Part shown: piece by piece, positions 1-64,000 of the stretch | Numbering within the stretch: the first letter of the stretch is position 1 | How the letters are laid out: each line of letters starts with the position of its first letter | Assembly (NCBI GenBank): GCA_016194705.1 | Contig: JACQAZ010000010.1 | Location: 166-64,165, forward strand | DNA: 64,000 nt | DNA from: Elusimicrobiota bacterium | GTDB lineage: Bacteria > Elusimicrobiota > Elusimicrobia > UBA1565 > UBA9628 | Direction: 5' to 3' | The notes under the pieces: generated by a model | The model's input: the letters and a program-made list of their open reading frames with translations, nothing else | Told to the model about the DNA's origin: nothing | Database searches by the model: none | Made by a program: the position numbers and the translations under genes

Positions 1-132
1 ACCATGGGCTGCATCGATTGCAAAAACAAGAACTACACCTTCCAACGCGGCAAGAAGAAGGAATTCAAGCTGGAGATGAAGAAGTACTGCCGGTGCTGCG
101 GAAAACAGACCAATCACAAGGAAGTCAAGTAG
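1..132 (+). CDS. rpmG: 50S ribosomal protein L33 (zinc-ribbon type). It is 5'-truncated by the window edge: the frame is open from nt 1 and the stop lies at 130-132.
   Basis: Translation TMGCIDCKNKNYTFQRGKKKEFKLEMKKYCRCCGKQTNHKEVK carries the CxxC...CxxC zinc-ribbon pattern of L33, including the KLELKKYC-like core. It sits directly upstream of tRNA-Trp, secE and nusG, as in many bacteria. Confidence 0.85.
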   Translation, partial: TMGCIDCKNKNYTFQRGKKKEFKLEMKKYCRCCGKQTNHKEVK

Positions 133-152
133 CGTGGGCGGCTCGAATCTTT

Positions 153-228
153 GGGGGTGTCGGTTAATTGGTTAAACCACCAGTCTCCAAAACTGGAACT
201 CCAGGTTCGAGTCCTGGCGCCCCCGCCA
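153..228 (+). tRNA. trnW: tRNA-Trp (anticodon CCA), with the 3' CCA encoded
   Basis: A 76-nt cloverleaf can be read by eye. The acceptor stem is GGGGGTG/CGCCCCC with one G-U pair. The anticodon stem is ccagt/actgg with loop CTCCAAA. The T-arm is ccagg-TTCGAGT-cctgg. Discriminator G is followed by CCA at 226-228. The position between rpmG and secE is typical for tRNA-Trp. Confidence 0.9.
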
Positions 229-258
229 GTTTTTTAGCGGCCTGAGAGCAACCCGAGA

Positions 259-453
259 ATGAACCCCATTGAAACCGTCGTCCAGTTCGTCAAGGAAGCG
301 TATTACGAACTCCGCAAGTCCTCCTGGCTCTCGCGCCGCGAGGCCGCCGACTCCACTAAGGTGGTCGTCCTGATCGTCGCCCTCATGTCGGTCTACGTCG
401 CCGGAATCGATTTCGTCCTCTCCATCCTCATGACGGCTTTACTGGGCAGATAA
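259..453 (+). CDS. secE: preprotein translocase subunit SecE
   Basis: A 64-aa protein with a single C-terminal TM helix, lying immediately upstream of nusG in the conserved arrangement. Confidence 0.9.
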   Translation: MNPIETVVQFVKEAYYELRKSSWLSRREAADSTKVVVLIVALMSVYVAGIDFVLSILMTALLGR

Positions 454-454
454 A

Positions 455-1000
455 ATGACCAACACGACACTCGAGCGCGGCTGGTATGTGGTCCACACGC
501 AGTCGGGCTACGAAGACCGCGTCTACAAGAACCTCCTGCAGAAGATCCAGACCGAGCGCCTGCAGGATAAGATCTTCTCCGTCATGATCCCGACCGAGGA
601 CGTCGTCGAGGTCAAGAAGAACAAGAAGAAGATCTCCAAGCGGAAGTTCTTCCCCGGCTACATCCTTCTCGACATGAAGGTCGACGAGCAGACCTACTGG
701 CTCGTCAAGGGCATCGCGGGAGTCTCCGGCTTCCTCGGAGAGCCCCGGCCCACGCCTCTTCCCGAGGAAGAGGTCAAGGGCATCCTCGAGCTGACCAACA
801 CCGCGGCCGAAGGCAAGCCGCGTCCCGCCGTGCAGTTCGAGAAAGGCGAGAACATCCGGATCATCGAGGGCCCCTTCCGCCATTTCGTCGGCATCGTCGA
901 GGAGGTCAACGACGCCAAGGCCAAGATCAAGGCCATGGTCACCATATTCGGCCGCCCCACTCCCGTGGAGTTGGACTTCCTGCAGGTGGAGAAGCTTTAG
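455..1000 (+). CDS. nusG: transcription termination/antitermination factor NusG
   Basis: A 181-aa protein with an NGN domain and a C-terminal KOW motif (GEPRP...EGPFRHFVGIVEEV). The ATG lies 1 nt after the secE stop. Confidence 0.95.
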   Translation: MTNTTLERGWYVVHTQSGYEDRVYKNLLQKIQTERLQDKIFSVMIPTEDVVEVKKNKKKISKRKFFPGYILLDMKVDEQTYWLVKGIAGVSGFLGEPRPTPLPEEEVKGILELTNTAAEGKPRPAVQFEKGENIRIIEGPFRHFVGIVEEVNDAKAKIKAMVTIFGRPTPVELDFLQVEKL

Positions 1001-1005
1001 CCGAA

Positions 1006-1332
1006 ATGAACGCGGTCATGGAAGCCGAAGTGGTCGAGCCCGGTCAAGGCCGCCCGCGGGTGCGCCTGACCCACGTCAAGGCGCTGGGCCTCTTCGGCAC
1101 GGCCCTGGCCGTGCTGACCATGTTCGCGGCCTTCGGCGTCGGCCTCCTGGTGCTTTTCGGCACGACGCTGCTCGCGGCGACCGCCGCATGGCTCTTGTGG
1201 GCGCGTGTTTTCGCGCCCGAGTTCACGCAGTGGGTGTTCGGCACTCCCTACGCCCCTTTTTGGAAGCTTTTCGTCCTGTTTTTGGCAGCGGGCTCGCTCA
1301 TGAAGCTCTTTCGCCCGCTAAGGAAGAGGTAA
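1006..1332 (+). CDS. hypothetical small membrane protein (2-3 predicted TM helices) inserted between nusG and rplK
   Basis: A 108-aa ORF in the 336-nt gap between nusG and rplK. It has hydrophobic stretches ([39 protein letters not shown]; [15 protein letters not shown]) and a basic tail RPLRKR. Several overlapping ORFs in other frames are typical high-GC artefacts, so the coding status is uncertain. Confidence 0.5.
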
Positions 1333-1336
1333 CCGC

Positions 1337-1765
1337 ATGGCAAAGAAGGTCAAGACCCAGATCAAGCTTCAGATTCCGGCAGGCGCGGCCAACCCCGCTC
1401 CGCCCGTGGGCCCCGCGCTGGGCCAGCACGGCGTCAACATCATGGACTTCTGCAAGCAGTTCAACGAGCGCACCAAGACCGCGGAGGCGGGAATGACCAT
1501 TCCCGTCGTCATCACGGTCTTCGAGGACCGCTCGTTTAACTTCATCACGAAGATGCCTCCGGTGTCCTCGCTCTTGAAGCGCGCGGCCGGCCTGGCCAAG
1601 GCCTCGGGCGAGCCCAACCGCAACAAGGTCGGCAAGATCACGCTCAAGCAGGCCGAGGCCATCGCTCAGCAGAAGATGCCCGACCTCAACACCAAGGATC
1701 TCAAAGCAGCCGTCGAAATGGTCAAGGGAACGGCCCGCTCGATGGGCATCGACGTCGTTCAGTAA
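1337..1765 (+). CDS. rplK: 50S ribosomal protein L11
   Basis: [43 protein letters not shown]... is canonical L11. Confidence 0.95.
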
Positions 1766-1823
1766 AAATAAAAAAGTAGACCGAGCTCCAACAGGGGCGT
1801 TCGAAGGTCACGGAGGCAGTGAA

Positions 1824-2507
1824 ATGGGAAAGAGACTCGCCGCATTAGAGAAGCAGTTGGACGCCGCCAAGCTGTACCCCCTCGAGGAAGCCGCCGCACT
1901 CGTCAAGAAATGCGCCACCGCCAAGTTCGACGAGACCGTCGAGCTGCACGTGCGCCTGGGCGTCGACCCCAAGCAGGCCGACCAGCAGGTCCGCGGCACC
2001 GTGAGCCTGCCTCACGGCTTGGGCAAGTCGAAGAAGGTCGCCGTCGTCACGCGAGGCGAGAAGCAGAAGGACGCGACCAACGCCGGAGCCGATCTCGTCG
2101 GCGGCGACGACTTGATTGAGCAGATCAGCAAGGGCATGCTCGACTTCGACGTCCTGGTCGCGACGCCCGACTTGATGAAAGACCTCTCCAAGCTCGGCAA
2201 GGTGCTGGGCCCCAAGGGCCTCATGCCCAACCCCAAGAGCGGCACGGTGACCATGGACGTCGCCAAGACCGTCAAGGAGCTCAAGGCGGGCCGCGTCGAG
2301 TACAAGGTCGACGACTACGGCATCATCCACGTCCCGGTGGGCAAGGCCTCCTTCGAGCCCGCCAAGATCGCGGGCAACGCGCGCACCGTCCTCGAGGCGC
2401 TGCTCAAGGCCAAGCCCTCGGCCTCCAAGGGAGTCTACATGATGAGCGTGACGCTCTGCTCGAGCATGGGCCCCGGCGTCAAGCTCGATCCCAGCCAGAA
2501 GTTCTAG
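1824..2507 (+). CDS. rplA: 50S ribosomal protein L1
   Basis: A 227-aa protein with canonical L1 features ([16 protein letters not shown]...[11 protein letters not shown]...LVATPDLM). Confidence 0.95.
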
Positions 2508-2523
2508 CGCCGTTCTCCACAAA

Positions 2524-2560
2524 AAGAAAGGACCCTCCGTCGCCGGAGGGTCCTTTCTTT
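2524..2560 (+). terminator. Rho-independent terminator after rplA. It is effectively bidirectional, with an A-run 5' and a T-run 3'.
   Basis: AAAGAAAGGACCCTCCG-TCGC-CGGAGGGTCCTTTCTTT is a perfect GC-rich stem flanked by complementary A-rich and T-rich arms. It lies between rplA (+) and the convergent RDD gene (-). Confidence 0.8.
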
Positions 2561-2578
2561 GCTAACGCCCCTCAATCG

Positions 2579-3385
2579 TCAGGGACCGTTCAGGGCGACC
2601 AAGGTCCGATTGTCGTCCATCGCGTGGGCCGTGATCCTGTATTTGTCGTCGGTCGCCGTGATCTGGACGCCGGTCTTCGGATCGAACAGGTTGGACATGT
2701 TCCTCATGAACGCCCGCGGTTGAGCGCTCAATGGGGCCAGGGCGAAGAAGTTGTCGGTATAACGGCCATTCTGAAGGCGGTAGATGGTCTCCAGCTGGCC
2801 GAGCTCCTTCATGCCGACCTGGGCGTAGGCCACGTTCATGAGCCTGTGGTAGCGCGGGGAGGCAACGTTGTTCCAATACCAGAGGCCCGCCACCAAGGAA
2901 AGGCAGGCGAAGGCCGCCGCCCGCGTCAAGGCGCGCGCCGCAGCCGCCTTGGGGTGCTCCTCGATGACGACCGAGCCGACCACCATGTCGTGCCAGCATT
3001 GCCGGGCCGGGTTGAACAAAGACCATAGGAACCCGATGTCGAGGATCGAGCTCAACAGGTAGCTCGCCGAGCGCATGCCCGACTGGCCGAGGCTCAGCGG
3101 ATGCCCGTCCATGTCGACGACGCGCAGGCCCAACAGACGCTTGCCCAAGGATGACCTGCCCTCGCCCGAGAAATAGGCCTGGTAGAGCAGGAACAGAAAG
3201 GTCCACAAGGCGGTCCATTCGGCCTGGTGCGCACTCGACAAGACCGAGTCGTGCCTGAAGATGAGCGCATGGGAGAAGATGTAGCCCGCCACGGCCAGCG
3301 AGAGGTCCACGGAAAAGGCGACCACGCGCTCGCTGAACGACGCCAAATTCAACTCCTTCCACTGCCGCTGATTCTCGGATTCCAT
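2579..3385 (-). CDS. RDD-family membrane protein with a C-terminal extracytoplasmic domain
   Basis: The N-terminal polytopic region carries an RDD-like motif (GKRLLGLRVVDMDG). It is followed by about 120 aa of soluble domain. Confidence 0.7.
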   Translation of the reverse strand: MESENQRQWKELNLASFSERVVAFSVDLSLAVAGYIFSHALIFRHDSVLSSAHQAEWTALWTFLFLLYQAYFSGEGRSSLGKRLLGLRVVDMDGHPLSLGQSGMRSASYLLSSILDIGFLWSLFNPARQCWHDMVVGSVVIEEHPKAAAARALTRAAAFACLSLVAGLWYWNNVASPRYHRLMNVAYAQVGMKELGQLETIYRLQNGRYTDNFFALAPLSAQPRAFMRNMSNLFDPKTGVQITATDDKYRITAHAMDDNRTLVALNGP

Positions 3386-3410
3386 AGAGATTCTCCTCCC
3401 AAAGTCCGGT

Positions 3411-5696
3411 TCAAATAGGCTTAAGCCCCAGAACGTCCACGCATTTCTTATCCGTCCACTCCTTCTCTTGGGCCGCAGTGATCTTCCCGGCCTTCCGGAA
3501 CCCCTGAAGCTCGGTGCACCGTTTCTTGAGTAGTGTGGCCGTTCTGAAATCCGTCTCGGGCTTGACTACGGTCGGAGCCGGCATCTCGTAGGTCTCGTGG
3601 TGGTAGTCCTTGAGATAATAAGCCATCAATCTCCCCACGCAGTTGTCCACGTCCTCGCCGTGCCCTTTTCGGACCTGGCTCGGATAGCACCACCCGAATT
3701 TCTTCTGGAAGGTCCCGGTCACCTCGTCGGCGTTCTTGCCGGCCTCCTTCTCGGGCCAGTATGCGTCGAAATAGCTCTTGACGACGCCCGCGTTGACGTC
3801 CTTGATCCACTGGTCGTCGACCTTGACCGCGCCGGGCAGCCCGGCTTGAGCTCTGATCGCCTGTTTGGCGAGCGCCGCCTTTTCACCGGTGCGGCCATCC
3901 TCCGCGAACTTGGTCCGCAGCTGGCCGATCCTGATGTAGGTCTGGGTCTTCAGCGCCTGTTTCTCGTCCTGTTCGATCTTGTCGAGGTCCGCGGCCAGGT
4001 CCTCGCCCTGCTTCTCCTCGCTGCCCAAGCGATCCTGCTCCTTGGCATACCAGGCGTTGGCCTCGTCGATCGCGGCCTTTCTCTGACGGCGGATTTGCTT
4101 GACGTCTTCGCGCTGCTCGTAGGCCTGCGGGCTCTCGAAGCTCTCGCGCCTGGGCAGGGGGTATTCATTTTCGACCGCGGTCAACTTATCGCCATACTGC
4201 TTCTCGACGGCGCGGCGTTCCGCGCTTTGCTTGGCGTCTGTCGAGCGTCTGGCGTCCTGCTTCTCTTTGATCGCGTCCGCAAGGGTCTGGCCCTTGCCGC
4301 AACCCGACTGAAGGCCCGTGATCGGCGAGGGGCCCACGAACGGTCCCAGGGGCGCGGTCTTGTCCGTTTCGAGGGTCTTCGGGTCCCCCTCCTTGGGGGC
4401 TCCCACTCCCTTGAAGGCGAGGCCCAAGGCCTTGAGCTGGGCCGCGGTGGCGCCGTCGTTGATGAAAGTCTCCGCGACCTTGCTCCCCTGGGCCGCCAGA
4501 TCTTCGGCTTTCGAGTCGGCCTTGACCTCAGGAAGAGTATGCACGCCGATCACCGCGGTTTTTCCCTGCCCATCGGTGACCTTATAGCCTATCTGCTTGC
4601 CGCCCTTGCCGATGTCCACGACCTCGCCGGTGGCGCCCTCGGGCATCCGCTCGGCCATTTTGTCGCCGAAGGCCTTCTTGTACGCCTCGAGATTCATATC
4701 CTTGACCTTGGCGGCCCTCTCGCCCTCCATCTTCGCGAGCCCCTCGAGATGCGACTTGAGTCCGTCTGGAGTCTTGTCCACCGTCAACGCGGCGACGCCG
4801 GTCATCTGCTTGAAGACATTCTCCATGTAGGATTCGTAATGGCTCAGCAGGTCATGCGTCTCCTTGTCGTAGTAGGCGATGGGGCCGCCTTTGAGCGGTT
4901 TGCACTCGGCATCCACCATCCCGACGCTGCACCAGTGATGAGTGATCCCGGTCATCCTTGAATTGATCTCGTTCCAGTCCGCGGAGTCCGCGGGGATCGG
5001 CTTGTCCGGAGGCGTCATCGCTCCCGCGAACTGCGGCTGGAGCTTGACCAGAATGCCGCGCAGCTTCTCGGTCTCCTGCAGATAGGCGACGATCTTCTTG
5101 CCGGGGCGCACCTGCTTGGCGTCCTTGCCCTGTCCATCGGGGCCCTGAGCGATTTCGGAGACCGCCGTGGCCTGATCGCCCGCGGAGAGGCCGGACACGA
5201 GCAGGCCGTCCTTGACCAAGGTCTCCTTCTTCGGAAACTGAACGTCGGTGACTGTGGCGACATCTCCCTTGGCGCCCTGGGCGTTGGGCTTGACCGAGGC
5301 GGCGGCCGAGCCGGCCGCAGGGACCGCGATCCCGAGGCTCTCCGCCGACTTGAGGACGTCCTCGGCCTTGCCCAGCACGGCGTCGACTTCGGAGTCGATC
5401 AAGAAAAACATATCATCGACCGTCTTGATGAGCTTGACGCGATCCTCGGGCTTTCCCGCGTCCCACTGCGCCTTGAGCTTTTTGTCCTTGTCGATCAGAC
5501 TCCAGACGTCTTGATTGCAGAGCGGGGTGCCGCCCTGGCCGGCCCGGTCGGCGACGCCCTTTGCGAGCAGATCGGCATTGCAGCGGTGGGCGGTCGCGCC
5601 GCGGTCGGGTATCGCCGAGCCCGCCTTGACGATCGCAAGAGCCGGAAGAGCCGCAAGTCCGGCCAGCGCCAGCAGACAGAGGGTCAATCGCTTCAT
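3411..5696 (-). CDS. large secreted K/E/D-rich hypothetical protein (761 aa) with a signal peptide and a central coiled-coil region
   Basis: The start is placed at MKRLTLCLLALAGLAALPALA (ATG at 5696) rather than the ORF-track start. Upstream there is a GGAGG RBS, a TACACT -10 and a TTGACA -35. I recognise no known domain. Conserved Cys pairs are present (HHWCSVGMVDAECKP; GWCYP...DNCVGRL; KKRCTEL...KKCVDVL). Confidence 0.7.
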   Translation of the reverse strand: MKRLTLCLLALAGLAALPALAIVKAGSAIPDRGATAHRCNADLLAKGVADRAGQGGTPLCNQDVWSLIDKDKKLKAQWDAGKPEDRVKLIKTVDDMFFLIDSEVDAVLGKAEDVLKSAESLGIAVPAAGSAAASVKPNAQGAKGDVATVTDVQFPKKETLVKDGLLVSGLSAGDQATAVSEIAQGPDGQGKDAKQVRPGKKIVAYLQETEKLRGILVKLQPQFAGAMTPPDKPIPADSADWNEINSRMTGITHHWCSVGMVDAECKPLKGGPIAYYDKETHDLLSHYESYMENVFKQMTGVAALTVDKTPDGLKSHLEGLAKMEGERAAKVKDMNLEAYKKAFGDKMAERMPEGATGEVVDIGKGGKQIGYKVTDGQGKTAVIGVHTLPEVKADSKAEDLAAQGSKVAETFINDGATAAQLKALGLAFKGVGAPKEGDPKTLETDKTAPLGPFVGPSPITGLQSGCGKGQTLADAIKEKQDARRSTDAKQSAERRAVEKQYGDKLTAVENEYPLPRRESFESPQAYEQREDVKQIRRQRKAAIDEANAWYAKEQDRLGSEEKQGEDLAADLDKIEQDEKQALKTQTYIRIGQLRTKFAEDGRTGEKAALAKQAIRAQAGLPGAVKVDDQWIKDVNAGVVKSYFDAYWPEKEAGKNADEVTGTFQKKFGWCYPSQVRKGHGEDVDNCVGRLMAYYLKDYHHETYEMPAPTVVKPETDFRTATLLKKRCTELQGFRKAGKITAAQEKEWTDKKCVDVLGLKPI

Positions 5697-5799
5697 GGCT
5701 ACCTCCAAAAGCGAACGGCGCGCGGATTTTCCTCGTCCCGAGGAAGATGCCGACGCGCCGTGAAAGGCCTCGGGACAACTCTGGGGTCGGCCTAGGTCC

Positions 5800-5828
5800 A
5801 GTGTAGACCCGGGGCCTTGATTTGTCAA
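5800..5828 (-). promoter_or_regulatory. sigma70-type promoter (TTGACA-17-TACACT) for the 761-aa secreted protein gene
   Basis: The reverse complement of 5823-5828 is TTGACA. A 17-nt spacer separates it from the -10 TACACT (rc of 5800-5805). It sits about 100 nt upstream of the ATG and is followed by GGAGG 7 nt before the start. Confidence 0.5.
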
Positions 5829-5858
5829 GACCTGGTCAAGGGGACGGGTGGGAAGCGG

Positions 5859-6998
5859 CTATTCCTCGTCCGGCTCGGCCCGACGGGGAGGACGGCCCGA
5901 GGCCTCCCAGGAAAGATACGCGGAGATCAAGGCGTCGAGGTCTCCGTCCATGACGGACTGGATCTGCGAGGTCTGATGGCCGGTGCGCAGGTCCTTGACC
6001 ATCTGGTAGGGCATGAAGACGTAGGACCGAATCTGGTGGCCCCAAGCGATGTCTCCCATGGCGTCGTAGTGCTTTTCCATCGCCGAACGCTTCTTGTCGA
6101 GCTCGATCTGATAGAGCTTGGCCTTGAGCATCTTCATCGCGTTGAGGCGGTTGGCGAGTTGGCTGCGCTCGGTCTGGCAGGCCACCACGAGTCCGCTGGC
6201 CTTGTGGATCAGGCGCACGGCGGTTTCCACCTTGTTGACGTTCTGCCCGCCGTGGCCGCCCGCGCGAAAGGTCTCGAGCGTGACGTCGGAATCCGAGACC
6301 TGGATGTCGATGGTGTCCTCGATGTCGGGCACGACGTCGGCCGAGGCAAACGAGGTGTGGCGCCGCTTGTTGGCGTCGAAAGGCGAGATGCGCACCAGGC
6401 GATGCACGCCGGTCTCTCCTTTAAGGAAGCCGTAGGCGTTGGTCCCGCGGACGAAAGCCGAGAGGCTCTTGATGCCCGCTCCTTCGCCCTTGAGCAGGTC
6501 GGTCACGACGACCTCGAAGCCGTGACTTTGCGCCCAGCGCGTCCACATGCGCCAGAGCATCTCGGCCCAGTCGCAGGCCTCGGTGCCTCCCGCTCCCGCG
6601 TGCAGGCTGATGATCGCGTCGCTCGCGTCGAACTGGCCCGAGAGCTTGAGGCTCGAGTCGAGCTCGGACAGGAGCCTCTGCTCTTCCGCGAGGCTCTTCT
6701 CGACTTCCTTGAGCTCCCCCCGGTCGCGGGCCTCGTGGGCGAGCTCGAAGTGCGCGGAGAGATCGTCGAGGTTTTTCTTGGCCTTCTGCCAGACGCCGAG
6801 CACCTTTTTGAGGTCGTTGAGCTCCTTCGACTTTTTCTTGGCCGCGGCGGAATCGGCCCAAAAGGCGGGCTGAGCGGCTTCAGCCTCGCGCGCGGCGATG
6901 TCTTTCGCGCGCTTGGAGACGTCGAGGAGCCGGCTCAGGCGCTCCAGGAAGTCCTTGGACTCCCGCAGCTTGGTCTCGATGTCGTTGAACTCGGCCAT
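5859..6998 (-). CDS. prfB: peptide chain release factor 2, encoded in a single frame with no programmed +1 frameshift site
   Basis: The GGQ motif is present ([19 protein letters not shown]), together with the SPF-region and the RF2-type N-terminus. The full 379-aa protein reads in one ORF. Confidence 0.9.
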
Positions 6999-7007
6999 TT
7001 GCCTATT

Positions 7008-7889
7008 TTATGAAATTTGCGCGAAGGTCCGGAGGGTCTGGGCGTGCAGCGCCGCAGTATCCTTTATACATGCTGCGTAGCCGCCCCCCAAGACAACCGC
7101 GGCGGCTACGCTCCTTGCGCGGCACGCTTCGAAAACGAGCTTGTCGCGCCGCGCAAGGCCGTCTACAGTGAGCTTCAGTCCCCCGAGCACGTCATGTTCA
7201 TAACAGTCGACGCCCGCTTGATAAACGACAAGTTCAGGATTATGCTCGAAGACTTTATCGATATTCTCTTCCAGCAGGCTCAAGAAAGCCGTGTCGCCAG
7301 TCCCCGCTCTAAGTCCCACGTCCAAGGAGCTCTTTTCCTTTCTTTCGGGATAGATGTCTTCCTGGTGCATCGAGAAGGTGAAGACGTCCTTGTCGCCCGT
7401 GAAGATGGCGGCCGTGCCGTTGCCTTGGTGCACGTCGAGGTCGATGACGGCGGCTCTCTTGATCTTGCCGTCGGCCTTCATCCTCAAGATGCCGCAGGCG
7501 ATATCATTGAGGACACAAAAACCTTCTCCGTGGTTCCTGAAGGCGTGGTGGGAACCGCCTCCGATGTGCAGGCCGACGCCGTGCTCCAGGGCGTGGCGGC
7601 AGGCGAGGATGGTCCCGGAGACGGAGATCTGATGCGCCCCCGAGATCTCGGGTGAGAACGGGAGTTCCATGAGAGTCTCGTCGTCCAAGCTCATCTTGCC
7701 GGACAAGACCTTGTCGATCCAATCGGCGTCGTGGGCGAGCAGCAGGTCCTCCTTGGTCGGCAATGAGGGCTCGATGAGCTCGCCCTCGGTCCCCATGCTC
7801 TCGGCGACGAGGCCGAACTTGCGCGTGGGAAAAACATGATCCCCGATGTCGATGACGTACTTCGGGGAATAGACGAAGCTAGGCGGCAC
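7008..7889 (-). CDS. histone deacetylase-family protein (acetoin utilisation AcuC / acetylpolyamine amidohydrolase-like)
   Basis: HDAC-fold motifs are present: HHAFRNHGEGFCVLNDIA, DLDVHQGNGT and GGGY near the C-terminus. Confidence 0.8.
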   Translation of the reverse strand: MPPSFVYSPKYVIDIGDHVFPTRKFGLVAESMGTEGELIEPSLPTKEDLLLAHDADWIDKVLSGKMSLDDETLMELPFSPEISGAHQISVSGTILACRHALEHGVGLHIGGGSHHAFRNHGEGFCVLNDIACGILRMKADGKIKRAAVIDLDVHQGNGTAAIFTGDKDVFTFSMHQEDIYPERKEKSSLDVGLRAGTGDTAFLSLLEENIDKVFEHNPELVVYQAGVDCYEHDVLGGLKLTVDGLARRDKLVFEACRARSVAAAVVLGGGYAACIKDTAALHAQTLRTFAQIS

Positions 7890-9429
7890 GGGGTCTGCGC
7901 CAGAACGCGAAGCCGGCCCAAAAAGCGGTGACCCACAAGACCATGGTGCCGAACCAGTCGCCGTGGCGCGCGTAGAAAGAACGGCGCGGGAAGAAATCCT
8001 CCGCCGCGACCGCCGCGTCCAGGCGCCCGCGCACGCCCAGATCGAGCTTGGCCGTGATGACGCCCCACGGGTCGATGACCGCCGAGATCCCCGTGTTGCC
8101 GGAGCGGATCACCGTGACGCGGTTCTCGACGGCGCGGTAGACGTTGGACTGGAAATGCTGATAAGGCCCCCAGGTGTCCTTGTACCAGCCGTCGTTGGTC
8201 ACGTTGGCCAGGATGCGCGCTCCGCGCGAGGCGTCTCGCTGCGCCCAGCGCGGGAACATCGCCTCATAGCAGATGGTGACGGCCATGGGCCCCAAAGGCG
8301 TCTCCATGAGAGGCTGGCGCGGCTCGCCCTTGGTCAAATCTCCCATCAAGGAAAGGACCGAGATGTAGCGCTCGAGGAAGCGCAGCGGCACGTACTCGCC
8401 GAAGGGGACGAGCTCCCTCTTGTGGTAGACGCCCCTGAGCTTGGCGTCCGGGCCGATCAGGAAGGCCGAGTTGTAGTTGTGGGTCCTGTCGGTCGAGACC
8501 ACCCCCACGAGCTGGTACGAGCCCAGCTTCCGGCTCCAAGTCGCGGCCTCCGCCACCGGCTGACCCTCATCGACCCATTCGGGCAGGGCCGATTCCGGCC
8601 AGACCACCAGAGAGGGGTTCTCGGGACGCGGCCGGGACAGAAGCTCGATGAAATTGCCGCGGATGCGCTCGACGAAGTTCTCATCGAATTTTTGGTATTG
8701 GTCGACGTCTGGCTGCAGGATCTCCACGCGCGCCGCGGACCCCGCGGGTGGACGCGAAACCAGGCACCACTCCCCGTACATCCAGGCGCCGGCGATCAGC
8801 GCCGCCACCGCGGCGAGGTTGGCGGCCGCGGCGCCGCTCGGCTCCCCGTCGTCAAGTTCGAGCCAAGCCGCCGCGACGCACGCATTGGCTGCGGCAACGA
8901 GCCAGCCCAAGCCGTGCGGGCCGAAAATGGAACCGATCTGCAGGAGACTTAGATAGCGCCATTGGGAGTAGGCCGGCAGATCGCCGGCGAGCCTCGGCGT
9001 CCAGCGTTCGGCGGCGACTGACACGGCAGTCCACGCGAGCGCCCACGCCCAGGGCCTGAGCGCCCGCGGGGACCTGGCGCAAAGCCATCCGCTGGCCGCG
9101 GCCGCGGCCGCCCACTCCAGGGCGAGGAAGCCGGCCAGGACGGCCCAGACGGCGGCCGCCGAGGCGACCTGCACGGCCGGGGAGGCCCAGGGCCCGGGAA
9201 CGTGGGCGAACCGGCAGGTGTTGTAGATCCAGTAGACGACCAGGCCGTGAAAGGCGAACCCCGCGGCGAAGCCCAAGCCCGCGCAGTCCCGGGGCGTGCG
9301 CTTGAAACACAGGCCGGCCAACGGAGCCAAGGCCACCCAACCCAGGGGGCATAGGCCGGCGCGTGGCCAGCACAGCCCTATCATCACCCCGGACAACAGG
9401 GCGATGCCGAGGCTCCTTAGCCGTGGCAT
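7879..9429 (-). CDS. lnt: apolipoprotein N-acyltransferase
   Basis: An N-terminal polytopic membrane domain is followed by a CN-hydrolase domain (VVWPESALP...ICYEAMFP...). The start is set at ATG 9429 (MPRLRSLGIALL), 9 nt downstream of the secA stop. The ORF-track N-terminal extension overlaps secA and is rejected. Confidence 0.85.
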   Translation of the reverse strand: MPRLRSLGIALLSGVMIGLCWPRAGLCPLGWVALAPLAGLCFKRTPRDCAGLGFAAGFAFHGLVVYWIYNTCRFAHVPGPWASPAVQVASAAAVWAVLAGFLALEWAAAAAASGWLCARSPRALRPWAWALAWTAVSVAAERWTPRLAGDLPAYSQWRYLSLLQIGSIFGPHGLGWLVAAANACVAAAWLELDDGEPSGAAAANLAAVAALIAGAWMYGEWCLVSRPPAGSAARVEILQPDVDQYQKFDENFVERIRGNFIELLSRPRPENPSLVVWPESALPEWVDEGQPVAEAATWSRKLGSYQLVGVVSTDRTHNYNSAFLIGPDAKLRGVYHKRELVPFGEYVPLRFLERYISVLSLMGDLTKGEPRQPLMETPLGPMAVTICYEAMFPRWAQRDASRGARILANVTNDGWYKDTWGPYQHFQSNVYRAVENRVTVIRSGNTGISAVIDPWGVITAKLDLGVRGRLDAAVAAEDFFPRRSFYARHGDWFGTMVLWVTAFWAGFAFWRRPRAA

Positions 9430-12134
9430 TTCTTGTATTTCTTTCCGGAGCCGCAGTAGCAGGGGTCGTTGCGGCCGAGCTTGCTGATGTCGCGCGGGCC
9501 TTCGTCCTTTTTGAGGATCGATTTCTTCTCGCCGTTGGTCGACGATGGGGCAGCGGGCTGCTGCGGCTGCCCGGGCCGCCCTCCCTCGATGCGCGCGGCG
9601 GGCGGCGGCGGAGGCAGGCGCGGCGCCTGGACGCGGAAGACGTACTCGACGGTCTGCTCGCGGATGCGCGCCATCAGCGCCTCGAAGAGGATGAAGGACT
9701 CCTTCTGGTATTCGATCTTCGGATCCTTCTGCCCGTAGGCGCGCAGGCCGATGGATTTCTTGAGGTGGTCGAGGTCGTAGAGGTGGCCCTTCCAGGCGCG
9801 GTCGATCATCTGGAGCAGGATCATCTTCTCGATGTCGCGAAAATTGTAGCCCTCGAAGTCCTTCTCCCGGCCGGCGTAGCGCTCCTTGACGGCGGAAAGC
9901 AAGGTCTCTTTGAGCGAGGCCCGCTCGAGCTTGGAGATCTCTTCGGGCCGAGGGCTGTACTCGATGCCGAAGGTGCGCTCGAGATAGGCCTTGAGGCTGG
10001 CCAGGTCCCACGACTCCGGATAGGCGTCCTCGGGGCAGCAGACCCCGAGCTTCTCCTGCAGGTCTTCTTCGATCATCATCTGCATCTGCTCGGAGACCGA
10101 CTCGTTGTCGAGGATGCCGTTGCGCAGCTTGTAGATGACTTCGCGCTGCTTGTTCATGACGTTGTCGTAGTCGAGAAGCTGCTTTCTGATGTCGAAGTTA
10201 TGGGTCTCGACGCGGCGCTGGGCTCCCGCGATCTGCCGGGAGACCAGGGGAGACTCGATGACCTCGCCCTCGGTCATGCCGAGCCTCTCCATGATGCCGG
10301 AAAGCCGGTCGCTGCCGAAAAGGCGCATGAGCTCGTCGTCAAGCGCGAGATAGAAGCGCGAGGAGCCGGGGTCGCCCTGACGGCCGCAGCGGCCTCTGAG
10401 CTGGTTGTCGATGCGCCGCGCCTCGTGGCGCTCGGTGCCCAAGACGTGCAGCCCGCCGAGGCCCTTGACGACTTCGTACTCGGCCAGGTCCTGGGGATTG
10501 CCGCCCAGGAGGATGTCGGTGCCGCGGCCGGCCATATTGGTCGCAATCGTCACCGCGCCCTTGTGGCCGGCCTGGGCGATGATCTGGGCTTCCATCTCGT
10601 GGTACTTCGCGTTGAGGACTTGGTGCGGTATGCCCACCGTCCTGAGCATCGCGGCGAGCTTCTCGGACTTCTCGATCGAGCGCGTTCCCACGAGCACGGG
10701 CCTTCCGGCCTTCCAAAGCTCCTTGATCTCGGCGACGATCGCGTTGTATTTCTCGCGCTCGGTGCGGTAGATGAAGTCCGGCTCGTCCTTGCGGACCATC
10801 TTGTTGTGCGTCGGGATTTCGTAGACGCTGATGTTGTAGATCTCGAAGAACTCGTCTTCCTCGGTCATGGCGGTGCCGGTCATGCCGCCCATCTTGCGGT
10901 AGAGCTTGAAGAAGTTCTGGAAGGTGATCGTGGCCAGCGTCTGGTTCTCCTCGCGCGGCGCCAGATTCTCCTTCGCCTCGACGGCCTGGTGCAGGCCGTC
11001 CGACCAGCGTCTTCCGGGCATCAGGCGCCCCGTGAACTCGTCGACGATGACGACCTCGCCGTCCTTGATCACGTAGTCGACGTCGCGGTGGTAGAGATGA
11101 TGCGCGCGCAGGGCCTGGGTGATGTGGTGGACCCACTCGCCCTCCAGGTCGTCGTAGAGGTTGGCGATGCCCAGCAGCTTCTCGCACTTCTGGATGCCAT
11201 CCTCGGTCAAGATCGCGGTGTGGTTTTTCTCATCGACGATCGCATCGTACCCTTTGCCGAGCTCCTCGCCCTTATACTTGGCCTGTATCTCCTCTTCCTC
11301 GGTGATCTTGCGCGCGTTGATCATCGGGATGATGCGGTTGATGATGGCGTAGCGGTCGGTGGATTTCTCGGCCGCGCCCGAGATAATCAGGGGGGTCCTG
11401 GCCTCGTCGACGAGGATCGAGTCGACCTCGTCGATGATGGCGTACTGGGTGGGACGCATGACTCGCTCTTCCTTCGAGGTCACCATGTTGTCGCGCAGGT
11501 AGTCGAAGCCGACCTCGTTGTTGGTGACGTAGGTGACGTCCGAGGCGTAGGACTTGCGGCGGTCCTCGTTGGGCATGTCATGCTGGACAAAGCCGACGCT
11601 CAAACCGAGGAAGCGGTAGACCGGGCCCATCCACTCGCAATCGCGCTTGGCGAGGTAATCATTGACCGTGACCAGGTGGCAGCCTCGGCCGAGCAGGGAG
11701 TTGAGATAGACGGGCGCGGTCGCGACCAAGGTTTTTCCCTCGCCGGTTTTCATCTCGGCGATATTGCCCTCGTGCAGGACCATGCCGCCGAGCATCTGGA
11801 CGTCGTAGTGGCGCAGGCCGATCGTGCGGCGGGAAGCCTCGCGGACCAAGGCGAATGCCTCCGGCAGTATCTCATCGAGAAGCTCCTGCCAGAGCTTCTT
11901 CTCGGCCTTGCGGCGTTCCTCCTCGTCCTGAGGCAGGTCCTGCATCAGGGGCTCGAGCCGCTCCTTAAGCTGCTGCTTGAGGTAGGCCGTTTTCTCCGGG
12001 AAGGCCGAGTCCGGCAGGGCCTTGACCTGTTCTTCAAAGGCGTTGATCTTATCGAGGGTCGGCTTGTAGCGCTTGAGCGTGCGCTCGCTGGGGCTGCCGA
12101 AAATGCGGTAGAAGAGCCAGCGTAGGAAATTCAC
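9417..12134 (-). CDS. secA: preprotein translocase ATPase SecA
   Basis: A 905-aa protein with DEAD-motor motifs and the C-terminal zinc-binding tail CYCGSGKKYKKCHG. Confidence 0.95.
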   Translation of the reverse strand: MNFLRWLFYRIFGSPSERTLKRYKPTLDKINAFEEQVKALPDSAFPEKTAYLKQQLKERLEPLMQDLPQDEEERRKAEKKLWQELLDEILPEAFALVREASRRTIGLRHYDVQMLGGMVLHEGNIAEMKTGEGKTLVATAPVYLNSLLGRGCHLVTVNDYLAKRDCEWMGPVYRFLGLSVGFVQHDMPNEDRRKSYASDVTYVTNNEVGFDYLRDNMVTSKEERVMRPTQYAIIDEVDSILVDEARTPLIISGAAEKSTDRYAIINRIIPMINARKITEEEEIQAKYKGEELGKGYDAIVDEKNHTAILTEDGIQKCEKLLGIANLYDDLEGEWVHHITQALRAHHLYHRDVDYVIKDGEVVIVDEFTGRLMPGRRWSDGLHQAVEAKENLAPREENQTLATITFQNFFKLYRKMGGMTGTAMTEEDEFFEIYNISVYEIPTHNKMVRKDEPDFIYRTEREKYNAIVAEIKELWKAGRPVLVGTRSIEKSEKLAAMLRTVGIPHQVLNAKYHEMEAQIIAQAGHKGAVTIATNMAGRGTDILLGGNPQDLAEYEVVKGLGGLHVLGTERHEARRIDNQLRGRCGRQGDPGSSRFYLALDDELMRLFGSDRLSGIMERLGMTEGEVIESPLVSRQIAGAQRRVETHNFDIRKQLLDYDNVMNKQREVIYKLRNGILDNESVSEQMQMMIEEDLQEKLGVCCPEDAYPESWDLASLKAYLERTFGIEYSPRPEEISKLERASLKETLLSAVKERYAGREKDFEGYNFRDIEKMILLQMIDRAWKGHLYDLDHLKKSIGLRAYGQKDPKIEYQKESFILFEALMARIREQTVEYVFRVQAPRLPPPPPAARIEGGRPGQPQQPAAPSSTNGEKKSILKKDEGPRDISKLGRNDPCYCGSGKKYKKCHG

Positions 12135-12137
12135 TTC

Positions 12138-12611
12138 TTAATTCATCGAGAGATTCTGGCGGAACTTGTCGGTGTTCTCGAGCATGTTCTTGAGATTCTC
12201 GATGGCCTCCTTCCAGGCCTCGGCCTGCCAGGCCCGGGCCTTTTCCCATTGCGAGCCCGAACCCCAGCCCGTGTGGACGAAGCGCAGCAAGGTCCCCCCC
12301 TCGCGGGGTTCCAGGCGGACGAACACCTGCGTCCGGGAGCCCATGACGGTCTCGTACTCCTCCGGGCCGCGCCAGTTGAAGCTCAACTCGGAGTTCGGGA
12401 CGATGTCGGTGATTCGGCAGCCCTTGGTGCTGTTGTGCTCGGGCCGCTCCGGCTCCCAGAATAGCTCGTAGGCCCCGCCGACCGCCGGATCGACGTTGGC
12501 CTTGCGCGTGAGCCAGCGCTCGAGGAGTTCGGGCTTGATCCAGGCCTCGAAGACCTGATCGACCGGATTTTCAATGACGACCGAGATGTCGATATCGCGC
12601 GCTTTGGACAT
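12138..12611 (-). CDS. SRPBCC / AHSA1-domain protein (activator-of-Hsp90-ATPase-homolog-like)
   Basis: A 157-aa protein with an Aha1_N/SRPBCC-like pattern (VIENPVDQVFEAW...ELLERW...). It ends 3 nt upstream of the secA start. Confidence 0.65.
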   Translation of the reverse strand: MSKARDIDISVVIENPVDQVFEAWIKPELLERWLTRKANVDPAVGGAYELFWEPERPEHNSTKGCRITDIVPNSELSFNWRGPEEYETVMGSRTQVFVRLEPREGGTLLRFVHTGWGSGSQWEKARAWQAEAWKEAIENLKNMLENTDKFRQNLSMN

Positions 12612-12683
12612 GGGTCCCCCGCGGGGTTTTCCTCAATAATGAGTTTAGCATTTCAATGGCCGCGTCGTCTTAAACGCGGCGCT

Positions 12684-13460
12684 CTAGCCCCGCAGCTCGA
12701 GTATGCGCTGGCGGGCCGCGAAGAGCTTCTCGCCGAAATGGGCGGGAGCCGTGTCGAGGAAGCGTTGATAGGAGGCCGCCGCCTCGGACTTGAGGCCGAG
12801 CGCCTCCTCGGTCAGGCCCTTCTCGTACCAATGCCCGGGATTGGCGCCGTCCTTCGAGACGGCCTCGCTGAGGCAGACCAGAGCGTCGCCGAGACGCCCC
12901 AGGCGCCTCAAGCAGCCGCCCTTCTCGGCCAGAACTGGCGCCGGCGGCGAGCCAAAAGACAAGGCCTTGTCGAGACATTCCAACGCCAATTGGTCCTGGT
13001 TGATCGCCCCGAGGCAGACGCCCTTGTTGAACCAGGCCATCGCGCTCTTGGGGTCGAGGGTCAGGGCCTGCTCGTAGGAATGGGCCGCTTCGTCGAACTG
13101 GCGCAGCTCCTGCAGGCAGCGCCCCCGGCTTAAGTGCGCGGCGGGCTCGCGCGGATCGAGCGAGATGGCCTTGTCCAAGAGGGCCATCGCCTCCTCGGCG
13201 CGCGCGAGCATCGTCAGGCACACGGCCAGCCCGCCGATGACTTCGTACTCGCCCGGGACAAATTCGACCGACCTTACGAACGCCTCGAGGGCCTGATCGT
13301 ATTGTCCCGCGGACATGAGTTCGGCGCCTTGGCTGGCCAAAGCCGAGGCCTGGTTGCGGTCGGCATCCGAGGGGACGCTCTTGCGGCCCTCGCCGAAAAT
13401 AAGGGCTATTTTATTGCGCAGGTCCATGCCGGTGTTAAGGGATTCCCCTAATCCTAGCAA
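12684..13460 (-). CDS. tetratricopeptide (TPR) repeat protein
   Basis: Repeated 34-aa A/L/Y-rich TPR units are visible (e.g. AWFNKGVCLGAINQDQLALECLDKALS and AHLSRGRCLQELRQFDEAAHSYEQALTLDP). The exact start is uncertain. Confidence 0.75.
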   Translation of the reverse strand: MLGLGESLNTGMDLRNKIALIFGEGRKSVPSDADRNQASALASQGAELMSAGQYDQALEAFVRSVEFVPGEYEVIGGLAVCLTMLARAEEAMALLDKAISLDPREPAAHLSRGRCLQELRQFDEAAHSYEQALTLDPKSAMAWFNKGVCLGAINQDQLALECLDKALSFGSPPAPVLAEKGGCLRRLGRLGDALVCLSEAVSKDGANPGHWYEKGLTEEALGLKSEAAASYQRFLDTAPAHFGEKLFAARQRILELRG

Positions 13461-13482
13461 AAGGACTGCGCGACGAGCGCTA

Positions 13483-15372
13483 TTATTTCAGATGGGCGCG
13501 GCGGATGCGGTCGCCGGGCTCGAGACGGTCGACGACGTCCATGCCGGAGACCACCGAGCCGAAGACCGTGTAGCGCCCGTCGAGGTGCGGGGTCGGTATG
13601 TGCGTGATGAAGAGCTGGCAGCCTCCCGTGTCCTTGCCGGCCTTGGGCATCCCGACCGAGCCGCGCACGAAGGGCAGGCGGTTGATCTCGTCGCGCAGCG
13701 AGAAGCCGGCGTCGCCCCAGCCGCTGCCGCGGGGGTCGCCTCCCTGCACGACGAAGCCCGAGACCACCCGGTGCCAGATGGTGCCGTCGTAGAGACCGCG
13801 CTTGACGCTCCGAAGGAAGCTGGCGGCATGCAACGGCGCCTCGTCGGCGGCCAAGGAAAGCGCGATGTCGCCTTTGTCGGTCTCGATGACCACGGTCGCC
13901 GGGGCGGGGAGGCGCGCCAAGTCCGGCGAAGGTTCAATGTGGCTCTGAGCCACCATTTTTGCGGCCTGGCTGAATAAGTTGAACCAATTGCTCGGGCACG
14001 ACGACGGATGGACAGAATTGATCTCTTGCAGCGCTTTCGTCGCATCATCATTAAGTTCTGGATATCGATGAGCGGTCTCGCCTTGGAGTAGTGATATCAA
14101 TCCTTGGCAGAGTGCCGCTGATTTTCTTTCACCGGCAGCCTCGGCCGCCGTCCCGACAAGCTCGAGAGAGGCCTTCGGGTCGCGCAGGACCGCATCGAGG
14201 ATATCGTCAACCTCGGTCGAGCTGCTCTTGGCCAGCGCCTCCAGCGCGGCGGATGCGACGCGCGCATCCTTGTCCTTGATTGCCTCCTTCAATAGCGCCT
14301 CGCCGCCGGGAACGGCTCCCAGACCTTCATCGGCGCGAGACCGGACCCACCAATTCTCCGAGCGGGCTCCGCGGCCGAGCGCATCCAATGCCTGATTGGG
14401 CCGCAGCTTGGCCCAGGCGAGCAGAGTTTGGCCCAGCACCATCGGCGAATCGTCGTTGATCAGCTCATCGAGCCAATAGGCGAGTTTGGGGTTGCCGGTG
14501 GCGGCCAGGGCGTCGGCGGCCGCGGCGCGCACGTGAGCGGACTCATCCGAAAAAATCTTCTGGTCGATGTAATCCGCCCGGCCGGCCAGGCCCAAGGCGC
14601 GCGCGGCCTCGGTGCGCACGAGGTAATCGTTGTCGGTCAGGTCCTTGGCTAGATTCTCCCAGGGTGCCGCGGTCTTGAGCTGGGCCAGCGCCCGGCAGGC
14701 GAAGAGCCGCACCGAGTTGTAGGGATCGCCCGCGGCCTCGGCCAAGGCCTTGGCCGCCCGGGACTCGGGAAAGCGGCTGAAGGCGTAGACGGCGCGCCAG
14801 CGCACGTCGGGCTGGGAATCCTTGAACAGCGCGGTCAGACCCTCGACGGCGGCGCTCGAGTACTCGGGCACGCGCTTCAAGAACCTCTGGCGGAAAAGAG
14901 CCAGGGCCGCCTCGCCGCGCACGGCCGGGTCCTCGTCCTTTAGATAGGCGAGCAAACGAGGCTCGGCCTCGGGGCCAGCGGTCTTTCCCAGCGCCTCGAC
15001 CGCGGCTTGCTTGAGCCCTCCGCGAACGCCGCTGGAGAACACCGCCAGGGCCGCGGCGGCCCGCAGGCGGGTCGTCGATGAGACCTCCGGCTCGGCCAAG
15101 CCCATTTGTCCCAACGAAAAAACCGCCTGCTCGTTGACTCCGACATCTCGGTCTGAGAGCCCGCTCAGGAGCGCTTGGAGATACGCCTGCGACTGTATGC
15201 GGCCCATCGCGAGGTACGCGGCCTTGCGGGTCTTGGCCGAGGAAGCGGCGGCGGCCTCGAAGAGCACGGCGGAGTCCGCAACTCGCAGGTCTTGCTCCCT
15301 CAATATGGCTTGCCTTGGGATGTTCGCGCAGCCGGCGAGCACGACGAGGGGCAGAGCCCTGAAGAAGCGCAC
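13483..15372 (-). CDS. lipoprotein fusing N-terminal HEAT/PBS-lyase-type repeats (about 470 aa) to a C-terminal cyclophilin-type peptidyl-prolyl isomerase domain
   Basis: The N-terminus has a lipobox (MRFFRALPLVVLAGC). Repeated DxxVRxxAxxAL HEAT units follow. The C-terminal 150 aa match cyclophilin (HRVVSGFVVQGGDP...GSVGMP...QLFITH...LDGRYTVFG). Confidence 0.8.
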   Translation of the reverse strand: MRFFRALPLVVLAGCANIPRQAILREQDLRVADSAVLFEAAAASSAKTRKAAYLAMGRIQSQAYLQALLSGLSDRDVGVNEQAVFSLGQMGLAEPEVSSTTRLRAAAALAVFSSGVRGGLKQAAVEALGKTAGPEAEPRLLAYLKDEDPAVRGEAALALFRQRFLKRVPEYSSAAVEGLTALFKDSQPDVRWRAVYAFSRFPESRAAKALAEAAGDPYNSVRLFACRALAQLKTAAPWENLAKDLTDNDYLVRTEAARALGLAGRADYIDQKIFSDESAHVRAAAADALAATGNPKLAYWLDELINDDSPMVLGQTLLAWAKLRPNQALDALGRGARSENWWVRSRADEGLGAVPGGEALLKEAIKDKDARVASAALEALAKSSSTEVDDILDAVLRDPKASLELVGTAAEAAGERKSAALCQGLISLLQGETAHRYPELNDDATKALQEINSVHPSSCPSNWFNLFSQAAKMVAQSHIEPSPDLARLPAPATVVIETDKGDIALSLAADEAPLHAASFLRSVKRGLYDGTIWHRVVSGFVVQGGDPRGSGWGDAGFSLRDEINRLPFVRGSVGMPKAGKDTGGCQLFITHIPTPHLDGRYTVFGSVVSGMDVVDRLEPGDRIRRAHLK

Positions 15373-15393
15373 GCAAAATTATATATTGTTCGC

Positions 15394-16452
15394 GTGAGGA
15401 CGCCCAAGCGTTTGGCCCCCTGGCTGCTCGCGCTGACCCTCGGTTCATGCGTCTCGCTCGAGGACACCCACATGCCCCGCGGCGGCATCCTCAAAGACCA
15501 GCGCACGGTGGTTCTGGTCTTCGCCGGACCCGGCCCCGTCATGAGCCAGGAGGACAACAAGGCCGAGACCGCGGCCAAGATCACCCCGGGCCTGGCCTAC
15601 ATCGTGCAGTCCTCCCAGGACGAGAGGGACCTCGCCTCCTCGCGCGACTTGGCCCAGTACCTGCCGCCCTTCGAAGCGGCCAAGGAGTTCGCGGCCGAGC
15701 TCGACAAGGTCTTGGCCTCGGTCGGGCATCCGGGCAAGTTCCTCTCGCCCGCGGAGGCGGGCATCGCCAAGGAACAGCTCGACGCCTTCAACAAATCCTC
15801 GGACCTGCTCGATTGGCGGCTGCGCTACTACATCCAAAACCCCGACCACCCGGTCCCGCGCAACTACTCGACCTTGCTTGAGCTCGACGACGCGTTGATC
15901 TTCGAGGCCGACCTCGCCTACGGAGTCGCCCAGGACGACCAGCAGAACGCGACGCCCACGCTTACGGCGGTGGTCAAGCTCTACAAGGCCGGCACGATGC
16001 GCCTCTTGTGGCGCCACGAGGCCGCGCTCGAAGACAAGCCGGGGCAGCGCCTGCTCTACGACTTCAAGCGCGACGGAGGCGACCTCATCAAGAAATACCG
16101 CAGGATGATGCCGGCCCTTGCGCAAAAGCTCGGCGACGACTACAAGAAGGAGCTGCAGGGGGCCGGCCTCTATCTCCCGGCGCGCCCCGCGGCAGTGGCG
16201 GTCTCGACTTCCGCGCCTTCGGGCTTTACGCCTTACAGCTTCGCGCCCTCGGCCCTTCCCGGGATGGCCGTCTCGACGGCGGCGGCGCCGGCGCCCTTCG
16301 TGCCGCCGCCCGGAGTCTCGATGTCGACGACCACGGCCGCGGCGCTCGGGCTGACTCCCATCGGGGGCGCATCGGCGGAGACTCAACCCGCACAGCAGCC
16401 GCCGACCCAGACCCAGATGCAGGGGCCCAAGTCGGGGAACTCTCCGCGCTAG
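15394..16452 (+). CDS. hypothetical lipoprotein with a Pro/Ala/Thr-rich low-complexity C-terminal tail
   Basis: A GTG start at 15394 gives VRTPKRLAPWLLALTLGSC, a lipobox. The ORF-track ATG at 15175 overlaps the convergent gene and is rejected. Confidence 0.6.
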   Translation: MRTPKRLAPWLLALTLGSCVSLEDTHMPRGGILKDQRTVVLVFAGPGPVMSQEDNKAETAAKITPGLAYIVQSSQDERDLASSRDLAQYLPPFEAAKEFAAELDKVLASVGHPGKFLSPAEAGIAKEQLDAFNKSSDLLDWRLRYYIQNPDHPVPRNYSTLLELDDALIFEADLAYGVAQDDQQNATPTLTAVVKLYKAGTMRLLWRHEAALEDKPGQRLLYDFKRDGGDLIKKYRRMMPALAQKLGDDYKKELQGAGLYLPARPAAVAVSTSAPSGFTPYSFAPSALPGMAVSTAAAPAPFVPPPGVSMSTTTAAALGLTPIGGASAETQPAQQPPTQTQMQGPKSGNSPR

Positions 16453-16453
16453 G

Positions 16454-18037
16454 CTAGGGGATAGCGCTGGTCTCGAACATCTTCTCGGCCGGCACGACCC
16501 TGACATTCTGCTTGGGAATGTCGAGCGGTTCGTTGGCCCAGACGGCGTCGCGCCGCAGGATGTCAAGTTTGGGCTGCGGAACGAGGTAGAGCTTCCTGCC
16601 GTCCTCTTCCTTGACGTCGATGTTGTAATCGTGAGGGTCCTTGCCCCAGACCGGCGCCTCGGAGGCGATGCCCTCGATGATCTTGGCCGTCTCGCCCTTC
16701 TTCGTCACGACCACATACTTCATGTCCTTGGCCTGAAGGTACTTCTTGATCGCGGCGTTGACCTGCCCACAGGTGACGGCGTCGACGCGCGCGAGGTAGC
16801 CGGGAAGATACCCCGGTTCCATGCCGTAATAGGCGTCGTCCAAGCGGCTGGCGAGCAATCGATCGGCGGTCTCGGCGAAGCTCAAGTACAGGATCTTGGC
16901 CTTGTTCTTCGAGAGCGCGCACTCCTCCTCGGTCAGGCCCGTCCGGATGAAGTTCCCGAGCTCCCAGGTCAGCGCGCGCAGTATATGCGGCGCGAACTGG
17001 TGCGCCACGGGCCGGGCCCATAGGCTGAAATACTGATAGCGCCTCGGAACGTTCAAAGGCGGGAAGAGGTTCTCGGGACGGCCCTCGAAGTGCTCGATGT
17101 AGGAGTAGTCGCCGTAGTTGTAGCCGCGCTCCTCCCTGATGACGTGGTACAGGTGCGAGAAGTCGTCGCGATGCGTGCCGAACCAGACGTTGGCGATGTA
17201 AAGAGGCCAAAAATCCGCGTCCTTGCGCGTGAGCGGAAGCGGGTAGCCCGCGTGCAGGCCCGTCGAGATCGCGTTGGGGAGCTCGATGACCAGCGCGCTG
17301 CGGCCGTGGACCGCCGCCGGAGCCTGAGGAACTTGGCTCTCGTAGGGCTCGGCCTTGACCTCCCCCATGCCGGCGACGGCATTCCTGATCTTTTCGATGA
17401 GGGCCTTATCGTTCGAGCTCACGCCCACGGTGATGTTCTCGGGCCGGTAATGGGTCTTGTAGAAGCGCAGCAGCGCCTCGCGGTCGACCTTCAGCAGCCC
17501 TTTCTCGGTGCCGCCGTCCCAATGCGCGTACGGCGTGCCCTCGAAGACGACGTTGTCGAGCGAGGTGAGCCCGAAATTTTCAATCTCCTCGAGGCGCAGT
17601 CCCGAACGCAGATATTGGAGGACCTCGCCCCTGACGCGCTCGAGTTCCTTGGGGTTGAATAGCGGCTTGGTCAGCATGGGCCGGAGCACTTCATCGATGT
17701 ACCGATCGGCCACCTCGCGCGGCGCCGAAAAGTGGATGACGGTGGTCTCCTTGGCGACCTGGGCGTTTGGGTAGGCAGCCGTGCCCCAGGGACGCGTCAA
17801 GTCGGCGAGCTTCTCCTTGGTGACGGGATGCAAGGGATCTCCGAAACTCCCCTCGCGGAGCATGGCGCCGGTCAGCGCCGCTAAGCCCTCCAAACCTGGC
17901 GGATCTGACGCAGAACCGGCCCTGACCATCACCTTGATCTTGACGAGCGGCGCCTTCGAATCCAAGGTCACGACTTCGAGCGCCCGCGCCGACGGCGCGA
18001 GCAGGACGGCGAGGATCAAAATCTGTCTCATGGTCAT
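16454..18037 (-). CDS. M16-family (insulinase-like) peptidase subunit lacking the HxxEH zinc motif, a probable non-catalytic partner
   Basis: A signal peptide is followed by the M16 inactive-domain fold. Its start overlaps the upstream M16 gene by 4 nt. Confidence 0.75.
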   Translation of the reverse strand: MTMRQILILAVLLAPSARALEVVTLDSKAPLVKIKVMVRAGSASDPPGLEGLAALTGAMLREGSFGDPLHPVTKEKLADLTRPWGTAAYPNAQVAKETTVIHFSAPREVADRYIDEVLRPMLTKPLFNPKELERVRGEVLQYLRSGLRLEEIENFGLTSLDNVVFEGTPYAHWDGGTEKGLLKVDREALLRFYKTHYRPENITVGVSSNDKALIEKIRNAVAGMGEVKAEPYESQVPQAPAAVHGRSALVIELPNAISTGLHAGYPLPLTRKDADFWPLYIANVWFGTHRDDFSHLYHVIREERGYNYGDYSYIEHFEGRPENLFPPLNVPRRYQYFSLWARPVAHQFAPHILRALTWELGNFIRTGLTEEECALSKNKAKILYLSFAETADRLLASRLDDAYYGMEPGYLPGYLARVDAVTCGQVNAAIKKYLQAKDMKYVVVTKKGETAKIIEGIASEAPVWGKDPHDYNIDVKEEDGRKLYLVPQPKLDILRRDAVWANEPLDIPKQNVRVVPAEKMFETSAIP

Positions 18038-19410
18038 TTCCCCTTCTTGGCCGAAGGCTCGAAGGCCAAGGTCAGCACGACTCTGTTCTCCGGCCTGAAG
18101 TAATTCTGCGCGAGCCGGTCGATGTCTTCGGGCTTAAGCTTCTGAACGGAATCTAGAAGCTGGTCCAGGGCCTGGGGATCGCGATTGAAGCGGTAGTACT
18201 GGGCCATCACGTTGGCAACGTTGCGAGGGCTCGAGAGGCCCGAGAGAAAATCGTAGCGGTACTTGCTTTGGATGACCTTAAGGAGGTCCGCGGCGCCCGG
18301 AGACTTCGAGAAGCTCTTCAGGGCGTCGAGGCCATCCTCGATGTCCTTGATCGCGTCGTCGAAGTAGGCGTCGCCCTTCGCTGCAAGCTTCTCTTTGAAG
18401 AGTTCGGCCGAAACGATGATCGCACGCGGCTCGGCGCTCTCGAAGCCGTTGGTGCCCTCGTCGAAGCCGATGCCGCTGGCGGTCTGCTTCTCGTACCGCA
18501 ATTTCTTCTGCAGGGGTGCTGCGGGCGAGATCAGCAGCTCGTCCAAGAGTTCGGCGGCTCCCGCCTCGGGCGAGCCGAGCTTGAAGGCCGGCATCCGATA
18601 CGCGACCCAGGCCTGGGGCGCGATGTCGGAGTCCCAGGCGACGCGTTCGCGGCGGTCTCCAGAGGGTTCGGGGCCCTTCTCCTTGACCGGCGGGATGGGC
18701 TGGGCCTTCCAGTCGGAATAAAGCGGCCCGAGAGTCTTGAAGACCTCCTCGGCCTTGACGTCGCCGGCCACGACGACCACGACGCCGTTGGGACGGTAGT
18801 AAGTGTCGTAGAACTTCTTGGCCGCCTCGTAGTGCTTGGGCATGTCGATGACGTCGTCGTAGTAGCCCATCGTCGTGTGGCCGTACGGATGATTGGGGTA
18901 GAGCAGGTCGTAGACCCTCTCCTCCATCTTCATCGATGGGTTCGAGGCGACTTTGCGGTACTCGCCGAGTACCGCGCCCGTCTCTGTCTGGAAGATCTTC
19001 TCGTTGATCGAGAGCGCCTTGAAGCGCGAGGACTCAAGCAGGGCTAGCCCCGCGAGGTTCGAGGTGAAGGTCAGCGGGTGGTAGTAGGTGATGTCGAACC
19101 AGGTCCAGGCGTTGTTGTCGGCGCCCATGCGGTTGATCGCATCGTTGTAGCCGCCGTCCTTGCCTTTGAAGCGGTGCGTAAACAGTATGTGCTCGAAGAG
19201 GTGCGCGAGGCCCGTGGCGCCCCGCTGCTCCTCCTTTCCAGAGCCCGCGAGCACCATCGTATTGTAGCTCAGCACGTCCTTAAACTCGGGCATCTCGATG
19301 ACGAGGATGTCGAGGCCGTTGGGCAAGGTCTTCTTCTTGACCGGATAGGGGAACGCGCCCGCCGAGGCCCAGCCGGAGCAAAGCGCCAAAATCAGGGATA
19401 GGGTCTTCAT
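18034..19410 (-). CDS. M16-family zinc peptidase, catalytic subunit
   Basis: A signal peptide is present, and HLFEHILF is the HxxEH inverzincin motif. Confidence 0.85.
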   Translation of the reverse strand: MKTLSLILALCSGWASAGAFPYPVKKKTLPNGLDILVIEMPEFKDVLSYNTMVLAGSGKEEQRGATGLAHLFEHILFTHRFKGKDGGYNDAINRMGADNNAWTWFDITYYHPLTFTSNLAGLALLESSRFKALSINEKIFQTETGAVLGEYRKVASNPSMKMEERVYDLLYPNHPYGHTTMGYYDDVIDMPKHYEAAKKFYDTYYRPNGVVVVVAGDVKAEEVFKTLGPLYSDWKAQPIPPVKEKGPEPSGDRRERVAWDSDIAPQAWVAYRMPAFKLGSPEAGAAELLDELLISPAAPLQKKLRYEKQTASGIGFDEGTNGFESAEPRAIIVSAELFKEKLAAKGDAYFDDAIKDIEDGLDALKSFSKSPGAADLLKVIQSKYRYDFLSGLSSPRNVANVMAQYYRFNRDPQALDQLLDSVQKLKPEDIDRLAQNYFRPENRVVLTLAFEPSAKKGK

Positions 19411-19463
19411 GCACCGATTATAGCCATTTCGACGCCGCGCGCCAAAGATGCTAAAATCCTCCT
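19411..19463. promoter_or_regulatory. divergent promoter region giving near-leaderless mRNAs in both directions
   Basis: On the minus strand, TATAAT (rc of 19417-19422) lies 6 nt before the M16 ATG, with TTGGCG 17 nt upstream. On the plus strand, TGcTAAAAT (an extended -10) ends 9 nt before the 19464 ATG. Confidence 0.45.
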
Positions 19464-19955
19464 ATGAAAGGAAGGCTCGTCATCCCCCTGTGTCTCGCCG
19501 TGGCCGCGCTCGGCTCGGCGTGCGCCGGCATCAGCTTCGGCCGCAGGGTCACCGACGACGAGGTCATCCTCCAGCAGGAGATCCACTCCTACTACAACCA
19601 GGTCCAGGAGGCCTTCGCCACGGCCAATCCGGACGCCCTGGTCTCGCTGTTCTCCCCGTCGATCACCCACCCGATGTCCCACCAAGAGATCAAGGCCTGG
19701 GCCGAAAAGTTTTTCAAGGAGAATAGGAACGGCCACTTCAAGATCGAGAAGCTCTCTTTCGAGGGGCTGAGCTACATCAAGGCCTCCGTGGTGCTGACCT
19801 ACAAGGTGGAGACCCCTGAACACAAGGGCGACTTCGGCGGCACAGAACGCGACACCTTGGTCAAGGACCACGGCCACTGGTACGTCGCGGGTTGGGACAA
19901 GGTCGATCCCAACGAGAAAGCGAAGATCGAGACCCTGCTTCACTCCCCTTACTGA
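19464..19955 (+). CDS. lipoprotein, possibly with an NTF2/SnoaL-like fold
   Basis: A lipobox (LGSAC) is present. Pairing it with the 150-aa mixed alpha/beta size is my fold guess, not a match. Confidence 0.55.
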   Translation: MKGRLVIPLCLAVAALGSACAGISFGRRVTDDEVILQQEIHSYYNQVQEAFATANPDALVSLFSPSITHPMSHQEIKAWAEKFFKENRNGHFKIEKLSFEGLSYIKASVVLTYKVETPEHKGDFGGTERDTLVKDHGHWYVAGWDKVDPNEKAKIETLLHSPY

Positions 19956-19958
19956 GCT

Positions 19959-20834
19959 TCAGCGGAAGTAGCGCAGAAAACAATAGGCTCCGTGCCCGAG
20001 CACGGTCAACGCGGGCAGCAGCAGCGCGCCGATTGCCTTGGCGGGATTGCCCGCTTCCAAGGTCCCGCCGGGCCCCGTACGGATGAGGCCGGGCAAGGTG
20101 TCCAAGGTCGCCATCCGGGACGGGTTCTGCGGGTCGTAGAGCAGGTTCTCCCTCTCCTGATCTTCCAGCAGCTCGGGCATATGAGTTTTCGTTGACGCCC
20201 GCCGCTCGAGGCCGTGGTCGTCGACGAAGGAGAAGACCATCTCGTAGACCGTGCGGTCGTTGATCTTCGTGTTCGTCGGTTTTTTTTCGACGAGCTTGCC
20301 CGAAGCCAGCTTGCCGCGCGCGAGCAGCGCCACATCCTTGAGCCCGGAGCGCAGGCCGAAGAAGGCGCAGACAAGCCCCACCAGCGGGAAGATCAGCACG
20401 AAGGCGACAAACGAAGGCATGACGCTCGTGCGCAGGCCCTTGATGCGCGAACGCTCGGAGCGGCCCGCGGGCCACTCGACGCCGGCCGACGACTCCGCCG
20501 GCGGACAGCCGCCGAGCCTGTAGGAGGTCCCGGAGCGCTGGACCCCGCCCGGCCCGGGGAAGACATAGGACAGGGCGTAGACCGCCGTGTTGTTCTCCGA
20601 GAAATTGGTCCTCTGGCAAGAAACGAGCCGGCCCTCGGCCGTTTCGAGCGGGCCGCGGAAGTCGTACCACGCCCTGAAGTCGGCCTGGGCTACGAAGATC
20701 CAGACGAAGACCATCCCGAAGCCGATGAAGATGAAGCCGAACTGGGTCAGAAAGTCGCCGAGAAGCTCCTGGATGAAAACAGAGAGAGGCACCTCGCGGG
20801 GCGGCGGAGCCAGCGTGAAGGCGGGTTCGTTCAA
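19959..20834 (-). CDS. hypothetical membrane protein with three TM helices separated by beta-rich domains (DUF3592-like repeats)
   Basis: TM segments are FGFIFIGFGMVFVWIFVA, FVAFVLIFPLVGLVCAFFGL and AIGALLLPALTVLG. The proposed start is TTG at 20834 in a TTGA overlap with the upstream stop. An alternative is GTG at 20792. Confidence 0.5.
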   Translation of the reverse strand: MNEPAFTLAPPPREVPLSVFIQELLGDFLTQFGFIFIGFGMVFVWIFVAQADFRAWYDFRGPLETAEGRLVSCQRTNFSENNTAVYALSYVFPGPGGVQRSGTSYRLGGCPPAESSAGVEWPAGRSERSRIKGLRTSVMPSFVAFVLIFPLVGLVCAFFGLRSGLKDVALLARGKLASGKLVEKKPTNTKINDRTVYEMVFSFVDDHGLERRASTKTHMPELLEDQERENLLYDPQNPSRMATLDTLPGLIRTGPGGTLEAGNPAKAIGALLLPALTVLGHGAYCFLRYFR

Positions 20835-21898
20835 GGCAGCGGGAACTCGCGGCCGTCGAGTGCGTGGACGGTCTCCGCGATGCGCCCGGGGCCGAGCTTG
20901 ACCTCGATGTGGTGCGCGAACAGGCACTGGGGCTCGGTGAGGGGCAGGGGATAGAGCGGGGAACCGCCGCCGCCGCTGAGCACGTAGCGCGTGCCGCGGT
21001 GCTCGGCCACGCCGAAGGCGTGGATGTGGCCGAAGTAGACGCGCTCGACGTGGCGCTCGGCCATGAGGTCGTCGAAGGCCTGCGCGTTCTCGTCGAAGTA
21101 CGCCGTCAGCACGTCGTGGACGTAGCCTCCCTTCTTGGGCTTGTTCTCGAACTGGGGCGCGACGCAGGCGTTGAGCTTGCCCTTGAGGAACTTGGGCGGC
21201 ACGTGAGTGAAGACGAGGATTCGGCGGCCGGGGATCAGGACCTTCTTGAGCCAACCCAGCTGCGCGTCGCTCAAGGTCCGATCGGCCGTGTCGAGACCAA
21301 CGAGGAGCCAGCCGTTGTAGTCCACGACGAAGTCGCCGGAGCCGAAGACCGCTTCATATAGGGCTTTGTCGGCCCTCCCGTTAGGCGCCGAGCGGTCGTG
21401 GTTGCCGATGACGGAGAAGATCGGGATGCCGGGATGGCCATCGAGGTACTTCACGCGGCCGCGATAGCCCGCCTGGGTGCCCTTGCTGACCATGTCGCCG
21501 AGTTGGAAGACCAAGTCCGGAGCGTCGGACGCGATCGAGCTCATGAGCTTCTCGTAGGCTCCCTTGCCCGGCGAGAAGACCCGCTCCCAGGCGAAGCGCC
21601 CGGGCTCGGCGTCGCCGATGACGGCGATCGTGAAGCGGTCCTTGGGACGGGGGCTCTTGCGCGCCAAAAGCTCGGCCTGAGCCTGATTGCCCACGCGGCC
21701 CCGCGCGTCCGAGAGGTCCTTGGGCACGAGCACCTTGCCGCGCGCCGCGGGCGGGGGCGGCGGCAGGACCGGCCGCTGCCCCGCGGTCGTCTTGCCGCCG
21801 TCGAAGAAGCCCGAGAGGCCGCCGTTCGGTTCCTGCGCCGCAGCCCAGACCGCGATGGAGGCCACGATCAGTCCGGCCGCAGCTCGCCGATGTCTCAC
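20831..21898 (-). CDS. secreted calcineurin-like metallophosphoesterase
   Basis: A signal peptide is present. MPE motifs are visible: IGDAEPG, GDMVSKG, GNHD and GHIHAFG. Confidence 0.8.
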   Translation of the reverse strand: MRHRRAAAGLIVASIAVWAAAQEPNGGLSGFFDGGKTTAGQRPVLPPPPPAARGKVLVPKDLSDARGRVGNQAQAELLARKSPRPKDRFTIAVIGDAEPGRFAWERVFSPGKGAYEKLMSSIASDAPDLVFQLGDMVSKGTQAGYRGRVKYLDGHPGIPIFSVIGNHDRSAPNGRADKALYEAVFGSGDFVVDYNGWLLVGLDTADRTLSDAQLGWLKKVLIPGRRILVFTHVPPKFLKGKLNACVAPQFENKPKKGGYVHDVLTAYFDENAQAFDDLMAERHVERVYFGHIHAFGVAEHRGTRYVLSGGGGSPLYPLPLTEPQCLFAHHIEVKLGPGRIAETVHALDGREFPLP

Positions 21899-21979
21899 GC
21901 TTCGATTCTAACATAAGACGAGACGGGACTGCAGGCGAGGCGGCGGAGCGCGGCCCCCGGATTTTGTAGACTCTCCGTC

Positions 21980-23284
21980 ATGCGCACCATCCACGTCGCA
22001 GTCGCGGGCCTGGGCTTCGTCGGCCGGGAGACCGTGCGGCTGCTCCGGGCCAACCGCGAGCGCTTCCGCGGTCGCCTGGGCGCCGACGTCGAGCTCGCGG
22101 CCGTGGCCGACCGCGACGTCCACCGCGAAGCCCGCCGACTCGGTCTTCCCGTGTCGGTCCTGCGCGTGCGCGACCCGCGCAGGCTCGCGAGCCTCCCCGG
22201 CATCGACATCGTCGTCGAAGTGCTCGGCGGCCTCGACGCGCCAAGAGCCCTGGCGCTCTCGTCGCTCAAGACCGGCCGTCATCTGGTCACCGCCAACAAG
22301 CGGCTGCTCTCCCACTGCTGGGACGAACTGCGGCGCGCCGCCGCGAGGGGCTCGGCGCGACTCTATTTCGAAGCCTCGGTGGCCGGCGGCATCCCCGTCC
22401 TGCAGGCCCTCGACAACGGCTTCGCGGCCAACCGCATCGAGGCCGTCTACGGCATACTCAACGGGACGACCAACTACATCCTCTCCTCGCTCGAGCACGC
22501 GGGCCCCGGCGCCACGATGCAGAGCGCGCTGGCGCAGGCCCAGGCCGCGGGCTTCGCCGAGAAGGACCCGACGATGGACTTGAGCGGAGAGGATTCGGTG
22601 CAAAAGGTCTCTGTGCTGGCCTCGCTTTTGACCGGGCGCGCGCTGCCCCCCGGGCGCATCGCCCGCCAGGGCATCACCGGCATCGAGCGCCAGGACATCG
22701 ACTTCGCGCTCGGGACCCTCTCGCGCACGCCGCGCCTGCTGGGCGTGCTGCGCCTCGACTGGGGCAAGACCGTGCGGCTCGAGGCGCATGTCTTTCCGAC
22801 CCTGGTGCCCCTCGAGCACCCCTTAGCCGCGGTGCGCCGCCAGTACAACGCGGTCATGGTCAAGGCCTCGCACGCCGACGACCTCATGTTCTACGGCAAG
22901 GGGGCGGGGCCCGGCCCCACGGCGAGCGCCGTCGTGGGAGACGTCTTCATGCTCTGCCGCGACATACTGGGCGCGGCACCCTCAAAACCCCGACCTCCAG
23001 TCAAAGTCGAATTGATCCCGGTCTCGGAGTCGGTCTCTCCCTATTATCTGCGTCTTTTCGCCCAGGACAAGCCGGGTGTGCTGGCCAAGATCGCAGCCGC
23101 GCTCGGACGCCGCGGCATCTCGATCGCCTCGATCCACCAGTCGGACGTCCCCGCGAAGGACGGCGTGCCGATCGTTCTGACGACGCATCCCGCGAAGCTC
23201 GGCGCCTTCAAAGCGGCCCTGCGCGAGATTCTGGGTCTGGGATCCGTGGCCCGGCGCCACACCATGCTCCGGATGCTGCCGTGA
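21980..23284 (+). CDS. hom: homoserine dehydrogenase with a C-terminal ACT domain
   Basis: VAGLGFVGRE (NAD-binding) and LVTANKR are present. ACT-domain tail. Confidence 0.9.
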   Translation: MRTIHVAVAGLGFVGRETVRLLRANRERFRGRLGADVELAAVADRDVHREARRLGLPVSVLRVRDPRRLASLPGIDIVVEVLGGLDAPRALALSSLKTGRHLVTANKRLLSHCWDELRRAAARGSARLYFEASVAGGIPVLQALDNGFAANRIEAVYGILNGTTNYILSSLEHAGPGATMQSALAQAQAAGFAEKDPTMDLSGEDSVQKVSVLASLLTGRALPPGRIARQGITGIERQDIDFALGTLSRTPRLLGVLRLDWGKTVRLEAHVFPTLVPLEHPLAAVRRQYNAVMVKASHADDLMFYGKGAGPGPTASAVVGDVFMLCRDILGAAPSKPRPPVKVELIPVSESVSPYYLRLFAQDKPGVLAKIAAALGRRGISIASIHQSDVPAKDGVPIVLTTHPAKLGAFKAALREILGLGSVARRHTMLRMLP

Positions 23285-24303
23285 CGCAAGGCATCCTCGC
23301 ACGCTACCGCGACCGGCTCCCTGTCGGCGCGAAGACCCCGATCATCACGCTCGGCGAGGGCGCAACGCCCCTGGTCCAAGCCGACGCGCTGGCGCGCCGG
23401 GCGGGGCTGCCGAAAGGCTCGCTCTATCTTAAGCTTGAGGGCTCCAACCCCACAGGCTCCTTCAAGGACCGCGGCATGACTTTGGCGATCTCGAAGGCTT
23501 TGGAATCGGGCGCCCGCGGCGTTCTCTGCGCCTCGACGGGCAACACCGCGGCCTCGGCCGCGGCCTACGCCGCGCGCGCGGGGCTGCGCTGTGTGGTCTT
23601 CCTGCCAAAGGGCGGCGTCGCGATGGGCAAGCTCGTCCAATCGCTGATGTACGGCGCCGAGGTCGTCGAGGTAAGAGGCAATTTCGATGAGGCTCTGGCG
23701 CTGGCCATGTCGACGGCCCGCCGCGAGGGCTTCACCGTGGTCAACTCATCGAATCCCTTTCGCATCGAAGGCCAGAAGACCGGCGCCTTCGAGATCGTCG
23801 AACAGCTCGGGGCGGCGCCCGAGTACCAGTTCATGCCCGTCGGAAACGCCGGCAACATCACCGCATACTGGAAGGGCTACCGCGAGGCGGGCCCGGGGCG
23901 GCCCAGGATGATGGGCTTTCAGGCGGCGGGCGCGGCCCCGCTGGTGCTGGGCCGGCCGGTCCTTAAGCCCAAGACCGTCGCTACCGCGATCCGCATCGGC
24001 AACCCGGTCTCACGCGAAGGCGCGCTGCGCGCCCGCGACGAGTCGCGCGGCCTCATCGGCAAGGTCAGCGACGCGCAGATCATCAATGCCTACCGCCTCC
24101 TCGCCCGCCTCGAGGGCGTGTTCTGCGAGCCCTCCAGCGCCGCCGGCGTCGCCGGCTTATTGAAGATACGGCACGAAGGTTATCCGATCAGGGGTCGTGC
24201 CGTTTGCATACTGACCGGCCACGGGCTCAAGGACCCCGATACTCCTTTGCAGTTCGCTTATAAGAGGAAGATCGTCGCACCGGGAGGAAAGCTGCGGCTA
24301 TGA
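23281..24303 (+). CDS. thrC: threonine synthase
   Basis: PLP-fold motifs are present (LEGSNPTGSFKDRG...STGNTAAS). A GTG start sits in a GTGA overlap with hom. Confidence 0.9.
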   Translation: MTQGILARYRDRLPVGAKTPIITLGEGATPLVQADALARRAGLPKGSLYLKLEGSNPTGSFKDRGMTLAISKALESGARGVLCASTGNTAASAAAYAARAGLRCVVFLPKGGVAMGKLVQSLMYGAEVVEVRGNFDEALALAMSTARREGFTVVNSSNPFRIEGQKTGAFEIVEQLGAAPEYQFMPVGNAGNITAYWKGYREAGPGRPRMMGFQAAGAAPLVLGRPVLKPKTVATAIRIGNPVSREGALRARDESRGLIGKVSDAQIINAYRLLARLEGVFCEPSSAAGVAGLLKIRHEGYPIRGRAVCILTGHGLKDPDTPLQFAYKRKIVAPGGKLRL

Positions 24304-25217
24304 GGCGCCCACGTCGGGTCAAGGTCACCGTGCCCGCCTCGACGAGCAACCTGGGGCCCGGCTTCGACTGCCTGGGCCTGGCCCTGGGGCTCTACAACGA
24401 GCTCGTCGTCGAGGAGCATCCCGAGCCCGGCGAGACGACCATCGAGATCTCCGGCGAGGGCGCCGAGACCTTGCCGCGCGGCCCGGAGAACATGATCTTG
24501 AAGGCGGCAAACGCCGTCATCGCCGGGCGCGAGCACGGGCGCTTGCTCTTCAAGGCGGTCAACCGCATCCCCTTGGCGCGGGGCTTGGGCTCGTCTGCCG
24601 CCGCCATCGTCTCGGGCCTGGTGGCCGCCAACGAGCTTTTCAAGCCCTCCGCGCTGACGCCGCGCGAGCTCTTCCAATACGCCGCGACGCTGGAAGGGCA
24701 TCCCGACAACGCCGCTCCCGCGCTTTTCGGCGGGCTGACGGTCTGCGTCAAGCAGCGACAGGGTTCCGAGCCTTTCCCTTTGAAGGTCCACAAGGACCTC
24801 TGCGCCGTGGTCTGCGTCCCGGACTTCGAGCTGGCGACCTCGAAAGCCCGCGCGGTCCTGCCGCACACCGTGCTGCTGAGCCAGGCCGTCGACAACATCG
24901 CGCGCGCGGCCCTGCTGACGGCGGCGCTCGAGCGGGGGATTTGGGGGGCTCTCTCCGAGGCGACCCAGGACGTCCTCCACCAGCCTTACCGTTCCTCTCT
25001 GGTGGCCGGGCTCGACGAAGCGCTCTCGGCGGCGCGGCGCGCAGCGCCCTGCGGGGCCGCCCTCTCGGGCTCGGGGCCGACGACCGTGGCCTTCTGCAAG
25101 AAAGGGCCGCACGCGCGCCGCATCGGCGAGGCCATGCGCTCCGAGTTCTCGCGGCGAGGCGTCAAGTGCAAGGTCCTGGTATTGGCGGTGGACCGGAGGG
25201 GAGCCCGGGCGCAATGA
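24300..25217 (+). CDS. thrB: homoserine kinase
   Basis: The GHMP-kinase motif is present (PLARGLGSSAAAIVSG). There is an ATGA overlap with thrC. Confidence 0.9.
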   Translation: MRRPRRVKVTVPASTSNLGPGFDCLGLALGLYNELVVEEHPEPGETTIEISGEGAETLPRGPENMILKAANAVIAGREHGRLLFKAVNRIPLARGLGSSAAAIVSGLVAANELFKPSALTPRELFQYAATLEGHPDNAAPALFGGLTVCVKQRQGSEPFPLKVHKDLCAVVCVPDFELATSKARAVLPHTVLLSQAVDNIARAALLTAALERGIWGALSEATQDVLHQPYRSSLVAGLDEALSAARRAAPCGAALSGSGPTTVAFCKKGPHARRIGEAMRSEFSRRGVKCKVLVLAVDRRGARAQ

Positions 25218-26440
25218 GGATCACGGTCATGAAGTTCGGCGGGACCTCAGTGGCCGATCCCGAGAAGATCCAGCGCGCCGCCGAGCGCGCGGTCGCGGAG
25301 CGGCGCAAAGGCCGGGGAGTCGTCGTGGTGGTCTCGGCTCCCGGCCAGATGACCGACGAGCTGCTGACCTTGGCCGAACGCGTAGCACCTCGGCCCGACG
25401 AGCGCGAGCTCGACCAGCTGCTCTCGACCGGCGAGCAAGTCGGCATCTCGCTGTTCTCGATGGCCTGCCTCGCCCGCGGGGCCGCCGCGGTCTCGATGAC
25501 CGGCGCCCAGGCCGGCGTCGAGGCGCAGGGCCCGCATACTCGGGCCCAGATCGTCCGGATCCGCCCGGCCAACATACTGCGCGAACTGCATGCGGGCCGC
25601 ATCGTGACCGTCGCCGGCTTCCAGGGACTCAACGACGCCGGCGCCGTGGCGACGCTGGGACGCGGCGGCTCGGACCTGACCGCCGTCGCGCTGGCTTCCG
25701 CGCTCAAGACCGGATCCTGCGAGATCTTCTCCGACGTCAAAGGCGTCTACACCGCAGATCCAAGGATCGTCTTCGAGGCCCGAAAGCTTACCCGCCTCGG
25801 CTTTGAGGAAATGCTCGAACTGGCCGGCGCCGGTTCGCAGGTCATGCAGGCCCGTTCGCTCGAGGTCGCCGCATCGCATGGCGTGTCCATCCATGTGCGC
25901 TCGGCCTTCCACCGCGAGCCCGGGACGTGGATCGTCCCCAAGGAGAACAACACCATGCTGGAGAAAGCCCGCGTCTCGGCCCTGGCCCTCGACAAGAACG
26001 AGGTGCGCCTGAGCATCGTCGACGTCCCGGACCGCCCGGGCGTGGCCGCCGAGGTGCTCTCTGTCCTGGCAAAGCGCGACATCCCCGTGGACATGATCAT
26101 CCAATCCGCCCCGACCCATCGCGGCGTCAACGACATCTCGTTTATGACCCCGCGCGCCTGGGCGTCCAAAGCCCGCGAGGCCCTGGCCAGCGCCGCGAAG
26201 GAGCTCAATGCCAGGGTCGACCTGCACGAGCACGTGGCCAAGATATCCGCCGTTGGCACGGGATTTCGCCACCACCCCTGGGTCGCCGCGCGCATGTTCG
26301 AGACCTTGGCCAAGAACAAGATCAACATCCACATGATCGTGGCCTCCGACCTGCGCATCTCCTGTGTGGTCGACGCCAAGCACGGCGAGACGGCCTTGCG
26401 GGCCCTGCACCGCGCCTACGGGCTGGGAAAGTCCAGATGA
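25214..26440 (+). CDS. lysC: aspartate kinase
   Basis: The start is ATG 25214 (MRITVMKFGGTSV), in an ATGA overlap with thrB. The upstream ORF-track extension overlaps thrB and is rejected. Two C-terminal ACT domains are present. Confidence 0.9.
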   Translation: MRITVMKFGGTSVADPEKIQRAAERAVAERRKGRGVVVVVSAPGQMTDELLTLAERVAPRPDERELDQLLSTGEQVGISLFSMACLARGAAAVSMTGAQAGVEAQGPHTRAQIVRIRPANILRELHAGRIVTVAGFQGLNDAGAVATLGRGGSDLTAVALASALKTGSCEIFSDVKGVYTADPRIVFEARKLTRLGFEEMLELAGAGSQVMQARSLEVAASHGVSIHVRSAFHREPGTWIVPKENNTMLEKARVSALALDKNEVRLSIVDVPDRPGVAAEVLSVLAKRDIPVDMIIQSAPTHRGVNDISFMTPRAWASKAREALASAAKELNARVDLHEHVAKISAVGTGFRHHPWVAARMFETLAKNKINIHMIVASDLRISCVVDAKHGETALRALHRAYGLGKSR

Positions 26441-26970
26441 GGCTCAGGGACTGCTGCGCCGCAGCGGCGCTGGCGCTGGCCGGCTGCGGCGCTCCCGGCC
26501 CCTCGACAGTGAGGCCGCCGCTGGCCGAGTCGCAGAAGCTCGACATCCGACTTTGTCTCTCCGAGGACACGCCCAAGAGAAAGCTCGGCGCCGCCGTCCG
26601 CCACCGCTACTACACCGAGCGCCGCCCGCCGTTCAAGCGCGTGCATCTGATGCCCCACGACGGACTGACCCGCAGGTGCGACATCATCGCCGTGCTCACG
26701 AGCTCCGATAATGATTCCGGGACCCATCGCGCGGACGCTGTCTCCCCGGTCTCGAACAAGACCCTGTTCTCAGCCTCCGCCGAGGGCGCCTTGACGGCCG
26801 CAGCGGCGTCCTTGGCAGACCAGCTCTTCGCGGCCTTCGACCGCGGCACGGCTTTGCACGACGCCGTGATCGCCGAGCGCGACGCGCGGGCGGCCGCGCA
26901 TCCGCTGCCCCCGCAGGCTCCGGGGGCCGACGAGGACAAGGCCGAGGCGGAGGGTCCGCATGAGCCTTAA
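26437..26970 (+). CDS. hypothetical lipoprotein
   Basis: ATG 26437 sits in an ATGA overlap with lysC. A lipobox (LALAGCG) is present. I recognise no domain. Confidence 0.6.
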   Translation: MRLRDCCAAAALALAGCGAPGPSTVRPPLAESQKLDIRLCLSEDTPKRKLGAAVRHRYYTERRPPFKRVHLMPHDGLTRRCDIIAVLTSSDNDSGTHRADAVSPVSNKTLFSASAEGALTAAAASLADQLFAAFDRGTALHDAVIAERDARAAAHPLPPQAPGADEDKAEAEGPHEP

Positions 26971-27337
26971 GGCGGCGCTCATCCCCCTGGCGCTGCTGTG
27001 CGCCGCGACGGCCGCCGAGCGCGTCGTCGGCGTGGGCCTGGTCATCAAGATCGTCGGCCGCTATCCGGCCGTCGAGTCGCTGGTCCCCGGCGGCCCGGCG
27101 CTGCGCGAGGGCAACCTCAAGCCCGGCGACCGCATCGAGGGCGTGGCCCAGGGAGACGGGCCTTGGGTCGACACGGCCGGCCTCAAGCTCGAGGGCGTGG
27201 TCGCCCTCATCCGCGGCCCCCGCGGCAGCTCGGTGCGCCTGCGCGCCGTGCGCGTCGAGGAAGACGGCGGCCGCCGGCAGATCGTGGTCGCCCTCAAGCG
27301 CGACGTCCTCAAGGACGAGCAAGGAAAGAAGCGATGA
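26960..27337 (+). CDS. small secreted PDZ-domain protein
   Basis: A signal peptide is followed by a PDZ-like GLGL-type fold ([37 protein letters not shown]). Confidence 0.65.
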   Translation: MSLKAALIPLALLCAATAAERVVGVGLVIKIVGRYPAVESLVPGGPALREGNLKPGDRIEGVAQGDGPWVDTAGLKLEGVVALIRGPRGSSVRLRAVRVEEDGGRRQIVVALKRDVLKDEQGKKR

Positions 27338-27849
27338 CCCCGGATTTCGTCGCCATCGATTTCGAGACGGCCGACCAAGGGGCGGACAGCGCCTGCGCGG
27401 TGGGCCTGGTCAAAGTCGAGGGCGGAAGGATCGTGAGGAGCGAATCCCACCTGATTCGCCCGCCGCGGCGGACCATCCTGTTCACCTATATCCACGGCAT
27501 CGAGTGGCGGCACGTCGCCGACAAGCCCGTTTTCAAGGACGTGTGGCCGCGCGTTGCTGAGATGCTCAGCGGGGCGCGCTTCATCGCGGCTCACAACGCG
27601 CCCTTCGACCGCGGGGTCTTGAGTGCCTGCTGCGCCGCCGCCGGCGTGCGCGCCCCCTCCCAGCCGTTTGTCTGCACGGTGCGCCTCGCCCGCAAGGCGT
27701 GGAATCTGCGGCCGACGAAGCTTCCCAACGTGTGCGAGCACCTCGGCATCGCCTTGAACCACCATGAGGCGCTCTCGGACGCCACCGCCTGTGCTAAAAT
27801 CGTCCTGGCCGCCCTTGCCGAAGGCAAGGGCGGCCTCACGGAGGCTTAA
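27334..27849 (+). CDS. DEDDh-family 3'-5' exonuclease (DnaQ / RNase T-like)
   Basis: FVAIDFETA (Exo I), AHNAPFDRGVL (Exo II) and HEALSDATA (Exo III with the catalytic His) are present. ATG 27334 sits in an ATGA overlap. Confidence 0.85.
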   Translation: MTPDFVAIDFETADQGADSACAVGLVKVEGGRIVRSESHLIRPPRRTILFTYIHGIEWRHVADKPVFKDVWPRVAEMLSGARFIAAHNAPFDRGVLSACCAAAGVRAPSQPFVCTVRLARKAWNLRPTKLPNVCEHLGIALNHHEALSDATACAKIVLAALAEGKGGLTEA

Positions 27850-29156
27850 TGAGGCCGAAAAAACTGGAGTGGGTCCTCTCGCTGCTGGCCCTGGCCGCCG
27901 CGGGGCTTTTGGGGGTGCTGGTCCCGTGGACGCCTCCGGGAGTTTCGGGGGGGCCGATCGTGGCCGGGGACGTGGCTTGGATGCTGACGGCCACCGCGCT
28001 GGTTCTCCTGATGACGCCCGGCCTCTCCTTCTTTTACGGCGGCATGGTCCAGCGCAAGAACGTCATCTCGACGATGCTGCAAAGCTTCATCTCGATGGGG
28101 GTCTTGAGCATCCTCTGGGTGCTCGTGGGCTTCTCTCTCTCGTTTGGGGACTCGATCGGCGGCTTGATCGGCGATCCGAGGACCTACTTTCTTTTCCGAG
28201 GCGTCGGAGGCGCGACGCACCCGGACCTGGCGCCCACGATCCCTTTGGCGTTGTTTGCGATGTTCCAGCTCAAGTTTGCGATCATCACGCCGGCGCTGAT
28301 TACGGGTTCGTTTGCCGAGCGCGTGCGCTTCTCGAGCTACATCCTCTTCATCACCCTGTTCTCGCTCTTCATCTACTGCCCGCTCGCGCATTGGACCTGG
28401 CACCCGCAGGGCTTCCTGCGACAGTGGGGCGTGCTCGACTTCGCGGGCGGCACGGTCGTCCACATGTCGGCCGGTTTCGCGGCCCTGGCCGGAGCGCTGT
28501 ACCTCGGCCGCCGCAAGGTCCACTTGGCGCAGGAAGCTCACGTCCCGGCCAACATCCCCTTCGTTTTGCTCGGCACCGGCATGCTTTGGTTCGGCTGGTT
28601 CGGCTTCAACGCGGGCTCGGCCCTGGCCGCCAACGAGACCGCGGTGCTTGCCTTTATCAACACCAATACCGCTTCCGCAGCCGCTATGCTCGCCTGGGTC
28701 TTCTTCGACGCGGTGCGGGGGCGCAGGCCCTCGGCGCTGGGGGCCTCGGTGGGGGCGGTGGTGGGCCTGGTCGCGATCACGCCGGCCGCCGGCTACGTTC
28801 CGGTGGGCTCCTCGATCGCCATCGGAGCGGTTGCCGCCGTTGTGAGCAACCTCGCCGTGCATTGGAAGTCGAAGTCGAGCGTGGACGACACCTTGGACGT
28901 CTTCCCCTGCCACGGCGTCGGCGGAATCGTCGGCATGATCGCCACCGGCGTCTTCGCCGACAAGGTCGGCCTCGTTCACGGCGACCCGACGATCTTCCTG
29001 CGCCACATGGCCGCGATCGTGGTCGTGGGAGTCTTCAGCTTCGGCGGCTCCTACGTGATCTACAAGATCACCGACGCGCTCATCACCCTGCGCGTGCGCC
29101 CCGAGCAGGAGGAGCAGGGCCTCGACCTCTCCCAGCACGCAGAGAGCATCGCCTGA
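27849..29156 (+). CDS. amt: ammonium transporter
   Basis: A 435-aa polytopic Amt/MEP protein (DFAGGTVVHMSAGFAALAGAL...). The ATG overlaps the upstream stop by 1 nt (TAATG). Confidence 0.9.
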   Translation: MRPKKLEWVLSLLALAAAGLLGVLVPWTPPGVSGGPIVAGDVAWMLTATALVLLMTPGLSFFYGGMVQRKNVISTMLQSFISMGVLSILWVLVGFSLSFGDSIGGLIGDPRTYFLFRGVGGATHPDLAPTIPLALFAMFQLKFAIITPALITGSFAERVRFSSYILFITLFSLFIYCPLAHWTWHPQGFLRQWGVLDFAGGTVVHMSAGFAALAGALYLGRRKVHLAQEAHVPANIPFVLLGTGMLWFGWFGFNAGSALAANETAVLAFINTNTASAAAMLAWVFFDAVRGRRPSALGASVGAVVGLVAITPAAGYVPVGSSIAIGAVAAVVSNLAVHWKSKSSVDDTLDVFPCHGVGGIVGMIATGVFADKVGLVHGDPTIFLRHMAAIVVVGVFSFGGSYVIYKITDALITLRVRPEQEEQGLDLSQHAESIA

Positions 29157-29161
29157 GGAAG

Positions 29162-29785
29162 CTGGGCTCTCGCGCGAAACTCGGGAAAAAAGAGCTTCTC
29201 TTCTCCGCGGCCGCATTTGCGGCGGCCCTCGTCGTCAATTATTTTGCCGACGCCTACGTCGAGCGCGTCGGCGAATTGGCCCGGCCTAATCCGGACTCAC
29301 TTCTTCCGCTTCTTCCCTTCATGGACCTGCGCGCGGTCTATCTGTGGGGCGCCGTCGCATTCATCGCGCTTTCGGTCTACGCCGCTGTCTTCCTCGAGCG
29401 TCCGCGGATTGCCTACATAGCGCGCGTCTACGCCGCGCTGATCACCATACGCAGCGGGCTCATGGTGCTGACCCCGATGCACATCCCCGAAGAGGCCCTG
29501 CCTTTGAGCGGCTCAGCGCTCTACGACGGCGCGGGCCGGCTTTTCACGGTGCGCCACGACCTGTTCTTCTCGCTGCACACGGCTTTGCCCTTCCTCGGCT
29601 TCTTGGCCTTCCGCACCGACTGGGTGCGCTGGTCGTGCCTGGCCTTCTCGATTGTGCTGGGCACCACCGTGCTTTTGGGGCGCAACCACTACAGCCTCGA
29701 TGTCGCCGCGGCCTACTTCATCACCTACGCGGTCTACCGTCTGGAGGCCCGTTTCCTCGAGGCGCGGTTTCTGTCCCGGCGCTAG
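29162..29785 (+). CDS. PAP2_C-like (PAP2 superfamily) membrane protein
   Basis: Motifs SLHTALPF (S-x-H) and RNHYSLDV (R-x-x-H-x3-D) are present. There is no ATG before the first TM helix. The first in-frame ATG is 29321; the proposed start is CTG 29162 or an unrecognised start in 29157-29320. Confidence 0.55.
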   Translation: MGSRAKLGKKELLFSAAAFAAALVVNYFADAYVERVGELARPNPDSLLPLLPFMDLRAVYLWGAVAFIALSVYAAVFLERPRIAYIARVYAALITIRSGLMVLTPMHIPEEALPLSGSALYDGAGRLFTVRHDLFFSLHTALPFLGFLAFRTDWVRWSCLAFSIVLGTTVLLGRNHYSLDVAAAYFITYAVYRLEARFLEARFLSRR

Positions 29786-31053
29786 AACCCGACCGCTCCT
29801 CCCACGGTCCAGATCCAACCGCCGGCCCAAGGCTGACCCGGCATGTCGCCCTCGGTCTTTCGTCCCACGGTCAGGCTCGCGTCGAATTTCTTGCTCAGGT
29901 TCACGGTCTCGCCCAAGAGCAGCGCCCCGCCCGGCCGTTGAGCTCGCGCGGCGTCTGCCCAGGCTTGCGCTTCGCCGCTCAGTCTCAGCCGGTCTCCCGC
30001 CGCCTTGAGACCGTCGAGCTTGACCGACATCGCCTCGCCCGCCGGACCCCAGCGGGGCGCAAGCGTCGCCGTCGTCCCGCTGGCGGGACTGCGGACGATC
30101 ATGTCGACGACCTGCCACGACCCATGTCCCACGAAGTTCGAGAACCCGCCGGTCCAGTCGAGACCGCCCAGGCGCACGACCGGTCTGCCGAAATCGGCGC
30201 TGCCGCTGAAAAACTGCCAAGCCCCGAAGGCGACGGCCGCCGCGTTCATCGGGTCGAGCGCGCTGGCCCAAAGCCGCCGCAGCGCCTGGCCGGGATCGGC
30301 CCGGTACAGCGCGTCGTTTTCCCCGAGACCGCCTGGGTAACCGCCCGGCACGGCGGCGGCGTCGAGCCGGTAACGGCTTTGGCCCTTGCCGCCGCCGGGC
30401 AAGTTCAGCCCGGCGAGGGAGAGCAGGTCGTTGACCACGAGGGGCCCGAGCCCCGTGTCGGCGGACTTCGCGCTCGAGCCGTCCACGCGGGGAGGGCCGA
30501 GCGCGACGAACGGCAGCGGGGGCTCGGAGGCCCCGGCGAGGATCGCCTCGAGCTCGCTGCCGGTGCCGCGCGGCCGGGGGCCCCCGTCGAAGTCGAACTC
30601 GGTCGGACCGTCGAGTCGACCGAGCATCGCGCGCGCGTCCTCGGCGAGCTCAGGGATTTCTCGCGCTCGCGTGGATGCGGCGAAGCGGCTGCCCCACGGG
30701 TCGCCCAGGATCGCGCCGGCCACCGCGGCCCAGCCGCAAGGGCTCATCGCGCCGGGCGGCTCGAACCAAGGGAATTGATCCGGAGGGATCTCGGCGACTT
30801 TGAGCGCCTTCAAAAGATAGGCGGAGAGGACCTGCTCTTCGGTCCCCGGCTTGAGGTCCTGCAGGACGGCGGTCAAGGCCGCGACCTCGACGGCGTCTAG
30901 AATCCTCGTCTGCGTCGGATACCCCGGATAGCCGAGGCGCCGGTACTCCCAGCCCTTGCCGGTTTCTATGAGGCCGAGCTTCTCGGTCAGCCCCGCGGAG
31001 GCCGACGCGGAGAGAGCGAGGACGATCCCAAGAATCGCGCCGATCGCCTTCAT
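29782..31053 (-). CDS. secreted Gly/Pro-rich hypothetical protein (423 aa)
   Basis: A signal peptide is present (MKAIGAILGIVLALSASASA). No recognisable domain. Its stop overlaps the convergent PAP2 gene stop (CTAG). Confidence 0.6.
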   Translation of the reverse strand: MKAIGAILGIVLALSASASAGLTEKLGLIETGKGWEYRRLGYPGYPTQTRILDAVEVAALTAVLQDLKPGTEEQVLSAYLLKALKVAEIPPDQFPWFEPPGAMSPCGWAAVAGAILGDPWGSRFAASTRAREIPELAEDARAMLGRLDGPTEFDFDGGPRPRGTGSELEAILAGASEPPLPFVALGPPRVDGSSAKSADTGLGPLVVNDLLSLAGLNLPGGGKGQSRYRLDAAAVPGGYPGGLGENDALYRADPGQALRRLWASALDPMNAAAVAFGAWQFFSGSADFGRPVVRLGGLDWTGGFSNFVGHGSWQVVDMIVRSPASGTTATLAPRWGPAGEAMSVKLDGLKAAGDRLRLSGEAQAWADAARAQRPGGALLLGETVNLSKKFDASLTVGRKTEGDMPGQPWAGGWIWTVGGAVGF

Positions 31054-31187
31054 GCTTTGAGGATAGCCGGCCTCGACCCGGAGCTCATGGGGAGAGCGGC
31101 CCCCGACCGGCCGGCGGAAGGCCGTTTCGCGAGATGAGAGAAGGGGCCCAATATTTATCGTTCCTTGATAATGTCGCCGCGCCGGCC

Positions 31188-31216
31188 TTGACAGCGCAGC
31201 GCAGGCCTGTTATAAC
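31188..31216 (+). promoter_or_regulatory. near-consensus sigma70 promoter, TTGACA-17-TATAAC
   Basis: TTGACA at 31188-31193, a 17-nt spacer, then TATAAC at 31211-31216. It lies 67 nt upstream of proC, in an otherwise GC-rich intergenic region. Confidence 0.6.
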
Positions 31217-31235
31217 ATGGGCGAAGCGCCGCCCA

Positions 31236-31272
31236 CCCGAACCGCCGAACGGGGGTTCGGGTTTTCTGTTTT
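31236..31272 (+). terminator. terminator-like hairpin plus U-tract inside the proC 5' leader (candidate attenuator)
   Basis: CCCGAACC-gccgaacggg-GGTTCGGG is followed by TTTTCTGTTTT. It sits immediately upstream of the proC RBS (AAGGA) and ATG 31283. Confidence 0.5.
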
Positions 31273-31282
31273 AAGGACAACC

Positions 31283-32107
31283 ATGCTCAACAACAAGAAG
31301 ATCGCCGTGATAGGCGCGGGGAACATGGGCAAGGCCCTCATCGGGGGCATGCTGAGCGCGAAGCTCACCCCGCCCAAGAACATCGTCGCCTCGCGCCGAA
31401 ACGAGGAGGCCTTGAAGGAACTGCGCCGGCGGTGGTCCATACACGCGATCGCCGACAACAAAAAAGCGGTCAAGGGCGCCGACATCGTCATACTCGCGGT
31501 CAAACCGCAGCTGGCCCAGGCCGTGCTCGCCGAGATCGCGCCGGTGGTCGACAAGAAACAACTCATCATCAGCATCATGGCGGGCCTGACCACCACCACG
31601 ATCAACAAGAAGCTTAAAAAGTCCTGTCCCGTCGTGCGCGCGATGCCCAACACGCCGTGCCTGGTCGACGCAGGCGCCACCGCAATCTGCGCGGGAGCGC
31701 ACGCGACCGACAAGGACCTCGCCGCGGCCGAAGCGATCTTCAAGTCTGTCGGCAAAGTCGTGACCTTGCCCGAAACCTCCCTCGACGCCGTGACTGGACT
31801 CTCGGGCTCCGGTCCGGTCTACATCTTCATGGTCATCGAAGCGATGATCGACGGCGGCGTCAAGATGGGCATACCGCGCCCCATCGCAGCACAGCTCGCC
31901 GCGCAAACGGTCTTCGGCGCGGCCAAGCTCGTGCTCGAGACGGGCCGCCACCCCGCCATCCTCAAGGACGAGGTCACCACCCCCGGCGGCTGCGCGATCA
32001 ACGCCATCCACATTCTCGAAAACAAAGGCTTAAGGAGCGTGCTCATTGATGCCATCGTCACTGCAACCAACAGGTCCCAAGAGCTCAGCCGTCTTTACGC
32101 CGACTAA
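31283..32107 (+). CDS. proC: pyrroline-5-carboxylate reductase
   Basis: The Rossmann motif IAVIGAGNMG is present, along with the P5CR C-terminal dimerisation region. The start is set at ATG 31283 with RBS AAGGA. The upstream in-frame ATG 31217 overlaps the -10 box and is rejected. Confidence 0.9.
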   Translation: MLNNKKIAVIGAGNMGKALIGGMLSAKLTPPKNIVASRRNEEALKELRRRWSIHAIADNKKAVKGADIVILAVKPQLAQAVLAEIAPVVDKKQLIISIMAGLTTTTINKKLKKSCPVVRAMPNTPCLVDAGATAICAGAHATDKDLAAAEAIFKSVGKVVTLPETSLDAVTGLSGSGPVYIFMVIEAMIDGGVKMGIPRPIAAQLAAQTVFGAAKLVLETGRHPAILKDEVTTPGGCAINAIHILENKGLRSVLIDAIVTATNRSQELSRLYAD

Positions 32108-32111
32108 AACG

Positions 32112-33260
32112 ATGGACCCAAAGTCACTCGAGAACATCCCGCAGCCGACCCTGGTCACGGCCCGGGAGCATCTCGAGGAGGTCGTCTCGGACCTCAAACG
32201 CGCCACGCGCCTGGCTCTCGACATCGAATCCAACGGCTTCTACGCCTACCGCGAGAAGGTCTGCCTGCTGCAGATCTCCTCGGCGGCCGAGGATTACATT
32301 GTAGACCCCATCGCGGTCGCGGACCTCTCCTGCCTGGGTCCGTTGATGAAGGATCCCGCCATCGAGAAGATCTTCCACGCTGGGGAATACGACGTCCTGT
32401 GCCTCAAGCGCGACTACGGCTTCACCTTCGCCAATCTCTTCGACACGATGATCGCAAGTCGCCTCTTGGGGATCAAGGAGCTTGGGCTAGCCGCGCTCAT
32501 CGAGCGGCATTTCGGGCTCAAGCTCTCGAAGAAGCTCCAGCGCGCCGACTGGGGACAACGGCCTATGACCCACGCCCAGATCCGCTACGCCCAGCTCGAC
32601 ACCCACTTCTTGATCGCGCTCGCCGACATCCTCAAGGAGCAGCTCAATCTCAAGGGACGCCACGAGGACGCCTCCGAGGCCTTCGTCGAGCTGACCGCCG
32701 TCGAGCCCAACGAGAAGGTCTTCGATCCCGAGGGCTACTGGAGGCTGGCGGCCCGACAGAAGCTCTCGGGCCCCCAGATCGCCTGCCTGCGCGAAATCTA
32801 CCATTTCCGCGAGGAGCAGGCGCAATCCCGCGATCGAGCCCATTTCCGCGTCATGGCCGACGAACTCATGCTGCGCGTGGCCCACGCCATGCCCGCAACG
32901 ATGGGAGAGCTCGGCCAGGTCCGCGGGATGACGCCCTATCTGCTCTCAAAATTCGGACACGCGCTCCTCAAGGCCGTCTCGCGCGGGCGGGAGAGCGAGC
33001 CGCCCTCGCAAGAGCCCCGCCCCCGAGCGCGCCGAGACATGCGCGAGCTTAAAATTTTCGAGGCCTTGCGGCAGTGGCGGAAAGGCCAGGCTTCGACGGA
33101 AGGCGTCGAGCCGGTCGTCATCATGTCGAGCGAAGTCCTTCGCGAGATCGCCCGCTCGGCCGTCGAGACCGAGGCGGACCCGCTGGGGAAGCTGAGTTCG
33201 CTCAAGCGCGGGCGCTACGGCGAGGCCCTGGAGCGGGTCCTTAAGAGCGCGGGGCGCTAA
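32112..33260 (+). CDS. rnd: ribonuclease D (DEDDy 3'-5' exonuclease plus HRDC domain)
   Basis: LALDIESNG and YAQLDTHFL (the Exo III Y-x3-D) are present, with a C-terminal HRDC region. The start is ATG 32112. Confidence 0.85.
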   Translation: MDPKSLENIPQPTLVTAREHLEEVVSDLKRATRLALDIESNGFYAYREKVCLLQISSAAEDYIVDPIAVADLSCLGPLMKDPAIEKIFHAGEYDVLCLKRDYGFTFANLFDTMIASRLLGIKELGLAALIERHFGLKLSKKLQRADWGQRPMTHAQIRYAQLDTHFLIALADILKEQLNLKGRHEDASEAFVELTAVEPNEKVFDPEGYWRLAARQKLSGPQIACLREIYHFREEQAQSRDRAHFRVMADELMLRVAHAMPATMGELGQVRGMTPYLLSKFGHALLKAVSRGRESEPPSQEPRPRARRDMRELKIFEALRQWRKGQASTEGVEPVVIMSSEVLREIARSAVETEADPLGKLSSLKRGRYGEALERVLKSAGR

Positions 33261-34735
33261 AACGGGCCCGCGGACCGGGCCGGGGTGTAGCCGTGCAGCT
33301 CGCGCAGAGTCTTGAAGACCCCGGGGCCCGCGCTGATCTCCACGTCGTCGGCCGTGAACTGGCAGGGATGCTCGTAGCCGCAGGCGTGCGTGACGGCCAT
33401 GAGCTCGTTGCGAAACGACTGGCAGAAGCGCGCGAACCGCAGCGACTGGACCGCGGGCGAAAGGCCCCGTTGAAGCCACTTATTATGCGTCGTGACTCCC
33501 GTGGGGCAGCGGTCCGAGTGGCACTTCTGGGCTTGGATGCAGCCGATGGAAAGCATCGCCTCGCGCGCGATGTTGACCAGGTCGCAGCCGAGGCAAAAGG
33601 CCACGATGGCCCGGTCCGGGAAGCCCATCTTCGCGCTTCCGATCCACACGACCTTCTCCGCCATGCCCTCTTCGAGGAATAACTGGTAGACCCGCGGGAA
33701 GCCCACGCGGAAAGGCAAGGAAACATGATCGGCGAAGGTCAAGGGAGCGGCCCCGGTGCCGCCCTCGCCGCCGTCGATGGTGATCCAATCCGGCCCGCGT
33801 CCGGTCTGCTTCATGGCCGAGGCCAAATCCTTCCAGAAACCAAGTTGTCCCACGGCCGATTTGATCCCGACGGGCAGGCCCGTCTCTTTGGCGATGATCT
33901 CGATGAAGTCGATGAGTCCGCGCACGTCCTTGAAGGCCGAGTGGGAATTGGGGCTGATGCAGTCGACGCCGACGCGTACCCCGCGGATGGCCGCGATCTC
34001 GGGGGTCACTTTCTTGCCGGGCAAGACGCCGCCCTTGCCCGGCTTGGCTCCTTGGGAAAGCTTGAGCTCGATGCCGCGCACGCAAGGCGCTCCCGCCAAA
34101 GTCTCAAGCAGCTTCTCCATCGAGAAGCGGCCCTCTAAGTCGCGGCAGCCGAAATAGCCCGTGCCGATCTGATAGATGAGGTCGGCTCCCATCTTGTGGT
34201 AGGGCGAGATGCCGCCCTCGCCGGTGTTGTGCCAGCAGCCCGCGACCTTGGCCCCCTTGTTGAGGGCCTCAACGGCGGGTGCGGACAACGAACCGAAAGA
34301 CATCGCCGAGATGTTGACGATCGAGGGCGGCCGCCAGGCCTTGGCCCGGCCGTGGACCTCGCCCAGGACCTTGGCGCAGGGCAGCTCGAGCAGCTTGTCG
34401 TGGATCGAGGCCGTGAAGCTGACCTCGCCGTAGGGAAAGACCGCGTGCTTGATGATGGGATAGCCGATGCCCAGGATTTGATCGTCGGTGCCGAAGCCGA
34501 AGTAGTTGTTCTGGCCGCGCGCCGAACGGTAGATCCAGTCGCGCTCCTCGCGGTTGAACGGCAGCTCCTCGTGGTTGCCGGCGACGATGTACTGCCTCAG
34601 CTCCGGCCCGAGCTCGATGAGCAGGTAGCGCAGGTGCCCGACGATGGGGAAATTGCGCAGGACGTTGTCGTCCGAGATGAACAGATCGTGGACGAGAAGC
34701 GCGCCCAAGGCGGCCAAAGACAGCCACAAGAGCAT
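33257..34735 (-). CDS. FMN-binding glutamate synthase-family protein (GltB central-domain homologue)
   Basis: An N-terminal TM helix is followed by a GltS FMN domain (GAKPGKGG...; CHSDRCPTGV...). The stop overlaps the rnd stop convergently (TTAA). Confidence 0.8.
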   Translation of the reverse strand: MLLWLSLAALGALLVHDLFISDDNVLRNFPIVGHLRYLLIELGPELRQYIVAGNHEELPFNREERDWIYRSARGQNNYFGFGTDDQILGIGYPIIKHAVFPYGEVSFTASIHDKLLELPCAKVLGEVHGRAKAWRPPSIVNISAMSFGSLSAPAVEALNKGAKVAGCWHNTGEGGISPYHKMGADLIYQIGTGYFGCRDLEGRFSMEKLLETLAGAPCVRGIELKLSQGAKPGKGGVLPGKKVTPEIAAIRGVRVGVDCISPNSHSAFKDVRGLIDFIEIIAKETGLPVGIKSAVGQLGFWKDLASAMKQTGRGPDWITIDGGEGGTGAAPLTFADHVSLPFRVGFPRVYQLFLEEGMAEKVVWIGSAKMGFPDRAIVAFCLGCDLVNIAREAMLSIGCIQAQKCHSDRCPTGVTTHNKWLQRGLSPAVQSLRFARFCQSFRNELMAVTHACGYEHPCQFTADDVEISAGPGVFKTLRELHGYTPARSAGPF

Positions 34736-34748
34736 GGGCGGGGGTCCT

Positions 34749-35180
34749 TTACCAGGCCGGAGGCTTGCCTGTCATCGGGGGCTTGGTTTTTAGCAGCATG
34801 TGCAAAGTCATGCCCAGCGCCATCGCGTTGACGGGTTTCTCGTAGTAGCCCTTGACGTTGGGCTCCTTGCGCAGCTGCTCCTCGTTATTGCGTTCTCCGC
34901 CGTGGCCGGTCACGATGAGCACCGGGATGCCGGAAGTTGAGCCTGTCTGAAGCATGCGGACGATCTGCACGCCGTGGAATTTCGGCAGCATCATGTCCAG
35001 CATGATAAGGTCGGGCGCGAGGCTCTGCGCCTTGTCGAGCCCCTGCTGCCCGTCGAACGCGGTCGCGCAGCGGAAGCCCTCCCTCTTGAGGATGGTCTCC
35101 ATGAGCTCGCGCGAGCTCTCATCGTCCTCGATGACGAGGATGAGCTTGTCGCCGGCGGGCGCGAGTCCTCCTTCGGCCAT
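34749..35180 (-). CDS. single-domain response regulator (CheY-like receiver)
   Basis: Receiver motifs are present: ILVIEDDESSREL, the phospho-acceptor in LIMLDMMLPKFHG, and PVLIVTGHG. Confidence 0.85.
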   Translation of the reverse strand: MAEGGLAPAGDKLILVIEDDESSRELMETILKREGFRCATAFDGQQGLDKAQSLAPDLIMLDMMLPKFHGVQIVRMLQTGSTSGIPVLIVTGHGGERNNEEQLRKEPNVKGYYEKPVNAMALGMTLHMLLKTKPPMTGKPPAW

Positions 35181-35210
35181 GCCCCATTACACCATTTGGG
35201 GCGGGCTCGT

Positions 35211-36926
35211 TCAAGACGGGTTTTTGAGGCGCACCGAGGCGCGGTAGACCAGCAGCCCGACGGCGGTAAAGCCCGCGCAGATCCACAGCAAAGCAGGTCC
35301 CGTGCCGGCGTAGTCGAGCAGCCACCCCAGACCCAAGGACACCAAAGCCGTACCCGCGATAAACAGGCCGTTGAGAAAGCTCATGACGCCTGGCTGCTCC
35401 TTTTGAGAGACCGCGCGCTGGACGTCGCTGTCGAGGCTCAGCTGGCTGGCCGCCCAGGTCGAGCTGAAGACGAAGATCGCGGGAACGAGCAGCCCGAGAG
35501 CCAGGGCGATCGGCAGGTGGAGGCCGGCCAGTGGGAGCATCCAGCCCGCGAGCAGGCCGAAAGCGCCCCAGCGCACCCAGGCGGAAGGCCCCGGGTAGCG
35601 TTGAGAGCGCTTGAGGATCAAAGAGGCGCCTCCGAGCTCGCCGAAATTCGAGGCCGTCAGCAGGACCGCTGCCAAGGCGCCCGCGCCGAGCAAGGTCTTG
35701 GCGTAGACCGGCAGCAGAAGATTCTCGAAGACGCGGTGGATGATCTGCGGCAGGACCATGGCCGCGGCCAGCCAACGGAAGCGGCGGTCGGTCAGGACTT
35801 TCTTGGCCCCCTTGAAGACATCGCCCCAGGAAGCCGAGTCCTCGTCGACGGTCTGGGCGGAGACCGGCTTGCGCACCTTCCAGAGCAGAAAGGCGGATAT
35901 GAGATAGGCGGGCGGCTGGATGAGCATCGCGTAGAGAGGCCCCACAAGCGCGATCATGGCGCCGCCTAAAGCCGAGCCGATCACGCCCGCGGTCTCGTAG
36001 CGCCGGTGCATGCGCGCGTTATACACGCGCAGGGCCTCCTCGTCGTGACCGAGCAGAAGGGACGGCATCAGGCGTCGACAGGTGTCGGCCACGCCGATGG
36101 CCGCGCCGATGAGGCCGTAGACCGGGAAGACCAGGCTCGCGGTCACCGCGTGCGCCGCGGCCAGTGCCAGCAGGCCGCCGACGAGAACGCCCTGGGCGAG
36201 CACGCTGGCGGCGAGCACCTTGCTCGCGGGGAATCGGCGCAGCAAGGGCGGAGTCAGAGCACCCCCGACGGCCTGTGCGAGTTGATAGACGATGAGCAGG
36301 CCCGCCACCATAGTCGCCCCGCCCAGGCTCTTCATGACGAGAAGGGGGAAGCTCAAGGTCACGACCTCGGCGCCAACCTTGTAGGCGGGCGTGCCCCACA
36401 TCATGAGCTTGACGTCGCGCTGCCGTTCGGGCGAGAGCGGGGCGGACTTACTCGACTGCAGACCAGATGTGTGGGGGGCCTCCTCGGGCAGCGCTGCGGC
36501 GACAGAGGGCACTGCCTCGGGAGCGCCGCCCTGCAAGAGCCTGATCTCTCCCTCGGAGCTCTGAGCTCCGATTTCACCCGAGACGCGGCCCGAGTTTTCG
36601 ATGTCGCCTGCGACCGTTTCGGCGATGGGTTCAAGCCGCGACGCGAGAGCCGCCTGGGGCGTTTCGGCACCGGCGCCCGGCAAGACAGCCTGCGGACCGG
36701 CGAGACCCGTGCTGACTTGGCCGGGCAGGACGGCATCGGCCGCGGCGTCAAGGGAGGGAATATTCGGCAAAACCGGGACGGTGTTCGCGCCGATCTCGGG
36801 GAGCTCGATCTTTGGAACCGGGGAGGTCGGGCGCGCGGCGGACGGCAGACGTCCCTCCGGCAGGCGTTCGAAGGAGGCGGCCAAAGCCGGCTGGGCGGCG
36901 ACGAGGATCTCCAGGAGAATGCGCAT
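35211..36926 (-). CDS. MFS-type transporter with a 174-aa Pro/Ala-rich N-terminal extension of uncertain reality
   Basis: The 12-TM MFS core starts at MMWGTPAYKVG, where an alternative start at ATG 36404 is possible. I see no clear RBS at either candidate start. Confidence 0.65.
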   Translation of the reverse strand: MRILLEILVAAQPALAASFERLPEGRLPSAARPTSPVPKIELPEIGANTVPVLPNIPSLDAAADAVLPGQVSTGLAGPQAVLPGAGAETPQAALASRLEPIAETVAGDIENSGRVSGEIGAQSSEGEIRLLQGGAPEAVPSVAAALPEEAPHTSGLQSSKSAPLSPERQRDVKLMMWGTPAYKVGAEVVTLSFPLLVMKSLGGATMVAGLLIVYQLAQAVGGALTPPLLRRFPASKVLAASVLAQGVLVGGLLALAAAHAVTASLVFPVYGLIGAAIGVADTCRRLMPSLLLGHDEEALRVYNARMHRRYETAGVIGSALGGAMIALVGPLYAMLIQPPAYLISAFLLWKVRKPVSAQTVDEDSASWGDVFKGAKKVLTDRRFRWLAAAMVLPQIIHRVFENLLLPVYAKTLLGAGALAAVLLTASNFGELGGASLILKRSQRYPGPSAWVRWGAFGLLAGWMLPLAGLHLPIALALGLLVPAIFVFSSTWAASQLSLDSDVQRAVSQKEQPGVMSFLNGLFIAGTALVSLGLGWLLDYAGTGPALLWICAGFTAVGLLVYRASVRLKNPS

Positions 36927-37003
36927 ATGACTATTTTAAGGAATAGCCGCCGGAAGCGACTACGGCCCTAGGACCTAGGGCGCCGCGGGCTTAGGGCCCA
37001 GGC

Positions 37004-37477
37004 TTACGGCATCAGCTTGACGATCAGGTCTTTGGCTTGGGGGAATTGCGCGAGGAGGCGGGCCTTGTCGCCGATCTCGAAGTCCGCGAAATCGAAGCCC
37101 GGCGCCACAGTGCAGCCGATCAGGCAGAAATCGCTCTCATCCTCGGGATAGGCCCCGAACCAGGTGCCGGCCGTGATCACATGCTGGAGTTGGCATCCCG
37201 AGCCGACGTCGTGGCCGAGGCGGACGATCTCGACGCGACCATTGGGGGAGATCTTGACGAGGACCAGCGGTCCGCCTAGGTAAAAATGAAACAGCTCGTC
37301 CCACTTGAGGCGGTGCAGGCGCGAGCGTGTCCCTTTAGGCAGAAGGTAATAGATCGCCGTCGAGAAATTGCGGTCGAGCTCCTTGATCTTGCCCGCGGCG
37401 CGATGAGTTTCCTTATAATAGCCGCCTTCGGGGTGAGGCTGCATGCCGTACAGCTTCACCAACTCGTCAGCGGTCAC
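37004..37477 (-). CDS. cupin-superfamily protein (DUF985-like)
   Basis: A 157-aa protein with a single cupin barrel (HRLKWDELFHFYLGGPLVL...). Confidence 0.6.
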   Translation of the reverse strand: MTADELVKLYGMQPHPEGGYYKETHRAAGKIKELDRNFSTAIYYLLPKGTRSRLHRLKWDELFHFYLGGPLVLVKISPNGRVEIVRLGHDVGSGCQLQHVITAGTWFGAYPEDESDFCLIGCTVAPGFDFADFEIGDKARLLAQFPQAKDLIVKLMP

Positions 37478-37478
37478 C

Positions 37479-38198
37479 CTAGTCCTTGAGCCGGAACTGC
37501 ATCGGGACCTTCATGCCCACGGCCCGAGGACCTGAGGAGTCCCGAGCTGGGGAGAAGCGCATCAAGAGCGCGACCTTCTGGGCCGCCGCGCCGAAATCGT
37601 CGCTGTCGGCGTGGACGATTTCCGAGCCGCCGACGATGCCGTCGACGCCGATGTGGATCTTGAGCAGGACGTCGCCCTCGCGGCCGGCGCGGCGCTCGCT
37701 CTCGGGGTAGAACTTGCGCAGCATGGCCAGCAGCTCATCCTTATTGAGGAGCTTGGGCATCTCCAAAAGCGGCGCGCCCCCGTCGCCGGTGCCGGTAGGG
37801 GTGCCGTACGGGGATTTCCCATCGATGCCGCCCGGCAGGGGAGAAATACCGGCGCCGCCGGTGACGCCGCCCGGAGTCGCGGGGCTTTCCGGTTGTTTCT
37901 CGACTTTCTTCGTTTCGGGAGTGCTCGCGGTCCAGTCCTTGGCCGGTTCCACCGGCTTTGTCGCGTCGACCGGCTTGTCAGGCTCCACAGGCAAAGGGAT
38001 CCCCTTGGCGTCCTGGATTTTCGCCTTGGGAGGAGCCAGCCTCGCGGGTCCCGTGCCGAGGAAGGGGCTCGTGATCTCGACTTCGACGGGCGGCCGTACC
38101 CAGAATGAAGGGAGGCCTCGTGCGATCAGGAAGAACAGCGCGTGCAGGACCGCGGAGGCGGCCAGCGCCTGCCGCATGTTCGGGATTCCTTCATTCAC
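37479..38198 (-). CDS. tonB: TonB-family energy transducer
   Basis: An N-terminal TM anchor, a Pro-rich spacer (PLPVEPDKPVDATKPVEP) and a C-terminal TonB domain are present. The start is in an ATGA overlap with exbD. Confidence 0.8.
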   Translation of the reverse strand: MNEGIPNMRQALAASAVLHALFFLIARGLPSFWVRPPVEVEITSPFLGTGPARLAPPKAKIQDAKGIPLPVEPDKPVDATKPVEPAKDWTASTPETKKVEKQPESPATPGGVTGGAGISPLPGGIDGKSPYGTPTGTGDGGAPLLEMPKLLNKDELLAMLRKFYPESERRAGREGDVLLKIHIGVDGIVGGSEIVHADSDDFGAAAQKVALLMRFSPARDSSGPRAVGMKVPMQFRLKD

Positions 38199-38599
38199 TT
38201 TCTCGAGACCTCGAGGCCTATCTTTCTGACACCGGCGCCGCGCACGAGATCCAGGACGCCCACGATGTCCCCGTAGGGGATCGTCTTGTCCGCCGAGAGC
38301 GTCACGTGCAGGTCAGGGTCGGCCCGGGTGCCCGCGGCCAGCAGGCTCTTGAGCTCATCGGAGGACAGCTTCTTGCCCTCGAGAATAAGCTCGCGCTTGG
38401 CGTTGTAGACGATCGACTTGGCCTCGGTCGCCGCGCGGTCGTGGTGGGCGGCCTTGGGAACGTCGACCTTGATCGCTCGTCTTGCGATGATCGGGGCGGT
38501 GGCCATGAAGATGATGAGCACGACAAGGATGATGTCGACGAACGGCGTCACGTTGATCGCGGTGATGGGGCCGTCGTTGTTTCCCGATGCGGTGGCCAT
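38195..38599 (-). CDS. exbD: biopolymer transport protein ExbD/TolR
   Basis: INVTPFVDIILVVLIIFM is the ExbD TM signature. Confidence 0.85.
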   Translation of the reverse strand: MATASGNNDGPITAINVTPFVDIILVVLIIFMATAPIIARRAIKVDVPKAAHHDRAATEAKSIVYNAKRELILEGKKLSSDELKSLLAAGTRADPDLHVTLSADKTIPYGDIVGVLDLVRGAGVRKIGLEVSRK

Positions 38600-38604
38600 G
38601 GGAG

Positions 38605-39228
38605 TCAGCGTTTGGCTCTGCCCTCGCGGATGTGCGCCATCAAGTACCGCCCCAGCGACTCGGTCCCGCCGAGCAGGTCCTTGACGTTTTTGGAGAAGTA
38701 GTTGTACGCGATCACACAGGGGATGGCCACAAATAATCCGACCGCCGTGGCGACTAGCGCCTCGGAGAGGCCCTGCATGACGACCTCGGGGCCGCCGGTG
38801 GTCTGGGCCAGATCATGGAAGGCGCGGATAACGCCCAAGACCGTGCCGAAGAGGCCGATGAAGGGCGCGTTGCTTCCGAGGGTTCCCAGGACGAGCAGCC
38901 ATTTCTCGAGCCCCTCCTTCTCGGCCAGGCTCGCCGCGATCAAGAGGTCCTCGACGCCCTCGGGGCCGTGGTGAGAGCGCGCGAGCGCCGTCTTGAGTAT
39001 CCGCCCCGCCGCTCCCGGATGCCGCTGCACGGTTTTTTCGAGCGACGGGAGATCCTCGCCGAGCCCCGCCATCACGGCTTGGCGCAGGGCGCGAAAGCCC
39101 TGGTCCTCGCGCCTCAGCGCGAAGAAGCGCTCGAATATGATCGCGACCGCCGCCAATGAGCACAACAGCAGGGCGTAGATCACCCAGTCGCCGCCCGTCA
39201 GGGCCAAGGCCCTCAGAACCGAAACCAT
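38605..39228 (-). CDS. exbB: MotA/TolQ/ExbB proton-channel protein
   Basis: GLFGTVLGVIRAF is the ExbB/TolQ signature. A GGAGG RBS is present, and the ATG overlaps the upstream stop (TAATG). Confidence 0.85.
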   Translation of the reverse strand: MVSVLRALALTGGDWVIYALLLCSLAAVAIIFERFFALRREDQGFRALRQAVMAGLGEDLPSLEKTVQRHPGAAGRILKTALARSHHGPEGVEDLLIAASLAEKEGLEKWLLVLGTLGSNAPFIGLFGTVLGVIRAFHDLAQTTGGPEVVMQGLSEALVATAVGLFVAIPCVIAYNYFSKNVKDLLGGTESLGRYLMAHIREGRAKR

Positions 39229-40883
39229 TAGTCCTCCTTGAACTTCTGCAGACGCAGCAGCGACGAGACCAGTTCGGCCTTGACCGACGGATTGGCCTCG
39301 TTCTGCAGCTCAATCATGAGCTTGCGGTAAAGATCGCCGGCGTCCGATGGCCCGCCGAGTTCGCCCAGGTAGTGGGATGCCATCGCCCGCACGAACCAGT
39401 CCTTATGCTGATAGAGCCGCAGCAGGATTTCGCGCCCAAAAATATTCCCCATACGCCAGAGCCCAGCCGCGGCGTAGACCTGCATGGCCAGCGAGGAGTC
39501 GGCGCGCGCCGCCCCGTCGACGATGAACTGGTTCCCCGTTTCCCCCTGCACGAGCAGCGATTCGAGAGCCCCGAAGCGCACCGTGATGTTGGCGTTGTTG
39601 AGCATGCCCTGGAAGAGAGGCGTGTAGCGCAGCTCTTTGGTGTAGGCCAAGGCGACCATCGCCGCCGCCTGAATCTGCACGTTGCTGCCCAGGCGGGCCG
39701 CGTCCTCGAGAGCCTGGTCGATGCCGTAGTCCTTCGAGCCGGCCAAGCCGTCGGTGAGCAGGAAGCCCAGCTGGGTGTAGCGCGTCTTGAGGTTGTAGCC
39801 GTCGAGCGTGCTGATCTTGTTAAGATTGCCGACAGAGGCGTCGAGCTGCGCTTGCGGGTCGGGCCTGGCGTCCTGACGATCGCGCAGCAGGCGCAGCAAG
39901 GTCGACCCGATCGAAGGGTCGAGGATGGCGTCGGCGGCGAGCTTGACGCGCGGAGCCGAGATGACCAGAGCCTCGAGTTGGAAGACCGGCTCCGAGTCGG
40001 GGATCGCCGACTTCGAGGCCGGGGCCGGCTCCTCCTTGACCGGTGCCCGAGCCGCCTTGTTGGCCGCCCGCACCGCGGCCGCTTTTTGCGGGAAGAGCTT
40101 TAACGCCGCGATGCAGTCCTCCGCGAGCGTAAAATCGTTCTGCTGCTCGCGGCCCAGGCGCGAGACCAACTCATCGTAGTCGGCCGCCGAGCCGTAGTCG
40201 CCCAGATACCGGGCGGCCATCGCGCGCACGAGCCAGGAGGCGTTGTCGAGGTAGCCGCGCAGCGCGGGCAGGCCGCGCGCGTCGCCGGCGCCAGCCAGCG
40301 CGCGGGCGGCGAACACGCGGAGGATCGGTTCGGGCTCGTTGCGCGAGTCCTGGCCCATCGCGAACCACTGGAGCGACTTGTCGGGATGCCCCCAAACGGT
40401 GAGGGCCTCGAGCGCTCCGAAGCGCACGGCCGGGTCGAGGTTGATGAGGGCCTCGCGAAAAACGTCGAAGTCGGCGAGGTCGTGGGCCCGGGCCAGCGCG
40501 ATGAGGGCGGACGCGCGGGTCTCCCCATCGCGCTCCCAGCGCGCCAGCTCGATGAGCTTCTTGCGAAAATCGGGATCGTCATTGCGGGACAAGGCCTCGG
40601 CCAATGGGACACCGATGCTCAGGTACCGGTTCCGCAGAGTGAAGCCGATCGGGGAGCCCAGGGCCAATATGTCGGCGGCGGGAGTTCCGGAGATCGCAAT
40701 CATGTCGACTTTCTCGTGGTCCTTGTTCTGGAGCAAGTCGACCAGGGCGTTGTTGATCGCGGCGTCGGTCTTGACGGGCCCCCCGGGCACGACCGGCCCC
40801 GAGGTCTCCTTGACGGTGATCTCGCCGCAGGCGCAGAACAGGGCCGCGGCCAGAATGAGGGCGCTCTTGCTCATGCCGTGCAT
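39228..40883 (-). CDS. HEAT/PBS-lyase repeat lipoprotein (551 aa)
   Basis: A lipobox (LFCACG) is present. Repeated units include DPAVRFGALEAL, SWLVRAMAARYLG, ITVRFGALESL and DWFVRAMASHYLG. Confidence 0.75.
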   Translation of the reverse strand: MHGMSKSALILAAALFCACGEITVKETSGPVVPGGPVKTDAAINNALVDLLQNKDHEKVDMIAISGTPAADILALGSPIGFTLRNRYLSIGVPLAEALSRNDDPDFRKKLIELARWERDGETRASALIALARAHDLADFDVFREALINLDPAVRFGALEALTVWGHPDKSLQWFAMGQDSRNEPEPILRVFAARALAGAGDARGLPALRGYLDNASWLVRAMAARYLGDYGSAADYDELVSRLGREQQNDFTLAEDCIAALKLFPQKAAAVRAANKAARAPVKEEPAPASKSAIPDSEPVFQLEALVISAPRVKLAADAILDPSIGSTLLRLLRDRQDARPDPQAQLDASVGNLNKISTLDGYNLKTRYTQLGFLLTDGLAGSKDYGIDQALEDAARLGSNVQIQAAAMVALAYTKELRYTPLFQGMLNNANITVRFGALESLLVQGETGNQFIVDGAARADSSLAMQVYAAAGLWRMGNIFGREILLRLYQHKDWFVRAMASHYLGELGGPSDAGDLYRKLMIELQNEANPSVKAELVSSLLRLQKFKED

Positions 40884-40904
40884 AGTATCAAATCGCGCTG
40901 CGCC

Positions 40905-42380
40905 TCATTCCCGCACGATCTCGACCGAAAAGACCTTTAACCGGGCTGCGGAGTCCTTCCAGCACTGCCGCGAAAGATGCGCCTTCTGCGAGCACAGTTC
41001 GCCCAGGAATGACTCCTTGTCCTTGAGCTGCTCCCAGACCTGCGGGAGGAAGACCCCGGAGCTTCCCCCTTCCTCGACGATGACCCCGTCGCCCTTGCGG
41101 ATCTCGGAGGCCGACTTGACCTCCTTGGACTGGGAGAGCCGCGAGACCTCGATGCGCAGGCCGGGAAGCTCGGCGGCCTGCACGGGCTTGAAGCGCGAGT
41201 CGCTGACAGCACTTGCCACCGCGTTGTGGGCCACGGACTCGACGAGGCTCTCCTGGGCCTGCAGCGAGCCGATGCAGCCGCGCAGCTCGCCAGAGGCCTT
41301 CTCGAGGGTCACGAAAACCGCGGCGGGCAGGTTCAGCCTGGGGTCCTTCGACAGCGCGACGGCGGGCATCTTGCCCGAGGCGAGGTAGCCTTCGATGCTG
41401 CGGCGCGCCAGGACCAAGAGCTCTTTTTTCTCGGAACCGTCGAGCGCGGCCGGGACCGCGGCGGAGACTCCCTTCAAAAAGACGACCGCGGCGTATCCTA
41501 CGACATGATGATAATCCCGCTCGGAGACGACGTCGCCCGAGTTGATGTGCGAGAGAACGCGCGCCTGCGTCGCGCCCAGCTCGCGCGCCGCGGTCATGAC
41601 GGCGGTCACGGCCCCCTCGCCGCAGTAGGTCACCGCAAGGCTCTCGAGGCCGCGGTTCATGAGCAGCCGGTTGGTCAGCCAGAAATAGGCGGGGTCCAAG
41701 GTCTTCAAGGCCTCGAGCGTCGTCCGATCGACGATGTCGGAGAGAGGCCCGCTGGGGTAGTGAGATTGATCGGAGGAGGCCACGAGAAGCACGCGCTTGC
41801 CCTTGATGGCGGAGGCCAGCGCGCGGCCGATGATGCGCGCGGACTCGAGGTCCTGCGTGTTCATGACCATGCCGACGATTTTGACGGATCCCAGACGGTA
41901 CCGCAGGAATGGGACCTGGACCTCGATCGAATGCTCCTTGTCGTGAGCCCGAGCGTCGAGCTTGATCAAGCTCGTGGTCTTGACCAATGCCCCGGCCAAG
42001 GCCGCGTCGTACTCCAGCGAGCCCTCTGGGGTCGCGTAAGCCCCAGGGTAAATCGCCGCGCCCTCGAGCTCCTTGTAATGCCCGGTTCCGAGCACGACCA
42101 CGGTATCCCAGTGCCCGGGAGCGAGCAGCTTGTAGGCGCGCGCCGCGGTCGCGCCCGAGTACTCAAGCCCGGCGTGAGGGACGAGCACGGCGACGATCTC
42201 GCCCGGGACTTTCTCGTTTGGCGCGGCTTTCAAAAGGCTCTCTACGAGCGCCTCGAGAGCCTTGGCGGACAGGGGATAGAAGCGGCCGGCCACCGACGGC
42301 AGTCTAACCGCCGCGGCCGCCGCCGCGGCGGTCAAAAAAGACAGGAAAATCCAGCCCGATCTCTTTAATAATCCGTTCAC
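40905..42380 (-). CDS. fusion of a Memo-like domain (AmmeMemoRadiSam system protein B family) with a C-terminal AMMECR1 domain (protein A family), preceded by a predicted signal peptide
   Basis: The GTG start at 42380 gives a signal-peptide-like N-terminus (MNGLLKRSGWIFLSFLTAAAAAAA). The conserved Memo start VRLPSVAGRFYP...LVPHAGLEYSG follows. The C-terminal AMMECR1 region carries RGCIGSL and VFLPQVWE. Confidence 0.8.
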   Translation of the reverse strand: MNGLLKRSGWIFLSFLTAAAAAAAVRLPSVAGRFYPLSAKALEALVESLLKAAPNEKVPGEIVAVLVPHAGLEYSGATAARAYKLLAPGHWDTVVVLGTGHYKELEGAAIYPGAYATPEGSLEYDAALAGALVKTTSLIKLDARAHDKEHSIEVQVPFLRYRLGSVKIVGMVMNTQDLESARIIGRALASAIKGKRVLLVASSDQSHYPSGPLSDIVDRTTLEALKTLDPAYFWLTNRLLMNRGLESLAVTYCGEGAVTAVMTAARELGATQARVLSHINSGDVVSERDYHHVVGYAAVVFLKGVSAAVPAALDGSEKKELLVLARRSIEGYLASGKMPAVALSKDPRLNLPAAVFVTLEKASGELRGCIGSLQAQESLVESVAHNAVASAVSDSRFKPVQAAELPGLRIEVSRLSQSKEVKSASEIRKGDGVIVEEGGSSGVFLPQVWEQLKDKESFLGELCSQKAHLSRQCWKDSAARLKVFSVEIVRE

Positions 42381-42483
42381 AGGTTCGAAATCAATTCCGA
42401 ACAGGTTTCCGCTAAACTAACCCCAGAGGCGCACAACAGTACGGCATCTAAGTTCGACAACTGAAGACAACGACCACCAGGAG

Positions 42484-42524
42484 CCCGCCCCTGCATGACT
42501 CTCCGCATGCAGGGGCGGTTTTTT
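42484..42524 (+). terminator. plus-strand intrinsic-terminator-like hairpin with a U6 tract in a minus-strand gene region. It may mark the 3' end of a small RNA on the plus strand.
   Basis: CCCGCCCCTGCATG-actctccg-CATGCAGGGGCGG is followed by TTTTTT. Genes on both sides are on the minus strand, and on that strand the T-tract is on the wrong side of the hairpin. Confidence 0.45.
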
Positions 42525-43077
42525 ACTCCGGTTTTCCCACCTTCTCGAAATTGCGCATGATCGTCTCGAGCCAGCGCTGATCCATCTCGTCGAAAGCCGA
42601 CTTGGCTTCGCTGTCGGCGTCGAAGACCGCCCAGACCTTGCCGTCCTTGTCGTAGACCGGGACCGCGATCTCGCTTTGGTTCTTGGGGTCGCACTCGATG
42701 TGCTGGTCTCCCAACGCCTTCACGTCCGGCACGATGATCGTCTTGCCTTCCTTGAGCGCCTTGCCGCAGACTCCGCTCAGCGGCAGCGGCGAGCAGGCCG
42801 GCTTCTCGCGATGGGCTCCGAGGATGAGCTCCTGGCCGCCGGGCGGGAGAACATAGAAGCCGCACCAAGAGTACGGGCTTTGCGCGAAGGTGTCCCACAA
42901 TTCGTCGACGATCTCGCGCATCATGCGCTCGCTTTTGAGCTCGCGGCGGCGCCATCTCTTCTCGAGATTGGCGTGCGCCTTGTCGTAGCGCGCCCGCGAG
43001 GGACGCGACCTCATCGCGTTGGCGTCCTTGATCTCCTGCATCTCGTTGGTCAGCTCACGTTCCTTTTCATTGGCCAT
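42523..43077 (-). CDS. GAF-domain protein of the free-methionine-(R)-sulfoxide reductase (fRMsr/YebR) type, with a basic N-terminal extension
   Basis: WCGFYVL, ACSPLPLSGVCGKA and SEIAVPV match the fRMsr catalytic Cys pattern. The start is uncertain because several Met codons are available. Confidence 0.7.
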   Translation of the reverse strand: MANEKERELTNEMQEIKDANAMRSRPSRARYDKAHANLEKRWRRRELKSERMMREIVDELWDTFAQSPYSWCGFYVLPPGGQELILGAHREKPACSPLPLSGVCGKALKEGKTIIVPDVKALGDQHIECDPKNQSEIAVPVYDKDGKVWAVFDADSEAKSAFDEMDQRWLETIMRNFEKVGKPE

Positions 43078-44110
43078 GTGTTCTCTCCAATACCACGAGC
43101 TGCCCGCAGGCGCCCTGGATGTCCCGGCCGAGGTTCTGGCGCACGGTCGCGTGGACGCCCGCGTCCAGGAGGACTTTCTGGAAGCTCCTGGCGTTCTCCT
43201 CGGACGAGGCCCGGTGCGGCGTGTCGGTCTCGTTGAAAATGATCAGATTGACGTGGATGAGCTCGCGCGGCCCCAGGCCCTTGGCGTAGGCGACGAGCCG
43301 GGCTGCGTCCTCCGGACGATCGTTCTCCTCCCGGAGCAGCACGTATTCCAAGAAGACCTTGCGCGGGGTCTCGCAGAGGTAGTTCTTGATCGCTTTGGCC
43401 AGCGCCGCCAGGGGATAAGCCTTGTTGACGGGCACAAGCCGCGTGCGCAGGGCGTCGTCGGCCGCGTGAAGGGAGAGGGCGAGGTTGACCTGCGGAAAAT
43501 CCCGGCCGAAGCGCTCTATCTGCGGGGCGATGCCCGACGTCGAGACCGAGATGTGCCGCGCGCCGATGCCGAATTGCTTCTGGTCCATGAGCGCCCGCAG
43601 GCTCTGGGCGAGCGTGTCGTAGACCGCGAAGGGCTCGCCCATGCCCATGTAGACGACGTTGTCGAGGCGCCCCTCCAGGGACTCGCGCTTCATGTACTGC
43701 CGCCAAAACAGGACCTGATCGGTGACTTCCTCGACGCTCAGGTTGCGCTGCAGGCCCATGAGGCCGGTCGCGCAGAAGGTGCAGCCCACCGCGCAGCCGA
43801 CCTGACAGGAGATGCAGGTCGTCCAGCGCACGGGGCTGGGGCGCAGCAGGACCGTCTCGACGATCTTGCCGTCGCCGAGCTCCAAGAGGGCCTTATGGGC
43901 GCGGCCGTCGGAGGAGACCTCGACGCGGCGCTCTTTGAGGCTCAGGATCGGGGCTTGGCTCTTGAGGCCGTCCCGCAGTTCGCGGGGAAGGACCGCGACG
44001 TCGTCGTAAGACGCGGCGGCCTCGGAGAAGACCGCGCGGCGCACCTGATCGAGGCGGTAGCGCGGCGCATTGAGCGCCGACAACGCGGCCTCGACTTTGT
44101 CCAGGTCCAC
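43067..44110 (-). CDS. rlmN: 23S rRNA (adenine2503-C2)-methyltransferase RlmN (radical SAM)
   Basis: CISCQVGCAVGCTFCATG is the RlmN/Cfr radical-SAM cluster motif. The start is GTG. Confidence 0.9.
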   Translation of the reverse strand: MDLDKVEAALSALNAPRYRLDQVRRAVFSEAAASYDDVAVLPRELRDGLKSQAPILSLKERRVEVSSDGRAHKALLELGDGKIVETVLLRPSPVRWTTCISCQVGCAVGCTFCATGLMGLQRNLSVEEVTDQVLFWRQYMKRESLEGRLDNVVYMGMGEPFAVYDTLAQSLRALMDQKQFGIGARHISVSTSGIAPQIERFGRDFPQVNLALSLHAADDALRTRLVPVNKAYPLAALAKAIKNYLCETPRKVFLEYVLLREENDRPEDAARLVAYAKGLGPRELIHVNLIIFNETDTPHRASSEENARSFQKVLLDAGVHATVRQNLGRDIQGACGQLVVLERTHGQ

Positions 44111-44743
44111 CTAGTATGTCACCTCGATGACCTCGTGCGATTCCAGGAGCTTCTTGAGGACCGCATGCTGCTCCTTGCGCGCGGCCGAGGTCAGCCATTC
44201 GCTGTAGTAGAGGTTGTTCTTCTTCATCGTCTTGTGACGGATGATGTGCACGCGGGCGTCGCGGAAGATGGCGGTCACCTGGGCGAGACTCTTGTCGTCG
44301 AACTTGGAGGTGATGCGGAAGGTGTGGCGCTGCTGCCAGTCGTCGATGAGGATGTCGAGCGGCGTGAAGGCCAACTGGACGACGAGCACGACGATGGTCA
44401 CCAAGGCCGCGAGGTTGAAGTGCCCGTAGCCGACCGCCATCCCGATGGCGGCGACGATCCAGATCGTTGCCGCGGTGGTCAAGCCCGTGATGCGCTCGCC
44501 GTCGCGCATGATGGCACCGGCGCCGAGGAAGCCGATGCCGGAGACGAGCTGCGCCGAGATGCGCGCCGGGTCGTTCGGGAAGGCCTGGGAGATCATCGTA
44601 AACAATGTGGCTCCCAGGCAGATCACGATGTTCGTGCGAAGTCCCGCGGCCTTGTCGCTGAGCTCGCGCTCGAGTCCGATGACGGCGCCCAGGACCAAGG
44701 ATACGGCGATCGTCACGATATCACGATTGACGTGTTCGAGCAT
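44111..44743 (-). CDS. mgtC: MgtC/SapB-family membrane protein
   Basis: The start is ATG 44743 with a GGAGG RBS. The N-terminal TM region has an MgtC pattern (LVLGAVIGLERE), followed by a C-terminal ACT-like domain. Confidence 0.8.
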   Translation of the reverse strand: MLEHVNRDIVTIAVSLVLGAVIGLERELSDKAAGLRTNIVICLGATLFTMISQAFPNDPARISAQLVSGIGFLGAGAIMRDGERITGLTTAATIWIVAAIGMAVGYGHFNLAALVTIVVLVVQLAFTPLDILIDDWQQRHTFRITSKFDDKSLAQVTAIFRDARVHIIRHKTMKKNNLYYSEWLTSAARKEQHAVLKKLLESHEVIEVTY

Positions 44744-44756
44744 CACACAACCTCCT

Positions 44757-46193
44757 TCACGACTGTCTCGCCGAGGCCTGCGCGGAGCCTCGGGCAAGAA
44801 TCCTTCTATAGGCCTGCGCGGCCGCCTCGCGCCCGGAACGGATGCAGTCGGGCAGTCCAACGCCTTCGTAAGAGCAGCCCGAGAGATACAGCCCGGGATG
44901 ACCCTGCAGGCAGGACGCGATGCGCTTGAGGCGCAAGGCGTGGCCGACATTGTACTGGGGGTTGGCCTTCTCCCAGCGCTGGGACCGGCTGAATTTGGGA
45001 TGAGTCTCGCCGAGCCGGAGAATCTCGGCGAGCTCCTTGCGCGCGGTGCGAGAGAGGCCCGCCTCGTCGGCCGCGACGGTCTCCTCGCGCCCGGCGCCTC
45101 CCATGAAGCAGCGCACCATGACCTGGCCCTGCGCCACGCGCTCCGGGAATTTCGTCGAGGTGTAGGTCGCGGCGGTGACCGCTCGGCCCTCCGCGCGCGG
45201 CACGATGAAGCCGAAGCCGTCCAAAGGGTCGGGGAAGCCGGCCCTCTCATAGACCAAGGAGACCGTCGCCGTAGTGACGAAGGGGATCTCGTTCAGCACG
45301 CAGGAGAGTTCGAAATCGAGGTCGGAGGCGACGGCGGCCAGCGCGTTGGCGGGCAAAGCGGAGATGACCGCGTCGGCCGAAAAAACCGCGTCCTTGGTCG
45401 CGACCTGCCACTCGGAGCCGCGGCGCTTGAGGCTCAGCACGTTGGCTCCGGTGCGCACCGTGCCCCCCGGCAGCTGATGCGCGAGCGCCTCGACGAGGCG
45501 CGAGAGTCCGCCCCTGAGCGTCATGAACATCGTGAGTTCCGAGGAAGGCTTCGGACGCTGTGCGGCGGCCCTCATGCCCTTGAATATGCCGCCGGAGAGC
45601 TCGAGTTCCTTGAGCTGAGGGAAGGTGCTCTGTAGGCTCATTTGCTCGGGGTCGCCCGCGTAGATCCCGGCGAGCATGGGGGCCGCGATCTTCTCGAGCG
45701 CCTCGCGCCCAAGCCGGCGGCGCACGAAGGAGCCCAACGACTCGTCGAGCTCTTCTCTGGCGGCCGGGATGAACGGCTCGAGCGCGAGGCGGAGCTTTGC
45801 CTTCCAGGAGAGCAGCCTCGTCGTCAGGAAGGGCAGCACGCGCGACGGAAGCAAGGTCATCCCTTCCGGCAAGGGCTCGAGTTTGCCGTGAGAGAGGACA
45901 TAGATCGTTTTTTGGCTCTCGTTGGTCTTCACGAGCTCCCCCGAAAGCCCAAGTTCGCGCACCAGGGCGAGCGCGTCGGGCTTGGCGGTGATAAAGGAGT
46001 CGGGCCCGAGCTCGAAGACGACTCCATCCTTGGTCTCGGTCATGACCTTGCCGCCGACGCGGTTTGACGCTTCGAGGACGACGATCTCGAGCTTGCGCCG
46101 GTCCCGAGCGGCGCGTTTATGGAGCTCGTAGGCGGCGGCAAGGCCGGTGATGCCGGCCCCCAAGATGACGACGCGCGGCGATGACGAGCTCAA
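44757..46193 (-). CDS. hemY: protoporphyrinogen/coproporphyrinogen oxidase (HemY/CgoX type, FAD-dependent)
   Basis: VVILGAGITGLAAAY is the FAD-binding motif, and the overall HemY pattern is present. The proposed TTG start at 46193 sits in a TTGA overlap with the hemE stop. The ORF-track extension overlaps hemE and is rejected. Confidence 0.85.
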   Translation of the reverse strand: MSSSSPRVVILGAGITGLAAAYELHKRAARDRRKLEIVVLEASNRVGGKVMTETKDGVVFELGPDSFITAKPDALALVRELGLSGELVKTNESQKTIYVLSHGKLEPLPEGMTLLPSRVLPFLTTRLLSWKAKLRLALEPFIPAAREELDESLGSFVRRRLGREALEKIAAPMLAGIYAGDPEQMSLQSTFPQLKELELSGGIFKGMRAAAQRPKPSSELTMFMTLRGGLSRLVEALAHQLPGGTVRTGANVLSLKRRGSEWQVATKDAVFSADAVISALPANALAAVASDLDFELSCVLNEIPFVTTATVSLVYERAGFPDPLDGFGFIVPRAEGRAVTAATYTSTKFPERVAQGQVMVRCFMGGAGREETVAADEAGLSRTARKELAEILRLGETHPKFSRSQRWEKANPQYNVGHALRLKRIASCLQGHPGLYLSGCSYEGVGLPDCIRSGREAAAQAYRRILARGSAQASARQS

Positions 46194-47221
46194 TTGAGGC
46201 TCCACGCGTGTACCCAGTCGACGACGGCCTTCACGTTTTCGACCGGGGTCTGCGGCAGGATGCCGTGGCCCAGGTTGAAGATGAAGCCCTTGCGGCCGCA
46301 CGCGCGCGCCAGTATGTCCCTCACGGCCGACTTGAGCACGGGCTTGGCCGCGAAGAGCACCGTCGGATCGAGGTTGCCTTGGATGGCGCGCGCGCCGATC
46401 TTTCCCCAAGCCGCGTCGAGGTCAAGGCGCCAGTCGACGCCGATCACGTCGCCGCCGGCCGAGGCGAAGTCCTCGAGGAAGCCGGCGGTGCCGGTCCCGA
46501 AATGGATGACGGGAACGCCGGAGGATTTGAGGGCCGAGAGCACGAAACGCGAATGCGGCAGGACGCACTTGCGGTATTGTTCCGGCGAGAGGCAGCCGAC
46601 CCACGAGTCGAAGAGCTGCACGGCCTGCGCGCCGGCCTCGACCTGGGCCTTCAGGTAGGCCGCGGTGATCCGGCGCACCTTGCCCATCAACTGGTCCCAC
46701 GCTTTGGGCTGTTCGAGCATGAAGGCCTTGGTCTTTAGGAAGTGGTCCGAAGGTCCGCCCTCGATGAGGTAGCTCGCCAAAGTGAACGGCGCGCCGGCAA
46801 ACCCGATCAAGGGGATCGGCCCGAGTTCGCGCCGCGCCAAGGCGATCGCCCGGAGCACGAAGGAGAGCCCCTCGCGCGAGTCGAAGTCCTTGAGGCGCCG
46901 AACATCCGCGGCCGAGCGCACGGGGTTGTCGATGACGGGACCCGGCGCGAAGCGCAGCCGCGCGCCCATCGGCTCGATGGGCAGCAGGATGTCGGCGAAG
47001 ATGATGGCCGCATCTATCGGCATGGCGCGAATGGGCTGCAGAGTGACCTCGCAGGCCAACTCGGGCGTCTTTGCCAGCTGAAGGATCGAATACTTCTTGC
47101 GCAGGTCGCGGTATTCCTTCATATAGCGTCCGGCCTGGCGCATGAACCACACGGGGGTCCGGTCGACCTTCTGGCGAAAGCACGCGCGGACAAAGCGCGG
47201 GGCTCCCTGTAAGCTGGGCAT
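46190..47221 (-). CDS. hemE: uroporphyrinogen decarboxylase
   Basis: PVWFMRQAGRYM is the URO-D N-terminal signature. Confidence 0.95.
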   Translation of the reverse strand: MPSLQGAPRFVRACFRQKVDRTPVWFMRQAGRYMKEYRDLRKKYSILQLAKTPELACEVTLQPIRAMPIDAAIIFADILLPIEPMGARLRFAPGPVIDNPVRSAADVRRLKDFDSREGLSFVLRAIALARRELGPIPLIGFAGAPFTLASYLIEGGPSDHFLKTKAFMLEQPKAWDQLMGKVRRITAAYLKAQVEAGAQAVQLFDSWVGCLSPEQYRKCVLPHSRFVLSALKSSGVPVIHFGTGTAGFLEDFASAGGDVIGVDWRLDLDAAWGKIGARAIQGNLDPTVLFAAKPVLKSAVRDILARACGRKGFIFNLGHGILPQTPVENVKAVVDWVHAWSLN

Positions 47222-47263
47222 ACGGCGTATGATACAAAATAGTGTCCGGGGAGGCTTGACGCC

Positions 47264-47926
47264 ATGAAAAAGGGCTTGATTTTCTTGGTCTTAGCCGTAG
47301 GCGCGGGGCTCTTCCTGCGGCATCAGTACCGCTCTTCGCGCGCGAGCCTTACGCTCGACACGCGCGCCTTCGTCAACGGCATTCCCACGATCAGGCCCGA
47401 TATGAAACTGGTCGTTGCCTCCCTCGAGTTGACTCAAAGCCTTTCCGCCGAGAGCCCCAAGGTCGCCTGGGGCGTCGATTGGGGCACGACCAAGGCTGTG
47501 GTCTCGGCGCCGGCGCGCGTGCATTACGCGATCGATCTTTCCGGCGTCCGGCCAGTCGAGTTCCGACTCGACTCTCGCAACAGGCTGATCACGGCCGTGT
47601 TTCCCGATCCCGAAGTGCAGGCCGTGGAGGTCTTCTTTGAGTCCAAGCAAGCCGTCGTCGAGGCCGGTTGGGGCCGGTTCAAAGCGTTCTCAGGCCGCTC
47701 GTTGGTGGACGACCTCGATCGACGCCTCTACGCGGGCGCGCGCGCCGAAGCCGCAGCCGAGCCTGCGCTGCGTCAGGTCAGAGATCAAGCCAGGCCTGGA
47801 CTGGAAAAATTGGTGTCGGCCTATCTCCTCGGGTCGGGAGAAAGAAATCTACGCGTCGCGGCGCATTTCCGGTCGGAGCTTCCCGGCCCGGCGCAGTTCC
47901 CGTTCCAGACGGCCAGCCGAAATTGA
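47264..47926 (+). CDS. hypothetical membrane-anchored protein (possibly DUF4230-like)
   Basis: An N-terminal TM helix is followed by about 190 aa of soluble domain. The family assignment is tentative. Confidence 0.55.
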   Translation: MKKGLIFLVLAVGAGLFLRHQYRSSRASLTLDTRAFVNGIPTIRPDMKLVVASLELTQSLSAESPKVAWGVDWGTTKAVVSAPARVHYAIDLSGVRPVEFRLDSRNRLITAVFPDPEVQAVEVFFESKQAVVEAGWGRFKAFSGRSLVDDLDRRLYAGARAEAAAEPALRQVRDQARPGLEKLVSAYLLGSGERNLRVAAHFRSELPGPAQFPFQTASRN

Positions 47927-47955
47927 GTTTTCCACCGACTGGGCCCGGACCCAGT

Positions 47956-47984
47956 TTGTGCACAAGTCCGGTCCGAAGTATAAT
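47956..47984 (+). promoter_or_regulatory. sigma70-type promoter (TTGTGC-17-TATAAT) predicting a leaderless transcript for the Cys-rich lipoprotein gene
   Basis: The -10 TATAAT at 47979-47984 ends 6 nt before ATG 47991, so the transcription start would fall at or next to the A of the ATG. No SD sequence is present. Confidence 0.5.
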
Positions 47985-47990
47985 CCTGGG

Positions 47991-48425
47991 ATGAAGAGCC
48001 TGGCCACAGCACTTCTCTGCGCGCTGGCCTTCATTTCCTCGTGCCGCTACGTGGGCAATCATGCCGCCTGCCGCGCGCACGCGGACTCGGCCTCCTGCAG
48101 GGCCGACCCGCGCTGCTTCCCGGTCTTCGGCTGCGAGAAGGACCCGGCCCTGGCTCCGCGCTGCTCTGCCGACTGCTCGCCTTACATCAATTCGAGCTGC
48201 TGGATCAACGTCCCGAACCGGCCCGACGGCTGCATGCCCGACTTCCGCGGCGGACGCTTCAACGGCTGCCTCAGCACCGACAAGGACCCCAAACGTTGCG
48301 AGACCGTCCCCGACGACAAGGGCGGGCAGACCTGCCTCGACCACGACCCCGCCTGCGCGGGCTGCCGGCAGAAACTCTCTTTCTGCGACGCCCACCCGAA
48401 TTGCGTCGGGGTCATCTGCATCTAG
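47991..48425 (+). CDS. small cysteine-rich lipoprotein (144 aa; 17 Cys in the mature chain)
   Basis: The lipobox is FISSC. The spacing of the Cys residues suggests a disulfide-knotted or metal-binding fold. I recognise no family. Confidence 0.6.
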   Translation: MKSLATALLCALAFISSCRYVGNHAACRAHADSASCRADPRCFPVFGCEKDPALAPRCSADCSPYINSSCWINVPNRPDGCMPDFRGGRFNGCLSTDKDPKRCETVPDDKGGQTCLDHDPACAGCRQKLSFCDAHPNCVGVICI

Positions 48426-48433
48426 GCCGCAGC

Positions 48434-49936
48434 TCAGGCCGCGAGCATCGTGTCGGCCGTGCGCAGGATCTCGAGCATCGACTCGGCGGTCTTGGCGCGA
48501 AGGAGCTTGCGCCGAAGGTTCTCGTTGGTCACCAAGGATGCGATGCGGCCGAGCACCTTGAGCTGGATGACCGGCGTTTGGGCGGGCGTCAGGATCAAGA
48601 AGATCAGACGCACCGGCACGTTGTCGGGCGCGGCGAAAGGCACGGGCTTGGAGAACCTCCCCAAAGCCACCAGAGGCTTCGAGAGGTCCATGAGCCGGCC
48701 GTGCGGGACCGCCACGCCGCGACCGACCGCGCTCGAAAATTTCTGCTCGCGCTCCCAGACGACGCTGAAGACCTCGTTCTCCTTAAGTTCGGGCGCGGCC
48801 ACGACGAGCTTGGCGAGGAGCTGCCGGATCGCCGACTGCCGGTCGGCGGCCTGCAGTTGGACCGCGACGGCGGTGCCCACGACGACGTCCATGAAGGACC
48901 AAGCCTGCGGGTCGAACTCGTCGTGGACCTCGCCGATGAGCTCCTCGATGATGTCCTCGAGGGTCAAGAGGCCCACGATGCGGCCCAGGCCGTTGCGCAC
49001 GAGCGCCATATGCACGCCCTTATCGGGGAACGACTTGAGCAATTTCTCGAGCGGCTCCGTCTCTAGGACCTCGGTGAGGTCCCGCCTGAGCCGCTTGAGG
49101 TCGGGGGCGGGGCCGTCCGCCTTGAGGATGAGGTCCTTGAGATGCAAGAAGCCCGTCGCGGAATCGAGCTCGCCCTCGCAGATCGGATAGCGCGAGAAAC
49201 GCTTGGAACGGATGAGCTCCAGGTTCTCCGCCCAAGGCTTGGACAAGGAAAGGAACTTGATCTTGTCGCGCGGGACCATCGCCTCCGAGACCTTGGCCGA
49301 GCCGAAATCGAAGAGGTTCTCCAGCAGCAGCAGGCGCTCGAGCGGCAGCGTGCCCCGCTCCTGGGTCTCGCCGAGCAGGATGCGCATCTCTTCCTCGGAG
49401 ACCACCGACTCGGACTGCGCCGCGGGCTTGAGGCCCATGAGCTTGAGGATCGAGAGCGAGCAGAACGACCAGAACGCGACCGGAAGCCGGAATACGGCCG
49501 CGAAGAGCTTCAAGGGGGCCGCGCCCCAGAGCGCGACGGCCTCGGCTTTCTGGATTCCGATCGAGCGAGGCAGGAGTTCGCCGAAGACTCCTTGGGCCCA
49601 GGCGAGCAATACGAGCGCCGCGCCGAACGAAACGCCGAACAGGGCGTGATGCGGGAGCTCGACGCCGGCCTTCGCAAGGACCGACTCGATGACGTGGGCC
49701 AAGGCCGGCTCGCCAAGCCAACCCAAGGCCAAGGCGATCATCGTCAGACCGACCTGGATGGCCGCGAGGTAGTCGTCGAGGTGGGTCTGCATCTCCTGGA
49801 CGGCCAGGGCCTGGCGGTTGCCCCTGCGCGCGAGCATCTCGACGCGAGAGGCTCGGACCTTGACCAAGGCGTATTCCATCAGCACGAACAGCGAGTTGAG
49901 GAAGATCAGGAAAACAGAGACCAGCACCAAGGTCAT
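48434..49936 (-). CDS. CNNM/CorC-type transporter (DUF21 plus CBS pair) fused to a C-terminal PTS EIIA(Ntr)-type (PTS_EIIA_2) domain
   Basis: A DUF21 4-TM region (starting MTLVLVSVFLIF) is followed by a CBS pair. The C-terminal 150 aa carry SSAVGRGVAVPHGR, with the phosphorylatable His, and a LIFLILTP...LLRAKTAESMLEIL tail typical of PtsN/FruA-type EIIA. The start is set at ATG 49936. Confidence 0.75.
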   Translation of the reverse strand: MTLVLVSVFLIFLNSLFVLMEYALVKVRASRVEMLARRGNRQALAVQEMQTHLDDYLAAIQVGLTMIALALGWLGEPALAHVIESVLAKAGVELPHHALFGVSFGAALVLLAWAQGVFGELLPRSIGIQKAEAVALWGAAPLKLFAAVFRLPVAFWSFCSLSILKLMGLKPAAQSESVVSEEEMRILLGETQERGTLPLERLLLLENLFDFGSAKVSEAMVPRDKIKFLSLSKPWAENLELIRSKRFSRYPICEGELDSATGFLHLKDLILKADGPAPDLKRLRRDLTEVLETEPLEKLLKSFPDKGVHMALVRNGLGRIVGLLTLEDIIEELIGEVHDEFDPQAWSFMDVVVGTAVAVQLQAADRQSAIRQLLAKLVVAAPELKENEVFSVVWEREQKFSSAVGRGVAVPHGRLMDLSKPLVALGRFSKPVPFAAPDNVPVRLIFLILTPAQTPVIQLKVLGRIASLVTNENLRRKLLRAKTAESMLEILRTADTMLAA

Positions 49937-50009
49937 GGGGATTTCTAGTGTAGCGGGACCACCACCCCCTGTCAAGCCCGACCGGGCGCCAATTTGGTAG
50001 TATTGGCTC

Positions 50010-50468
50010 ATGGCCGAATCGCGCGAATTCAAGCCGCTCAAGGAGGCCGGGGCCATCCCGATCTCTGACTCGAGCGAGCTCAAGTTCTACGTGGACGAGT
50101 ATCGCGGCTACAAGTACGCCTCGGTGCGCACCTTCGTCAAAGGCGACACTTACTCTGGTCCGACCAAGTCAGGCGTCACCCTCAACGCGGCGGTGCTTGA
50201 GGGCGTCATCGCGACCCTCTCCAAGCTCCCCCCCGAGCCCGACGTCCTGGAAGAGAAGGAGCTCGCGCGTTTTCCCAAGAAGATGGGCGTCGAGCTCGTC
50301 GTGCGCATCACGATCTTCCGCGACTCGACCGGCGTCGACCTGCGCGAATGGGTCGAGGACGTTGACTACAAGGGCTGGTCCAAGAAGGGCGTCCGGATCC
50401 CCTACAAGGACGTCCCCAAGAGCTTGGAATTCCTCAAAGAGATGCAGAAGCTCGTCGCAAAAGCCTGA
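50010..50468 (+). CDS. tandem PC4/YdbC-like ssDNA-binding-fold protein
   Basis: Two repeats fit the PC4 pattern. Repeat 1 is KFYVDEYRGYKYASVRTFVKGD...TKSGVTL. Repeat 2 is VELVVRITIFRDSTGVDLREWVED...SKKGVRI. Confidence 0.6.
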   Translation: MAESREFKPLKEAGAIPISDSSELKFYVDEYRGYKYASVRTFVKGDTYSGPTKSGVTLNAAVLEGVIATLSKLPPEPDVLEEKELARFPKKMGVELVVRITIFRDSTGVDLREWVEDVDYKGWSKKGVRIPYKDVPKSLEFLKEMQKLVAKA

Positions 50469-50542
50469 CCTCGCCACCCTGGCATAGTTAAGGATTCCTG
50501 TTATACTTAGGATGTTCGGGCCCCGCCGCCCGCCAAGCATCC

Positions 50543-52489
50543 ATGAAACCCCTCTTCCTTCGCCTGTTGCTGGTCTTTTCGCTGGCTCGGCCGGCCGCGG
50601 CGGGCAACCGCGCGACTCCCGAGCTTCCCGGCGAAGGCCAGGCCGTCCCCGGCGGAAAGATCGTGTCGCCCGGGACCCCTCCGGTCCAGATCGATCTCAA
50701 AGTAGCGCCCCTCAATACGATCGCGGTCGACGCGGTCAAGACCGTCGAGACACCGGCCGCCGATGCGGCGCTCTCGCAGGTCCAACTGCCGGTCCTCGAG
50801 CCGGCTCCGGGCCTGATCGTCGGCCCCAAGCCGGAGGCGTCGCCGGAATTCACGCCGCCAGCACGGGGCCCGGCGCCGTCGGTCGATGGGCAGGTCGTCT
50901 CGGGCCGCGCGCAATTCGACCTTCAGACCGCCAAGTACGCGCCGGCTCCCCCGGCGCCTTCCTTTACAGGCTGGCTTTCGGCTCTGTGGACAGGCGCGGA
51001 CAAGGTCCCGGACTGGCCCGGCAAGGCCGGCGACAAGGTCAGGCTCGACGGGAAGACCTATGTCCTAGAACGCCGCATCGGCGAGGGCAACAGCGCGATC
51101 GTCTGGAGGGCTCGGAACGGCGGCCATGACGTCGCGGTCAAGTTCATCCACCCGGCGTTCAAGAACATACCGCAATACGGCGAGGAGGTCTCGGCGCTCG
51201 AGGCCATCGCTCATACCGACATCCGCCACGCCAAGCTCCTGGCCAAGGGCGCCGACGGCCTCGTGCTCGTCAAGGAGTTCGTCGACGGCGAGAAGGCCAG
51301 CGAGCTCCTGGCCCGAGGCGCCCTCCTCCGCAGCCAGCGCGAGGGTTATATGGAGTTGGCCGCGCGCCTGATCCGAATCGGCTACACCGGCGACATCCAC
51401 CCCAACAACCTGATCTGGGAGAAATGGAGAAGCCGCTACGCCTTGGCCGACGTCGGCGGCTTCGAGTTCGGACGGCCCTGGGCGGTGCTCTCGCAGATAC
51501 TCGAAGGGCCCCCGGTCAAGAGCGGTGAGGTCAAAGCGGTGGAGTTCCTTTCCGGCCTGCGCGGCAGGCTCGGGCCAGACTCCGACGGCTGGCGGCGGGT
51601 CCAAGACGACGCGGCCCAGACCCCCGCCTTGGCCCGGCATCTCGCGGAACTATCCGCCTACGACCGGAGTCTTAAACCCGCGCCGCGGCTGCGATTGGGG
51701 CCGGCCAAGGAGGAGGCGGTCTTGAGCAACGCTTTGGTCTCGGCCTCGGAGTTGCGCAAACGCCTGGGCTACGATCCACTTTTGGTCAAGCCCCGTCACA
51801 TGCTTCATGGCGACGATCCGGGCAAGCTCAACACCGTGGTCTTCCAGATCGACCCCAATGGGATGGACTCCGTCGTCGTGAAGATCGCGGAAAAGGACAT
51901 CATCCGACATGAGCTCGCCATGCGCCGCATCGTCAGGCGCTTCTTCGGGCAGCTTTTTCGAACGCCGGGGGCGCTGGCCATCGACGGCGGGCATGAATCC
52001 TACATGGTGATGTCGCTGGCAAAAGGCTCCAAGAGCTACTCCTCTGACGCGATGGACCTCGAGCACAGGGTCGCCATGGCCATGCTCTCCCAGACATTCG
52101 GCCTTTACGACGTCAACCAGGGCAACGTGCTCTCCCTCTCGAAATCCGACGTAGCTCTCATCGATTTCGAGCAGGCCTTCGGCCGGCGCGCGCCGCTGGT
52201 CTCGCGGCTCCCCGACGAGCGCATCGCCCAAGAAATGCCGTGGGTGAGCCTCCACGAGAAAAACCGCATCGAGGATTACCTGCCCGCAATCAAGTCCTGG
52301 CGGGGGTTGTTTCTCAAGCCCGAAACGCAGGTCGAGCTGGTCCAAATCCTGCGCCAGAGCGGCTTCTCCGACAAGGAGATTCCGGGCTATCTGGCGCAAT
52401 TCCGCGCCAACGCGGACGATCTCGAGTGGGCCATACAGAACGACGTGGAATTTGCTAACTTGTTCGTGGAAAGGCGCTCCTCCAGGTGA
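50543..52489 (+). CDS. secreted protein with two tandem protein-kinase-like (Kdo/WaaP/RIO-like) domains
   Basis: A signal peptide is present (MKPLFLRLLLVFSLARPAAAG). Domain 1 has IGEGNSAIVWRA (Gly loop), VAVKFIH (beta3 Lys), GDIHPNNLIW (catalytic loop) and ADVGGFEF. Domain 2 has DVNQGNVLS and ALIDFEQAFG. Confidence 0.6.
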   Translation: MKPLFLRLLLVFSLARPAAAGNRATPELPGEGQAVPGGKIVSPGTPPVQIDLKVAPLNTIAVDAVKTVETPAADAALSQVQLPVLEPAPGLIVGPKPEASPEFTPPARGPAPSVDGQVVSGRAQFDLQTAKYAPAPPAPSFTGWLSALWTGADKVPDWPGKAGDKVRLDGKTYVLERRIGEGNSAIVWRARNGGHDVAVKFIHPAFKNIPQYGEEVSALEAIAHTDIRHAKLLAKGADGLVLVKEFVDGEKASELLARGALLRSQREGYMELAARLIRIGYTGDIHPNNLIWEKWRSRYALADVGGFEFGRPWAVLSQILEGPPVKSGEVKAVEFLSGLRGRLGPDSDGWRRVQDDAAQTPALARHLAELSAYDRSLKPAPRLRLGPAKEEAVLSNALVSASELRKRLGYDPLLVKPRHMLHGDDPGKLNTVVFQIDPNGMDSVVVKIAEKDIIRHELAMRRIVRRFFGQLFRTPGALAIDGGHESYMVMSLAKGSKSYSSDAMDLEHRVAMAMLSQTFGLYDVNQGNVLSLSKSDVALIDFEQAFGRRAPLVSRLPDERIAQEMPWVSLHEKNRIEDYLPAIKSWRGLFLKPETQVELVQILRQSGFSDKEIPGYLAQFRANADDLEWAIQNDVEFANLFVERRSSR

Positions 52490-54657
52490 CACCCATGATC
52501 CCCAGGAAAAAGACGAACCTCTTTCTCGCGGCCGCGATCCTCGTCCTGAACTCATGGGCTGGGGCCGCCCCCGAGCCCGATCCCTCGGCGCCGGTGGTCG
52601 GCCAGCTCGTGGCCCGCATCCTCGAGCAGAACCACTACCTCCATCATCCGCTGGATGCCAAGACCTCCAAGGAGCTCCTGGCCAACTATCTCGAGATGTA
52701 CGACTACAACCGCATGTTCTTCGATAAGACCGATGTCGACGAATTCACCGCCCGCTACGGCGACGGCCTTGCCGACCGCATCAAGGAAGGCGACGTGGCG
52801 CCCGCCTACGAGATATTCGACCGGTTCCTCAAGCGGCTCGAGGAGCGCACGGCCTTGGTCGCCGAGCTCACGGCATCATCCATGACCTTCACGGCCGATG
52901 AGTCGATCGTCGTCGACCGCCACGAGTCGGCGTGGGCGGCCAGCGCCAAAGAGGTGCGCGAGCTCTGGCGCCTTCGGGTCAAGTACGAGCTCCTGCAGGA
53001 GAAGCTCAACAAGACCAAGCCCGAGGAACTCGCCAAGACCGTCAACCTGCGCTACGAGCGGCTCCTGCGCAGCTACAAGGAGTACGATTCGGGCGACATA
53101 CTTCAGAACTATTTGTCGGCCCTGACGCGCACGTTCGACCCGCATTCCGACTACATGGCCGCCCCGCAGAAGGAGAATTTCGACATCAGCATGCGGCTCT
53201 CCTTGGTCGGCATCGGGGCCGTGCTAAGATCCGAGGACGGCTACGCCAAGATCGTCTCGCTGGTGCCGGGCGGGCCCGCCGACAAGGACAAGCGCCTCAA
53301 GCCCAACGACAAGATCGAGGCCATCGCCCAGGGCGACGGCCCCTGGATCGAGGCCGTCGGCATGAAGCTCGACCGCCTCGTGCAGATGATTCGCGGGGAG
53401 AAGGGCACGACCGTGCGCCTGCGCGTGATCCCGGCCGACTCCATCGATCCCGGCACCCGGGTCGCGATCTCGCTGGTGCGCGACGAGATCAAGCTGACCG
53501 ACCAGGAGGCCAAGGCCAAGATCATCACCCTGCCGCTCTCGGGCGGCAAGACCGCCAAGGTCGGCGTCATCGACCTGCCGTCCTTCTACGCGGACATGAA
53601 GTCGGTCATCGAGGCCAAGAGCACCACTCGCGACGTCGAAAAGCTGCTGATCGCGCTCAAGAAGAACAACGTCGACGGCGTCATCCTCGACCTGCGCCGC
53701 AACGGCGGGGGTTCGCTCTCGGAGGCCGTCAGCCTGACGGGCCTCTTCATCCCCGAAGGACCCGTCGTGCAGGTCAAGGACGCCCGCGGCATCACGAAAG
53801 TCCTGCGCGACACCGAGCCCGACATGCTCTACAACGGCCCGCTCATCGTGCTGACCTCGAGGGCCTCGGCCTCGGCCTCGGAAATTCTGGCCGCCGCGCT
53901 CCAGGATTACAATCTGGCCGTGATCGTCGGCGAGAAGAGCACGTTTGGCAAGGGCACGGTGCAGTCCATCATCGAGCTCTCCCAATATCTCCCGGGAGCC
54001 CTGCGCTCGTACAAGCCGGGCGCGGTCAAGCTCACGATCCAGAAGTTCTACCGCGTCTCCGGAGGCTCGACGCAGAACCGCGGCGTCATCCCGGAGATCC
54101 ATTTGCCGAGCCTCGAGGACTCCATGGACATCGCCGAATCCTCGCTCAAGAACGCCATGCCCTACGACGAGACTGAAGCCGCCGCGTTCTCGCGCACGGC
54201 GGGCCTAAGCCTTCCCAAACTCAAAGAACTGGCCCGGCTCTCGGCGGAACGCGTGGCCGCGAACGCCGAATTCGCCTACGTGCGCGCCGACATCGAGCGC
54301 TACAAGAAGCAGAAAGAGGAGAAGACCATCTCTCTGTCCGAGAAGAAGCGCTTGGCCGAGAAGAAGGCCGACGAGGACCGTGCGTCGGCTCGAAAAAAAG
54401 AGCGGGCCGCCCGCAAGGAGAAGGAACTTGTGGCCCAAGAGATCACTTTGGAATCCATCGACGGCGCCGAGCCTCCCAAAAAGTCGACCGCGGCGGTCAC
54501 CATGGAGGCCGAGGGTCCCGACTACGAGAAGGCGCCGCCGACCCCGGATTACGTCCTCGAGGATGCCGGGCACATCCTCGCTGACATGATGGGGGCGCTG
54601 CCGTTGTCCTCGAGCAACAACGCCGCCAAAGCCACGCCGGACACCTACATCCCCTGA
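52486..54657 (+). CDS. prc: S41 carboxyl-terminal processing (tail-specific) protease
   Basis: A signal peptide is followed by a PDZ domain and an S41 catalytic region (RRNGGGSL...[11 protein letters not shown]...STFGKGTVQ), with a charged C-terminal extension. The GTG start sits in a GTGA overlap with the upstream gene. Confidence 0.85.
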
Positions 54658-54677
54658 TTAAGGCGGGTTCAAGTCAA

Positions 54678-57221
54678 ATGAATCTCGATCGATGGACCAC
54701 CAAGTCGCAGGAATGCCTGCAGGCGGCCCAACGGCTGGCCGAAGACCGCGGCCACCAAGAACTCGGCGAGGAGCACCTGCTCAAGGCACTGCTCGAGGCC
54801 GACGGCGGCGTCGTGCCCGAGGTCGTGCGCCAGGCCGGCGCTGATCCGGCAGCTCTCCTAAAGGGACTCGATCGCGAGCTCTCGCGCCGGCCGCAGGTCT
54901 CCGGCGGACAGCTCTACCCCTCCGCGGGGCTCTCAAAAGCCCTGCGCCGGGCCGAGGACCGCATGAAGGCGATGAAGGACGAATACCTCTCCGTCGAGCA
55001 CCTGCTCTTGGGCCTGCTAGACAACGCCGGCGCCGGCGCCAAGGTCTTCGCGGAGGCGGGGCTGACCCCGGACAAGATCCTGGCCGCCTTGGCCAAGGTA
55101 CGCGGGGCCCAGCGCGTGACTTCGTCAGAGCCCGAAGGGACCTTCCAGGCTCTCGAGAAGTATGGGCGCGACTTGACCGCGCTCGCCCGGCGCGGGAAGC
55201 TCGATCCAGTCATCGGCCGCGACAACGAGATCCGCCGCGTCATCCAGGTCCTCTCGCGCAAGACCAAGAACAATCCCGTCCTCATCGGCGAGCCCGGCGT
55301 CGGCAAGACGGCCATCGTCGAGGGCCTGGCCCAGCGGGTGGCGGCCGGCGACGTTCCCGAAGGCATCAAGGACAAGAGGATCGTCGCGCTCGATCTCGGC
55401 TCTCTCGTGGCCGGCGCCAAGTTCCGCGGCGAGTTCGAGGAACGCCTCAAGGCCGTCTTGAAGGAAGTCTCCTCCAAGGAGGGCCAGATCATCCTCTTCA
55501 TCGACGAGCTCCACACCTTGGTCGGCGCCGGCGCGGCGGAGGGCGCCATCGACGCGGCCAACATGCTCAAGCCGATGCTCGCGCGCGGCGAGTTGCGCTG
55601 CGTCGGCGCCACCACCCTCGACGAGTACAAGAAGCGCATCGAGAAGGACGCCGCCTTGGAGCGCCGCTTCCAGCCCGTGACGGTCGGCGCCCCCTCGGTC
55701 GAGGACACCATCGCCATATTAAGAGGCCTCAAGGAACGCTACGAGGTCCACCACGGCGTGCAGATCCGCGACTCGGCCCTGGTCGCGGCGGCGGTCCTCT
55801 CGGACCGCTACATCGCCGACCGCTTCCTGCCCGACAAGGCCATCGACCTCGTCGACGAATCCTGCAGCCGCCTGCGCATGGAGATCGACTCGATGCCGCT
55901 CGAGCTCGACGAGACCGAGCGCAGGTTGCGCCAGCTCGAGATCGAGGCCATGGCGCTAAAAAAAGAGAAGGACGCGCCCAGCCGCGAGCGGCTCTGCGTC
56001 ATCGAAGCCGAGCTCTCCGCCCTCAAGGAGAAATCGAAGAAGCTGCGGACCCATTGGGAGATGGAAAAGAAATCCATCTCCGCGCTGCGCGAGCTCAAAG
56101 CGAAGACGGACGAGCTTAAGACCGAAGAGACCCGCGCCGAGCGCCAAGGCGACCTCACTCGCGCGGCCGAGATCCGCTACGGGAAGATTCCCGAGCTGGG
56201 CAGGAAGATCGAGGAGGCCCAAAAGGAACTCGCCAAGCTGCAGTCGACGCAGAAGCTGCTGCGCGAGGAAGTCGACGAGGAGGACATCGCGTCCGTCGTC
56301 TCGCGCTGGACGGGAGTCCCCGTCGAGCGGCTTCTCGAGGGCCAGACGCAGAAGCTGCTGCGCCTCGAGGAGGTCCTCCACGCGCGCGTGGTGGGCCAAG
56401 ACGCGGCGGTCAAGGCGGTCGCCGACGCCGTGCGCCGCGCGCGCTCGGGCCTCTCGGATCCAAACCGGCCGCTGGGAGTCTTCCTTCTGCTTGGTCCCAC
56501 GGGTGTCGGCAAGACCGAGCTCGCCCGCGCCCTGGCCGAGTTCCTGTTCGACTCCGAGAAGAGCATGGTGCGCCTCGACATGTCCGAGTACATGGAGAAG
56601 CACGCCGTCTCGCGCATGATCGGCGCGCCTCCGGGCTACGTCGGCTTCGAGGAAGGCGGCCAGCTCACCGAGGCGGTGCGCCGCAAGCCTTACTGCGTGC
56701 TGCTCCTCGATGAGATCGAGAAGGCCCATGCCGACGTCTTCAACGTGCTCCTGCAGGTCATGGAGGACGGCAGGCTCACCGATGGTCAGGGCCGCACCGT
56801 GAATTTTAGGAACGTCCTCCTGTTGATGACGTCGAACCTGCCCGCCGCCGAGCTCAAGGTCCGCTTCCGCCCGGAGTTCCTCAACCGCGTCGACGAGACT
56901 TTGATCTTCCACGCGCTTTCCGAGACGCACCTGCGCAAGATCGTGGACATCCAGCTCGCCGCGGTGGCCAAGCGCCTGGCCGAGCGGCGCATCACGCTCA
57001 CCCTGAGCGACGACGCCAAGGACTTTCTGGCCAAGGAAGGCTACGACCCGGCCTATGGGGCCAGACCCTTGAAGCGCGCCATCCAAAAGAGGATCGTCGA
57101 TCCCCTGGCCAGGCTTCTGCTGACCGGCGAGGTCAAGGACGGCGACACGATCGCGGCCGCCGCGGGCCGCGAGGGACTCTCCTTCAAGTCCGTCAAGAAG
57201 AAGGAAAGCAAAGCGGCTTGA
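54678..57221 (+). CDS. clpB: ATP-dependent chaperone ClpB
   Basis: An 847-aa protein with two AAA+ modules (GEPGVGKT; GPTGVGKT) and a coiled-coil middle domain. Confidence 0.95.
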
Positions 57222-59974
57222 ACGCCAGCTGGCTGCTCGTACTAGCGCTCTCGCCGGTCCGCGCGGCTCAAGTCTCAACGGGCACCGCGCGACTGGTCCT
57301 CATCGAGCCCGCCTCCATCTCGGCCGGCACGATCCTCGACGCTCCGCTCGAGCGTCTCCTGCGCCTCTCCTCGTCGAGCGTCCGTTTGCTCGACATCCAG
57401 TCCGTGCCCTGCTACCATTCGGGCACCGATTACCGACTGCGCCTGCCGGCCGCGCCTGGGCCCGCGGACGAAGCCGTTTTCTCTACCATGTCGGCGGTCG
57501 CGCTCGAGGCCGAGTCCGAGGCGGCCCTGATTTTTCCGCCCGAGCCGGAACTGATCTCGGGCCTGCAGACACTCGCCGAGGATCCCGCCAGCTACCGCGT
57601 CCCTTGGACGGTGCGCACCGCGACCAAGACCTTGAGCCTCATGCAGATGCGCGGGCCGAGCGGCGAGGCGCTGGTCACGGTCCAGCTCGATCCCAGCGCG
57701 GGAGAGGGCGCGCAATGGCTGCCGGCGGTCGCGCAGTCCTATCGCCTGAGCTGGAGAGGGCGCGAGGTTTCCATCGTGCTCGTGGCCAAGCTGCACGGCG
57801 GCCTCGGGCGATTGGCGACGGTGCTGGCGCGCGAGCAAAAGAGGGGCCCCGTGCTCGGAGTGGCGCGCAGCGACGCGTTCGGCTCCAGCTTCACCGAGCC
57901 CAAGGGGCGGGCGCTGGCCGAGAAGCTTGAGAGCCTCGGGCTCAAGTACTCCGCGGCGGGCTCGGCCGAGGTCCGACGCTGGCGAGAGGTCCAGCAGTAC
58001 CGGCGAGAGCGTCCCGAGGGCATTGAGTTCCTGTCGGCCAACCTGGTCTACGCCTCCGCGCCCGCCAAGACCATCCTTCCCGACCACGCGGTCGTGAGCG
58101 TCGGCGGCATCAAGCTCTGCCTCGTCGGCATGACGCCGCCCGAGGCCGCGAAGTACCTCGGACAAGGGGGCCTTGCCGACGCGGCGGTCGCCGATCCCGT
58201 GGAAGCCTTCCGCTCCAAGGCCGTCTCGTATCGGCGGGAATGCGAGCTCGTCGCCATCCTCGGCGCGCTCACACCCGAGGCGGCGCGCCTGCGCTTCGAG
58301 GCGCTGGGCGCCGATCTGATCGTCGGCGAGGATTACGAGTCGCCCTACCACCAGGGCGAGCGCCCTGAAAGCCACGTGCACCGGGCCCGGGTCTACGACT
58401 TCGACCAACCCCTCTGGATCATGAAGGCGTGGGACGAGACTCTGAACATCTTGGAAGTCGGCGTGCGCAAGGAGGGCGAGGCGCGCTCGGTCGACATCAT
58501 CGAACGCCACGTCAGCCTCGACGAAAGCGTACCGTGGGCTCTTGGGATTCCCGTCTTCGCGCCCGAGACCTACGCGACCGCGCTCTCCACCGAGCCTCCG
58601 ATCCTGCCATCGGCGCGGCGCATCCTGCCGGCGTCCGCGGGAGAGGGCGGATTCCCGCAGATCACGGCCGAGAATTTCTGGACACTGGCGGCCGGGATGC
58701 TCGCGGATTCGACTCGCTCCGAGGCGGGCCTCTTGCGCGTGCTCCCGCTGCCGATCCAAGAGGACACCGACATCCCGGAGTCCGTCGTGCGGGCTTGGCT
58801 CTCCGACGAGGACCAGGCCGTGGTGCTCTACCTCAAGGGCTCGGAACTCAAGGCATTGCTGGCAGAGGCCAAGGTGCAGTCCGAGCGCAGGGCGAAGGGA
58901 CTTCCCAAGGGCTCCAAGATCGCCTTCACTGCCGGCGGCGTCGATCGTGGGGGAAAGATCCACGGCGTGCCAATCGAGGACCGGCAGGTCTACCGCGTGG
59001 CCACGACCCAGGTGCTCGCCGACGCGCTGGGCCTCTCACCCGGCCGCGATCCTCAGCCCGTCGGACGCACGGCCGACGAGCTGATCCTGGAGGGCTTGCG
59101 CAAACGACGCGGCGCGCAGCCTTCGGCCTATCAAGGCTGGATGCAGGGCCAGCCGGTCTCGAGGCGCGGGCTTTGGCGGCTCGATTTTCGCGACGTGGGG
59201 CTCAACATCCAGAACACCTCGGTGGTGCGCGACGACGCCTTCGACGCGGTCCCCAACGCGCGCATCCAGGGCTTCAATCAATATACCATCGGCGGCTTCC
59301 TCAAGACCGACGCGGACTATTTCTACGAGCCCTACAAATGGTCCAACACCGTCGAACTCGAATATGCCAAGACGCGCCTGCGCCCGCGGCAAGGCCCCCC
59401 CGTCACCAACACGCCGTCCAACCGCATCATGGCGCTCACAAGTGCCACGCGCCGCGCGGGCGCCATCAAACAGGCCTGGCTGGCCCAGTCGTGGGGCCCC
59501 TCATTGGGCTTCCAGTTCGACAGCGAGTTCGATCCCGCCCCAGGCCTGCCGCGCAAGCAGGTCTACAGCGCCTTCCCCGGCGTCGAGTTGTACGACGGGA
59601 CCTTCGTGCGCAAGTGGGAGCTCACCCTCAACCTCAAGCGCGATCAGTCGCGCGACCCGCCCAACACCCAGGGCGGCCTGCACACGCGCATGCTGGTCTC
59701 CAAGGACCTCGGCAAGGCGCCGGTCAACCTCCAGGGCGAAGTCTACGCCAACTATTTCTTCCTGACCCGCCGCGACACGATCCAGGACCTGCGCTTCGAG
59801 GGCGACATCAACTTCAAGCTCAAGGTCCCGATCCGGAAATACCTGACGGTCGCCCCGTTCCTCGACCTCTACGCCTTCGAGCTCAAGCTCAGGCCGCTCG
59901 CGGGCTACTCCATCATGACCGGGATCTCGATCGGCTTCTCGCGTCTCTGGAAGCCGCAGTATGAGAGCTTCTAG
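57218..59974 (+). CDS. large secreted protein (918 aa) with a C-terminal beta-barrel-like region ending in an aromatic residue; putative outer-membrane protein
   Basis: A TTG start sits in a TTGA overlap with the clpB stop. A signal peptide is present ([19 protein letters not shown]). The C-terminus ...[13 protein letters not shown] fits the terminal-Phe OMP signature, and the last 350 aa have alternating hydrophobic residues. Confidence 0.6.
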
Positions 59975-60497
59975 CCTAGCCGCTTTGCTCCTGCTCCTCC
60001 CCGCCGCGGCCCATGCCGACGCCGCTATGCCCATTCTGTATGTCTTCGCGCCGATCCTCGTTCTCTCATTTTTTCCCGTCGTCTTCATCGAGGCCTTGCT
60101 CTACCGGAACCGCCTGGCGATCTCCTTGCCGGCGGCGCTCTCGTCCTCGCTCAAGGCCAACCTCGCCTCCACTTTGGCCGGCCTCCCGCTGGCCTGGATC
60201 ATCGTGACGGGTTTGGGCGGCTTGGTCCACCCCGGAGGAGCCTTCGACCCCGGAGGCTTCAGCACCGAGCTGCTCTGGCGCGGACGCTACGGCGAGTTCT
60301 TCTTGGTGGTCCTGCTGCAGCTCGGGCCGGCGTATTTTGTCTCGGTGTGGATCGAGCGCGCGGTGCTCGTGCAGTCCTTCCAATCCGTGGACAAGGACAA
60401 GCTCCTGTCGCTGAGCTGGGCCGCCAACACGGCGAGCTACGCGTTTTTGTTCGTGCTCTGCTTCCTCCTGCCGGCCGTTTTCTCCCCCCGCGGCTAG
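59961..60497 (+). CDS. hypothetical membrane protein (178 aa, 4-5 TM helices) with a signal-like N-terminus
   Basis: The ORF overlaps the upstream stop by 14 nt. Strongly hydrophobic helices are present. Confidence 0.55.
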   Translation: MRASSLAALLLLLPAAAHADAAMPILYVFAPILVLSFFPVVFIEALLYRNRLAISLPAALSSSLKANLASTLAGLPLAWIIVTGLGGLVHPGGAFDPGGFSTELLWRGRYGEFFLVVLLQLGPAYFVSVWIERAVLVQSFQSVDKDKLLSLSWAANTASYAFLFVLCFLLPAVFSPRG

Positions 60498-60536
60498 GCC
60501 TTACGACCCTGGCGCCCGACGAGGATTCGTGAGATA

Positions 60537-62483
60537 ATGGTGGGAATGGCCGCCAACCGCTTCCTGCCGATGACCCGCCGCGAGATGAAGGATCGCGGGT
60601 GGGACGAGGTCGACGTCATCTTCGTGACCGGCGACGCCTACATCGACCATTACTCTTTCGCCATGGCGATCCTCGGTCGAGTGCTCGAGCACGCGGGCTT
60701 CAAAGTTGCGATCCTCTCCCAGCCCGACTGGCGCTCCTGCGAGCCCTGGAAGACCTTCGGCCGTCCGAGACTGTTCTTCGGCATCAGCGCCGGGAACATG
60801 GACTCGATGATCAACCACTACACCGCGAACAAGAAGGTGCGCAACGACGACGCGTATTCTCCCGGAGGAAAGATCCATCTGCGTCCCGACCGCGCCACGC
60901 TAGCGTACTGCCAGCGCGCGCGCGAGGCGTACGAAGGCGTCCCGGTCATCGCCGGCGGCGTCGAGGCGAGTCTGCGGCGCCTGGCGCACTACGACTACTG
61001 GAGCGACACGGTCAAGCCCTCGATCCTGCTCGACTCGAAGGCCGATCTGGTCGCCTACGGCATGGGCGAGGAGACCATCGTAGAAATAGCCAAGCGCTTC
61101 GCCGCCGGCAAGACCGTCAAGGACATGCGCGACCTGCGCGGCATCGCCTATGCTTTGGGCGCCTCCGAGCCGCCTCCCGCGCCCGACGAGAAGACTTTGC
61201 ATATCCCGAGCTTCGAGGAGGTCAAGGCCGACAAGGACAAGTTCCTTCGCGCGACTCACTTGATCCACCGAGAGACCAGCCCCTTCAACGCCAAGACCAT
61301 CGTCCAGAAGCACGGCGCCCGCCACGTGGTGCAGACCCCGCCCCAGCTGCCGGTCAGCCAAGAGCGCATGGACTTCTATTACGGCCTGCCCTACACGCGC
61401 CGCCCGCATTTCAGCTATCGCGAGGCGATCCCGGCTTTCGAGATGATCAAGGACTCGGTCACGATCATGCGCGGCTGCTTCGGCGGCTGCACCTTCTGCT
61501 CGATCACCGCGCACCAGGGCCGCACGATCCAGTCGCGCTCGCAGGACAGCGTCTTGAAGGAACTCAAGGCGCTGGGCCAAGACCCCGAGTTCAAGGGCAC
61601 GGTCTCCGACATCGGCGGGCCGACGGCGAACATGTACCAGATGCGCTGCACCAAGCCCGAGATCGAGAAGATCTGCAAGCGCCTCTCGTGCGTGAGCCCG
61701 ACGATCTGCAAGTGCCTGGGAACCGACCACGGCCCCCTGACCGAGTTGATGAAAAAGTCCCGCGAGGTCGACGGCGTCGACAAGGTGCTCGTCGCCAGCG
61801 GCATACGCATGGACTTAGCGAGGCTCTCGCCCGAGTACATGACCGAGTTGACAGCCCACCACATCGGAGGGCGCCTCAAGGTCGCGCCCGAGCATACCGA
61901 CCCGAAGGTGCTCGCCGCCATGAAGAAGCCGGCCCACGACACCTTCGAGGATTTCGCCGAAAAATTTAAGGAAGAGAACCGCAAGGCGGGCAAGAACCAG
62001 TTCCTCGTGCCTTATTTCGTCTCCGGCCACCCCGGCTCGGACTTGAACGCTATGATCGATCTGGCGATTTTCCTCAAGCGCAACGGCTACAAGCCCGACG
62101 CCGTCCAGGATTTCATCCCGGCGCCCTTTGACGTGGCGACCGCGATGTACTACACGGGCAAAGACCCCGAGACCGGGCGGGAACTCCCGATCGCGCGCAA
62201 CCTGCGCGACCGCAAGCTGCAGCGAGCTCTTTTGCAGTTCTTCAAGCCCGAGAATTATTTCGAAGTCAGGGAGGCTTTGCTCAAAGCCGCCCGCAAGGAC
62301 CTGATCGGAAGCGGCTGCGACTGCCTGATCCCGTCGAACCCGCCGCGCCAGGCGATCCTCGCCCGCCGTTCGATGGCCAACCGCGACGCGGACGAGCACG
62401 TTCACGCGCGCGAGTTCCCGAAGAAGCATGGCGGACCGAAGGGCTATCGTCCGCAGAGACCCTCGGCCCGTCGTCGAAGTTGA
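60537..62483 (+). CDS. ygiQ: YgiQ-family radical SAM protein (UPF0313)
   Basis: The CFGGCTFCS radical-SAM motif is present. The N-terminal YgiQ domain and the characteristic basic C-terminal tail are also present. Confidence 0.9.
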   Translation: MVGMAANRFLPMTRREMKDRGWDEVDVIFVTGDAYIDHYSFAMAILGRVLEHAGFKVAILSQPDWRSCEPWKTFGRPRLFFGISAGNMDSMINHYTANKKVRNDDAYSPGGKIHLRPDRATLAYCQRAREAYEGVPVIAGGVEASLRRLAHYDYWSDTVKPSILLDSKADLVAYGMGEETIVEIAKRFAAGKTVKDMRDLRGIAYALGASEPPPAPDEKTLHIPSFEEVKADKDKFLRATHLIHRETSPFNAKTIVQKHGARHVVQTPPQLPVSQERMDFYYGLPYTRRPHFSYREAIPAFEMIKDSVTIMRGCFGGCTFCSITAHQGRTIQSRSQDSVLKELKALGQDPEFKGTVSDIGGPTANMYQMRCTKPEIEKICKRLSCVSPTICKCLGTDHGPLTELMKKSREVDGVDKVLVASGIRMDLARLSPEYMTELTAHHIGGRLKVAPEHTDPKVLAAMKKPAHDTFEDFAEKFKEENRKAGKNQFLVPYFVSGHPGSDLNAMIDLAIFLKRNGYKPDAVQDFIPAPFDVATAMYYTGKDPETGRELPIARNLRDRKLQRALLQFFKPENYFEVREALLKAARKDLIGSGCDCLIPSNPPRQAILARRSMANRDADEHVHAREFPKKHGGPKGYRPQRPSARRRS

Positions 62484-62516
62484 AGAGCTGCGCATCTGTA
62501 GTCATTCCGTTGGTCT

Positions 62517-62592
62517 GTTGCTTTAAAGCAACAGTGAGCCGAATAGATCGCTTAATTTTCTTCGTTTAGGCCCCGCGTTGCTTTAAAGCAAC
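62517..62592. repeat. two identical 16-nt AT-rich perfect palindromes, GTTGCTTTAAAGCAAC, 60 bp apart
   Basis: The copies sit at 62517-62532 and 62577-62592, between convergent ygiQ and the 62583 gene. Copy 2 overlaps the minus-gene stop codon. Neither copy is followed by a T-tract. Confidence 0.7.
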
Positions 62593-63092
62593 GGACCAGG
62601 CCGGGACTCTGGGCAGGCCGTCTTGGGATCGGGAACGAACATCGCCTTGCCTTGCGGCACGCAGACGGCCGTCTTGCCGGCCGGAGCGGGTCCCAGCATG
62701 ACGTCCTCGCAGAGAAAGTCCGAGCAGTACGCCAGGGACTCTCTGGCGTCCCCGTTCTCGGTCCACTTCACCCAGAACAACCCCCTTTCCTTGGCAAGAA
62801 CGCCGGCCCTCGGGTCCGTCTTGCGCGGATGGCCGTTCCACGGGCGCGTCTCGAAGGTCTTCTTGGCGAGCGAGAATCCCTCGTAGGGCCGCCATGCGCC
62901 CGCCGTTTCGTCGTAGCGGCAGGCCGAACGCACGGCGATCGCCGCCCTCTTCACGTTCAGCGCCATCGCCCAACTTTCGTTGTAGCTGATCACGCAGGCC
63001 TTGCTCGTCTTGTCCCAGCCGAAGTTGAAAAGCGGGCTTCTTCTCTCGGCCGCGGAGGCCGAGAGCGCAAGCAGGAGCAGCGCGGCCTTCAC
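62583..63092 (-). CDS. secreted hypothetical protein (169 aa, 6 Cys)
   Basis: A signal peptide is present (MKAALLLLALSASAA). I recognise no domain. Confidence 0.55.
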   Translation of the reverse strand: MKAALLLLALSASAAERRSPLFNFGWDKTSKACVISYNESWAMALNVKRAAIAVRSACRYDETAGAWRPYEGFSLAKKTFETRPWNGHPRKTDPRAGVLAKERGLFWVKWTENGDARESLAYCSDFLCEDVMLGPAPAGKTAVCVPQGKAMFVPDPKTACPESRPGPLL

Positions 63093-63096
63093 GAGG

Positions 63097-63441
63097 TCAG
63101 ACGCGCTCGACGACGACCGCGGTGCCGTAGCAGAGCACCTCGGTCGCCGGGCCCGTCTTGGCGCCGACTTCGGAGGCGTCGTAATGCAGGCCCACGACCG
63201 CGGTGGCGCCCATTTGCTTGGCGTGCGCGATCATGAGCTCATAGGCCTGCTCGCGCGCCTGTTCGCACATCTCGGTGTAGGCCTCGATGTTGCCGCCGAT
63301 GATGGACTTGAGGCCGCCCATGAGACCCTGCAGGACGGTCGGCGAGCGAACGACCAGGCCGCGCACGATGCCTTTGTATTCCTTGATGCGGTAGCCGTCG
63401 ATGGCGAATGTGGTGGTCACGGGGATATCCATGGAGGTCAT
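63097..63441 (-). CDS. ybjQ: YbjQ-family (UPF0145) protein
   Basis: A 114-aa protein. The segment IVGGNIEAYTEMCEQAREQAYELM...ATAVVGLHYD matches YbjQ. Confidence 0.8.
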   Translation of the reverse strand: MTSMDIPVTTTFAIDGYRIKEYKGIVRGLVVRSPTVLQGLMGGLKSIIGGNIEAYTEMCEQAREQAYELMIAHAKQMGATAVVGLHYDASEVGAKTGPATEVLCYGTAVVVERV

Positions 63442-63450
63442 CTTATCATT

Positions 63451-64000
63451 TCAGCCCAAAGGGGTCTCGCGCACGATCCCATAAGCCGGGCCTTGGGTCG
63501 AGAGCCGGCTCTGGTAGAGGACGAGCTTCTCGGCGCGGCAGACGAGGCCGGGCGGGATTTTCAAAGTCTTGAGGGCCTCGACGAGGCTCTTGATGTTTTT
63601 TGGGCCTCTCACGCGTCCCAAGGTCAGGTGCGCCGAAAACTCACGCCCGGGCTCCTCTTGGGGAGCGATCGCGGTTTTCTTAAGCTCGCAGCGCAGAGCG
63701 CCGGCGAGTTTCGAAAGGACCTGCGCGCCCCGACCGACGCCTAGCCACAAGACTTTGGGGCGCGCAGGCGCGCCGAAGGCGCCCAACCGGTCGAACTCGA
63801 GGTCGAAGGGACTGTGTCCGGACACAGCCGTCTCCGAAGCGCGGGAGATTTCGGGGAGCCGTTCCTCTGCGGTCTCGCCGAGAAAGCTCAAGGTCAGGTG
63901 CAGGTTCTCGGACGCGACCCATTTCACGTCCGCGCCGCTCTTGATGAGCCCGGCGATGATCTGCGACGCCGCGGCTCTGACCCGCTCGTCGACGGAAACG
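63451..64000 (-). CDS. thpR: RNA 2',3'-cyclic phosphodiesterase (2H family, ThpR/LigT). The N-terminus runs off the window edge.
   Basis: Two H-x-T-x motifs are present (HLTLSFLG and HLTLGRV). The frame stays open to nt 64000 with no upstream start codon, so the gene is 5'-truncated by the window. Confidence 0.8.
   Translation of the reverse strand, partial: VSVDERVRAAASQIIAGLIKSGADVKWVASENLHLTLSFLGETAEERLPEISRASETAVSGHSPFDLEFDRLGAFGAPARPKVLWLGVGRGAQVLSKLAGALRCELKKTAIAPQEEPGREFSAHLTLGRVRGPKNIKSLVEALKTLKIPPGLVCRAEKLVLYQSRLSTQGPAYGIVRETPLG

Follow-up and report, generated by a model that had tools for sequence, protein, structure and literature searches.

Background

Almost all that is known of protein folding in the periplasm comes from work on the Proteobacteria, with SurA, Skp, DegP, FkpA, PpiD and PpiA as the main actors. 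In SurA, PpiD and FkpA of E. coli, all of which are exported, a peptidyl-prolyl isomerase (PPIase) domain is combined with a separate, largely helical domain that is thought to bind unfolded envelope proteins. Cyclophilins joined to a helical-repeat interaction domain are known from eukaryotes, where Cyp40 (PPID) carries an N-terminal cyclophilin and C-terminal TPR, rather than HEAT, repeats and acts in the cytosol as a partner of Hsp90. The thylakoid-lumen and cyanobacterial proteins TLP40, AtCYP38 and anaCyp40 are exported or membrane-anchored and place an all-helical N-terminal domain before a C-terminal cyclophilin. AnaCyp40 has PPIase activity in vitro, and the helical domain of AtCYP38 and anaCyp40, of about 120 amino acids, consists of five helices of which the longer four form a bundle of the DUF3084 type (PMC8967839).

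We report the analysis of a gene for a HEAT-cyclophilin protein in a stretch of 64,000 nucleotides from an Elusimicrobiota bacterium (contig JACQAZ010000010.1), referred to below as the window. We lean towards the reading that its product is an exported, probably lipid-anchored, two-domain periplasmic folding catalyst of the PPIase type, whose solenoid holds either clients or a fixed partner. The precursor would be exported by Sec and then likely processed at its lipobox at Cys15, leaving a mature protein made of a HEAT-type alpha-solenoid of some 455 residues, a 17-residue linker and a compact cyclophilin resembling GeoCyp of Geobacillus kaustophilus. Most likely, the cyclophilin would act on X-Pro bonds of envelope or secreted proteins and catalyse the cis-trans isomerisation of these bonds, while the solenoid would offer an extended protein-binding surface that keeps unfolded clients, or a fixed partner, near the active site. 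The picture drawn in a first-pass annotation of the locus, of a client-binding scaffold that delivers substrates to the isomerase, may serve as a reasonable analogy.

A single gene for a two-domain protein

Positions 13483-15372 hold a real single gene for a protein of two domains, the features of which are as follows (all on the minus strand).

13483..15372, minus strand: HEAT-cyclophilin gene, 629 aa, GTG start, TAA stop (from the ORF list, stop codon checked)
15328..15372, minus strand: signal peptide with lipobox, residues 1-15, MRFFRALPLVVLAGC, with a probable SPase II site before Cys15 (read from the sequence)
13948..15315, minus strand: HEAT/PBS-type alpha-solenoid, residues ~20-475, 29 helices in about 14 hairpins (Pfam, AF2, Foldseek)
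13897..13947, minus strand: interdomain linker, residues 476-492 (non-helical in the AF2 model, pLDDT 71-88)
13486..13896, minus strand: cyclophilin-type PPIase domain, residues 493-629 (Pfam PF00160, PDB match, Foldseek)

An identical copy of the 629-residue protein is present in NCBI and in an independent, read-level Logan assembly. The claimed architecture of a HEAT solenoid followed by a cyclophilin PPIase is borne out both by Pfam and by the AF2 model, for which the overall pLDDT is 93.5 and the pTM 0.91.

Export signal and probable membrane anchoring

The N-terminus carries, late in the signal peptide, the lipobox L12-A13-G14-C15, which fits the pattern [LVI][ASTVI][GAS]C. Both of the strict expressions, PROSITE- and G+LPP-style, ask for a charged n-region and then a stretch of six or more uncharged residues ahead of the lipobox; with R5 cutting into the h-region, the protein fails each of them by a single h-region residue. 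It does pass a relaxed pattern. Amongst the homologues, the strict pattern is passed by 53 of 120 of the Elusimicrobia type and by 94 of 120 from the Myxococcota, and many close relatives have AxA sites for SPase I in place of the lipobox. Across phyla the lipobox cysteine column is at least 70% conserved, with Cys as the majority state, and every full-length homologue has an N-terminal signal of some kind, be it a lipobox, an AxA-type (SPase-I) site or, in some phyla, a transmembrane (TM) anchor. Judged from these sequences, export is the conserved property of the family and the type of anchor is what varies. Lipidation of the present protein is plausible, as a borderline case, and is not conserved family-wide; lnt, which encodes a lipoprotein maturation enzyme, is present in the window (Pfam LNT_N and CN_hydrolase). 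Of the membrane tether through a lipobox that was originally claimed, the extracytoplasmic location and the LAGC motif therefore stand, whereas the strict patterns are missed by one residue and lipidation does not extend to the whole family.

The HEAT solenoid

The N-terminal repeats are HEAT-like, as first described. Pfam HEAT_2 matches in seven stretches (E=8.7e-43, 145 bits against a cutoff of 27.7), HEAT scores 63.7 bits against 23.5 and HEAT_PBS 31.2 bits against 20.9, with HEAT_EZ above or near its threshold. In the AF2 model, residues 20-475 form a helical solenoid of 29 helices at a pLDDT of about 97, and Foldseek retrieves the PP2A A subunit, karyopherin beta2 and the synthetic alphaRep proteins at a probability of 1.00.

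Conservation of the solenoid across phyla is modest (0.36-0.46), and much of it coincides with residues that the structural repeat motif itself would fix, so it does not single out a specific binding site; a conserved E27-D28-x-R30 motif lies on the N-terminal cap helix. The linker has the lowest cross-phylum conservation of the protein, with a mean of 0.29.

Gene neighbourhood

The gene was said to head a minus-strand array that continues with genes for a TPR protein and an AHSA1-like protein, secA and lnt, and this order is as described. The features concerned are these.

15394..16452, plus strand: divergent conserved lipoprotein, function unassigned (MRTPKRLAPWLLALTLGSC...), which passes the strict lipobox pattern
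15378..15383, minus strand: TATAAT, a -10-like box that ends 5 nt before the GTG start codon (sequence and ortholog comparison)
12684..13460, minus strand: TPR protein (Pfam TPR_1, TPR_2), with a gap of 22-55 nt from the HEAT-cyclophilin gene
12138..12611, minus strand: AHSA1/SRPBCC protein (Pfam AHSA1, E=1.2e-23)
9417..12134, minus strand: secA (Pfam SecA domains)
7879..9429, minus strand: lnt, apolipoprotein N-acyltransferase (Pfam LNT_N and CN_hydrolase; synteny), whose ATG at 9429 gives a 13 nt overlap with the end of secA

The position at the head of the array is marked by the divergent upstream gene and by the TATAAT box. This -10-only signal was spotted by eye and by comparison with orthologs, five loci of which share the TATAAT-N6/7-start arrangement; no Shine-Dalgarno sequence was found before the GTG, which makes a leaderless-type promoter probable. 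A scan of positions 7500-16600 for sigma-70 promoters gave none that passed a two-hexamer rule, and a terminator scan of the same region gave terminator-like sites only at the background rate. The divergent lipoprotein gene and the HEAT-cyclophilin gene have a 21-bp AT-rich intergenic region in common; a homologue of this lipoprotein, at 33-38% identity, lies upstream and in divergent orientation in seven Elusimicrobia loci, and the protein has no Pfam, NCBIfam or PDB match.

The genes between the HEAT-cyclophilin gene and secA were considered as conserved partners and rejected. No homologue of the TPR protein occurs in any of 80 related loci, and the AHSA1 gene recurs in just one of them; a signal peptide is not apparent in the former and the latter is without an export signal. 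Both are lineage-specific inserts. Downstream synteny with secA is found in eight loci of the Elusimicrobia clade, two of which have secA-lnt directly 3' of the HEAT-cyclophilin gene with gaps of 55-83 bp. The linkage to secA and lnt recurs only in this one clade and is absent outside the Elusimicrobia; since many unrelated genes of the region are collinear as well, the linkage argues only weakly for a functional coupling. Over the 80 loci there is no neighbourhood conserved across phyla, the clusters of flanking ORFs being specific to the Vicinamibacteria and Elusimicrobia lineages. In the Vicinamibacteria, yajC and secF are found within 5 kb of the gene, and this proximity, together with that of secA-lnt in the Elusimicrobia, lends weak support to an export-linked role. 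The context of protein export and lipoprotein maturation that had been claimed is thus upheld for secA-lnt within its clade, and falls for the TPR and AHSA1 genes.

The second large HEAT lipoprotein placed at 39228-40883 is real (HEAT_2 E=1.3e-27, strict lipobox pass). We reject it as a paralog of the HEAT-cyclophilin protein, the likeness being at the level of the repeats (28% identity over 162 aa).

It is possible, if on the doubtful side, that the solenoid serves for docking and not as a client-binding chaperone arm, and that it holds the cyclophilin on a specific envelope machine such as the periplasmic face of the Sec holotranslocon, beside the translocon in the manner of PpiD. Most family members are tethered to the membrane by a lipobox or TM anchor, the proteins closest in structure to the solenoid (the PP2A A subunit and the karyopherins) act as scaffolds, or as adaptors, for partners that are already folded, and the high pTM may point to a rigid architecture; secA-lnt immediately downstream in the Elusimicrobia clade and yajC and secF in the Vicinamibacteria would fit as well. 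Against this, many members are soluble SPase-I proteins, and proximity to Sec genes is seen in only 2 of about 12 phyla, while by our own estimate chance alone would produce it in roughly 5% of such comparisons. The Elusimicrobia region is, moreover, broadly collinear, and SecA is cytoplasmic, so that adjacency to its gene says little about a contact in the periplasm.

The cyclophilin domain

Pfam Pro_isomerase (PF00160) matches residues 494-620 with E=2.7e-37 and 128.9 bits against a gathering cutoff of 21.7. The AF2 model shows a beta-barrel from residue 493 to 629, with strands across 493-628 and a pLDDT mostly above 90. A PDB sequence search matches the domain to GeoCyp (2mvz; E=1.4e-33, 43% identity), and Foldseek superimposes the barrel on the same entry with a TM score of 0.86 and an rmsd of 2.2 A, and on PPIL1 and related chains with TM scores of 0.79-0.82. 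Scores for the NCBIfam equivalogs PpiA (NF008151, 63.9 bits against 308) and PpiB (NF008057, 52 against 297) are far under their cutoffs, and the protein is therefore not an ortholog of either.

The catalytic equivalents in the domain are R535, F540, Q543, A578, Q586, F588, L597 and Y601, in a mapping onto the human CypA sequence. The counterparts of CypA R55, F60, Q63, A103, Q111, F113 and L122 are invariant in 56 of 56 family members, and throughout the family H126 is replaced by Tyr (Y601) and W121 by His (H596). With the key residues intact, the domain is most likely catalytically active.

Cyclophilin-like domains without catalysis are known from other contexts, and the region of the active site differs from human CypA at five positions (M61V, A101P, N102K, W121H and H126Y), which would suit a non-catalytic proline-recognition module in a protein with a purely binding or structural part in the envelope. 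We regard this as very unlikely, since the equivalents of the most critical residues, R55, F60, Q63, Q111 and F113, do not vary across the family, the closest solved relative, 2mvz, was deposited as a 'Peptidyl-prolyl cis-trans isomerase' and conservation across phyla is highest, of all parts of the protein, in the cyclophilin domain (mean 0.67).

Family and distribution

The first-pass annotation saw the fusion as unusual for bacteria, a view that does not survive a search for HEAT-cyclophilin architectures in related phyla: the result is a large family that automated annotation has already named, as 'peptidylprolyl isomerase' or 'cyclophilin family PPIase/HEAT repeat protein'. A cutoff of E<=1e-30 yields 9,141 cluster representatives. 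End-to-end matches make up most of the best 150 of these, and 76 of the 80 best genome loci, which are spread over at least 12 phyla. The fusion occurs in the Elusimicrobiota, Planctomycetota, Acidobacteriota, Gemmatimonadota and Bacteroidota/Ignavibacteria, in the Calditrichota, KSB1 and Zixibacteria, and in all cultured genera of the Myxococcaceae.

That two separate genes were joined by an assembly error or a frameshift can be dismissed as having virtually no chance of being right: nothing was found in favour of this, and against it stand the unbroken ORF, the same protein in an independent read-level assembly, hundreds of homologues with the same architecture (including those in complete genomes of cultured Myxococcaceae), a homologue in a closed Elusimicrobiota genome of 3.1 Mb and an AF2 model that is confident across the junction of solenoid and cyclophilin.

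Our literature searches returned no published account of HEAT-cyclophilin fusions in bacteria and no experimental work on any family member, and the two-domain protein is covered neither by a paper nor by a solved structure; the family is annotated in the databases and uncharacterised. One inner-membrane cyclophilin lipoprotein of Myxococcus xanthus, MXAN1176, has been localised experimentally and is reported to have Lys at position +2 (PMC3222651). An identity of the family with MXAN1176 is not supported by a comparison of this residue, as the Myxococcus orthologs have Val, Ala or His at +2.

Implications

The family is cleanly defined and, being annotated in the databases already, will come as no surprise to a specialist. 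Its wider interest is that many double-membraned phyla outside the Proteobacteria carry a different modular solution, namely a cyclophilin on a long HEAT arm that is usually tethered to the membrane. A bolder proposal, which we put forward as speculation and think unlikely as it stands, is that many non-proteobacterial diderm phyla, by which we mean the Elusimicrobiota, Acidobacteriota, Planctomycetota, Gemmatimonadota, FCB group and Myxococcota, have in this family their main folding factor for the membrane-proximal periplasm. The rigid solenoid would capture polypeptides as they leave the Sec translocon and feed them to the tethered cyclophilin, filling the role of PpiD or SurA by means of unrelated domains, with the E27-D28-x-R30 cap and repeats 1-5 as the site that binds clients or the translocon. 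Should the family turn out to rank among the major folding factors of the envelope, it would widen the view of how outer-membrane and secreted proteins mature beyond the model organisms, and Myxococcus offers a tractable entry point.

Comparison with known systems

The solenoid resembles the PP2A A subunit (PR65), karyopherin-beta and alphaRep in structure, with Foldseek E-values down to 6.7e-11; alphaRep reaches a TM score of 0.83 and sequence E-values of about 1e-20 to 1e-31. None of these has an enzyme domain attached to it; they are synthetic proteins or else scaffolds of the cytosol or nucleus, and the likeness is one of common fold and repeat motif, not of orthology. The cyclophilin is of the same compact bacterial catalytic type as GeoCyp, PpiA and PpiB, which differ in that they stand alone at about 150-190 aa, in comparison to the two-domain protein of 629 aa described here.

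TLP40, AtCYP38 and anaCyp40 share with the HEAT-cyclophilin protein both its export or anchoring and the order of its domains. Their N-terminal part is, however, a five-helix domain of the DUF3084 type where ours is a HEAT solenoid of 29 helices, they are restricted to the green lineage, unlike the present family, and chains of AtCYP38 and anaCyp40 do not figure in the listed top matches by PDB sequence or by Foldseek.

The likeness to SurA, PpiD and FkpA lies in export and in the pairing of a PPIase with a separate helical domain, and PpiD is, in addition, anchored to the membrane, as are most members of the HEAT-cyclophilin family. The PPIase of the E. coli proteins is a parvulin or FKBP and here it is a cyclophilin, their accessory domain is of the SurA_N type or serves for dimerisation where ours is a HEAT solenoid of about 455 aa, and the domains are not homologous; Pfam and NCBIfam searches of the HEAT-cyclophilin protein gave no parvulin, FKBP, SurA_N-type or FkpA N-terminal domain. 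By this analogy, the protein may most plausibly be regarded as a functional analogue, and not a homologue, of SurA, PpiD and FkpA.

The HEAT-cyclophilin gene and its fold

The first-pass annotation had described a minus-strand gene joining HEAT/PBS repeats to a cyclophilin PPIase; we find the ORF at exactly the coordinates, strand, start and stop then called, and Pfam, AlphaFold2 and Foldseek agree on both halves of its product. HEAT-type repeats make up the N-terminal three quarters of the protein, where HEAT_2 matches in seven stretches (E=8.7e-43, 145 bits, cutoff 27.7) alongside HEAT, HEAT_EZ and HEAT_PBS, and cyclophilin (PF00160) occupies residues 494-620 (E=2.7e-37, 128.9 bits against 21.7). 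The NCBIfam matches, to PpiA, PpiB and PBS-lyase/NblB-type HEAT proteins, all stayed below threshold; the protein is thus orthologous to no named equivalog, PpiA and PpiB included.

Features of the window (positions; strand; description)
13483..15372; minus; HEAT-cyclophilin ORF, GTG start, TAA stop, 629 aa
Downstream of HEAT-cyclophilin; minus; TPR protein, gap 22-55 nt
Downstream of the TPR gene; minus; AHSA1/SRPBCC protein (Pfam)
Downstream of the AHSA1/SRPBCC gene; minus; secA (Pfam)
Downstream of secA; minus; lnt, ATG at 9429, 13-nt overlap with the end of secA
15373-15393; both; 21-bp AT-rich intergenic region with overlapping -10-like boxes
15383-15378; minus; TATAAT, ending 5 nt before the HEAT-cyclophilin GTG
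15382-15387; plus; TATATT, ending 6 nt before the GTG of the divergent gene
15394-16452; plus; divergent conserved lipoprotein, about 352 aa, canonical signal MRTPKRLAPWLLALTLGSC
38605-39228; minus; MotA/TolQ/ExbB-family gene
39228-40883; minus; second HEAT lipoprotein, 551 aa, strict lipobox

The AlphaFold2 model, built from a 56-sequence family alignment (mean pLDDT 93.5, pTM 0.91), has 29 helices between residues 20 and 475 and a beta-barrel from 493 to 629, with a 17-residue linker modelled at lower confidence; the pTM suggests that the predicted interdomain geometry is fixed. Foldseek comparison with the PDB likens the solenoid to the PP2A A subunit, karyopherin beta2 and designed alphaRep proteins, which, with the sequence matches, places it among HEAT proteins, and the barrel to small cyclophilins (best 2mvz, TM 0.86, rmsd 2.2 A, 43% identity). 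Neither sequence nor Foldseek searches of the PDB returned a solved chain with both parts.

A widespread family

Could the fusion be two genes joined by a frameshift? An identical protein occurs in an independent read-level assembly, and many full-length two-domain homologs exist, which together rule this out; the fusion is one intact gene. NCBI holds the same protein as 'MAG: HEAT repeat domain-containing protein [Elusimicrobia bacterium]'. All of the best 120 homologs in a 5.8-billion-protein collection (455-655 aa) combine HEAT with PF00160, and JGI labels them 'cyclophilin family peptidyl-prolyl cis-trans isomerase/HEAT repeat protein'. When one genome per GTDB species was scanned, 76 of the best 80 loci matched end to end, in Elusimicrobiota, Planctomycetota, Acidobacteriota (many Vicinamibacteria), Gemmatimonadota, Bacteroidota/Ignavibacteria/Chlorobi, Calditrichota, KSB1, Zixibacteria, GN15, Armatimonadota, 'Uabimicrobium' and Myxococcota. 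All cultured Myxococcaceae genera covered by a follow-up search (Myxococcus, Corallococcus, Stigmatella, Archangium, Cystobacter, Hyalangium and Pyxidicoccus) proved to have the protein, under the RefSeq name 'peptidylprolyl isomerase'. The first-pass annotation's description of the fusion as unusual applies only relative to model organisms, the architecture being multi-phylum and already annotated.

An exhaustive profile search returned 9,141 cluster representatives (50% identity) at E<=1e-30; the best 150 are mostly single end-to-end matches in proteins of 590-705 aa. The profile also picks up proteins of 2,400-6,000 aa with 11-26 separate HEAT-solenoid stretches (P0249, P0286, P0292, P0294, P0296, P0298 and P0309), so the metagenomic collection includes HEAT-repeat proteins of very large size.

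Conservation of the two domains

The cyclophilin is the most conserved region across phyla (mean column identity 0.67, versus 0.36-0.46 for the solenoid). Alignment to a hand-entered human cyclophilin A (CypA) sequence equates R55, F60, Q63, A103, Q111, F113 and L122 with R535, F540, Q543, A578, Q586, F588 and L597, all invariant in 56/56 family members. Family-wide substitutions are M61 to Val, A101 to Pro, N102 to Lys, W121 to His and H126 to Tyr; active E. coli cyclophilins also have Tyr at the last position. Sequence, fold and catalytic residues alike identify the domain as a cyclophilin, and we infer that the protein is an active PPIase.

The N-terminal third of the solenoid contains its best-conserved positions across phyla. 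Among them are a cap-helix motif (E27, D28, R30), found as 'EDxR' from Myxococcota to KSB1, and R49, F85, G88, L109, G129, W192, Y196 and R200; a good many of the other conserved positions fall where the PBS/HEAT repeat structure would predict.

Export and anchoring

The N-terminal sequence, MRFFRALPLVVLAGC, runs from a charged n-region through a short hydrophobic core to an L-A-G-C lipobox. It passes a relaxed lipoprotein pattern but misses the PROSITE-style and G+LPP-style patterns by one h-region residue; the strict patterns do match the divergent neighbour and the second HEAT lipoprotein. An export signal is present in every full-length homolog, as in the window protein, so the extracytoplasmic location first proposed is a conserved family property. 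The type of signal differs: strict lipobox patterns are passed by 53/120 Elusimicrobia-type and 94/120 Myxococcota homologs, AxA SPase-I sites replace the lipobox in many close relatives, and in Zixibacteria, GN15 and Ignavibacteria the protein is tethered by an N-terminal TM anchor that is not cleaved. Across phyla, most sequences carry the lipobox Cys. Membrane tethering is common but not obligatory, and lipidation of the window protein, previously taken as given, is probable rather than certain.

The second HEAT lipoprotein exists as first annotated, and its kinship with HEAT-cyclophilin is at the repeat level only. The MotA/TolQ/ExbB-family gene begins at the base where it ends, which suggests co-translation within a Tol/Ton-like cluster. 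Nearby, in one 491-aa ORF at 40905-42380 (minus), Memo-like (PF01875) and AMMECR1 (PF01871) domains are fused in a protein with an apparently signal-peptide-like N-terminus.

The divergent lipoprotein has a Pro/Ala-rich C-terminal tail and no match in Pfam, NCBIfam or the PDB; its deposited and Logan calls start later and lose the signal peptide. Close to its gene, just upstream, two adjacent M16 (pitrilysin/insulinase-like) peptidase genes (16454-19410, minus) overlap by 4 nt (18034-18037); both products have signal-peptide-like N-termini and may form an exported heterodimeric processing peptidase.

Gene neighbourhood and putative promoter

HEAT-cyclophilin is the first gene of its transcription unit, as originally noted, the upstream neighbour being divergent across a 21-bp gap. 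In seven Elusimicrobia loci this lipoprotein ORF is likewise upstream and divergent (33-38% identity). The order HEAT-cyclophilin, secA, lnt is repeated in Elusimicrobia loci L001, L003-L006, L014, L040 and L082, and in two of them secA follows by only 55-83 bp. The TPR gene has no homolog in 80 related loci and the AHSA1 gene is present in one. In L082, from a closed 3.1 Mb Elusimicrobiota genome, homoserine dehydrogenase and threonine synthase lie upstream as they do in the window; the region is therefore collinear as a whole, and secA may be linked for no functional reason. The lnt of L082 has been annotated as two genes that overlap (LNT_N 12614-13543, CN_hydrolase 13540-14130), either a frameshift/pseudogene or a genuinely split lnt. 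Of the export and lipoprotein-maturation operon formerly envisaged, only secA-lnt holds, within one collinear Elusimicrobia clade; TPR and AHSA1 are incidental.

Outside Elusimicrobia the neighbourhood differs. In Vicinamibacteria/Acidobacteriota (L020-L079), Pfam-confirmed yajC and secF lie about 4-6 kb downstream of the ortholog in 16-21 loci, making this a second, independent lineage with Sec-gene proximity (within 5 kb); a rough reckoning puts such proximity in two of about twelve lineages only marginally above chance. There the ortholog also adjoins a conserved convergent TPR-like protein, and a deoxynucleoside kinase lies upstream of it.

Neither HEAT-cyclophilin nor the divergent gene has a Shine-Dalgarno sequence at its start. 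The TATAAT-N6/7-start arrangement is kept upstream of orthologous starts in L001, L002, L003, L005 and L006, which suggests a compact bidirectional promoter giving leaderless mRNAs. Some deposited homolog calls ('MIYDFRMR...', '...RIYNRGV...') appear to include translated promoter. A crude survey of 142 ORF starts (raw counts) found a TATAAT-like hexamer ending 4-9 nt before the start codons of seven other long ORFs, at 19410(-), 19464(+), 21898(-), 36926(-), 6998(-), 47221(-) and 50512(+), the first two a divergent pair; genes that head operons in this Elusimicrobia genome may often have leaderless-type starts.

Function and comparison with known systems

The evidence best fits a folding catalyst working in the periplasm near the membrane: a competent cyclophilin would be carried on a rigid arm of helical repeats, to which unfolded clients or a fixed partner would bind. 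In the main rival, a PpiD-like arrangement, the solenoid would serve to dock the enzyme on one particular envelope machine, such as the Sec holotranslocon; frequent tethering and Sec-gene proximity in two lineages favour docking, and the existence of soluble SPase-I members and the cytoplasmic location of SecA speak against it. That the cyclophilin is a pseudo-enzyme is unlikely because its catalytic residues are invariant. The first interpretation is thus supported in part: its architecture, export and operon-head position stand, its claim of rarity went too far, its lipid anchor is borderline for the window protein and variable in the family, and its four-gene export context shrinks to secA-lnt.

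Our full-text literature searches turned up no description of a bacterial HEAT-cyclophilin fusion; it is a modular exported PPIase, catalogued by automated annotation and experimentally uncharacterised. MXAN1176, a cyclophilin lipoprotein placed in the Myxococcus inner membrane by proteomics (PMC3222651), is not equated with it because the reported Lys at +2 is unlike the family orthologs. Nor does the HEAT-cyclophilin belong with TLP40/AtCYP38/anaCyp40, whose architecture is a helical bundle plus cyclophilin (PMC8967839), or with the SurA, PpiD and FkpA group, although it would work in a manner like these last three, without kinship.

Follow-up and report, generated by a model that had tools for sequence, protein, structure and literature searches.

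A conserved promoter, hairpin and U-tract module in the probable leaders of RNase D-like transcription units of uncultured Elusimicrobia

What a near-consensus promoter is doing directly in front of what resembles a complete intrinsic terminator, with both compressed into the short leader of proC, is the question raised by positions 31188 to 31282 of the window, as the whole 64-kb stretch of DNA under analysis is called here. Given a complete terminator downstream of its own promoter, an attenuator or an RNA of ~40-60 nt is the natural reading, and the initial annotation had accordingly proposed either an attenuator of proC or a tiny small RNA. The setting is a phylum without a cultured model for gene regulation.

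The promoter consists of a -35 hexamer, TTGACA (31188-31193, plus strand), and an extended -10 element, TG-t-TATAAC (31208-31216), of which the hexamer TATAAC occupies 31211-31216; the two hexamers are separated by a spacer of 17 nt (31194-31210), the last three bases of which are TGt. Eleven of the 12 hexamer positions match the sigma-70 consensus, with the TG in addition, and the exception is the last base of the -10, where a C stands for the conserved T. A generic promoter scan overlooked this TTGACA-17-TATAAC arrangement because the scan requires a T at exactly that position. The initial annotation had placed both hexamers correctly while missing the TG of the extended -10, and its remark on the rarity of such a promoter was borne out by a count, TTGAC-N15-19-TATAA occurring once in the 64 kb against an expectation of 0.01. 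Transcription is predicted from sigma-70 geometry to start 6-8 nt past the -10, at 31222-31224. The end of the -10 is separated from the proC ATG by 66 nt, and the leader, counted from a predicted start near 31223, would be ~60 nt long.

Within this leader lies a hairpin (31235-31262, plus strand), the arms of which, ACCCGAACC (31235-31243) and GGTTCGGGT (31254-31262), form nine pairs, followed by a G·G mismatch, two CC/GG pairs and a 4-nt GAAC loop. The 5' arm together with the first loop bases makes up the motif ACCCGRAMCGCCGA (31235-31248), which is near-invariant among the 25 sequences discussed below. The U-tract, TTTTCTGTTTT (31262-31272), begins at the final stem base and runs up to a Shine-Dalgarno sequence, AAGGA (31273-31277), 5 nt 5' of the proC ATG (31283) and essentially unpaired in the leader fold. 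The order of GC hairpin, T-tract and Shine-Dalgarno sequence was as initially described, the stem now being counted as 9+2 bp. Folded alone, the hairpin reaches -21.5 kcal/mol, a stability not equalled by any of 200 shuffled sequences (z = -3.7). The folding check suggested at the outset was positive to that extent; longer leader folds of 50-79 nt, in contrast, were not significantly more stable than their shuffles (z ~ -1.2). The features by which intrinsic terminators are recognised in sequence, namely a GC-rich stem of at least 5-6 bp, a short loop and an adjoining U-tract, are all present, and clean hairpin and T-tract sites with a dG of -20 or lower number about three in the window (2525 on the minus strand; 31262 and 42519 on the plus strand).

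Two further features of the window hairpin may be recorded. A second copy of CCGAAC allows an alternative 6-bp register, CCGAAC/GTTCGG (31245-31260), with the same 3' arm, and it was this register that a generic terminator scan reported; it too is a terminator and not an antiterminator. The segment CGAAC-N4-GTTCG corresponds to the consensus of the Gram-positive LexA (Cheo) box. Neither is kept in more distant relatives.

The first gene downstream, proC (31283-32107, plus strand), encodes a pyrroline-5-carboxylate reductase with the Pfam domains P5CR_dimer and F420_oxidored, and its product scores 297.8 bits against TIGR00112, over the equivalog cut-off. It is followed by an rnd-like gene (32112-33260, plus strand), the product of which carries the Pfam domains DNA_pol_A_exo1 (a DEDD 3'-5' exonuclease) and HRDC; of the NCBIfam models it matches TIGR01388 (rnd) best, over nearly the full length, at 189 bits where the cut-off is 299, and its homologues are named "ribonuclease D" or "HRDC domain-containing protein" at JGI and NCBI. 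Since rnd starts 4 nt past the proC stop, proC and rnd are regarded as one unit in the window, and no second promoter for this unit is evident there. On the other side lies a gene on the minus strand (29782-31053), divergent as originally annotated, whose 423-aa product has a signal-peptide-like N-terminus, matched nothing in Pfam or NCBIfam and had no homologue adjoining proC in 32 relatives searched by tblastn; by its sequence it is a putative lineage-specific secreted protein. The possibility that the hairpin is the terminator of an upstream gene was discarded, the upstream gene of the window being divergent and the promoter preceding the hairpin in 23 modules.

Whether promoter, hairpin and U-tract belong together was addressed by comparison with loci gathered from genome contigs, from metagenome contigs and through homologues of the downstream rnd gene, the relatives being uncultured Elusimicrobia by ProC homology; L001, L027 and L028 stem from peat or palsa and groundwater samples. 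The complete module (promoter, hairpin and T-tract) was recovered at 25 loci, 24 of them distinct, of uncultured Elusimicrobia, where the encoded proteins are 68-90% (ProC) and 46-82% (Rnd) identical to those of the window. The shared layout comprises TTGAC[A/G], 17-18 nt ending in cTGt, TATAA[A/C], the hairpin and a T-run. An extended -10 promoter of the sigma-70 type is recognisable in 23 of the 25 modules and lies upstream of the hairpin in all 23; 23 modules retain the -35 together with the 17/18-nt spacer and TGTTATAA, cTGTTATAA[A/C] recurring as the -10, and the -35 reads TTGAC[A/G] in 22 of 25 (TTGCCC in L008). A T-run of at least three follows the stem in 24 of the 25 modules and one of at least four in 23, with L109 degenerate at this point (CTTATTC). 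The U-rich stretch as a whole measures 10-14 nt, usually as T4-6, N1-2, T3-5, and the distance from the end of the module to the start codon is always 6-35 nt. In about half of the modules, the Shine-Dalgarno sequence is missing and the U-tract abuts the start codon (L003, L108, L109, L041 and L028, and further L032, L035, L036 and L111).

The hairpin itself is conserved in two different ways. Its 5' arm and loop are conserved as sequence: CGCC is invariant in 25 of 25, G.A.CGCCGA is at least 90% conserved among the 25, and one group of relatives, clade B below, keeps the ACCCGRAMCGCCGA motif even though its first bases are unpaired there. The remainder of the stem is conserved as structure, with folding energies of -11 to -24 kcal/mol for the 25 homologous hairpins and stem variants such as CCCGAACC/GGTTCGGG, CCCGGACC/GGTCCGGG and CCCGGAA/TTCCGGG. 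Compensatory pairs (G-C/A-U/G·U, C-G/A-U and C-G/U-A) are found at three separate stem positions, with G·U pairs in L028 and L111. When counted over a MAFFT alignment (A7), 85% of the cells were paired and double changes were found in four of the nine pairs (11 cells); the covariation score was 0.137 as against 0.089 in shuffles, a level reached in 1 of 500, and slid registers scored far worse. The count is conservative, since the rows of L002, L038/L042, L005 and L040, in which the 3' arm is one column off, were retained in the alignment. The request that the hairpin and T-tract be sought in relatives has been answered in the affirmative, with compensatory changes in addition to their retention at 25 loci, and these comparisons support the view that promoter, hairpin and U-tract would constitute a functional element and not a chance arrangement.

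The module is not a repeated or mobile element. Covariance models detected it once in the 64-kb window, at 44 bits with the next best hit at 15, and no further copies elsewhere in ~0.7 Mb of the loci examined. The first model (R1) covers the hairpin and T-tract, and its default filters overlooked the L030 module, which was spotted by eye; a second model (R2) was run with the filters off. When viral contigs were scanned for ACCCGGAACGCCGA, at least 120 stretches matched; these were set aside as chance 14-mers, the 3' arm and the T-tract being absent in all 80 examined. Searching the whole window against Rfam 15 at the gathering score returned a single match, the tRNA at 153-225, and relaxing the search of 31000-31400 to E<=10 returned three chance matches, all on the minus strand.

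A palindrome just downstream of a promoter might also be read as DNA, that is to say as the site of a repressor acting as a roadblock, LexA being an example. The perfect symmetry of the inverted repeat in the window and its position would suit such an operator, and compensatory changes suit a palindrome as well as they suit a hairpin. The reading is nevertheless very improbable. The arms are separated by anything from 4 to 18 nt, and L037 has a sub-hairpin inserted into the loop, a variation that fits an RNA hairpin and does not fit an operator of fixed spacing; the G·U pairs of L028 and L111 are tolerated in RNA but would be mismatches in a DNA palindrome. Moreover, an operator would have no use for the conserved T-tract, and the conserved motif lacks symmetry. 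The register GAAC-N4-GTTC is not conserved in L003, in L027 or in any clade-B module, and the LexA-type box CGAAC-N4-GTTCG was rejected as a candidate, being confined to the window and its closest relatives.

To which gene the module belongs became apparent from relatives that lack a hairpin upstream of proC, in which the R1 matches were positioned downstream of proC; there the module is complete with its promoter and stands directly 5' of the homologue of the window ORF 32112-33260. The loci can be sorted accordingly. In type A the order is module, proC, rnd, as in the window, L001, L002, L003 (=L031), L005, L006, L008, L027, L028, L037, L041, L108, L109 and L116, and also in L040, where the contig ends before rnd would be visible. 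A variant, type A', is seen in L114, where the module is followed by a 16-codon in-frame proC stub (MLKNEKIALIGAG|YAD*) and then by rnd. Type B has the order proC, no or one intervening gene, module, rnd (L030, L032, L034, L035, L036, L038, L042, L111 and L112), and its proC has a TGTTATA[AT] promoter of its own with almost no leader. Type C has no module (L004, L007, L009, L010, L012, L029, L033, L113 and L115), nor has L110, where other genes take the place of proC; no module was detected in clade-C loci by R2 with the filters off. In a neighbour-joining tree of Rnd, B forms one clade and C mostly one clade nested among the A lineages, and since A is basal and paraphyletic, the order module-proC-rnd is probably ancestral.

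The inference that the module tracks rnd rests on two independent events in which it stayed beside rnd, apart from proC or without it: gene order was rearranged once at the root of clade B, and proC was deleted in L114; no locus with the module and proC but without rnd was encountered among those mapped. Judged by gene order, the module is part of the transcription unit containing rnd, which in this genome happens to begin with proC. The link to proC drawn in the initial annotation, and with it a link to proline, is not supported: the module stands directly before rnd, downstream of proC, in nine relatives, and L114 has kept it although proC is reduced to a stub. What had appeared to be an isolated proC attenuator is now defined as a conserved leader motif in RNA, known from ~25 examples and described by a consensus and a covariance model, and its functional assignment is corrected from proline biosynthesis to the RNase D gene. 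The absence of the module from clade C and from L110 indicates that it is dispensable.

A proline-responsive attenuator of proC, operating by a leader peptide with proline codons, a T-box or a riboswitch, is hardly credible in the light of these gene orders, the module of clade B coming after proC and before rnd while proC itself is served by a promoter of the leaderless type, and the module of L114 having outlived proC. Such an attenuator would account for the position of the module upstream of proC at 15 loci, for the CCG in the loop motif and for the CCG/CCC triplets; the initial remark on the latter was right as to number, with six in 66 nt, although they have no reading-frame context. Attenuation by a leader peptide or proline codons was rejected for want of a conserved start codon or open reading frame, L027 and L028 having none in any frame, and the only in-frame ATG ahead of proC in the window (31217) abuts the -10, upstream of the predicted start. 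A riboswitch or T-box was likewise rejected, with no Rfam match even at E<=10 and no space for an aptamer or an antiterminator. The distance from the -10 to the hairpin is 7-26 nt across the modules, and the hairpins of L002 and L108 start at about +1, so that no antiterminator in cis is possible there.

The module is very probably a 5' leader acting in cis on the unit that contains rnd. An independent gene for a tiny trans-acting small RNA of ~35-60 nt, with the downstream genes expressed by read-through only, would also present itself as a self-contained unit with a near-consensus promoter and a terminator, both conserved; its invariant apical motif could serve for protein binding or for the formation of a kissing loop, and its shift relative to proC as one unit would be natural. 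This is unlikely, though, for a gene whose position is always 6-35 nt 5' of the start codon of the rnd unit and never elsewhere, and for which read-through is obligatory in the window, where another promoter for proC-rnd is not evident. The single-stranded 5' tail that such an RNA would possess is unconserved, and absent in L002 and L108, conservation being limited to the 5' arm of the hairpin and the loop; nor was the module found relocated in the sequence examined when lost from clade C, and it has no Rfam match. Trans-acting RNAs released from prematurely terminated leaders are known, such as the riboswitch-derived SreA and SreB of Listeria, and the module resembles these in that its strong promoter would drive the synthesis of a short, terminated leader RNA in abundance, but differs in that it has no aptamer.

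As to how the cis-acting leader would work, the reading favoured here is that of a leaky intrinsic terminator combined with a U-tract that aids ribosome loading, for which the chances are put at about even. Transcription would start ~7 nt past the extended -10, and the GC-rich hairpin and U-run would form within ~12 nt of the predicted start. Some polymerases would stop at the U-run, giving rise to an RNA of ~40-50 nt, and the remainder would read through; the claim that a sizeable share of the transcripts ends there is, going by the sequence, equally balanced between yes and no. The unit has no other evident promoter in the window and its expression therefore needs read-through, hence the notion of a leaky attenuator, which would set the yield of proC-rnd mRNA from a very strong promoter. 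On the mRNA that is read through, the hairpin near the 5' end may protect that end, and the U-rich stretch of 10-14 nt just 5' of the start codon probably aids loading of the 30S subunit through S1.

Intrinsic terminators in 5' leaders are well known as attenuators, either constitutive, as in rplL-rpoB, or under the control of a factor, as in the targets of PyrR, TRAP and LicT/SacY. The module is like these in that a Rho-independent terminator follows the promoter and precedes the first start codon, so that read-through is needed. It differs in having neither antiterminator nor anti-antiterminator, no repeats or RAT-like element, and an extremely short leader, the hairpin beginning anywhere from +1 to +20. 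The lack of room for an alternative structure in some relatives leaves regulation, if any, to a factor in trans or to properties of the polymerase. A trans factor would recognise the near-invariant apical motif ..GRAMCGCCGA.., and the conservation of that part of the hairpin suggests a factor of this kind; a constitutive terminator leaves unexplained a near-invariant sequence of 5' arm and loop which is in places partly unpaired.

The closest analogue to this arrangement is the leader of rnd in E. coli (Zhang & Deutscher, J Biol Chem 1989 and PNAS 1992; sequence in NC_000913.3), where ACGCCGG-TTAAT-CCGGCGT is followed by T8 and lies 27 nt before the TTG start. The two leaders have in common the kind of gene downstream, a promoter, a terminator-like hairpin, a U-run and a start codon within ~30 nt, and the rnd-type architecture, in which a terminator-like hairpin and a U-run separate the promoter from the beginning of the unit, is found in the window and in 24 relatives; the clade-B hairpin, as in E. 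coli, lies just past the stop of a co-directional upstream gene. They differ in that the ACCCGRAMCGCCGA motif is absent from E. coli, leaving only a GC hairpin and a T-run in common, and in that the first gene of the elusimicrobial unit is often proC. With the architecture alone being shared between very distant phyla, the relationship is one of analogy, possibly by convergence. The U-rich tract of E. coli rnd mRNA is mentioned as a translational enhancer that binds the 30S subunit in two papers (PMC5934652, PMC7769764) with reference to Zhang & Deutscher 1992, and a 1989 paper on the upstream region of E. coli rnd figures among the works cited in PMC3592434. The hairpin and U8 leader of E. 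coli rnd is 35 years old and still poorly understood. Zhang and Deutscher are said to have found that the hairpin alters translation, or the amount of protein, rather than the level of mRNA.

That reported effect on translation favours an explanation for the Elusimicrobia in which no appreciable termination takes place in vivo and the leader is purely post-transcriptional in the style of E. coli rnd, the hairpin near the 5' end stabilising the mRNA and the U-tract acting as a loading site for S1 and the ribosome that replaces or supplements a weak or absent Shine-Dalgarno sequence. Besides the precedent itself, it would make sense of a bipartite U-rich stretch (10-14 nt) that is longer than those of the gene-end terminators of the window, of a U-tract abutting the start codon and of the missing Shine-Dalgarno sequence in about half of the modules. 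The hairpin that starts at about +1 in L002 and L108 has the typical position of a 5' stabiliser, and L109 has kept its hairpin without a proper U-run; its retention beside CTTATTC, which would terminate poorly, implies that the hairpin matters beyond termination. Stabilising stem-loops at the 5' terminus are exemplified by the hairpin in the 5' UTR of ompA, and L002 and L108 likewise have a stable hairpin at, or within a few nucleotides of, the mRNA 5' end; hairpins of the ompA type, however, have no terminator U-tract, and that of the window is ~12 nt from its predicted 5' end. Against a leader without appreciable termination stands the combination of 9-12 GC-rich bp with about 4-9 adjoining U in 24 of the 25 modules, which by sequence rules amounts to a strong intrinsic terminator, and no feature that would block termination is present in the sequence; the invariant CGCCGA motif is also left unexplained. 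A purely post-transcriptional leader is accordingly considered possible but rather doubtful, and its functions are compatible with termination, the two not being mutually exclusive.

A bolder reading would have the leader serve as a dedicated control device for RNase D that originated or persisted in phyla as distant as Proteobacteria and Elusimicrobia, the apical motif binding a specific factor in an autoregulatory manner. The bound factor might be RNase D itself, through its HRDC domain, and the recognised structure would comprise a bulged or paired G, the CC/GG pairs and a loop initiated by GA, the stem of 10-12 bp, loop of ~7 nt and U-trailer mimicking the minihelix of a tRNA precursor. 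Free RNase D would then adjust how its own mRNA is terminated, stabilised or translated, and the abundant terminated RNA of ~40-60 nt might serve as a decoy. Autoregulatory loops on the own mRNA are established for RNase E, RNase III and PNPase. For RNase D such a loop is a speculative proposition with little probability attached to it.

The motif is in no Rfam family, and no published description of it was found in the literature consulted, which concerned the E. coli rnd leader; the kind of element is already known, being a promoter-proximal, terminator-like leader with an analogue at E. coli rnd. The analogy raises the idea that terminator-like leaders may be a general means of setting RNase D expression. 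The finding would gain weight if such leaders prove to be general for rnd across phyla, or if the motif proves to be an autoregulatory site of RNase D. Its practical yield is modest, consisting of a compact natural cassette of promoter, terminator and U-rich tract together with a candidate protein-binding hairpin.

Several minor observations were made along the way. Canonical terminators are in use in this genome, as at the sites 2525 (minus strand) and 42519 (plus strand). The former belongs to a perfect 15-bp hairpin, AGAAAGGACCCTCCG-GCGA-CGGAGGGTCCTTTCT, followed by T5 (2492-2530, minus strand; -29.5 kcal/mol), presumably a gene-end terminator since it lies directly past the end (2562) of a long ORF on the minus strand. 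The latter closes a non-coding region of lower GC content and ~140 nt (42380-42525, plus strand) downstream of the ORF 41226-42368, in an intrinsic terminator (CCGCCCCTGCATG...CATGCAGGGGCGG + T6; -27.7 kcal/mol) that was called the strongest of the window; the region may represent an extended 3' UTR or else encode a small RNA, and had no Rfam match at the gathering score. The tRNA gene at 153-225 is on the plus strand.

The proC stub of L114 (3949-3999) is a natural in-frame deletion that joins the first 13 codons to the last 3, with the module still upstream and the stop of the stub 1 nt before the ATG of rnd, an arrangement which suggests that translational coupling into rnd may be under selection. 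In clade B, a shared motif, CATTAC-N6-TGTTAC-N6..GCGAA, is found 40-110 nt upstream of proC (L030, L034-L036, L038, L042 and L044), in the interval from the divergent upstream gene to the promoter of proC, and could be a transcription-factor site or the promoter of the divergent gene; the proC -10 of the same loci is ~8 nt from the ATG, which implies a leaderless or near-leaderless proC mRNA. Finally, clade C has a different hairpin upstream of proC (L009, L113 and L115), without a T-tract and with the Shine-Dalgarno sequence inside the 3' arm, the example of L009 (about 2670-2714) reading CTCCGGAGGC-GCAGA-GCCTCCGGGAG followed by CCTG ATG; it is possibly a translational control element of another kind.

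Follow-up and report, generated by a model that had tools for sequence, protein, structure and literature searches.

Conservation of Memo and AMMECR1 extends from archaea to humans, and both are linked to disease; in the canonical form of the AmmeMemoRadiSam system they and a radical SAM partner (AmrS) are encoded by three separate cytoplasmic genes. To our knowledge, no biochemical reaction has been assigned to either the Memo or the AMMECR1 domain. In the 64-kb window considered here, i.e. the whole stretch of Elusimicrobiota DNA that was analysed, the two domains are joined in one polypeptide with a predicted export signal, and the gene heads an array that includes genes for ExbB, ExbD and TonB. 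A sequence-only reading of this DNA had suggested that the array might be an envelope system of its own. The locus raises the question of whether the fusion leaves the cytoplasm and, if so, whether it functionally belongs to its Ton neighbours or to a wider enzyme family.

Organisation of the locus

Six close-packed ORFs on the minus strand span positions 37004-42380. Along the direction of transcription, they encode the Memo-AMMECR1 fusion, a HEAT-repeat lipoprotein, ExbB, ExbD, TonB and a Cupin_5 protein, with junctions in the same order of +21, -1, +5, -4 and +1 nt. All ORFs and coordinates of the array as first described were borne out. The features are as follows:

42381..42522, minus strand: leader of 142 nt between the GAF gene and the fusion gene (folding)
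42309..42380, minus strand: segment coding for the predicted signal peptide, MNGLLKRSGWIFLSFLTAAAAAAA (N-terminus analysis, homologues)
40905..42380, minus strand: Memo-AMMECR1 (AmmeMemoRadiSam B/A) fusion, 491 aa, GTG start (ORF and Pfam/NCBIfam matches)
39228..40883, minus strand: HEAT-repeat lipoprotein, 551 aa, lipobox LFCAC (HEAT_2, lipobox)
38605..39228, minus strand: ExbB/TolQ-family proton channel subunit, 207 aa (MotA_ExbB PF01618, 110 bits)
38195..38599, minus strand: ExbD/TolR-family subunit, 134 aa, with a transmembrane Asp (PFVDII) (ExbD PF02472, 92 bits)
37479..38198, minus strand: TonB-family protein, 239 aa (TonB_C PF03544, 41 bits)
37004..37477, minus strand: Cupin_5 (DUF985) protein, 157 aa, without signal peptide (Cupin_5, 160 bits)

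The matches to HEAT_2, MotA_ExbB, ExbD, TonB_C and Cupin_5 each exceed the cutoff of their own model. The TonB protein combines an N-terminal transmembrane helix carrying an SxxxH motif (SAVLH) with a Pro/Lys-rich linker and the TonB_C domain. For ExbB, the closest NCBIfam models are TolQ and ExbB, both scoring below their equivalog cutoffs. A Tol-Pal identity may also be considered, as the best NCBIfam models are TolQ and TolR, though sub-cutoff; the third protein is of the TonB_C type. The lipobox of the HEAT protein (LFCAC followed by G) is kept in five of five orthologues (LAGAC, LVGCA, LAACT, FSGCA), and the family comprises 125 homologues, all from Elusimicrobia.

The leader upstream of the fusion has a minimum free energy of -60.9 kcal/mol (z = -3.4) and contains a strong GC-rich hairpin (42485-42518) directly after the stop codon of the GAF gene. 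An Rfam scan of 36800-43300 returned no riboswitch or leader RNA and no family for the 142-nt leader; a Twister-sister match inside the coding region scored 21 bits with E = 0.5, below the gathering score of 34, and was dismissed as chance.

The window encodes SecA and Lnt, the latter at 7879-10011. A gene for AmrS is absent from the 64 kb (tblastn, best E = 0.09), which agrees with the earlier statement that the dedicated radical SAM partner is missing locally, and the two radical SAM genes nearby had been placed correctly in other families: one is rlmN (43067-44110; TIGR00048, 296 bits), the other of the YgiQ type (60537-62483; PF08497). Likewise, the noted lack of an adjacent TonB-dependent receptor extends to the window, as none of its ten non-shadow ORFs of at least 600 aa contains a Plug or TonB_dep_Rec domain.

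Domains and fold of the fusion

The 491-aa polypeptide consists of a predicted signal peptide (residues 1-24), a Memo domain (26-301), a linker and an AMMECR1 domain (320-488). The proposed union of Memo and AMMECR1 in one chain, together with its domain limits, holds against PF01875 (residues 28-300, 193.5 bits, cutoff 27) and PF01871 (323-488, 154.5 bits). The NCBIfam models for protein B (TIGR04336, residues 26-301, 233.1 bits, cutoff 26) and protein A (TIGR04335, 170.1 bits, cutoff 99) are also matched. H69, H101 and C253 align with H49, H81 and C244 of human MEMO1, which form a metal site that binds Fe/Cu (PMC11081632). These three residues are invariant in the homologue alignment, as is the AMMECR1 motif LRGCIG from L366 to G371. 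The AF2 model has a pLDDT of 93.6, apart from residues 1-20, which form a lone helix outside the fold (pLDDT ~55), and Foldseek aligns it with MEMO1 (TMt 0.80, E = 3.5e-20) and with PH0010 (1vaj; TMt 0.78). The fusion is an AmmeMemoRadiSam B/A protein in which both the His-His-Cys metal site and the LRGCIG motif are intact.

Start codon and predicted export signal

The N-terminus reads MNGLLKRSGWIFLSFLTAAAAAAA up to the predicted cleavage site and VRLPSVAGRFYP after it, with a positive n-region (K6/R7), a hydrophobic core of 17 residues and an Ala-rich c-region (AAA before V). The signal-like segment described before is conserved, with a length of 24-25 residues instead of 23. Export signals were called here by heuristics and conservation and not by a trained predictor. 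Translation from the GTG at 42380 gives a protein beginning MNGLL, and an N-terminus of the form MN(K/G/E)LL is common to about 18 homologues. A leader, either Sec-like or with a lipobox, directly precedes the conserved Memo N-terminus in 97 of 107 scorable homologues; lipobox variants are numerous. The stop-to-stop ORF begins at 42416, and no in-frame start codon lies upstream of GTG 42380.

The deposited annotation (MBI3551822.1) is 476 aa long and starts at an internal TTG (L16, 42333-42335), which removes the leader. If this start or the GTG at V30 were the true one, the hydrophobic stretch would be untranslated leader and the protein an ordinary cytoplasmic B/A. The annotation itself speaks for this, as do the lack of a clear Shine-Dalgarno sequence before either candidate start and a minority of genuinely leaderless homologues (L006, L013, L018, L022, L028, L032). 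However, the closest homologues, each called separately, keep the leader at the protein level (MNGLL, a hydrophobic stretch, then AxA), leaders with or without lipoboxes occur in the large majority of scorable homologues, an independent gene call (Logan, P0241) gives 491 aa, and a start at V30 would delete the R-x-P-x-V-A-G N-terminus of the Memo profile. A cytoplasmic protein is thus highly improbable. A less remote alternative is an uncleaved signal anchor which would tether the enzyme to the outer face of the inner membrane instead of releasing it into the periplasm. The h-region is fairly long (~17 residues) and abuts the first conserved Memo residue, the lipoboxes in relatives are another form of membrane tethering, and N-terminal hydrophobic helices are also found on the partner AmrS of Elusimicrobia. 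Against this, the AAA/V c-region obeys the -3/-1 rule of signal peptidase I, and the homologues typically have an AxA site with a short polar spacer behind it, so that anchoring is considered unlikely. Conservation identifies GTG 42380 as the probable true start and the predicted export signal as genuine, the deposited start cutting the signal off; the fusion would accordingly be exported and cleaved.

A widespread subfamily linked to AmrS

The fusion had been regarded as unusual and its export signal as special to this locus. Neither holds: each of the 80 GTDB loci retained, which come from many phyla, encodes a full-length B/A fusion (JGI naming is already "protein B/protein A"), and an export signal is predicted in 65 of the 77 scorable loci from species representatives, so that most of the fused subfamily carries one. 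A scan of metagenome contigs with the window protein yielded five loci, all of them distant, and none from a close relative. AmrS adjoins the fusion in 54 of the 80 loci, immediately upstream on the same strand in 44, with TIGR04337 scores of 322-372 bits. Among signal-bearing loci, a bona fide AmrS is immediately adjacent in 49 of 65. Such co-localisation had been expected to indicate the ordinary cytoplasmic system; it does occur, but signal-bearing fusions beside AmrS point to an exported one. On contigs of the window's own clade, up to 223 kb long, AmrS was not found.

The real oddity lies outside the window: twin-arginine (Tat) signals are present on many of the partner AmrS enzymes (32 of 53 scorable), 21 of these 32 with a conserved CxxCH. 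This segment is not called a heme site here, as Pfam detects no cytochrome c domain. The AmrS of Elusimicrobia and Omnitrophota have a plain N-terminal hydrophobic helix. If the Tat signals are true, the radical SAM enzyme would work in the periplasm or at its outer face. A tentative proposal, for which the odds are somewhat below even, is that the fusion belongs to an extracytoplasmic AmmeMemoRadiSam branch in which B/A is Sec-exported or lipidated and the radical SAM partner is also targeted out of the cytoplasm, the window lineage being a derived state of B/A without cis-encoded AmrS. No description of such a branch was found in the literature searched, which did not extend to the comparative analysis of Burroughs et al. 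2019.

Conservation of the Ton neighbourhood

The fusion adjoins Ton genes only in the window and at L001/2, L003, L093, L094 and L095, which form one clade in a neighbour-joining tree. Within this Elusimicrobia clade, the neighbourhood is conserved, with fusion-HEAT-ExbB-ExbD-TonB kept in 5-6 genomes at 57-71% protein identity; the arrangement is confined to this clade. The cupin gene is co-oriented but lies outside the conserved block, and its place is taken in relatives by RNase D, ABC transporter or other genes. Since the junctions measure -4 to +21 nt and no terminator separates one gene from the next, the fusion and the Ton genes are likely to be co-transcribed.

According to the sequence-only reading, the exported fusion, the HEAT lipoprotein, ExbB, ExbD, TonB and the cupin would together form a new envelope system, coupled to the proton motive force and working without a radical SAM partner. 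The tight and co-oriented array, the predicted extracytoplasmic location of both the fusion and the HEAT protein, the retention of the block in several genomes and the long clade contigs devoid of AmrS all fit such a module, as does the fact that MEMO1 binds Fe/Cu (PMC11081632) while metal chelates are imported by Ton systems. Yet the adjacency arose once, inside a region which is also collinear for the unrelated housekeeping genes hemE/hemY/rlmN, and its parts are separable. In one relative, the same backbone leads straight into HEAT-ExbB-ExbD-TonB without the fusion; the fusion occurs without HEAT/Ton at L006 and L096; HEAT is missing at L003; and the cupin is not conserved. Around the fusion in some 85 further loci, no Ton genes were detected even at a threshold of E <= 0.01, and contigs of 100-265 kb that carry several of the HEAT orthologues include none of the best 120 fusion homologues. 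L006 has the same backbone, a signal-less fusion orthologue and no Ton block, a weak correlation with n = 1. A single module of this kind is therefore improbable. The Ton adjacency, with its single evolutionary origin, instead appears to be a lineage-specific juxtaposition, not a new envelope machine, although its preservation down to 57% protein identity leaves room for a functional link within the lineage.

A model for the locus and its meaning

The best explanation, which we consider probable, is that the locus encodes an exported protein from a widespread AmmeMemoRadiSam B/A subfamily, next to an autonomous Ton operon. The 491-aa fusion would be Sec-exported and face the periplasm as one of the exported or lipoprotein B/A fusions that make up a large subfamily spanning many phyla and that in most lineages are encoded immediately downstream of AmrS. 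The Elusimicrobia lineage of the window would have lost or moved its cis-linked AmrS. The fusion gene lies between the GAF gene and the autonomous HEAT-lipoprotein/ExbB/ExbD/TonB operon, with which it may be co-transcribed without being an obligate component. We infer that the fusion acts on a substrate in the envelope or periplasm, in a metal-dependent reaction that is independent of the Ton motor.

For the locus itself, the outcome is a corrected start codon (491 aa, not 476) and the prediction of a periplasmic site for enzymes of a family usually assumed to be cytoplasmic. The Ton-coupled Memo-AMMECR1 machine appears to be a synteny artefact and may serve as a cautionary case. The export signals on B/A and the Tat signals on AmrS would be of wider importance if confirmed and not already described. 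An envelope-located bacterial version, if true, would narrow the search for the substrate to envelope lipids, isoprenoids or exported proteins, and one would have to ask how, outside the cytoplasm, a radical enzyme that depends on SAM is supplied.

Comparison with known systems

The ExbB, ExbD and TonB_C proteins of the window resemble known TonB-ExbB-ExbD systems in scoring above the Pfam cutoffs, in the SxxxH motif of the TonB transmembrane helix and in the transmembrane Asp of ExbD, but differ in that the best NCBIfam models are TolQ/TolR-like and sub-cutoff and that the window holds no TonB-dependent receptor. Ton systems can have helical-repeat accessory proteins, for example the TPR protein of the Vibrio TonB2 cluster, and an alpha-solenoid protein is similarly encoded next to the window's Ton genes; here, by contrast, it is a HEAT lipoprotein restricted to Elusimicrobia.

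The fusion shares its fold and the His-His-Cys Fe/Cu site (PMC11081632) with human MEMO1 (PDB 3BCZ, 7KQ8, 7L5C), and fold (by comparison with PH0010) and LRGCIG with the archaeal AMMECR1 homologues PH0010 (1VAJ), ST0229 (1WSC) and MM0484 (1ZQ7), all of which are separate, cytosolic proteins without a signal peptide. Another close counterpart is AmmeMemoRadiSam (TIGR04335/TIGR04336/TIGR04337). The window differs from it in the fusion of B and A, in the predicted Sec signal peptide and in having no AmrS within 64 kb, while both domains clear the curated cutoffs by a wide margin, their folds and catalytic motifs are intact, and closely related exported fusions adjoin bona fide AmrS.

The gene array and its fusion enzyme

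The window takes in nearly the whole of a 64,321-bp contig from an uncultured Elusimicrobia MAG. The six minus-strand ORFs proposed by the sequence-only reading lie exactly where it had placed them, and profile searches uphold their identities. From fusion to cupin, their junctions are +21, -1, +5, -4 and +1 nt.

Genes of the array (identified by profile search) and other genes discussed
37004-37477, minus strand, Cupin_5/DUF985 protein, 157 aa
37479-38198, minus strand, TonB_C protein, 239 aa
38195-38599, minus strand, ExbD/TolR, 134 aa
38605-39228, minus strand, ExbB/TolQ, 207 aa
39228-40883, minus strand, HEAT_2 repeat protein, 551 aa
40905-42380, minus strand, Memo-AMMECR1 fusion, 491 aa
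42523-43077, GAF_2 protein, 184 aa, sharing 11 nt with the end of rlmN
43067-44110, rlmN
60537-62483, YgiQ-type radical SAM gene

The GAF protein and RlmN are encoded upstream of the fusion, a pair kept even in loci without the fusion or without the Ton block (HEAT lipoprotein, ExbB, ExbD and TonB); the former presumably resembles GAF proteins of the free methionine-(R)-sulfoxide reductase type. Directly after the GAF stop codon lies a 13-bp GC-rich hairpin (42485-42518), followed by a T-run on the plus strand only, and the 156-nt leader upstream of the fusion has a folding z of -3.4 and no matching Rfam family. Another HEAT_2 protein, joined to a peptidyl-prolyl isomerase of the cyclophilin type, is encoded at 13483-15372 (minus strand) and at 1119-3059 of L096, one of the loci compared with the window; the lineage seems to have expanded its set of HEAT-repeat proteins. 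At E <= 0.001, Pfam matches neither the ORF at 3411-5828 (minus, 805 aa) nor that at 57218-59974 (plus, 918 aa). As had been proposed, the window holds no AmrS, the radical SAM partner of the AmmeMemoRadiSam system (tblastn with two bona fide AmrS queries, best E = 0.09), and no TonB-dependent receptor among its real ORFs of at least 600 aa.

Memo and AMMECR1 are indeed joined in one polypeptide, at residues 28-300 and 323-488 by profile search (TIGR04336, 233 bits; TIGR04335, 170 bits; both far over cutoff). H69, H101 and C253 align to H49, H81 and C244, the Fe/Cu ligands of MEMO1 (PMC11081632), and are invariant in a 32-sequence alignment together with the AMMECR1 motif LRGCIG (366-371). A structural model can be superposed both on MEMO1 (TMt 0.80) and on PH0010 (TMt 0.78). 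Judged by the predicted metal ligands, this motif and the superposition, the enzyme looks functional.

Start codon and export signal

The deposited record (MBI3551822.1, 476 aa) begins at an internal TTG (L16), and in the stretch concerned (42333-42380) the signal peptide thereby loses its n-region and half of its h-region. The GTG at 42380 is the furthest-upstream start in the frame; the only others are the TTG and a GTG at V30, which would delete conserved Memo residues, as the V25 codon is GTT and cannot initiate. Comparison with the best 120 fusion homologues (40-71% identity, nearly all two-domain) settled the question of the GTG start and its signal peptide. In 97 of the 107 scorable homologues, a leader made up of a basic n-region, a hydrophobic core and a c-region of AxA-like or lipobox type ends directly before the conserved (E/V)R-P-P-A-V-A-G-x-F-Y-P, and the GTG-initiated product shares the N-terminus MN(K/G/E)LL with about 18 of its closest homologues. 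The AlphaFold model (pLDDT 93.6, pTM 0.88) places residues 1-20 outside the fold, as a lone helix with pLDDT ~55.

The alternative raised by the sequence-only reading, a protein that starts further downstream and stays in the cytoplasm, has the deposited record on its side; the homologue N-termini and a separate gene call that also yields 491 aa favour the longer product and make this alternative very improbable. From heuristics and conservation, it is concluded that the fusion probably faces the periplasm, either exported or tethered to the membrane, and that the start in the deposited record is probably wrong. Recognising the signal peptide usefully corrects that record.

Distribution of the fusion and its radical SAM partner

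A GTDB scan with one genome per species gave at least 600 pattern matches, from which 80 loci were kept. Among the matches listed, all 80 loci encode a full-length fusion. They include Elusimicrobiota, Acidobacteriota, Omnitrophota, Desulfobacterota, Bacteroidota, Latescibacterota, KSB1, Calditrichota, Chloroflexota, Nitrospirota, Myxococcota, Fibrobacterota, CPR groups and others. The supposed rarity of the fusion thus falls away, and JGI already has a label, 'protein B/protein A', for proteins of this kind. Among the same listed matches, signal-like leaders occur on 65 of 77 scorable fusions, many with clear lipoboxes. Of the 80 loci from these matches, 54 have a bona fide AmrS (TIGR04337, 322-372 bits; cutoff 220), which in 44 directly precedes the fusion on the same strand. 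Neither the fusion nor its signal is unusual. A standard AmrS beside the fusion had been taken to indicate the ordinary cytoplasmic system; this co-localisation does exist, since AmrS lies in cis with 49 of the 65 signal-bearing fusions among the matches listed, but the system appears to be exported rather than cytoplasmic.

One Elusimicrobia genome (MAG JACRDS01) carries two fusion paralogues. That at L009 is exported and window-like; no AmrS was seen with it, and a Cupin_5 gene lies 1.5 kb upstream of it. That at L028 lacks a signal and is directly followed by a signal-less AmrS.

Unexpectedly, the AmrS enzymes beside exported fusions, all outside the window, mostly bear a targeting signal of their own. 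A twin-arginine motif (e.g. MISRRDFL, SRREFLK, LDRRSFLK) opens 32 of 53 scorable AmrS neighbours, which score 355-372 bits with TIGR04337; in 21 of these 32, the AmrS core is preceded by a conserved AP(R/K)ARYW...CxxCH segment. One of the 32 passes the curated Tat model TIGR01409 (21.0 bits against 16.7); for the others, the Tat call rests on the motif. In Elusimicrobia and Omnitrophota, AmrS instead has a plain N-terminal hydrophobic helix, a putative Sec-like leader or anchor. TIGR04337, a profile of 349 positions, is matched in two separate stretches by the AmrS of L004 and L005, which would fit an insertion of roughly 70 aa.

Loci by type of AmrS N-terminus
Twin-arginine motif: L014, L021, L024-L026, L029, L031, L033, L037, L040, L041, L044, L046, L048, L049, L051, L053, L054, L056, L063, L067-L069, L071-L074, L077, L078, L082, L085
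Hydrophobic helix: L004 (6748-8004), L005 (5657-6886), L010, L011, L015, L023, L030, L034, L038, L042, L043, L061, L081, L083

The twin-arginine motifs imply a predicted Tat-targeted radical SAM enzyme, which would be surprising if true; no description of one was found in the searchable literature, a scope that does not include Burroughs et al. 2019.

The Ton neighbourhood

The order fusion-HEAT-ExbB-ExbD-TonB recurs in L001/L002 (71% identity), L093 (62%), L094 (58%) and L095 (57%), and without HEAT in L003 (58%). The Ton block is absent from L096 (53%) and L006 (50%), and none of about 85 other loci has ExbB, ExbD or TonB beside the fusion, even at E <= 0.01. The conservation of the neighbourhood reflects vertical synteny that includes unrelated housekeeping genes, because the upstream region (PC4, CNNM, hemE, hemY, mgtC, rlmN, GAF) is collinear in all Ton-linked relatives; the gene after TonB varies by genome (cupin, RNase D, ABC transporter, others). 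In a rough NJ tree, the Ton-linked fusions group together in a single clade, next to signal-bearing, AmrS-linked Elusimicrobia fusions; the adjacency therefore arose once.

The HEAT lipoprotein, whose family is limited to Elusimicrobia (125 homologues), served for the decisive test. An orthologue with 54% identity lies on a 264,579-bp JGI 3300056388 contig with the same backbone and no Memo-AMMECR1 gene, in the order hemE-hemY-mgtC-rlmN-GAF-[197 nt]-HEAT-ExbB-ExbD-TonB. Several other contigs with HEAT orthologues (100-265 kb) hold none of the best 120 fusion homologues. Since HEAT-Ton occurs without the fusion in the same backbone, each has come and gone at a single chromosomal site independently of the other. 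Together with the lipobox in five of five HEAT orthologues, which marks a conserved lipoprotein, the SxxxH motif of TonB and the transmembrane Asp of ExbD, this suggests that the block is a self-contained Ton operon in which a helical-repeat protein has an accessory role. After TonB, the JGI relative encodes a giant protein (3,787 aa) that gives faint fn3/Ig-like matches.

Interpretation

The Ton-coupled envelope system first envisaged is not supported: the single clade, HEAT-Ton without the fusion and fusions without Ton speak against it. A functional tie to the Ton motor confined to this lineage would suit the order shared by the closest relatives; against the same evidence, it has a slim chance of being correct. 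Most likely, and with good confidence, the fusion would be a periplasm-facing metal-dependent enzyme of a widespread exported Memo-AMMECR1 subfamily that acts on an envelope or periplasmic substrate, adjoins an autonomous Ton operon, with which it may be co-transcribed, and has lost its cis linkage to AmrS. Burroughs et al. 2019 reportedly proposed base or isoprenoid modification for the family; a lipid or isoprenoid substrate would fit an envelope location better. Genes for PLDc_2 (phospholipase D/cardiolipin synthase-like) and Fer4_5 polyferredoxin-like proteins recur within a few kb of Elusimicrobia fusions and may have a bearing on a lipid substrate or on electron supply.

Recurring PLDc_2 and Fer4_5 genes
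L004, 11941-14340, both genes
L005, 14160-15290, Fer4_5
L007, 9523-10710, PLDc_2

Compared with known systems, the locus represents a variant, specific to its lineage, of a family already known and widespread: a B/A fusion that is exported and has no AmrS in cis.

Follow-up and report, generated by a model that had tools for sequence, protein, structure and literature searches.

Trans-encoded small RNA (sRNA) genes that lie between genes and are read divergently from a neighbor are well known in Escherichia coli, where OxyS/oxyR, GcvB/gcvA and SgrS/sgrR are arranged in this way. In other sRNAs a C/U-rich loop pairs with Shine-Dalgarno sequences, as in hairpins 7, 13 and 14 of Staphylococcus aureus RNAIII and in RsaE/RoxS. 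Activators of the response-regulator type often have their sites as direct repeats upstream of the gene. The -10 elements of bacterial promoters can carry A-11 and T-7 reciprocally on both strands, so that bidirectional promoters with starts 18 bp apart are common (PMC10268837). For Elusimicrobia, we found no characterised sRNAs in the literature.

We examined a hairpin with a following T run in a stretch of 64,000 nt (the window) from an Elusimicrobiota bacterium. The hairpin and its six T residues are probably the Rho-independent terminator of a conserved plus-strand sRNA of ~100 nt that is transcribed independently, and divergently from a gene for a Memo-AMMECR1 fusion protein; from the comparative sequence evidence we put the probability of this reading at about 60%. 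The first-pass annotation had proposed a small plus-strand RNA ending at the hairpin and coming from the Memo-AMMECR1 promoter region, and this proposal gains support from covariation of the stem, from wobble pairs and a tail that suit the plus strand, from a promoter-like hexamer, and from linkage of the element to Memo-AMMECR1.

The hairpin and its gene context

The Pfam-supported genes between 33257 and 47221 are all on the minus strand. The nearest plus-strand gene upstream of the hairpin is an RNase D-like ORF at 32046-33260, which ends 9.2 kb away, so the earlier statement that no plus-strand gene lies upstream for more than 9 kb holds, as does the gap of 142 nt (42381-42522) between the Memo-AMMECR1 start and the GAF stop. 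The features of the hairpin and its two flanking genes are as follows.

40905-42380, minus strand: Memo-AMMECR1 fusion gene (AmmeMemoRadiSam proteins B and A), identified by Pfam Memo and AMMECR1 and by NCBIfam
42485-42497, plus strand: 5′ arm of the hairpin, CCGCCCCTGCATG
42498-42505, plus strand: loop of the hairpin, ACTCTCCG, as RNA ACUCUCCG, with a CUCUCC core that is kept in 9 of 11 relatives
42506-42518, plus strand: 3′ arm of the hairpin, CATGCAGGGGCGG
42519-42524, plus strand: TTTTTT, the U tail of the predicted terminator, overlapping the TAA stop codon of the GAF gene on the minus strand
42523-43077, minus strand: GAF-domain gene, whose TAA stop overlaps the T tract

The start codon of Memo-AMMECR1 is GTG in the window and ATG in relatives. 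Upstream of the GAF gene is a radical SAM gene that had been labelled as the AmmeMemoRadiSam partner; its match to TIGR00048 (296 bits, cutoff 290) identifies it instead as RlmN. Across relatives the genes run on one strand in the order amine oxidase, (MgtC), radical SAM, GAF, spacer, Memo-AMMECR1, HEAT, ExbB, ExbD, TonB, and the spacer between GAF and Memo-AMMECR1 measures ~140-160 nt in the syntenic loci.

The stem is a perfect, GC-rich helix of 13 bp (42485-42497 with 42506-42518, plus strand) that closes a loop of 8 nt. A 13-bp stem followed by T6 in plus orientation is what the first-pass annotation had described, and both the sequence and a terminator scan agree with it; the stem length was right, and the additional C that had been placed at 42484 is unpaired. 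The hairpin was the top site of the terminator scan of 40000-45000 (13 pairs, 10 of them G-C, loop of 8, tail TTTTTTACTC). Folded alone, it reaches -27.7 kcal/mol on the plus strand, and by its sequence it fits the definition of a plus-strand intrinsic terminator. Only four hairpins in the window are perfect over 11 bp or more, and none of the others has a T tail past its stem. In 60 first-order Markov simulations of the window such stems averaged 0.77, and none carried a T tail. The orphan hairpin with its T run is not a chance feature.

Conservation, linkage and strand of the hairpin

Through protein matches we found 11 distinct syntenic relatives, all from uncultivated Elusimicrobia, whose Memo-AMMECR1 proteins are 56-71% identical to that of the window. 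Peat, soil or groundwater is the origin of their contigs, among them PLZD01000067, Ga0395744_000054 and ERZ27310456. The closest GTDB representative for Memo-AMMECR1 is an Elusimicrobia MAG from palsa soil (L001, 71% identity). The hairpin is present at the same place in every relative that has the spacer, while locus L021 is missing the whole spacer. No element was found at L029, where Memo-AMMECR1 has 53% identity and the neighbors are different, nor at the more distant Memo-AMMECR1 loci L002-L013 (~35% identity). An assembly artefact is excluded, because identical sequences recur in independent assemblies (L015 and L016, L018 and L019, L026 and L027). Spacer identity to the window is 0.82 for L001, vs. 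0.48 at four-fold sites of the adjacent gene, and 0.47-0.70 vs. 0.35-0.50 for the other relatives, giving overall ranges of 0.47-0.82 for the spacer and 0.35-0.50 for the four-fold sites, which are saturated; by this comparison the whole spacer is under purifying selection.

Covariation of the hairpin in related genomes, which the first-pass annotation had suggested as a check, is found. In a covariance-model alignment of the 11 distinct homologues, standard pairs fill 96.9% of the cells of a 12-bp helix, and 10 of the 12 pairs have changes on both sides. None of 500 shuffles reached the observed pairing and covariation, and when the partner was slid by 1-3 columns the pairing fell to 35-46%. 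Stems that differ in sequence pair perfectly or nearly so, such as CCGGCCCTGCATG (L001), CCGGCCTCGCGCT (L022), CCACACCCGGCA (L025) and CCGCACCCTCGA (L017). Hairpin energies in the 11 homologues range from -23.9 to -28.5 kcal/mol. Because it covaries, the stem is, on this comparative evidence, a selected RNA structure.

These data bear on the idea that the hairpin acts as DNA or is mobile, whether as a palindromic protein site, a cruciform, or a repeat of the REP or MITE type. In the window the stem is indeed a perfect palindrome, and in L026 a MITE-like insertion adjoins the hairpin. However, the letters of the stem vary freely with the pairing kept, while an operator would conserve its sequence. 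The arm sequence is single-copy in the 64-kb window, and a covariance model (R1) matches each syntenic locus once, at 57-97 bits, with no further match in ~230 kb of related DNA. The syntenic position is fixed across relatives at 56-71% Memo-AMMECR1 identity, and the G·T / A·C asymmetry between the strands, described below, is unexpected for a DNA duplex site. We consider such an element very improbable.

Further searches concerned other identities for the spacer. On ~700 kb of viral loci the best R1 score was 26.7 bits, vs. 57-97 for true members; matches of viral contigs to the pattern CAACAG...CGACAACAG were set aside as chance only. With Rfam release 15 at the gathering threshold, the sole match in the whole window is a tRNA at 153-225, and a search of 42100-42800 at E-values up to 10 gave nothing relevant. 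The element is a candidate for a new sRNA family, of a well-known kind and with no Rfam match. ARAGORN found no tRNA or tmRNA in the spacer, which rules out GGTTCGAA near 42382 as a tRNA remnant. On the plus strand there is no ATG ahead of the hairpin and no ORF conserved among relatives. Two ORFs, one on the minus strand running through the spacer (42377-42955) and one of 21 codons on the plus strand starting in the stem, were rejected because their frame or start codon is not conserved in relatives.

The stem lies 99-112 nt from the Memo-AMMECR1 start in every homologue. In most relatives the hairpin also begins 4-15 nt past the GAF stop codon. In L026 a MITE-like insertion of ~250 nt, with terminal inverted repeats of ~25 nt, stands between the GAF stop and the hairpin; in L028 the distance from stop to hairpin is ~400 nt; and in L023 the GAF ORF is longer at its 3′ end and takes in the hairpin. 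The hairpin, the A/T run and the downstream blocks are all retained in these three. Because its distance from Memo-AMMECR1 is fixed even where insertions part it from GAF, the sequence comparison argues that the hairpin belongs to the upstream block of Memo-AMMECR1 and is not simply the terminator of GAF. The alternative named in the first-pass annotation, a bidirectional terminator used only by GAF, is opposed by the way in which the element follows the Memo-AMMECR1 block past insertions.

The strand on which the hairpin acts can be approached through its irregular pairs, its tail and its folding. All five internal non-Watson-Crick pairs (two in L015, one each in L018, L028 and the stem extension of L017) read as G·U in plus-strand RNA but as C·A in RNA of the gene strand, an asymmetry of five events only, for which the one-sided probability under a symmetric null is ~0.03. 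At one stem position the pair is CG in four sequences, UA in three and UG in three, and wobble intermediates are possible there only in plus-strand RNA. Over all pairs the plus strand has 117 Watson-Crick, 6 G·U and 4 mismatched, vs. 117, 1 and 9 for the gene strand; the mismatches of L023 in this tally arise because the model misaligned that sequence by one column, and the L023 stem itself is perfect. The L015 stem folds at -24.7 kcal/mol on the plus strand vs. -17.6 on the minus strand, and the RNAalifold consensus at -17 to -21 kcal/mol on the plus strand vs. -7.3 on the gene strand.

The 8 nt that follow the stem include 4-6 T on the plus strand in all 11 homologues (mean 5.1), against 0-4 on the gene strand (mean 2.1, mostly 2), where composition alone would give ~1.4. 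Weaker plus-strand tails occur in 4 of the 11 homologues (4 T in 8; L025 and L026 with an offset of 3-4 nt). The gene-strand tail has 0-3 T of 8 in 10 of the 11, typically GCTCCTGG, and only L017 looks two-sided, being T-rich on both flanks with the gene-strand tail CTTTTCGC. In the window itself the minus strand has A6 before the stem and GCTCCTGG after it (2 T in 8), without a U tract, in agreement with the earlier remark that an A tract precedes the stem on that strand and makes it a poor terminator for GAF. Taken together, wobble pairs, T tail and consensus folding point to the plus strand.

One could nevertheless assign the hairpin to the minus strand, as a U-less terminator or 3′-end stabiliser of an amine oxidase-MgtC-rlmN-GAF transcript, or as a bidirectional terminator serving mainly that transcript. 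Its usual position just past the GAF stop fits this, and RlmN and GAF are functionally unrelated to Memo-AMMECR1, so that a boundary between units is expected here; the two-sided flanks of L017 fit as well, and in the window the hairpin folds as stably on the minus strand (-28.1 kcal/mol) as on the plus. We judge this assignment improbable, given the wobbles that turn into C·A mismatches on the minus strand (with the cost seen in L015), the T-poor tail in 10 of 11 homologues, the lack of a role for the A run that is conserved ahead of the stem, and the hairpin's staying with the Memo-AMMECR1 block in L026 and L028 and lying inside an ORF in L023. On the preferred reading, that of a plus-strand sRNA terminator, any minus-strand read-through of the U-less hairpin would make the sRNA perfectly antisense to that intercistronic stretch.

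Candidate promoter and predicted RNA

A plus-strand promoter had been recommended for search in 42381-42483, and that interval does contain a -10-like hexamer, whose T1, A2 and T6 do not vary, with no recognisable -35 element. This hexamer and the further features of the spacer are as follows.

42387-42391, minus strand: ATTTC block (GAAAT on the plus strand), conserved, exactly 6 nt before the Memo-AMMECR1 start codon
42413-42418, plus strand: candidate -10 hexamer TAAACT (family TAnACT), with T1, A2 and T6 shared by all 12 aligned sequences
42425-42524, plus strand: predicted sRNA of ~100 nt, its start placed at the purine 7 nt past the hexamer and its end at the T tract
42434-42439, plus strand: motif CAACAG (CAACnG), with C, A, A, C and G invariant in alignments A1 and A2
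42455-42463, plus strand: motif CGACAACTG (consensus CGACAACAG, CGACAAC(A/T)G), the best-conserved block of the RNA body in A1 and A2
42477-42484, plus strand: CCAGGAGC block adjoining the 5′ side of the stem, CCAGGAGCC or CCACGAGCC in 9 of 12 sequences

The invariant positions of the hexamer are columns 36, 37 and 41 of alignment A1 (12 sequences, plus orientation); its position 4 is A in 10 of the 12 and its position 5 is C in 11. It stands ~66 nt upstream of the stem, at a spacing to the hairpin that is constant in relatives, and 33-38 nt upstream of the Memo-AMMECR1 start codon, facing away from that gene. The seventh base past it is a purine in all sequences (A42425 in the window), and a TGn extension precedes it in 5 of 12. 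At 16-18 nt upstream there is no TTGACA-like -35, but instead the AT-rich ATCAAT (42390-42395), and a strict promoter scan of 40000-45000 gave no match. Like hexamers (TACACT, TATACT, TAGACT) are used by other promoter-like sites in the window. The window's promoter-like sites include TTGACA-17-TACACT, found twice, and CTGGCA-17-TATACT; there is a leaderless site, TGTAGACT + 7 nt + ATG at 21980, and a divergent pair, TCGACG-17-TAAAAT + 6 + ATG and TTGGCG-17-TATAAT + 6 + ATG.

Shifted by 1 nt and taken on the gene strand, the same block becomes nAGTnT, in which A-11 and T-7 do not vary. T1 of the hexamer is found in 12 of 12 sequences on the plus strand vs. 5 of 12 on the gene strand, and judged by sequence the plus reading is the better hexamer. 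Start sites are predicted at ~42407 (minus strand) and ~42425 (plus strand), 18 bp from each other; the plus-strand base at 42407 is a T, which agrees with the -18T rule. Two other promoter assignments were considered. A sigma-54 promoter (CTGG...TTG on the gene strand, downstream of the hairpin) was rejected, as the region does not have the GG-N10-GC spacing in any relative, by eye. The ATTTC block as a leaderless minus-strand -10 would have a 6-nt spacing to the ATG that fits the leaderless genes of this genome, but its invariant C at position 6 makes it unconvincing as a -10 element; this block could be either the translation-initiation region of Memo-AMMECR1 or the AT-rich upstream part of the plus-strand promoter.

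We propose that RNA polymerase would start ~7 nt downstream of TAAACT (42413-42418) and head toward GAF. The same core may perhaps fire toward Memo-AMMECR1 too, through -10 symmetry, since A-11 and T-7 are reciprocally paired on both strands. The RNA would then consist of ~60 nt of unstructured, CA-rich sequence with the CAACnG and CGACAACAG motifs and a looser copy, followed by CCAGGAGC and the 13-bp terminator with its CUCUCC loop. Release at the hairpin and U6 would stop the antisense run into GAF and rlmN.

The body 5′ of the terminator is indeed CA-rich over ~60 nt, and by RNAalifold the terminator is the sole conserved structure, with none other on either strand. The looser third copy of the repeat (ACGACAAC in relatives) lies between the two motifs, and in the window GACAAC also occurs at 42466-42471. 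The window has the double-repeat pattern only once, against 0.09 expected by chance. Both the CUCUCC loop and CCAGGAGC are conserved while the stem sequence drifts. A pseudoknot between CCAGGAG and the CUCUCC loop was rejected on geometry, since a linker of 1-2 nt would have to span the 13-bp helix. The loop is complementary to ribosome-binding sites of the GGAGAG type, such as UGGAGAGAACACAUG of GAF; across relatives the loop and this GAF site were not seen to covary. An RNAduplex scan of the window for targets returned the trivial antisense site and GC-driven noise only, and no conserved CTGTTG-type motif occurs near the starts of GAF, rlmN, Memo-AMMECR1, HEAT or exbB.

The conserved repeats and loop tentatively suggest a regulatory sRNA that acts by base pairing or by titrating a protein. 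We propose that the RNA is probably made, with the start given above, and that it may regulate by base pairing through the CA-rich repeats, the loop complementary to Shine-Dalgarno sequences, or both. A more ambitious version appears rather doubtful to us: that Elusimicrobia would have here their first defined family of regulatory RNAs, restricted to this clade, with repeats and loop titrating an RNA-binding protein or repressing several mRNAs, and with control in common with Memo-AMMECR1 through a shared bidirectional promoter.

The conserved motifs of the body could instead be DNA sites for an activator of Memo-AMMECR1, being repeats of the GTTGTCG type when read on the gene strand. This is part of an alternative in which Memo-AMMECR1 has a bidirectional promoter, the CAAC/GTTG repeats are sites for a transcription factor, and the plus-strand hairpin merely insulates, stopping a functionless by-product before it enters GAF and rlmN. 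The nAGTnT reading of the hexamer with its invariant A-11 and T-7 is as expected here, and bidirectional promoters with this 18-bp spacing of starts are common (PMC10268837). Upstream of Memo-AMMECR1 lie three GTTGTCG-like direct repeats at spacings of 13 and 11 bp. The spacer has nothing else that can be recognised as a minus-strand promoter for Memo-AMMECR1, and no trans target was found locally. We regard this alternative as unlikely. T1 is invariant on the plus strand and not on the gene strand, the spacing from hexamer to hairpin is constant, and the CUCUCC loop and CCAGGAGC are kept as the stem drifts, neither of which a pure stop signal needs. This alternative, too, needs a plus-strand transcript and its terminator; it differs from the sRNA reading on RNA function alone.

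Should the sRNA be made, it would give an uncultivated and poorly studied phylum its first sRNA family supported by comparative genomics, one whose anatomy of promoter, repeats and terminator is clear enough to be modelled and searched. In that case it would also show that an orphan terminator set against the local gene direction can reliably flag unannotated RNA genes in metagenome-assembled genomes. Through its physical link with Memo-AMMECR1 it would give some small access to how this widespread protein pair of unknown function is regulated. Current concepts are not challenged by the candidate sRNA.

Comparison with described systems

Bidirectional terminators between convergent genes resemble the hairpin in that an A run and a T run flank the stem on opposite sides. 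Here, however, the flanking genes are co-directional and the U tract is on one strand only, with a two-sided arrangement in L017 alone. Ordinary intrinsic terminators share with it the GC-rich 13-bp stem, the 8-nt loop and the six U directly 3′, with the tail conserved. It is unlike them in that no annotated gene lies upstream on the same strand, and in that conservation of the loop and of the 8 nt ahead of the stem exceeds the needs of a plain terminator.

The CUCUCC loop is like those of RNAIII and RsaE/RoxS in its complementarity to GGAGAG-type sites; this complementarity is generic, and there is no homology. With sRNAs of the OxyS, GcvB and SgrS type the predicted RNA has in common a length of ~100 nt, a divergent (here candidate) promoter, an unstructured conserved 5′ part that may serve as a seed, a terminator as its 3′ end, and synteny. 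The divergent neighbor here is the enzyme-like periplasmic Memo-AMMECR1 and not a transcription factor, and the likeness is one of arrangement, with no relation in sequence or in Rfam.

The candidate promoter is like the -10-symmetry promoters (Warman et al., 2021, as summarised in PMC10268837) in its reciprocal A and T, its 18-bp spacing of starts, and the -18T at 42407. In that summary, the divergent RNA of such promoters is usually an unconserved antisense by-product, whereas the RNA predicted here would have a conserved body and a covarying terminator.

Gene neighbors of the Memo-AMMECR1 fusion

The radical SAM gene adjoining GAF (43067-44110, minus strand) is RlmN, scoring 296 bits with TIGR00048 (cutoff 290), and not the AmmeMemoRadiSam radical SAM partner; therefore no cognate radical SAM gene adjoins the Memo-AMMECR1 fusion at the window locus. 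Immediately downstream of Memo-AMMECR1 is a HEAT-repeat gene bearing a conserved extended -10 motif, found at the equivalent position in the related loci L001, L015, L018, L020-L022, L024-L026 and L028. Because this motif is conserved and in most relatives is followed by ATG after 7-9 nt (mostly 7-8), the sequences suggest that the gene has a leaderless promoter of its own, and that its true start in the window is ATG 40874, not 40883. HEAT-ExbB-ExbD-TonB would then probably be a unit distinct from Memo-AMMECR1. Several other window genes also appear to have leaderless starts, with a -10 hexamer, then 6-7 nt, then ATG; examples lie in regions 19417-19463, 21960-21982 and 36927-36945, the first holding a back-to-back divergent pair.

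Predicted leaderless promoters in the window
about 40882-40892, minus: TTTGnTAnnAT, HEAT-repeat gene
ATG at 19464, plus: TCGACG-17-TAAAAT-CCTCCT-ATG, divergent pair
ATG at 19410, minus: TTGGCG-17-TATAAT-CGGTGC-ATG, divergent pair
ATG at 21980, plus: TGTAGACT-CTCCGTC-ATG
ATG at 36926, minus: TAAAAT-AGTCAT-ATG

Spacer variation among relatives

In L026 an insertion of ~250 nt (about 1690-1930; also at 1-90 of L027) separates the hairpin from the GAF stop; it carries terminal inverted repeats of ~25 nt, ACCGCAAAGGACGCGAAGGACG ... CGTCCTTCGCGTCCTCTGCGGT, and looks MITE-like. A single relative, L021 (1815-1830), is without the entire spacer: hairpin, repeats and hexamer are all absent, and the Memo-AMMECR1 signal-peptide coding sequence directly adjoins the GAF stop codon. 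The deletion is either genuine or an artefact of assembly.

Other palindromes and terminator-like sites

Palindromes and hairpins elsewhere in the window
62517-62532 and 62577-62592: GTTGCTTTAAAGCAAC, perfect, 16 bp, two copies 60 nt apart
42307-42332: GCCGCGGCCGC..., perfect, 11 bp, GC-only, within the Memo-AMMECR1 coding region
2523-2560: AAAGAAAGGACCCTCCG/CGGAGGGTCCTTTCTTT, perfect, 17 bp, A and T runs within the stem

The paired GTTGCTTTAAAGCAAC palindromes, in the spacer separating plus-strand ORFs 60537-62483 and 62623-62886, look like operators; the covariance model of the element matches there weakly (E 0.023), because the palindrome contains CAACAG/CTGTTG. The 42307-42332 hairpin coincides with the alanine run in the signal peptide of Memo-AMMECR1 and probably arises only incidentally from the repeated GCN codons. 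The tRNA-Trp gene (153-228) also appeared terminator-like in the terminator scan of the window, its acceptor stem being directly abutted by TTTTTT (229-235). The 2523-2560 palindrome, between convergent ORFs 1824-2507 (plus) and 2579-3385 (minus), looks like a genuine two-sided terminator, whereas the 42485-42524 element is one-sided.
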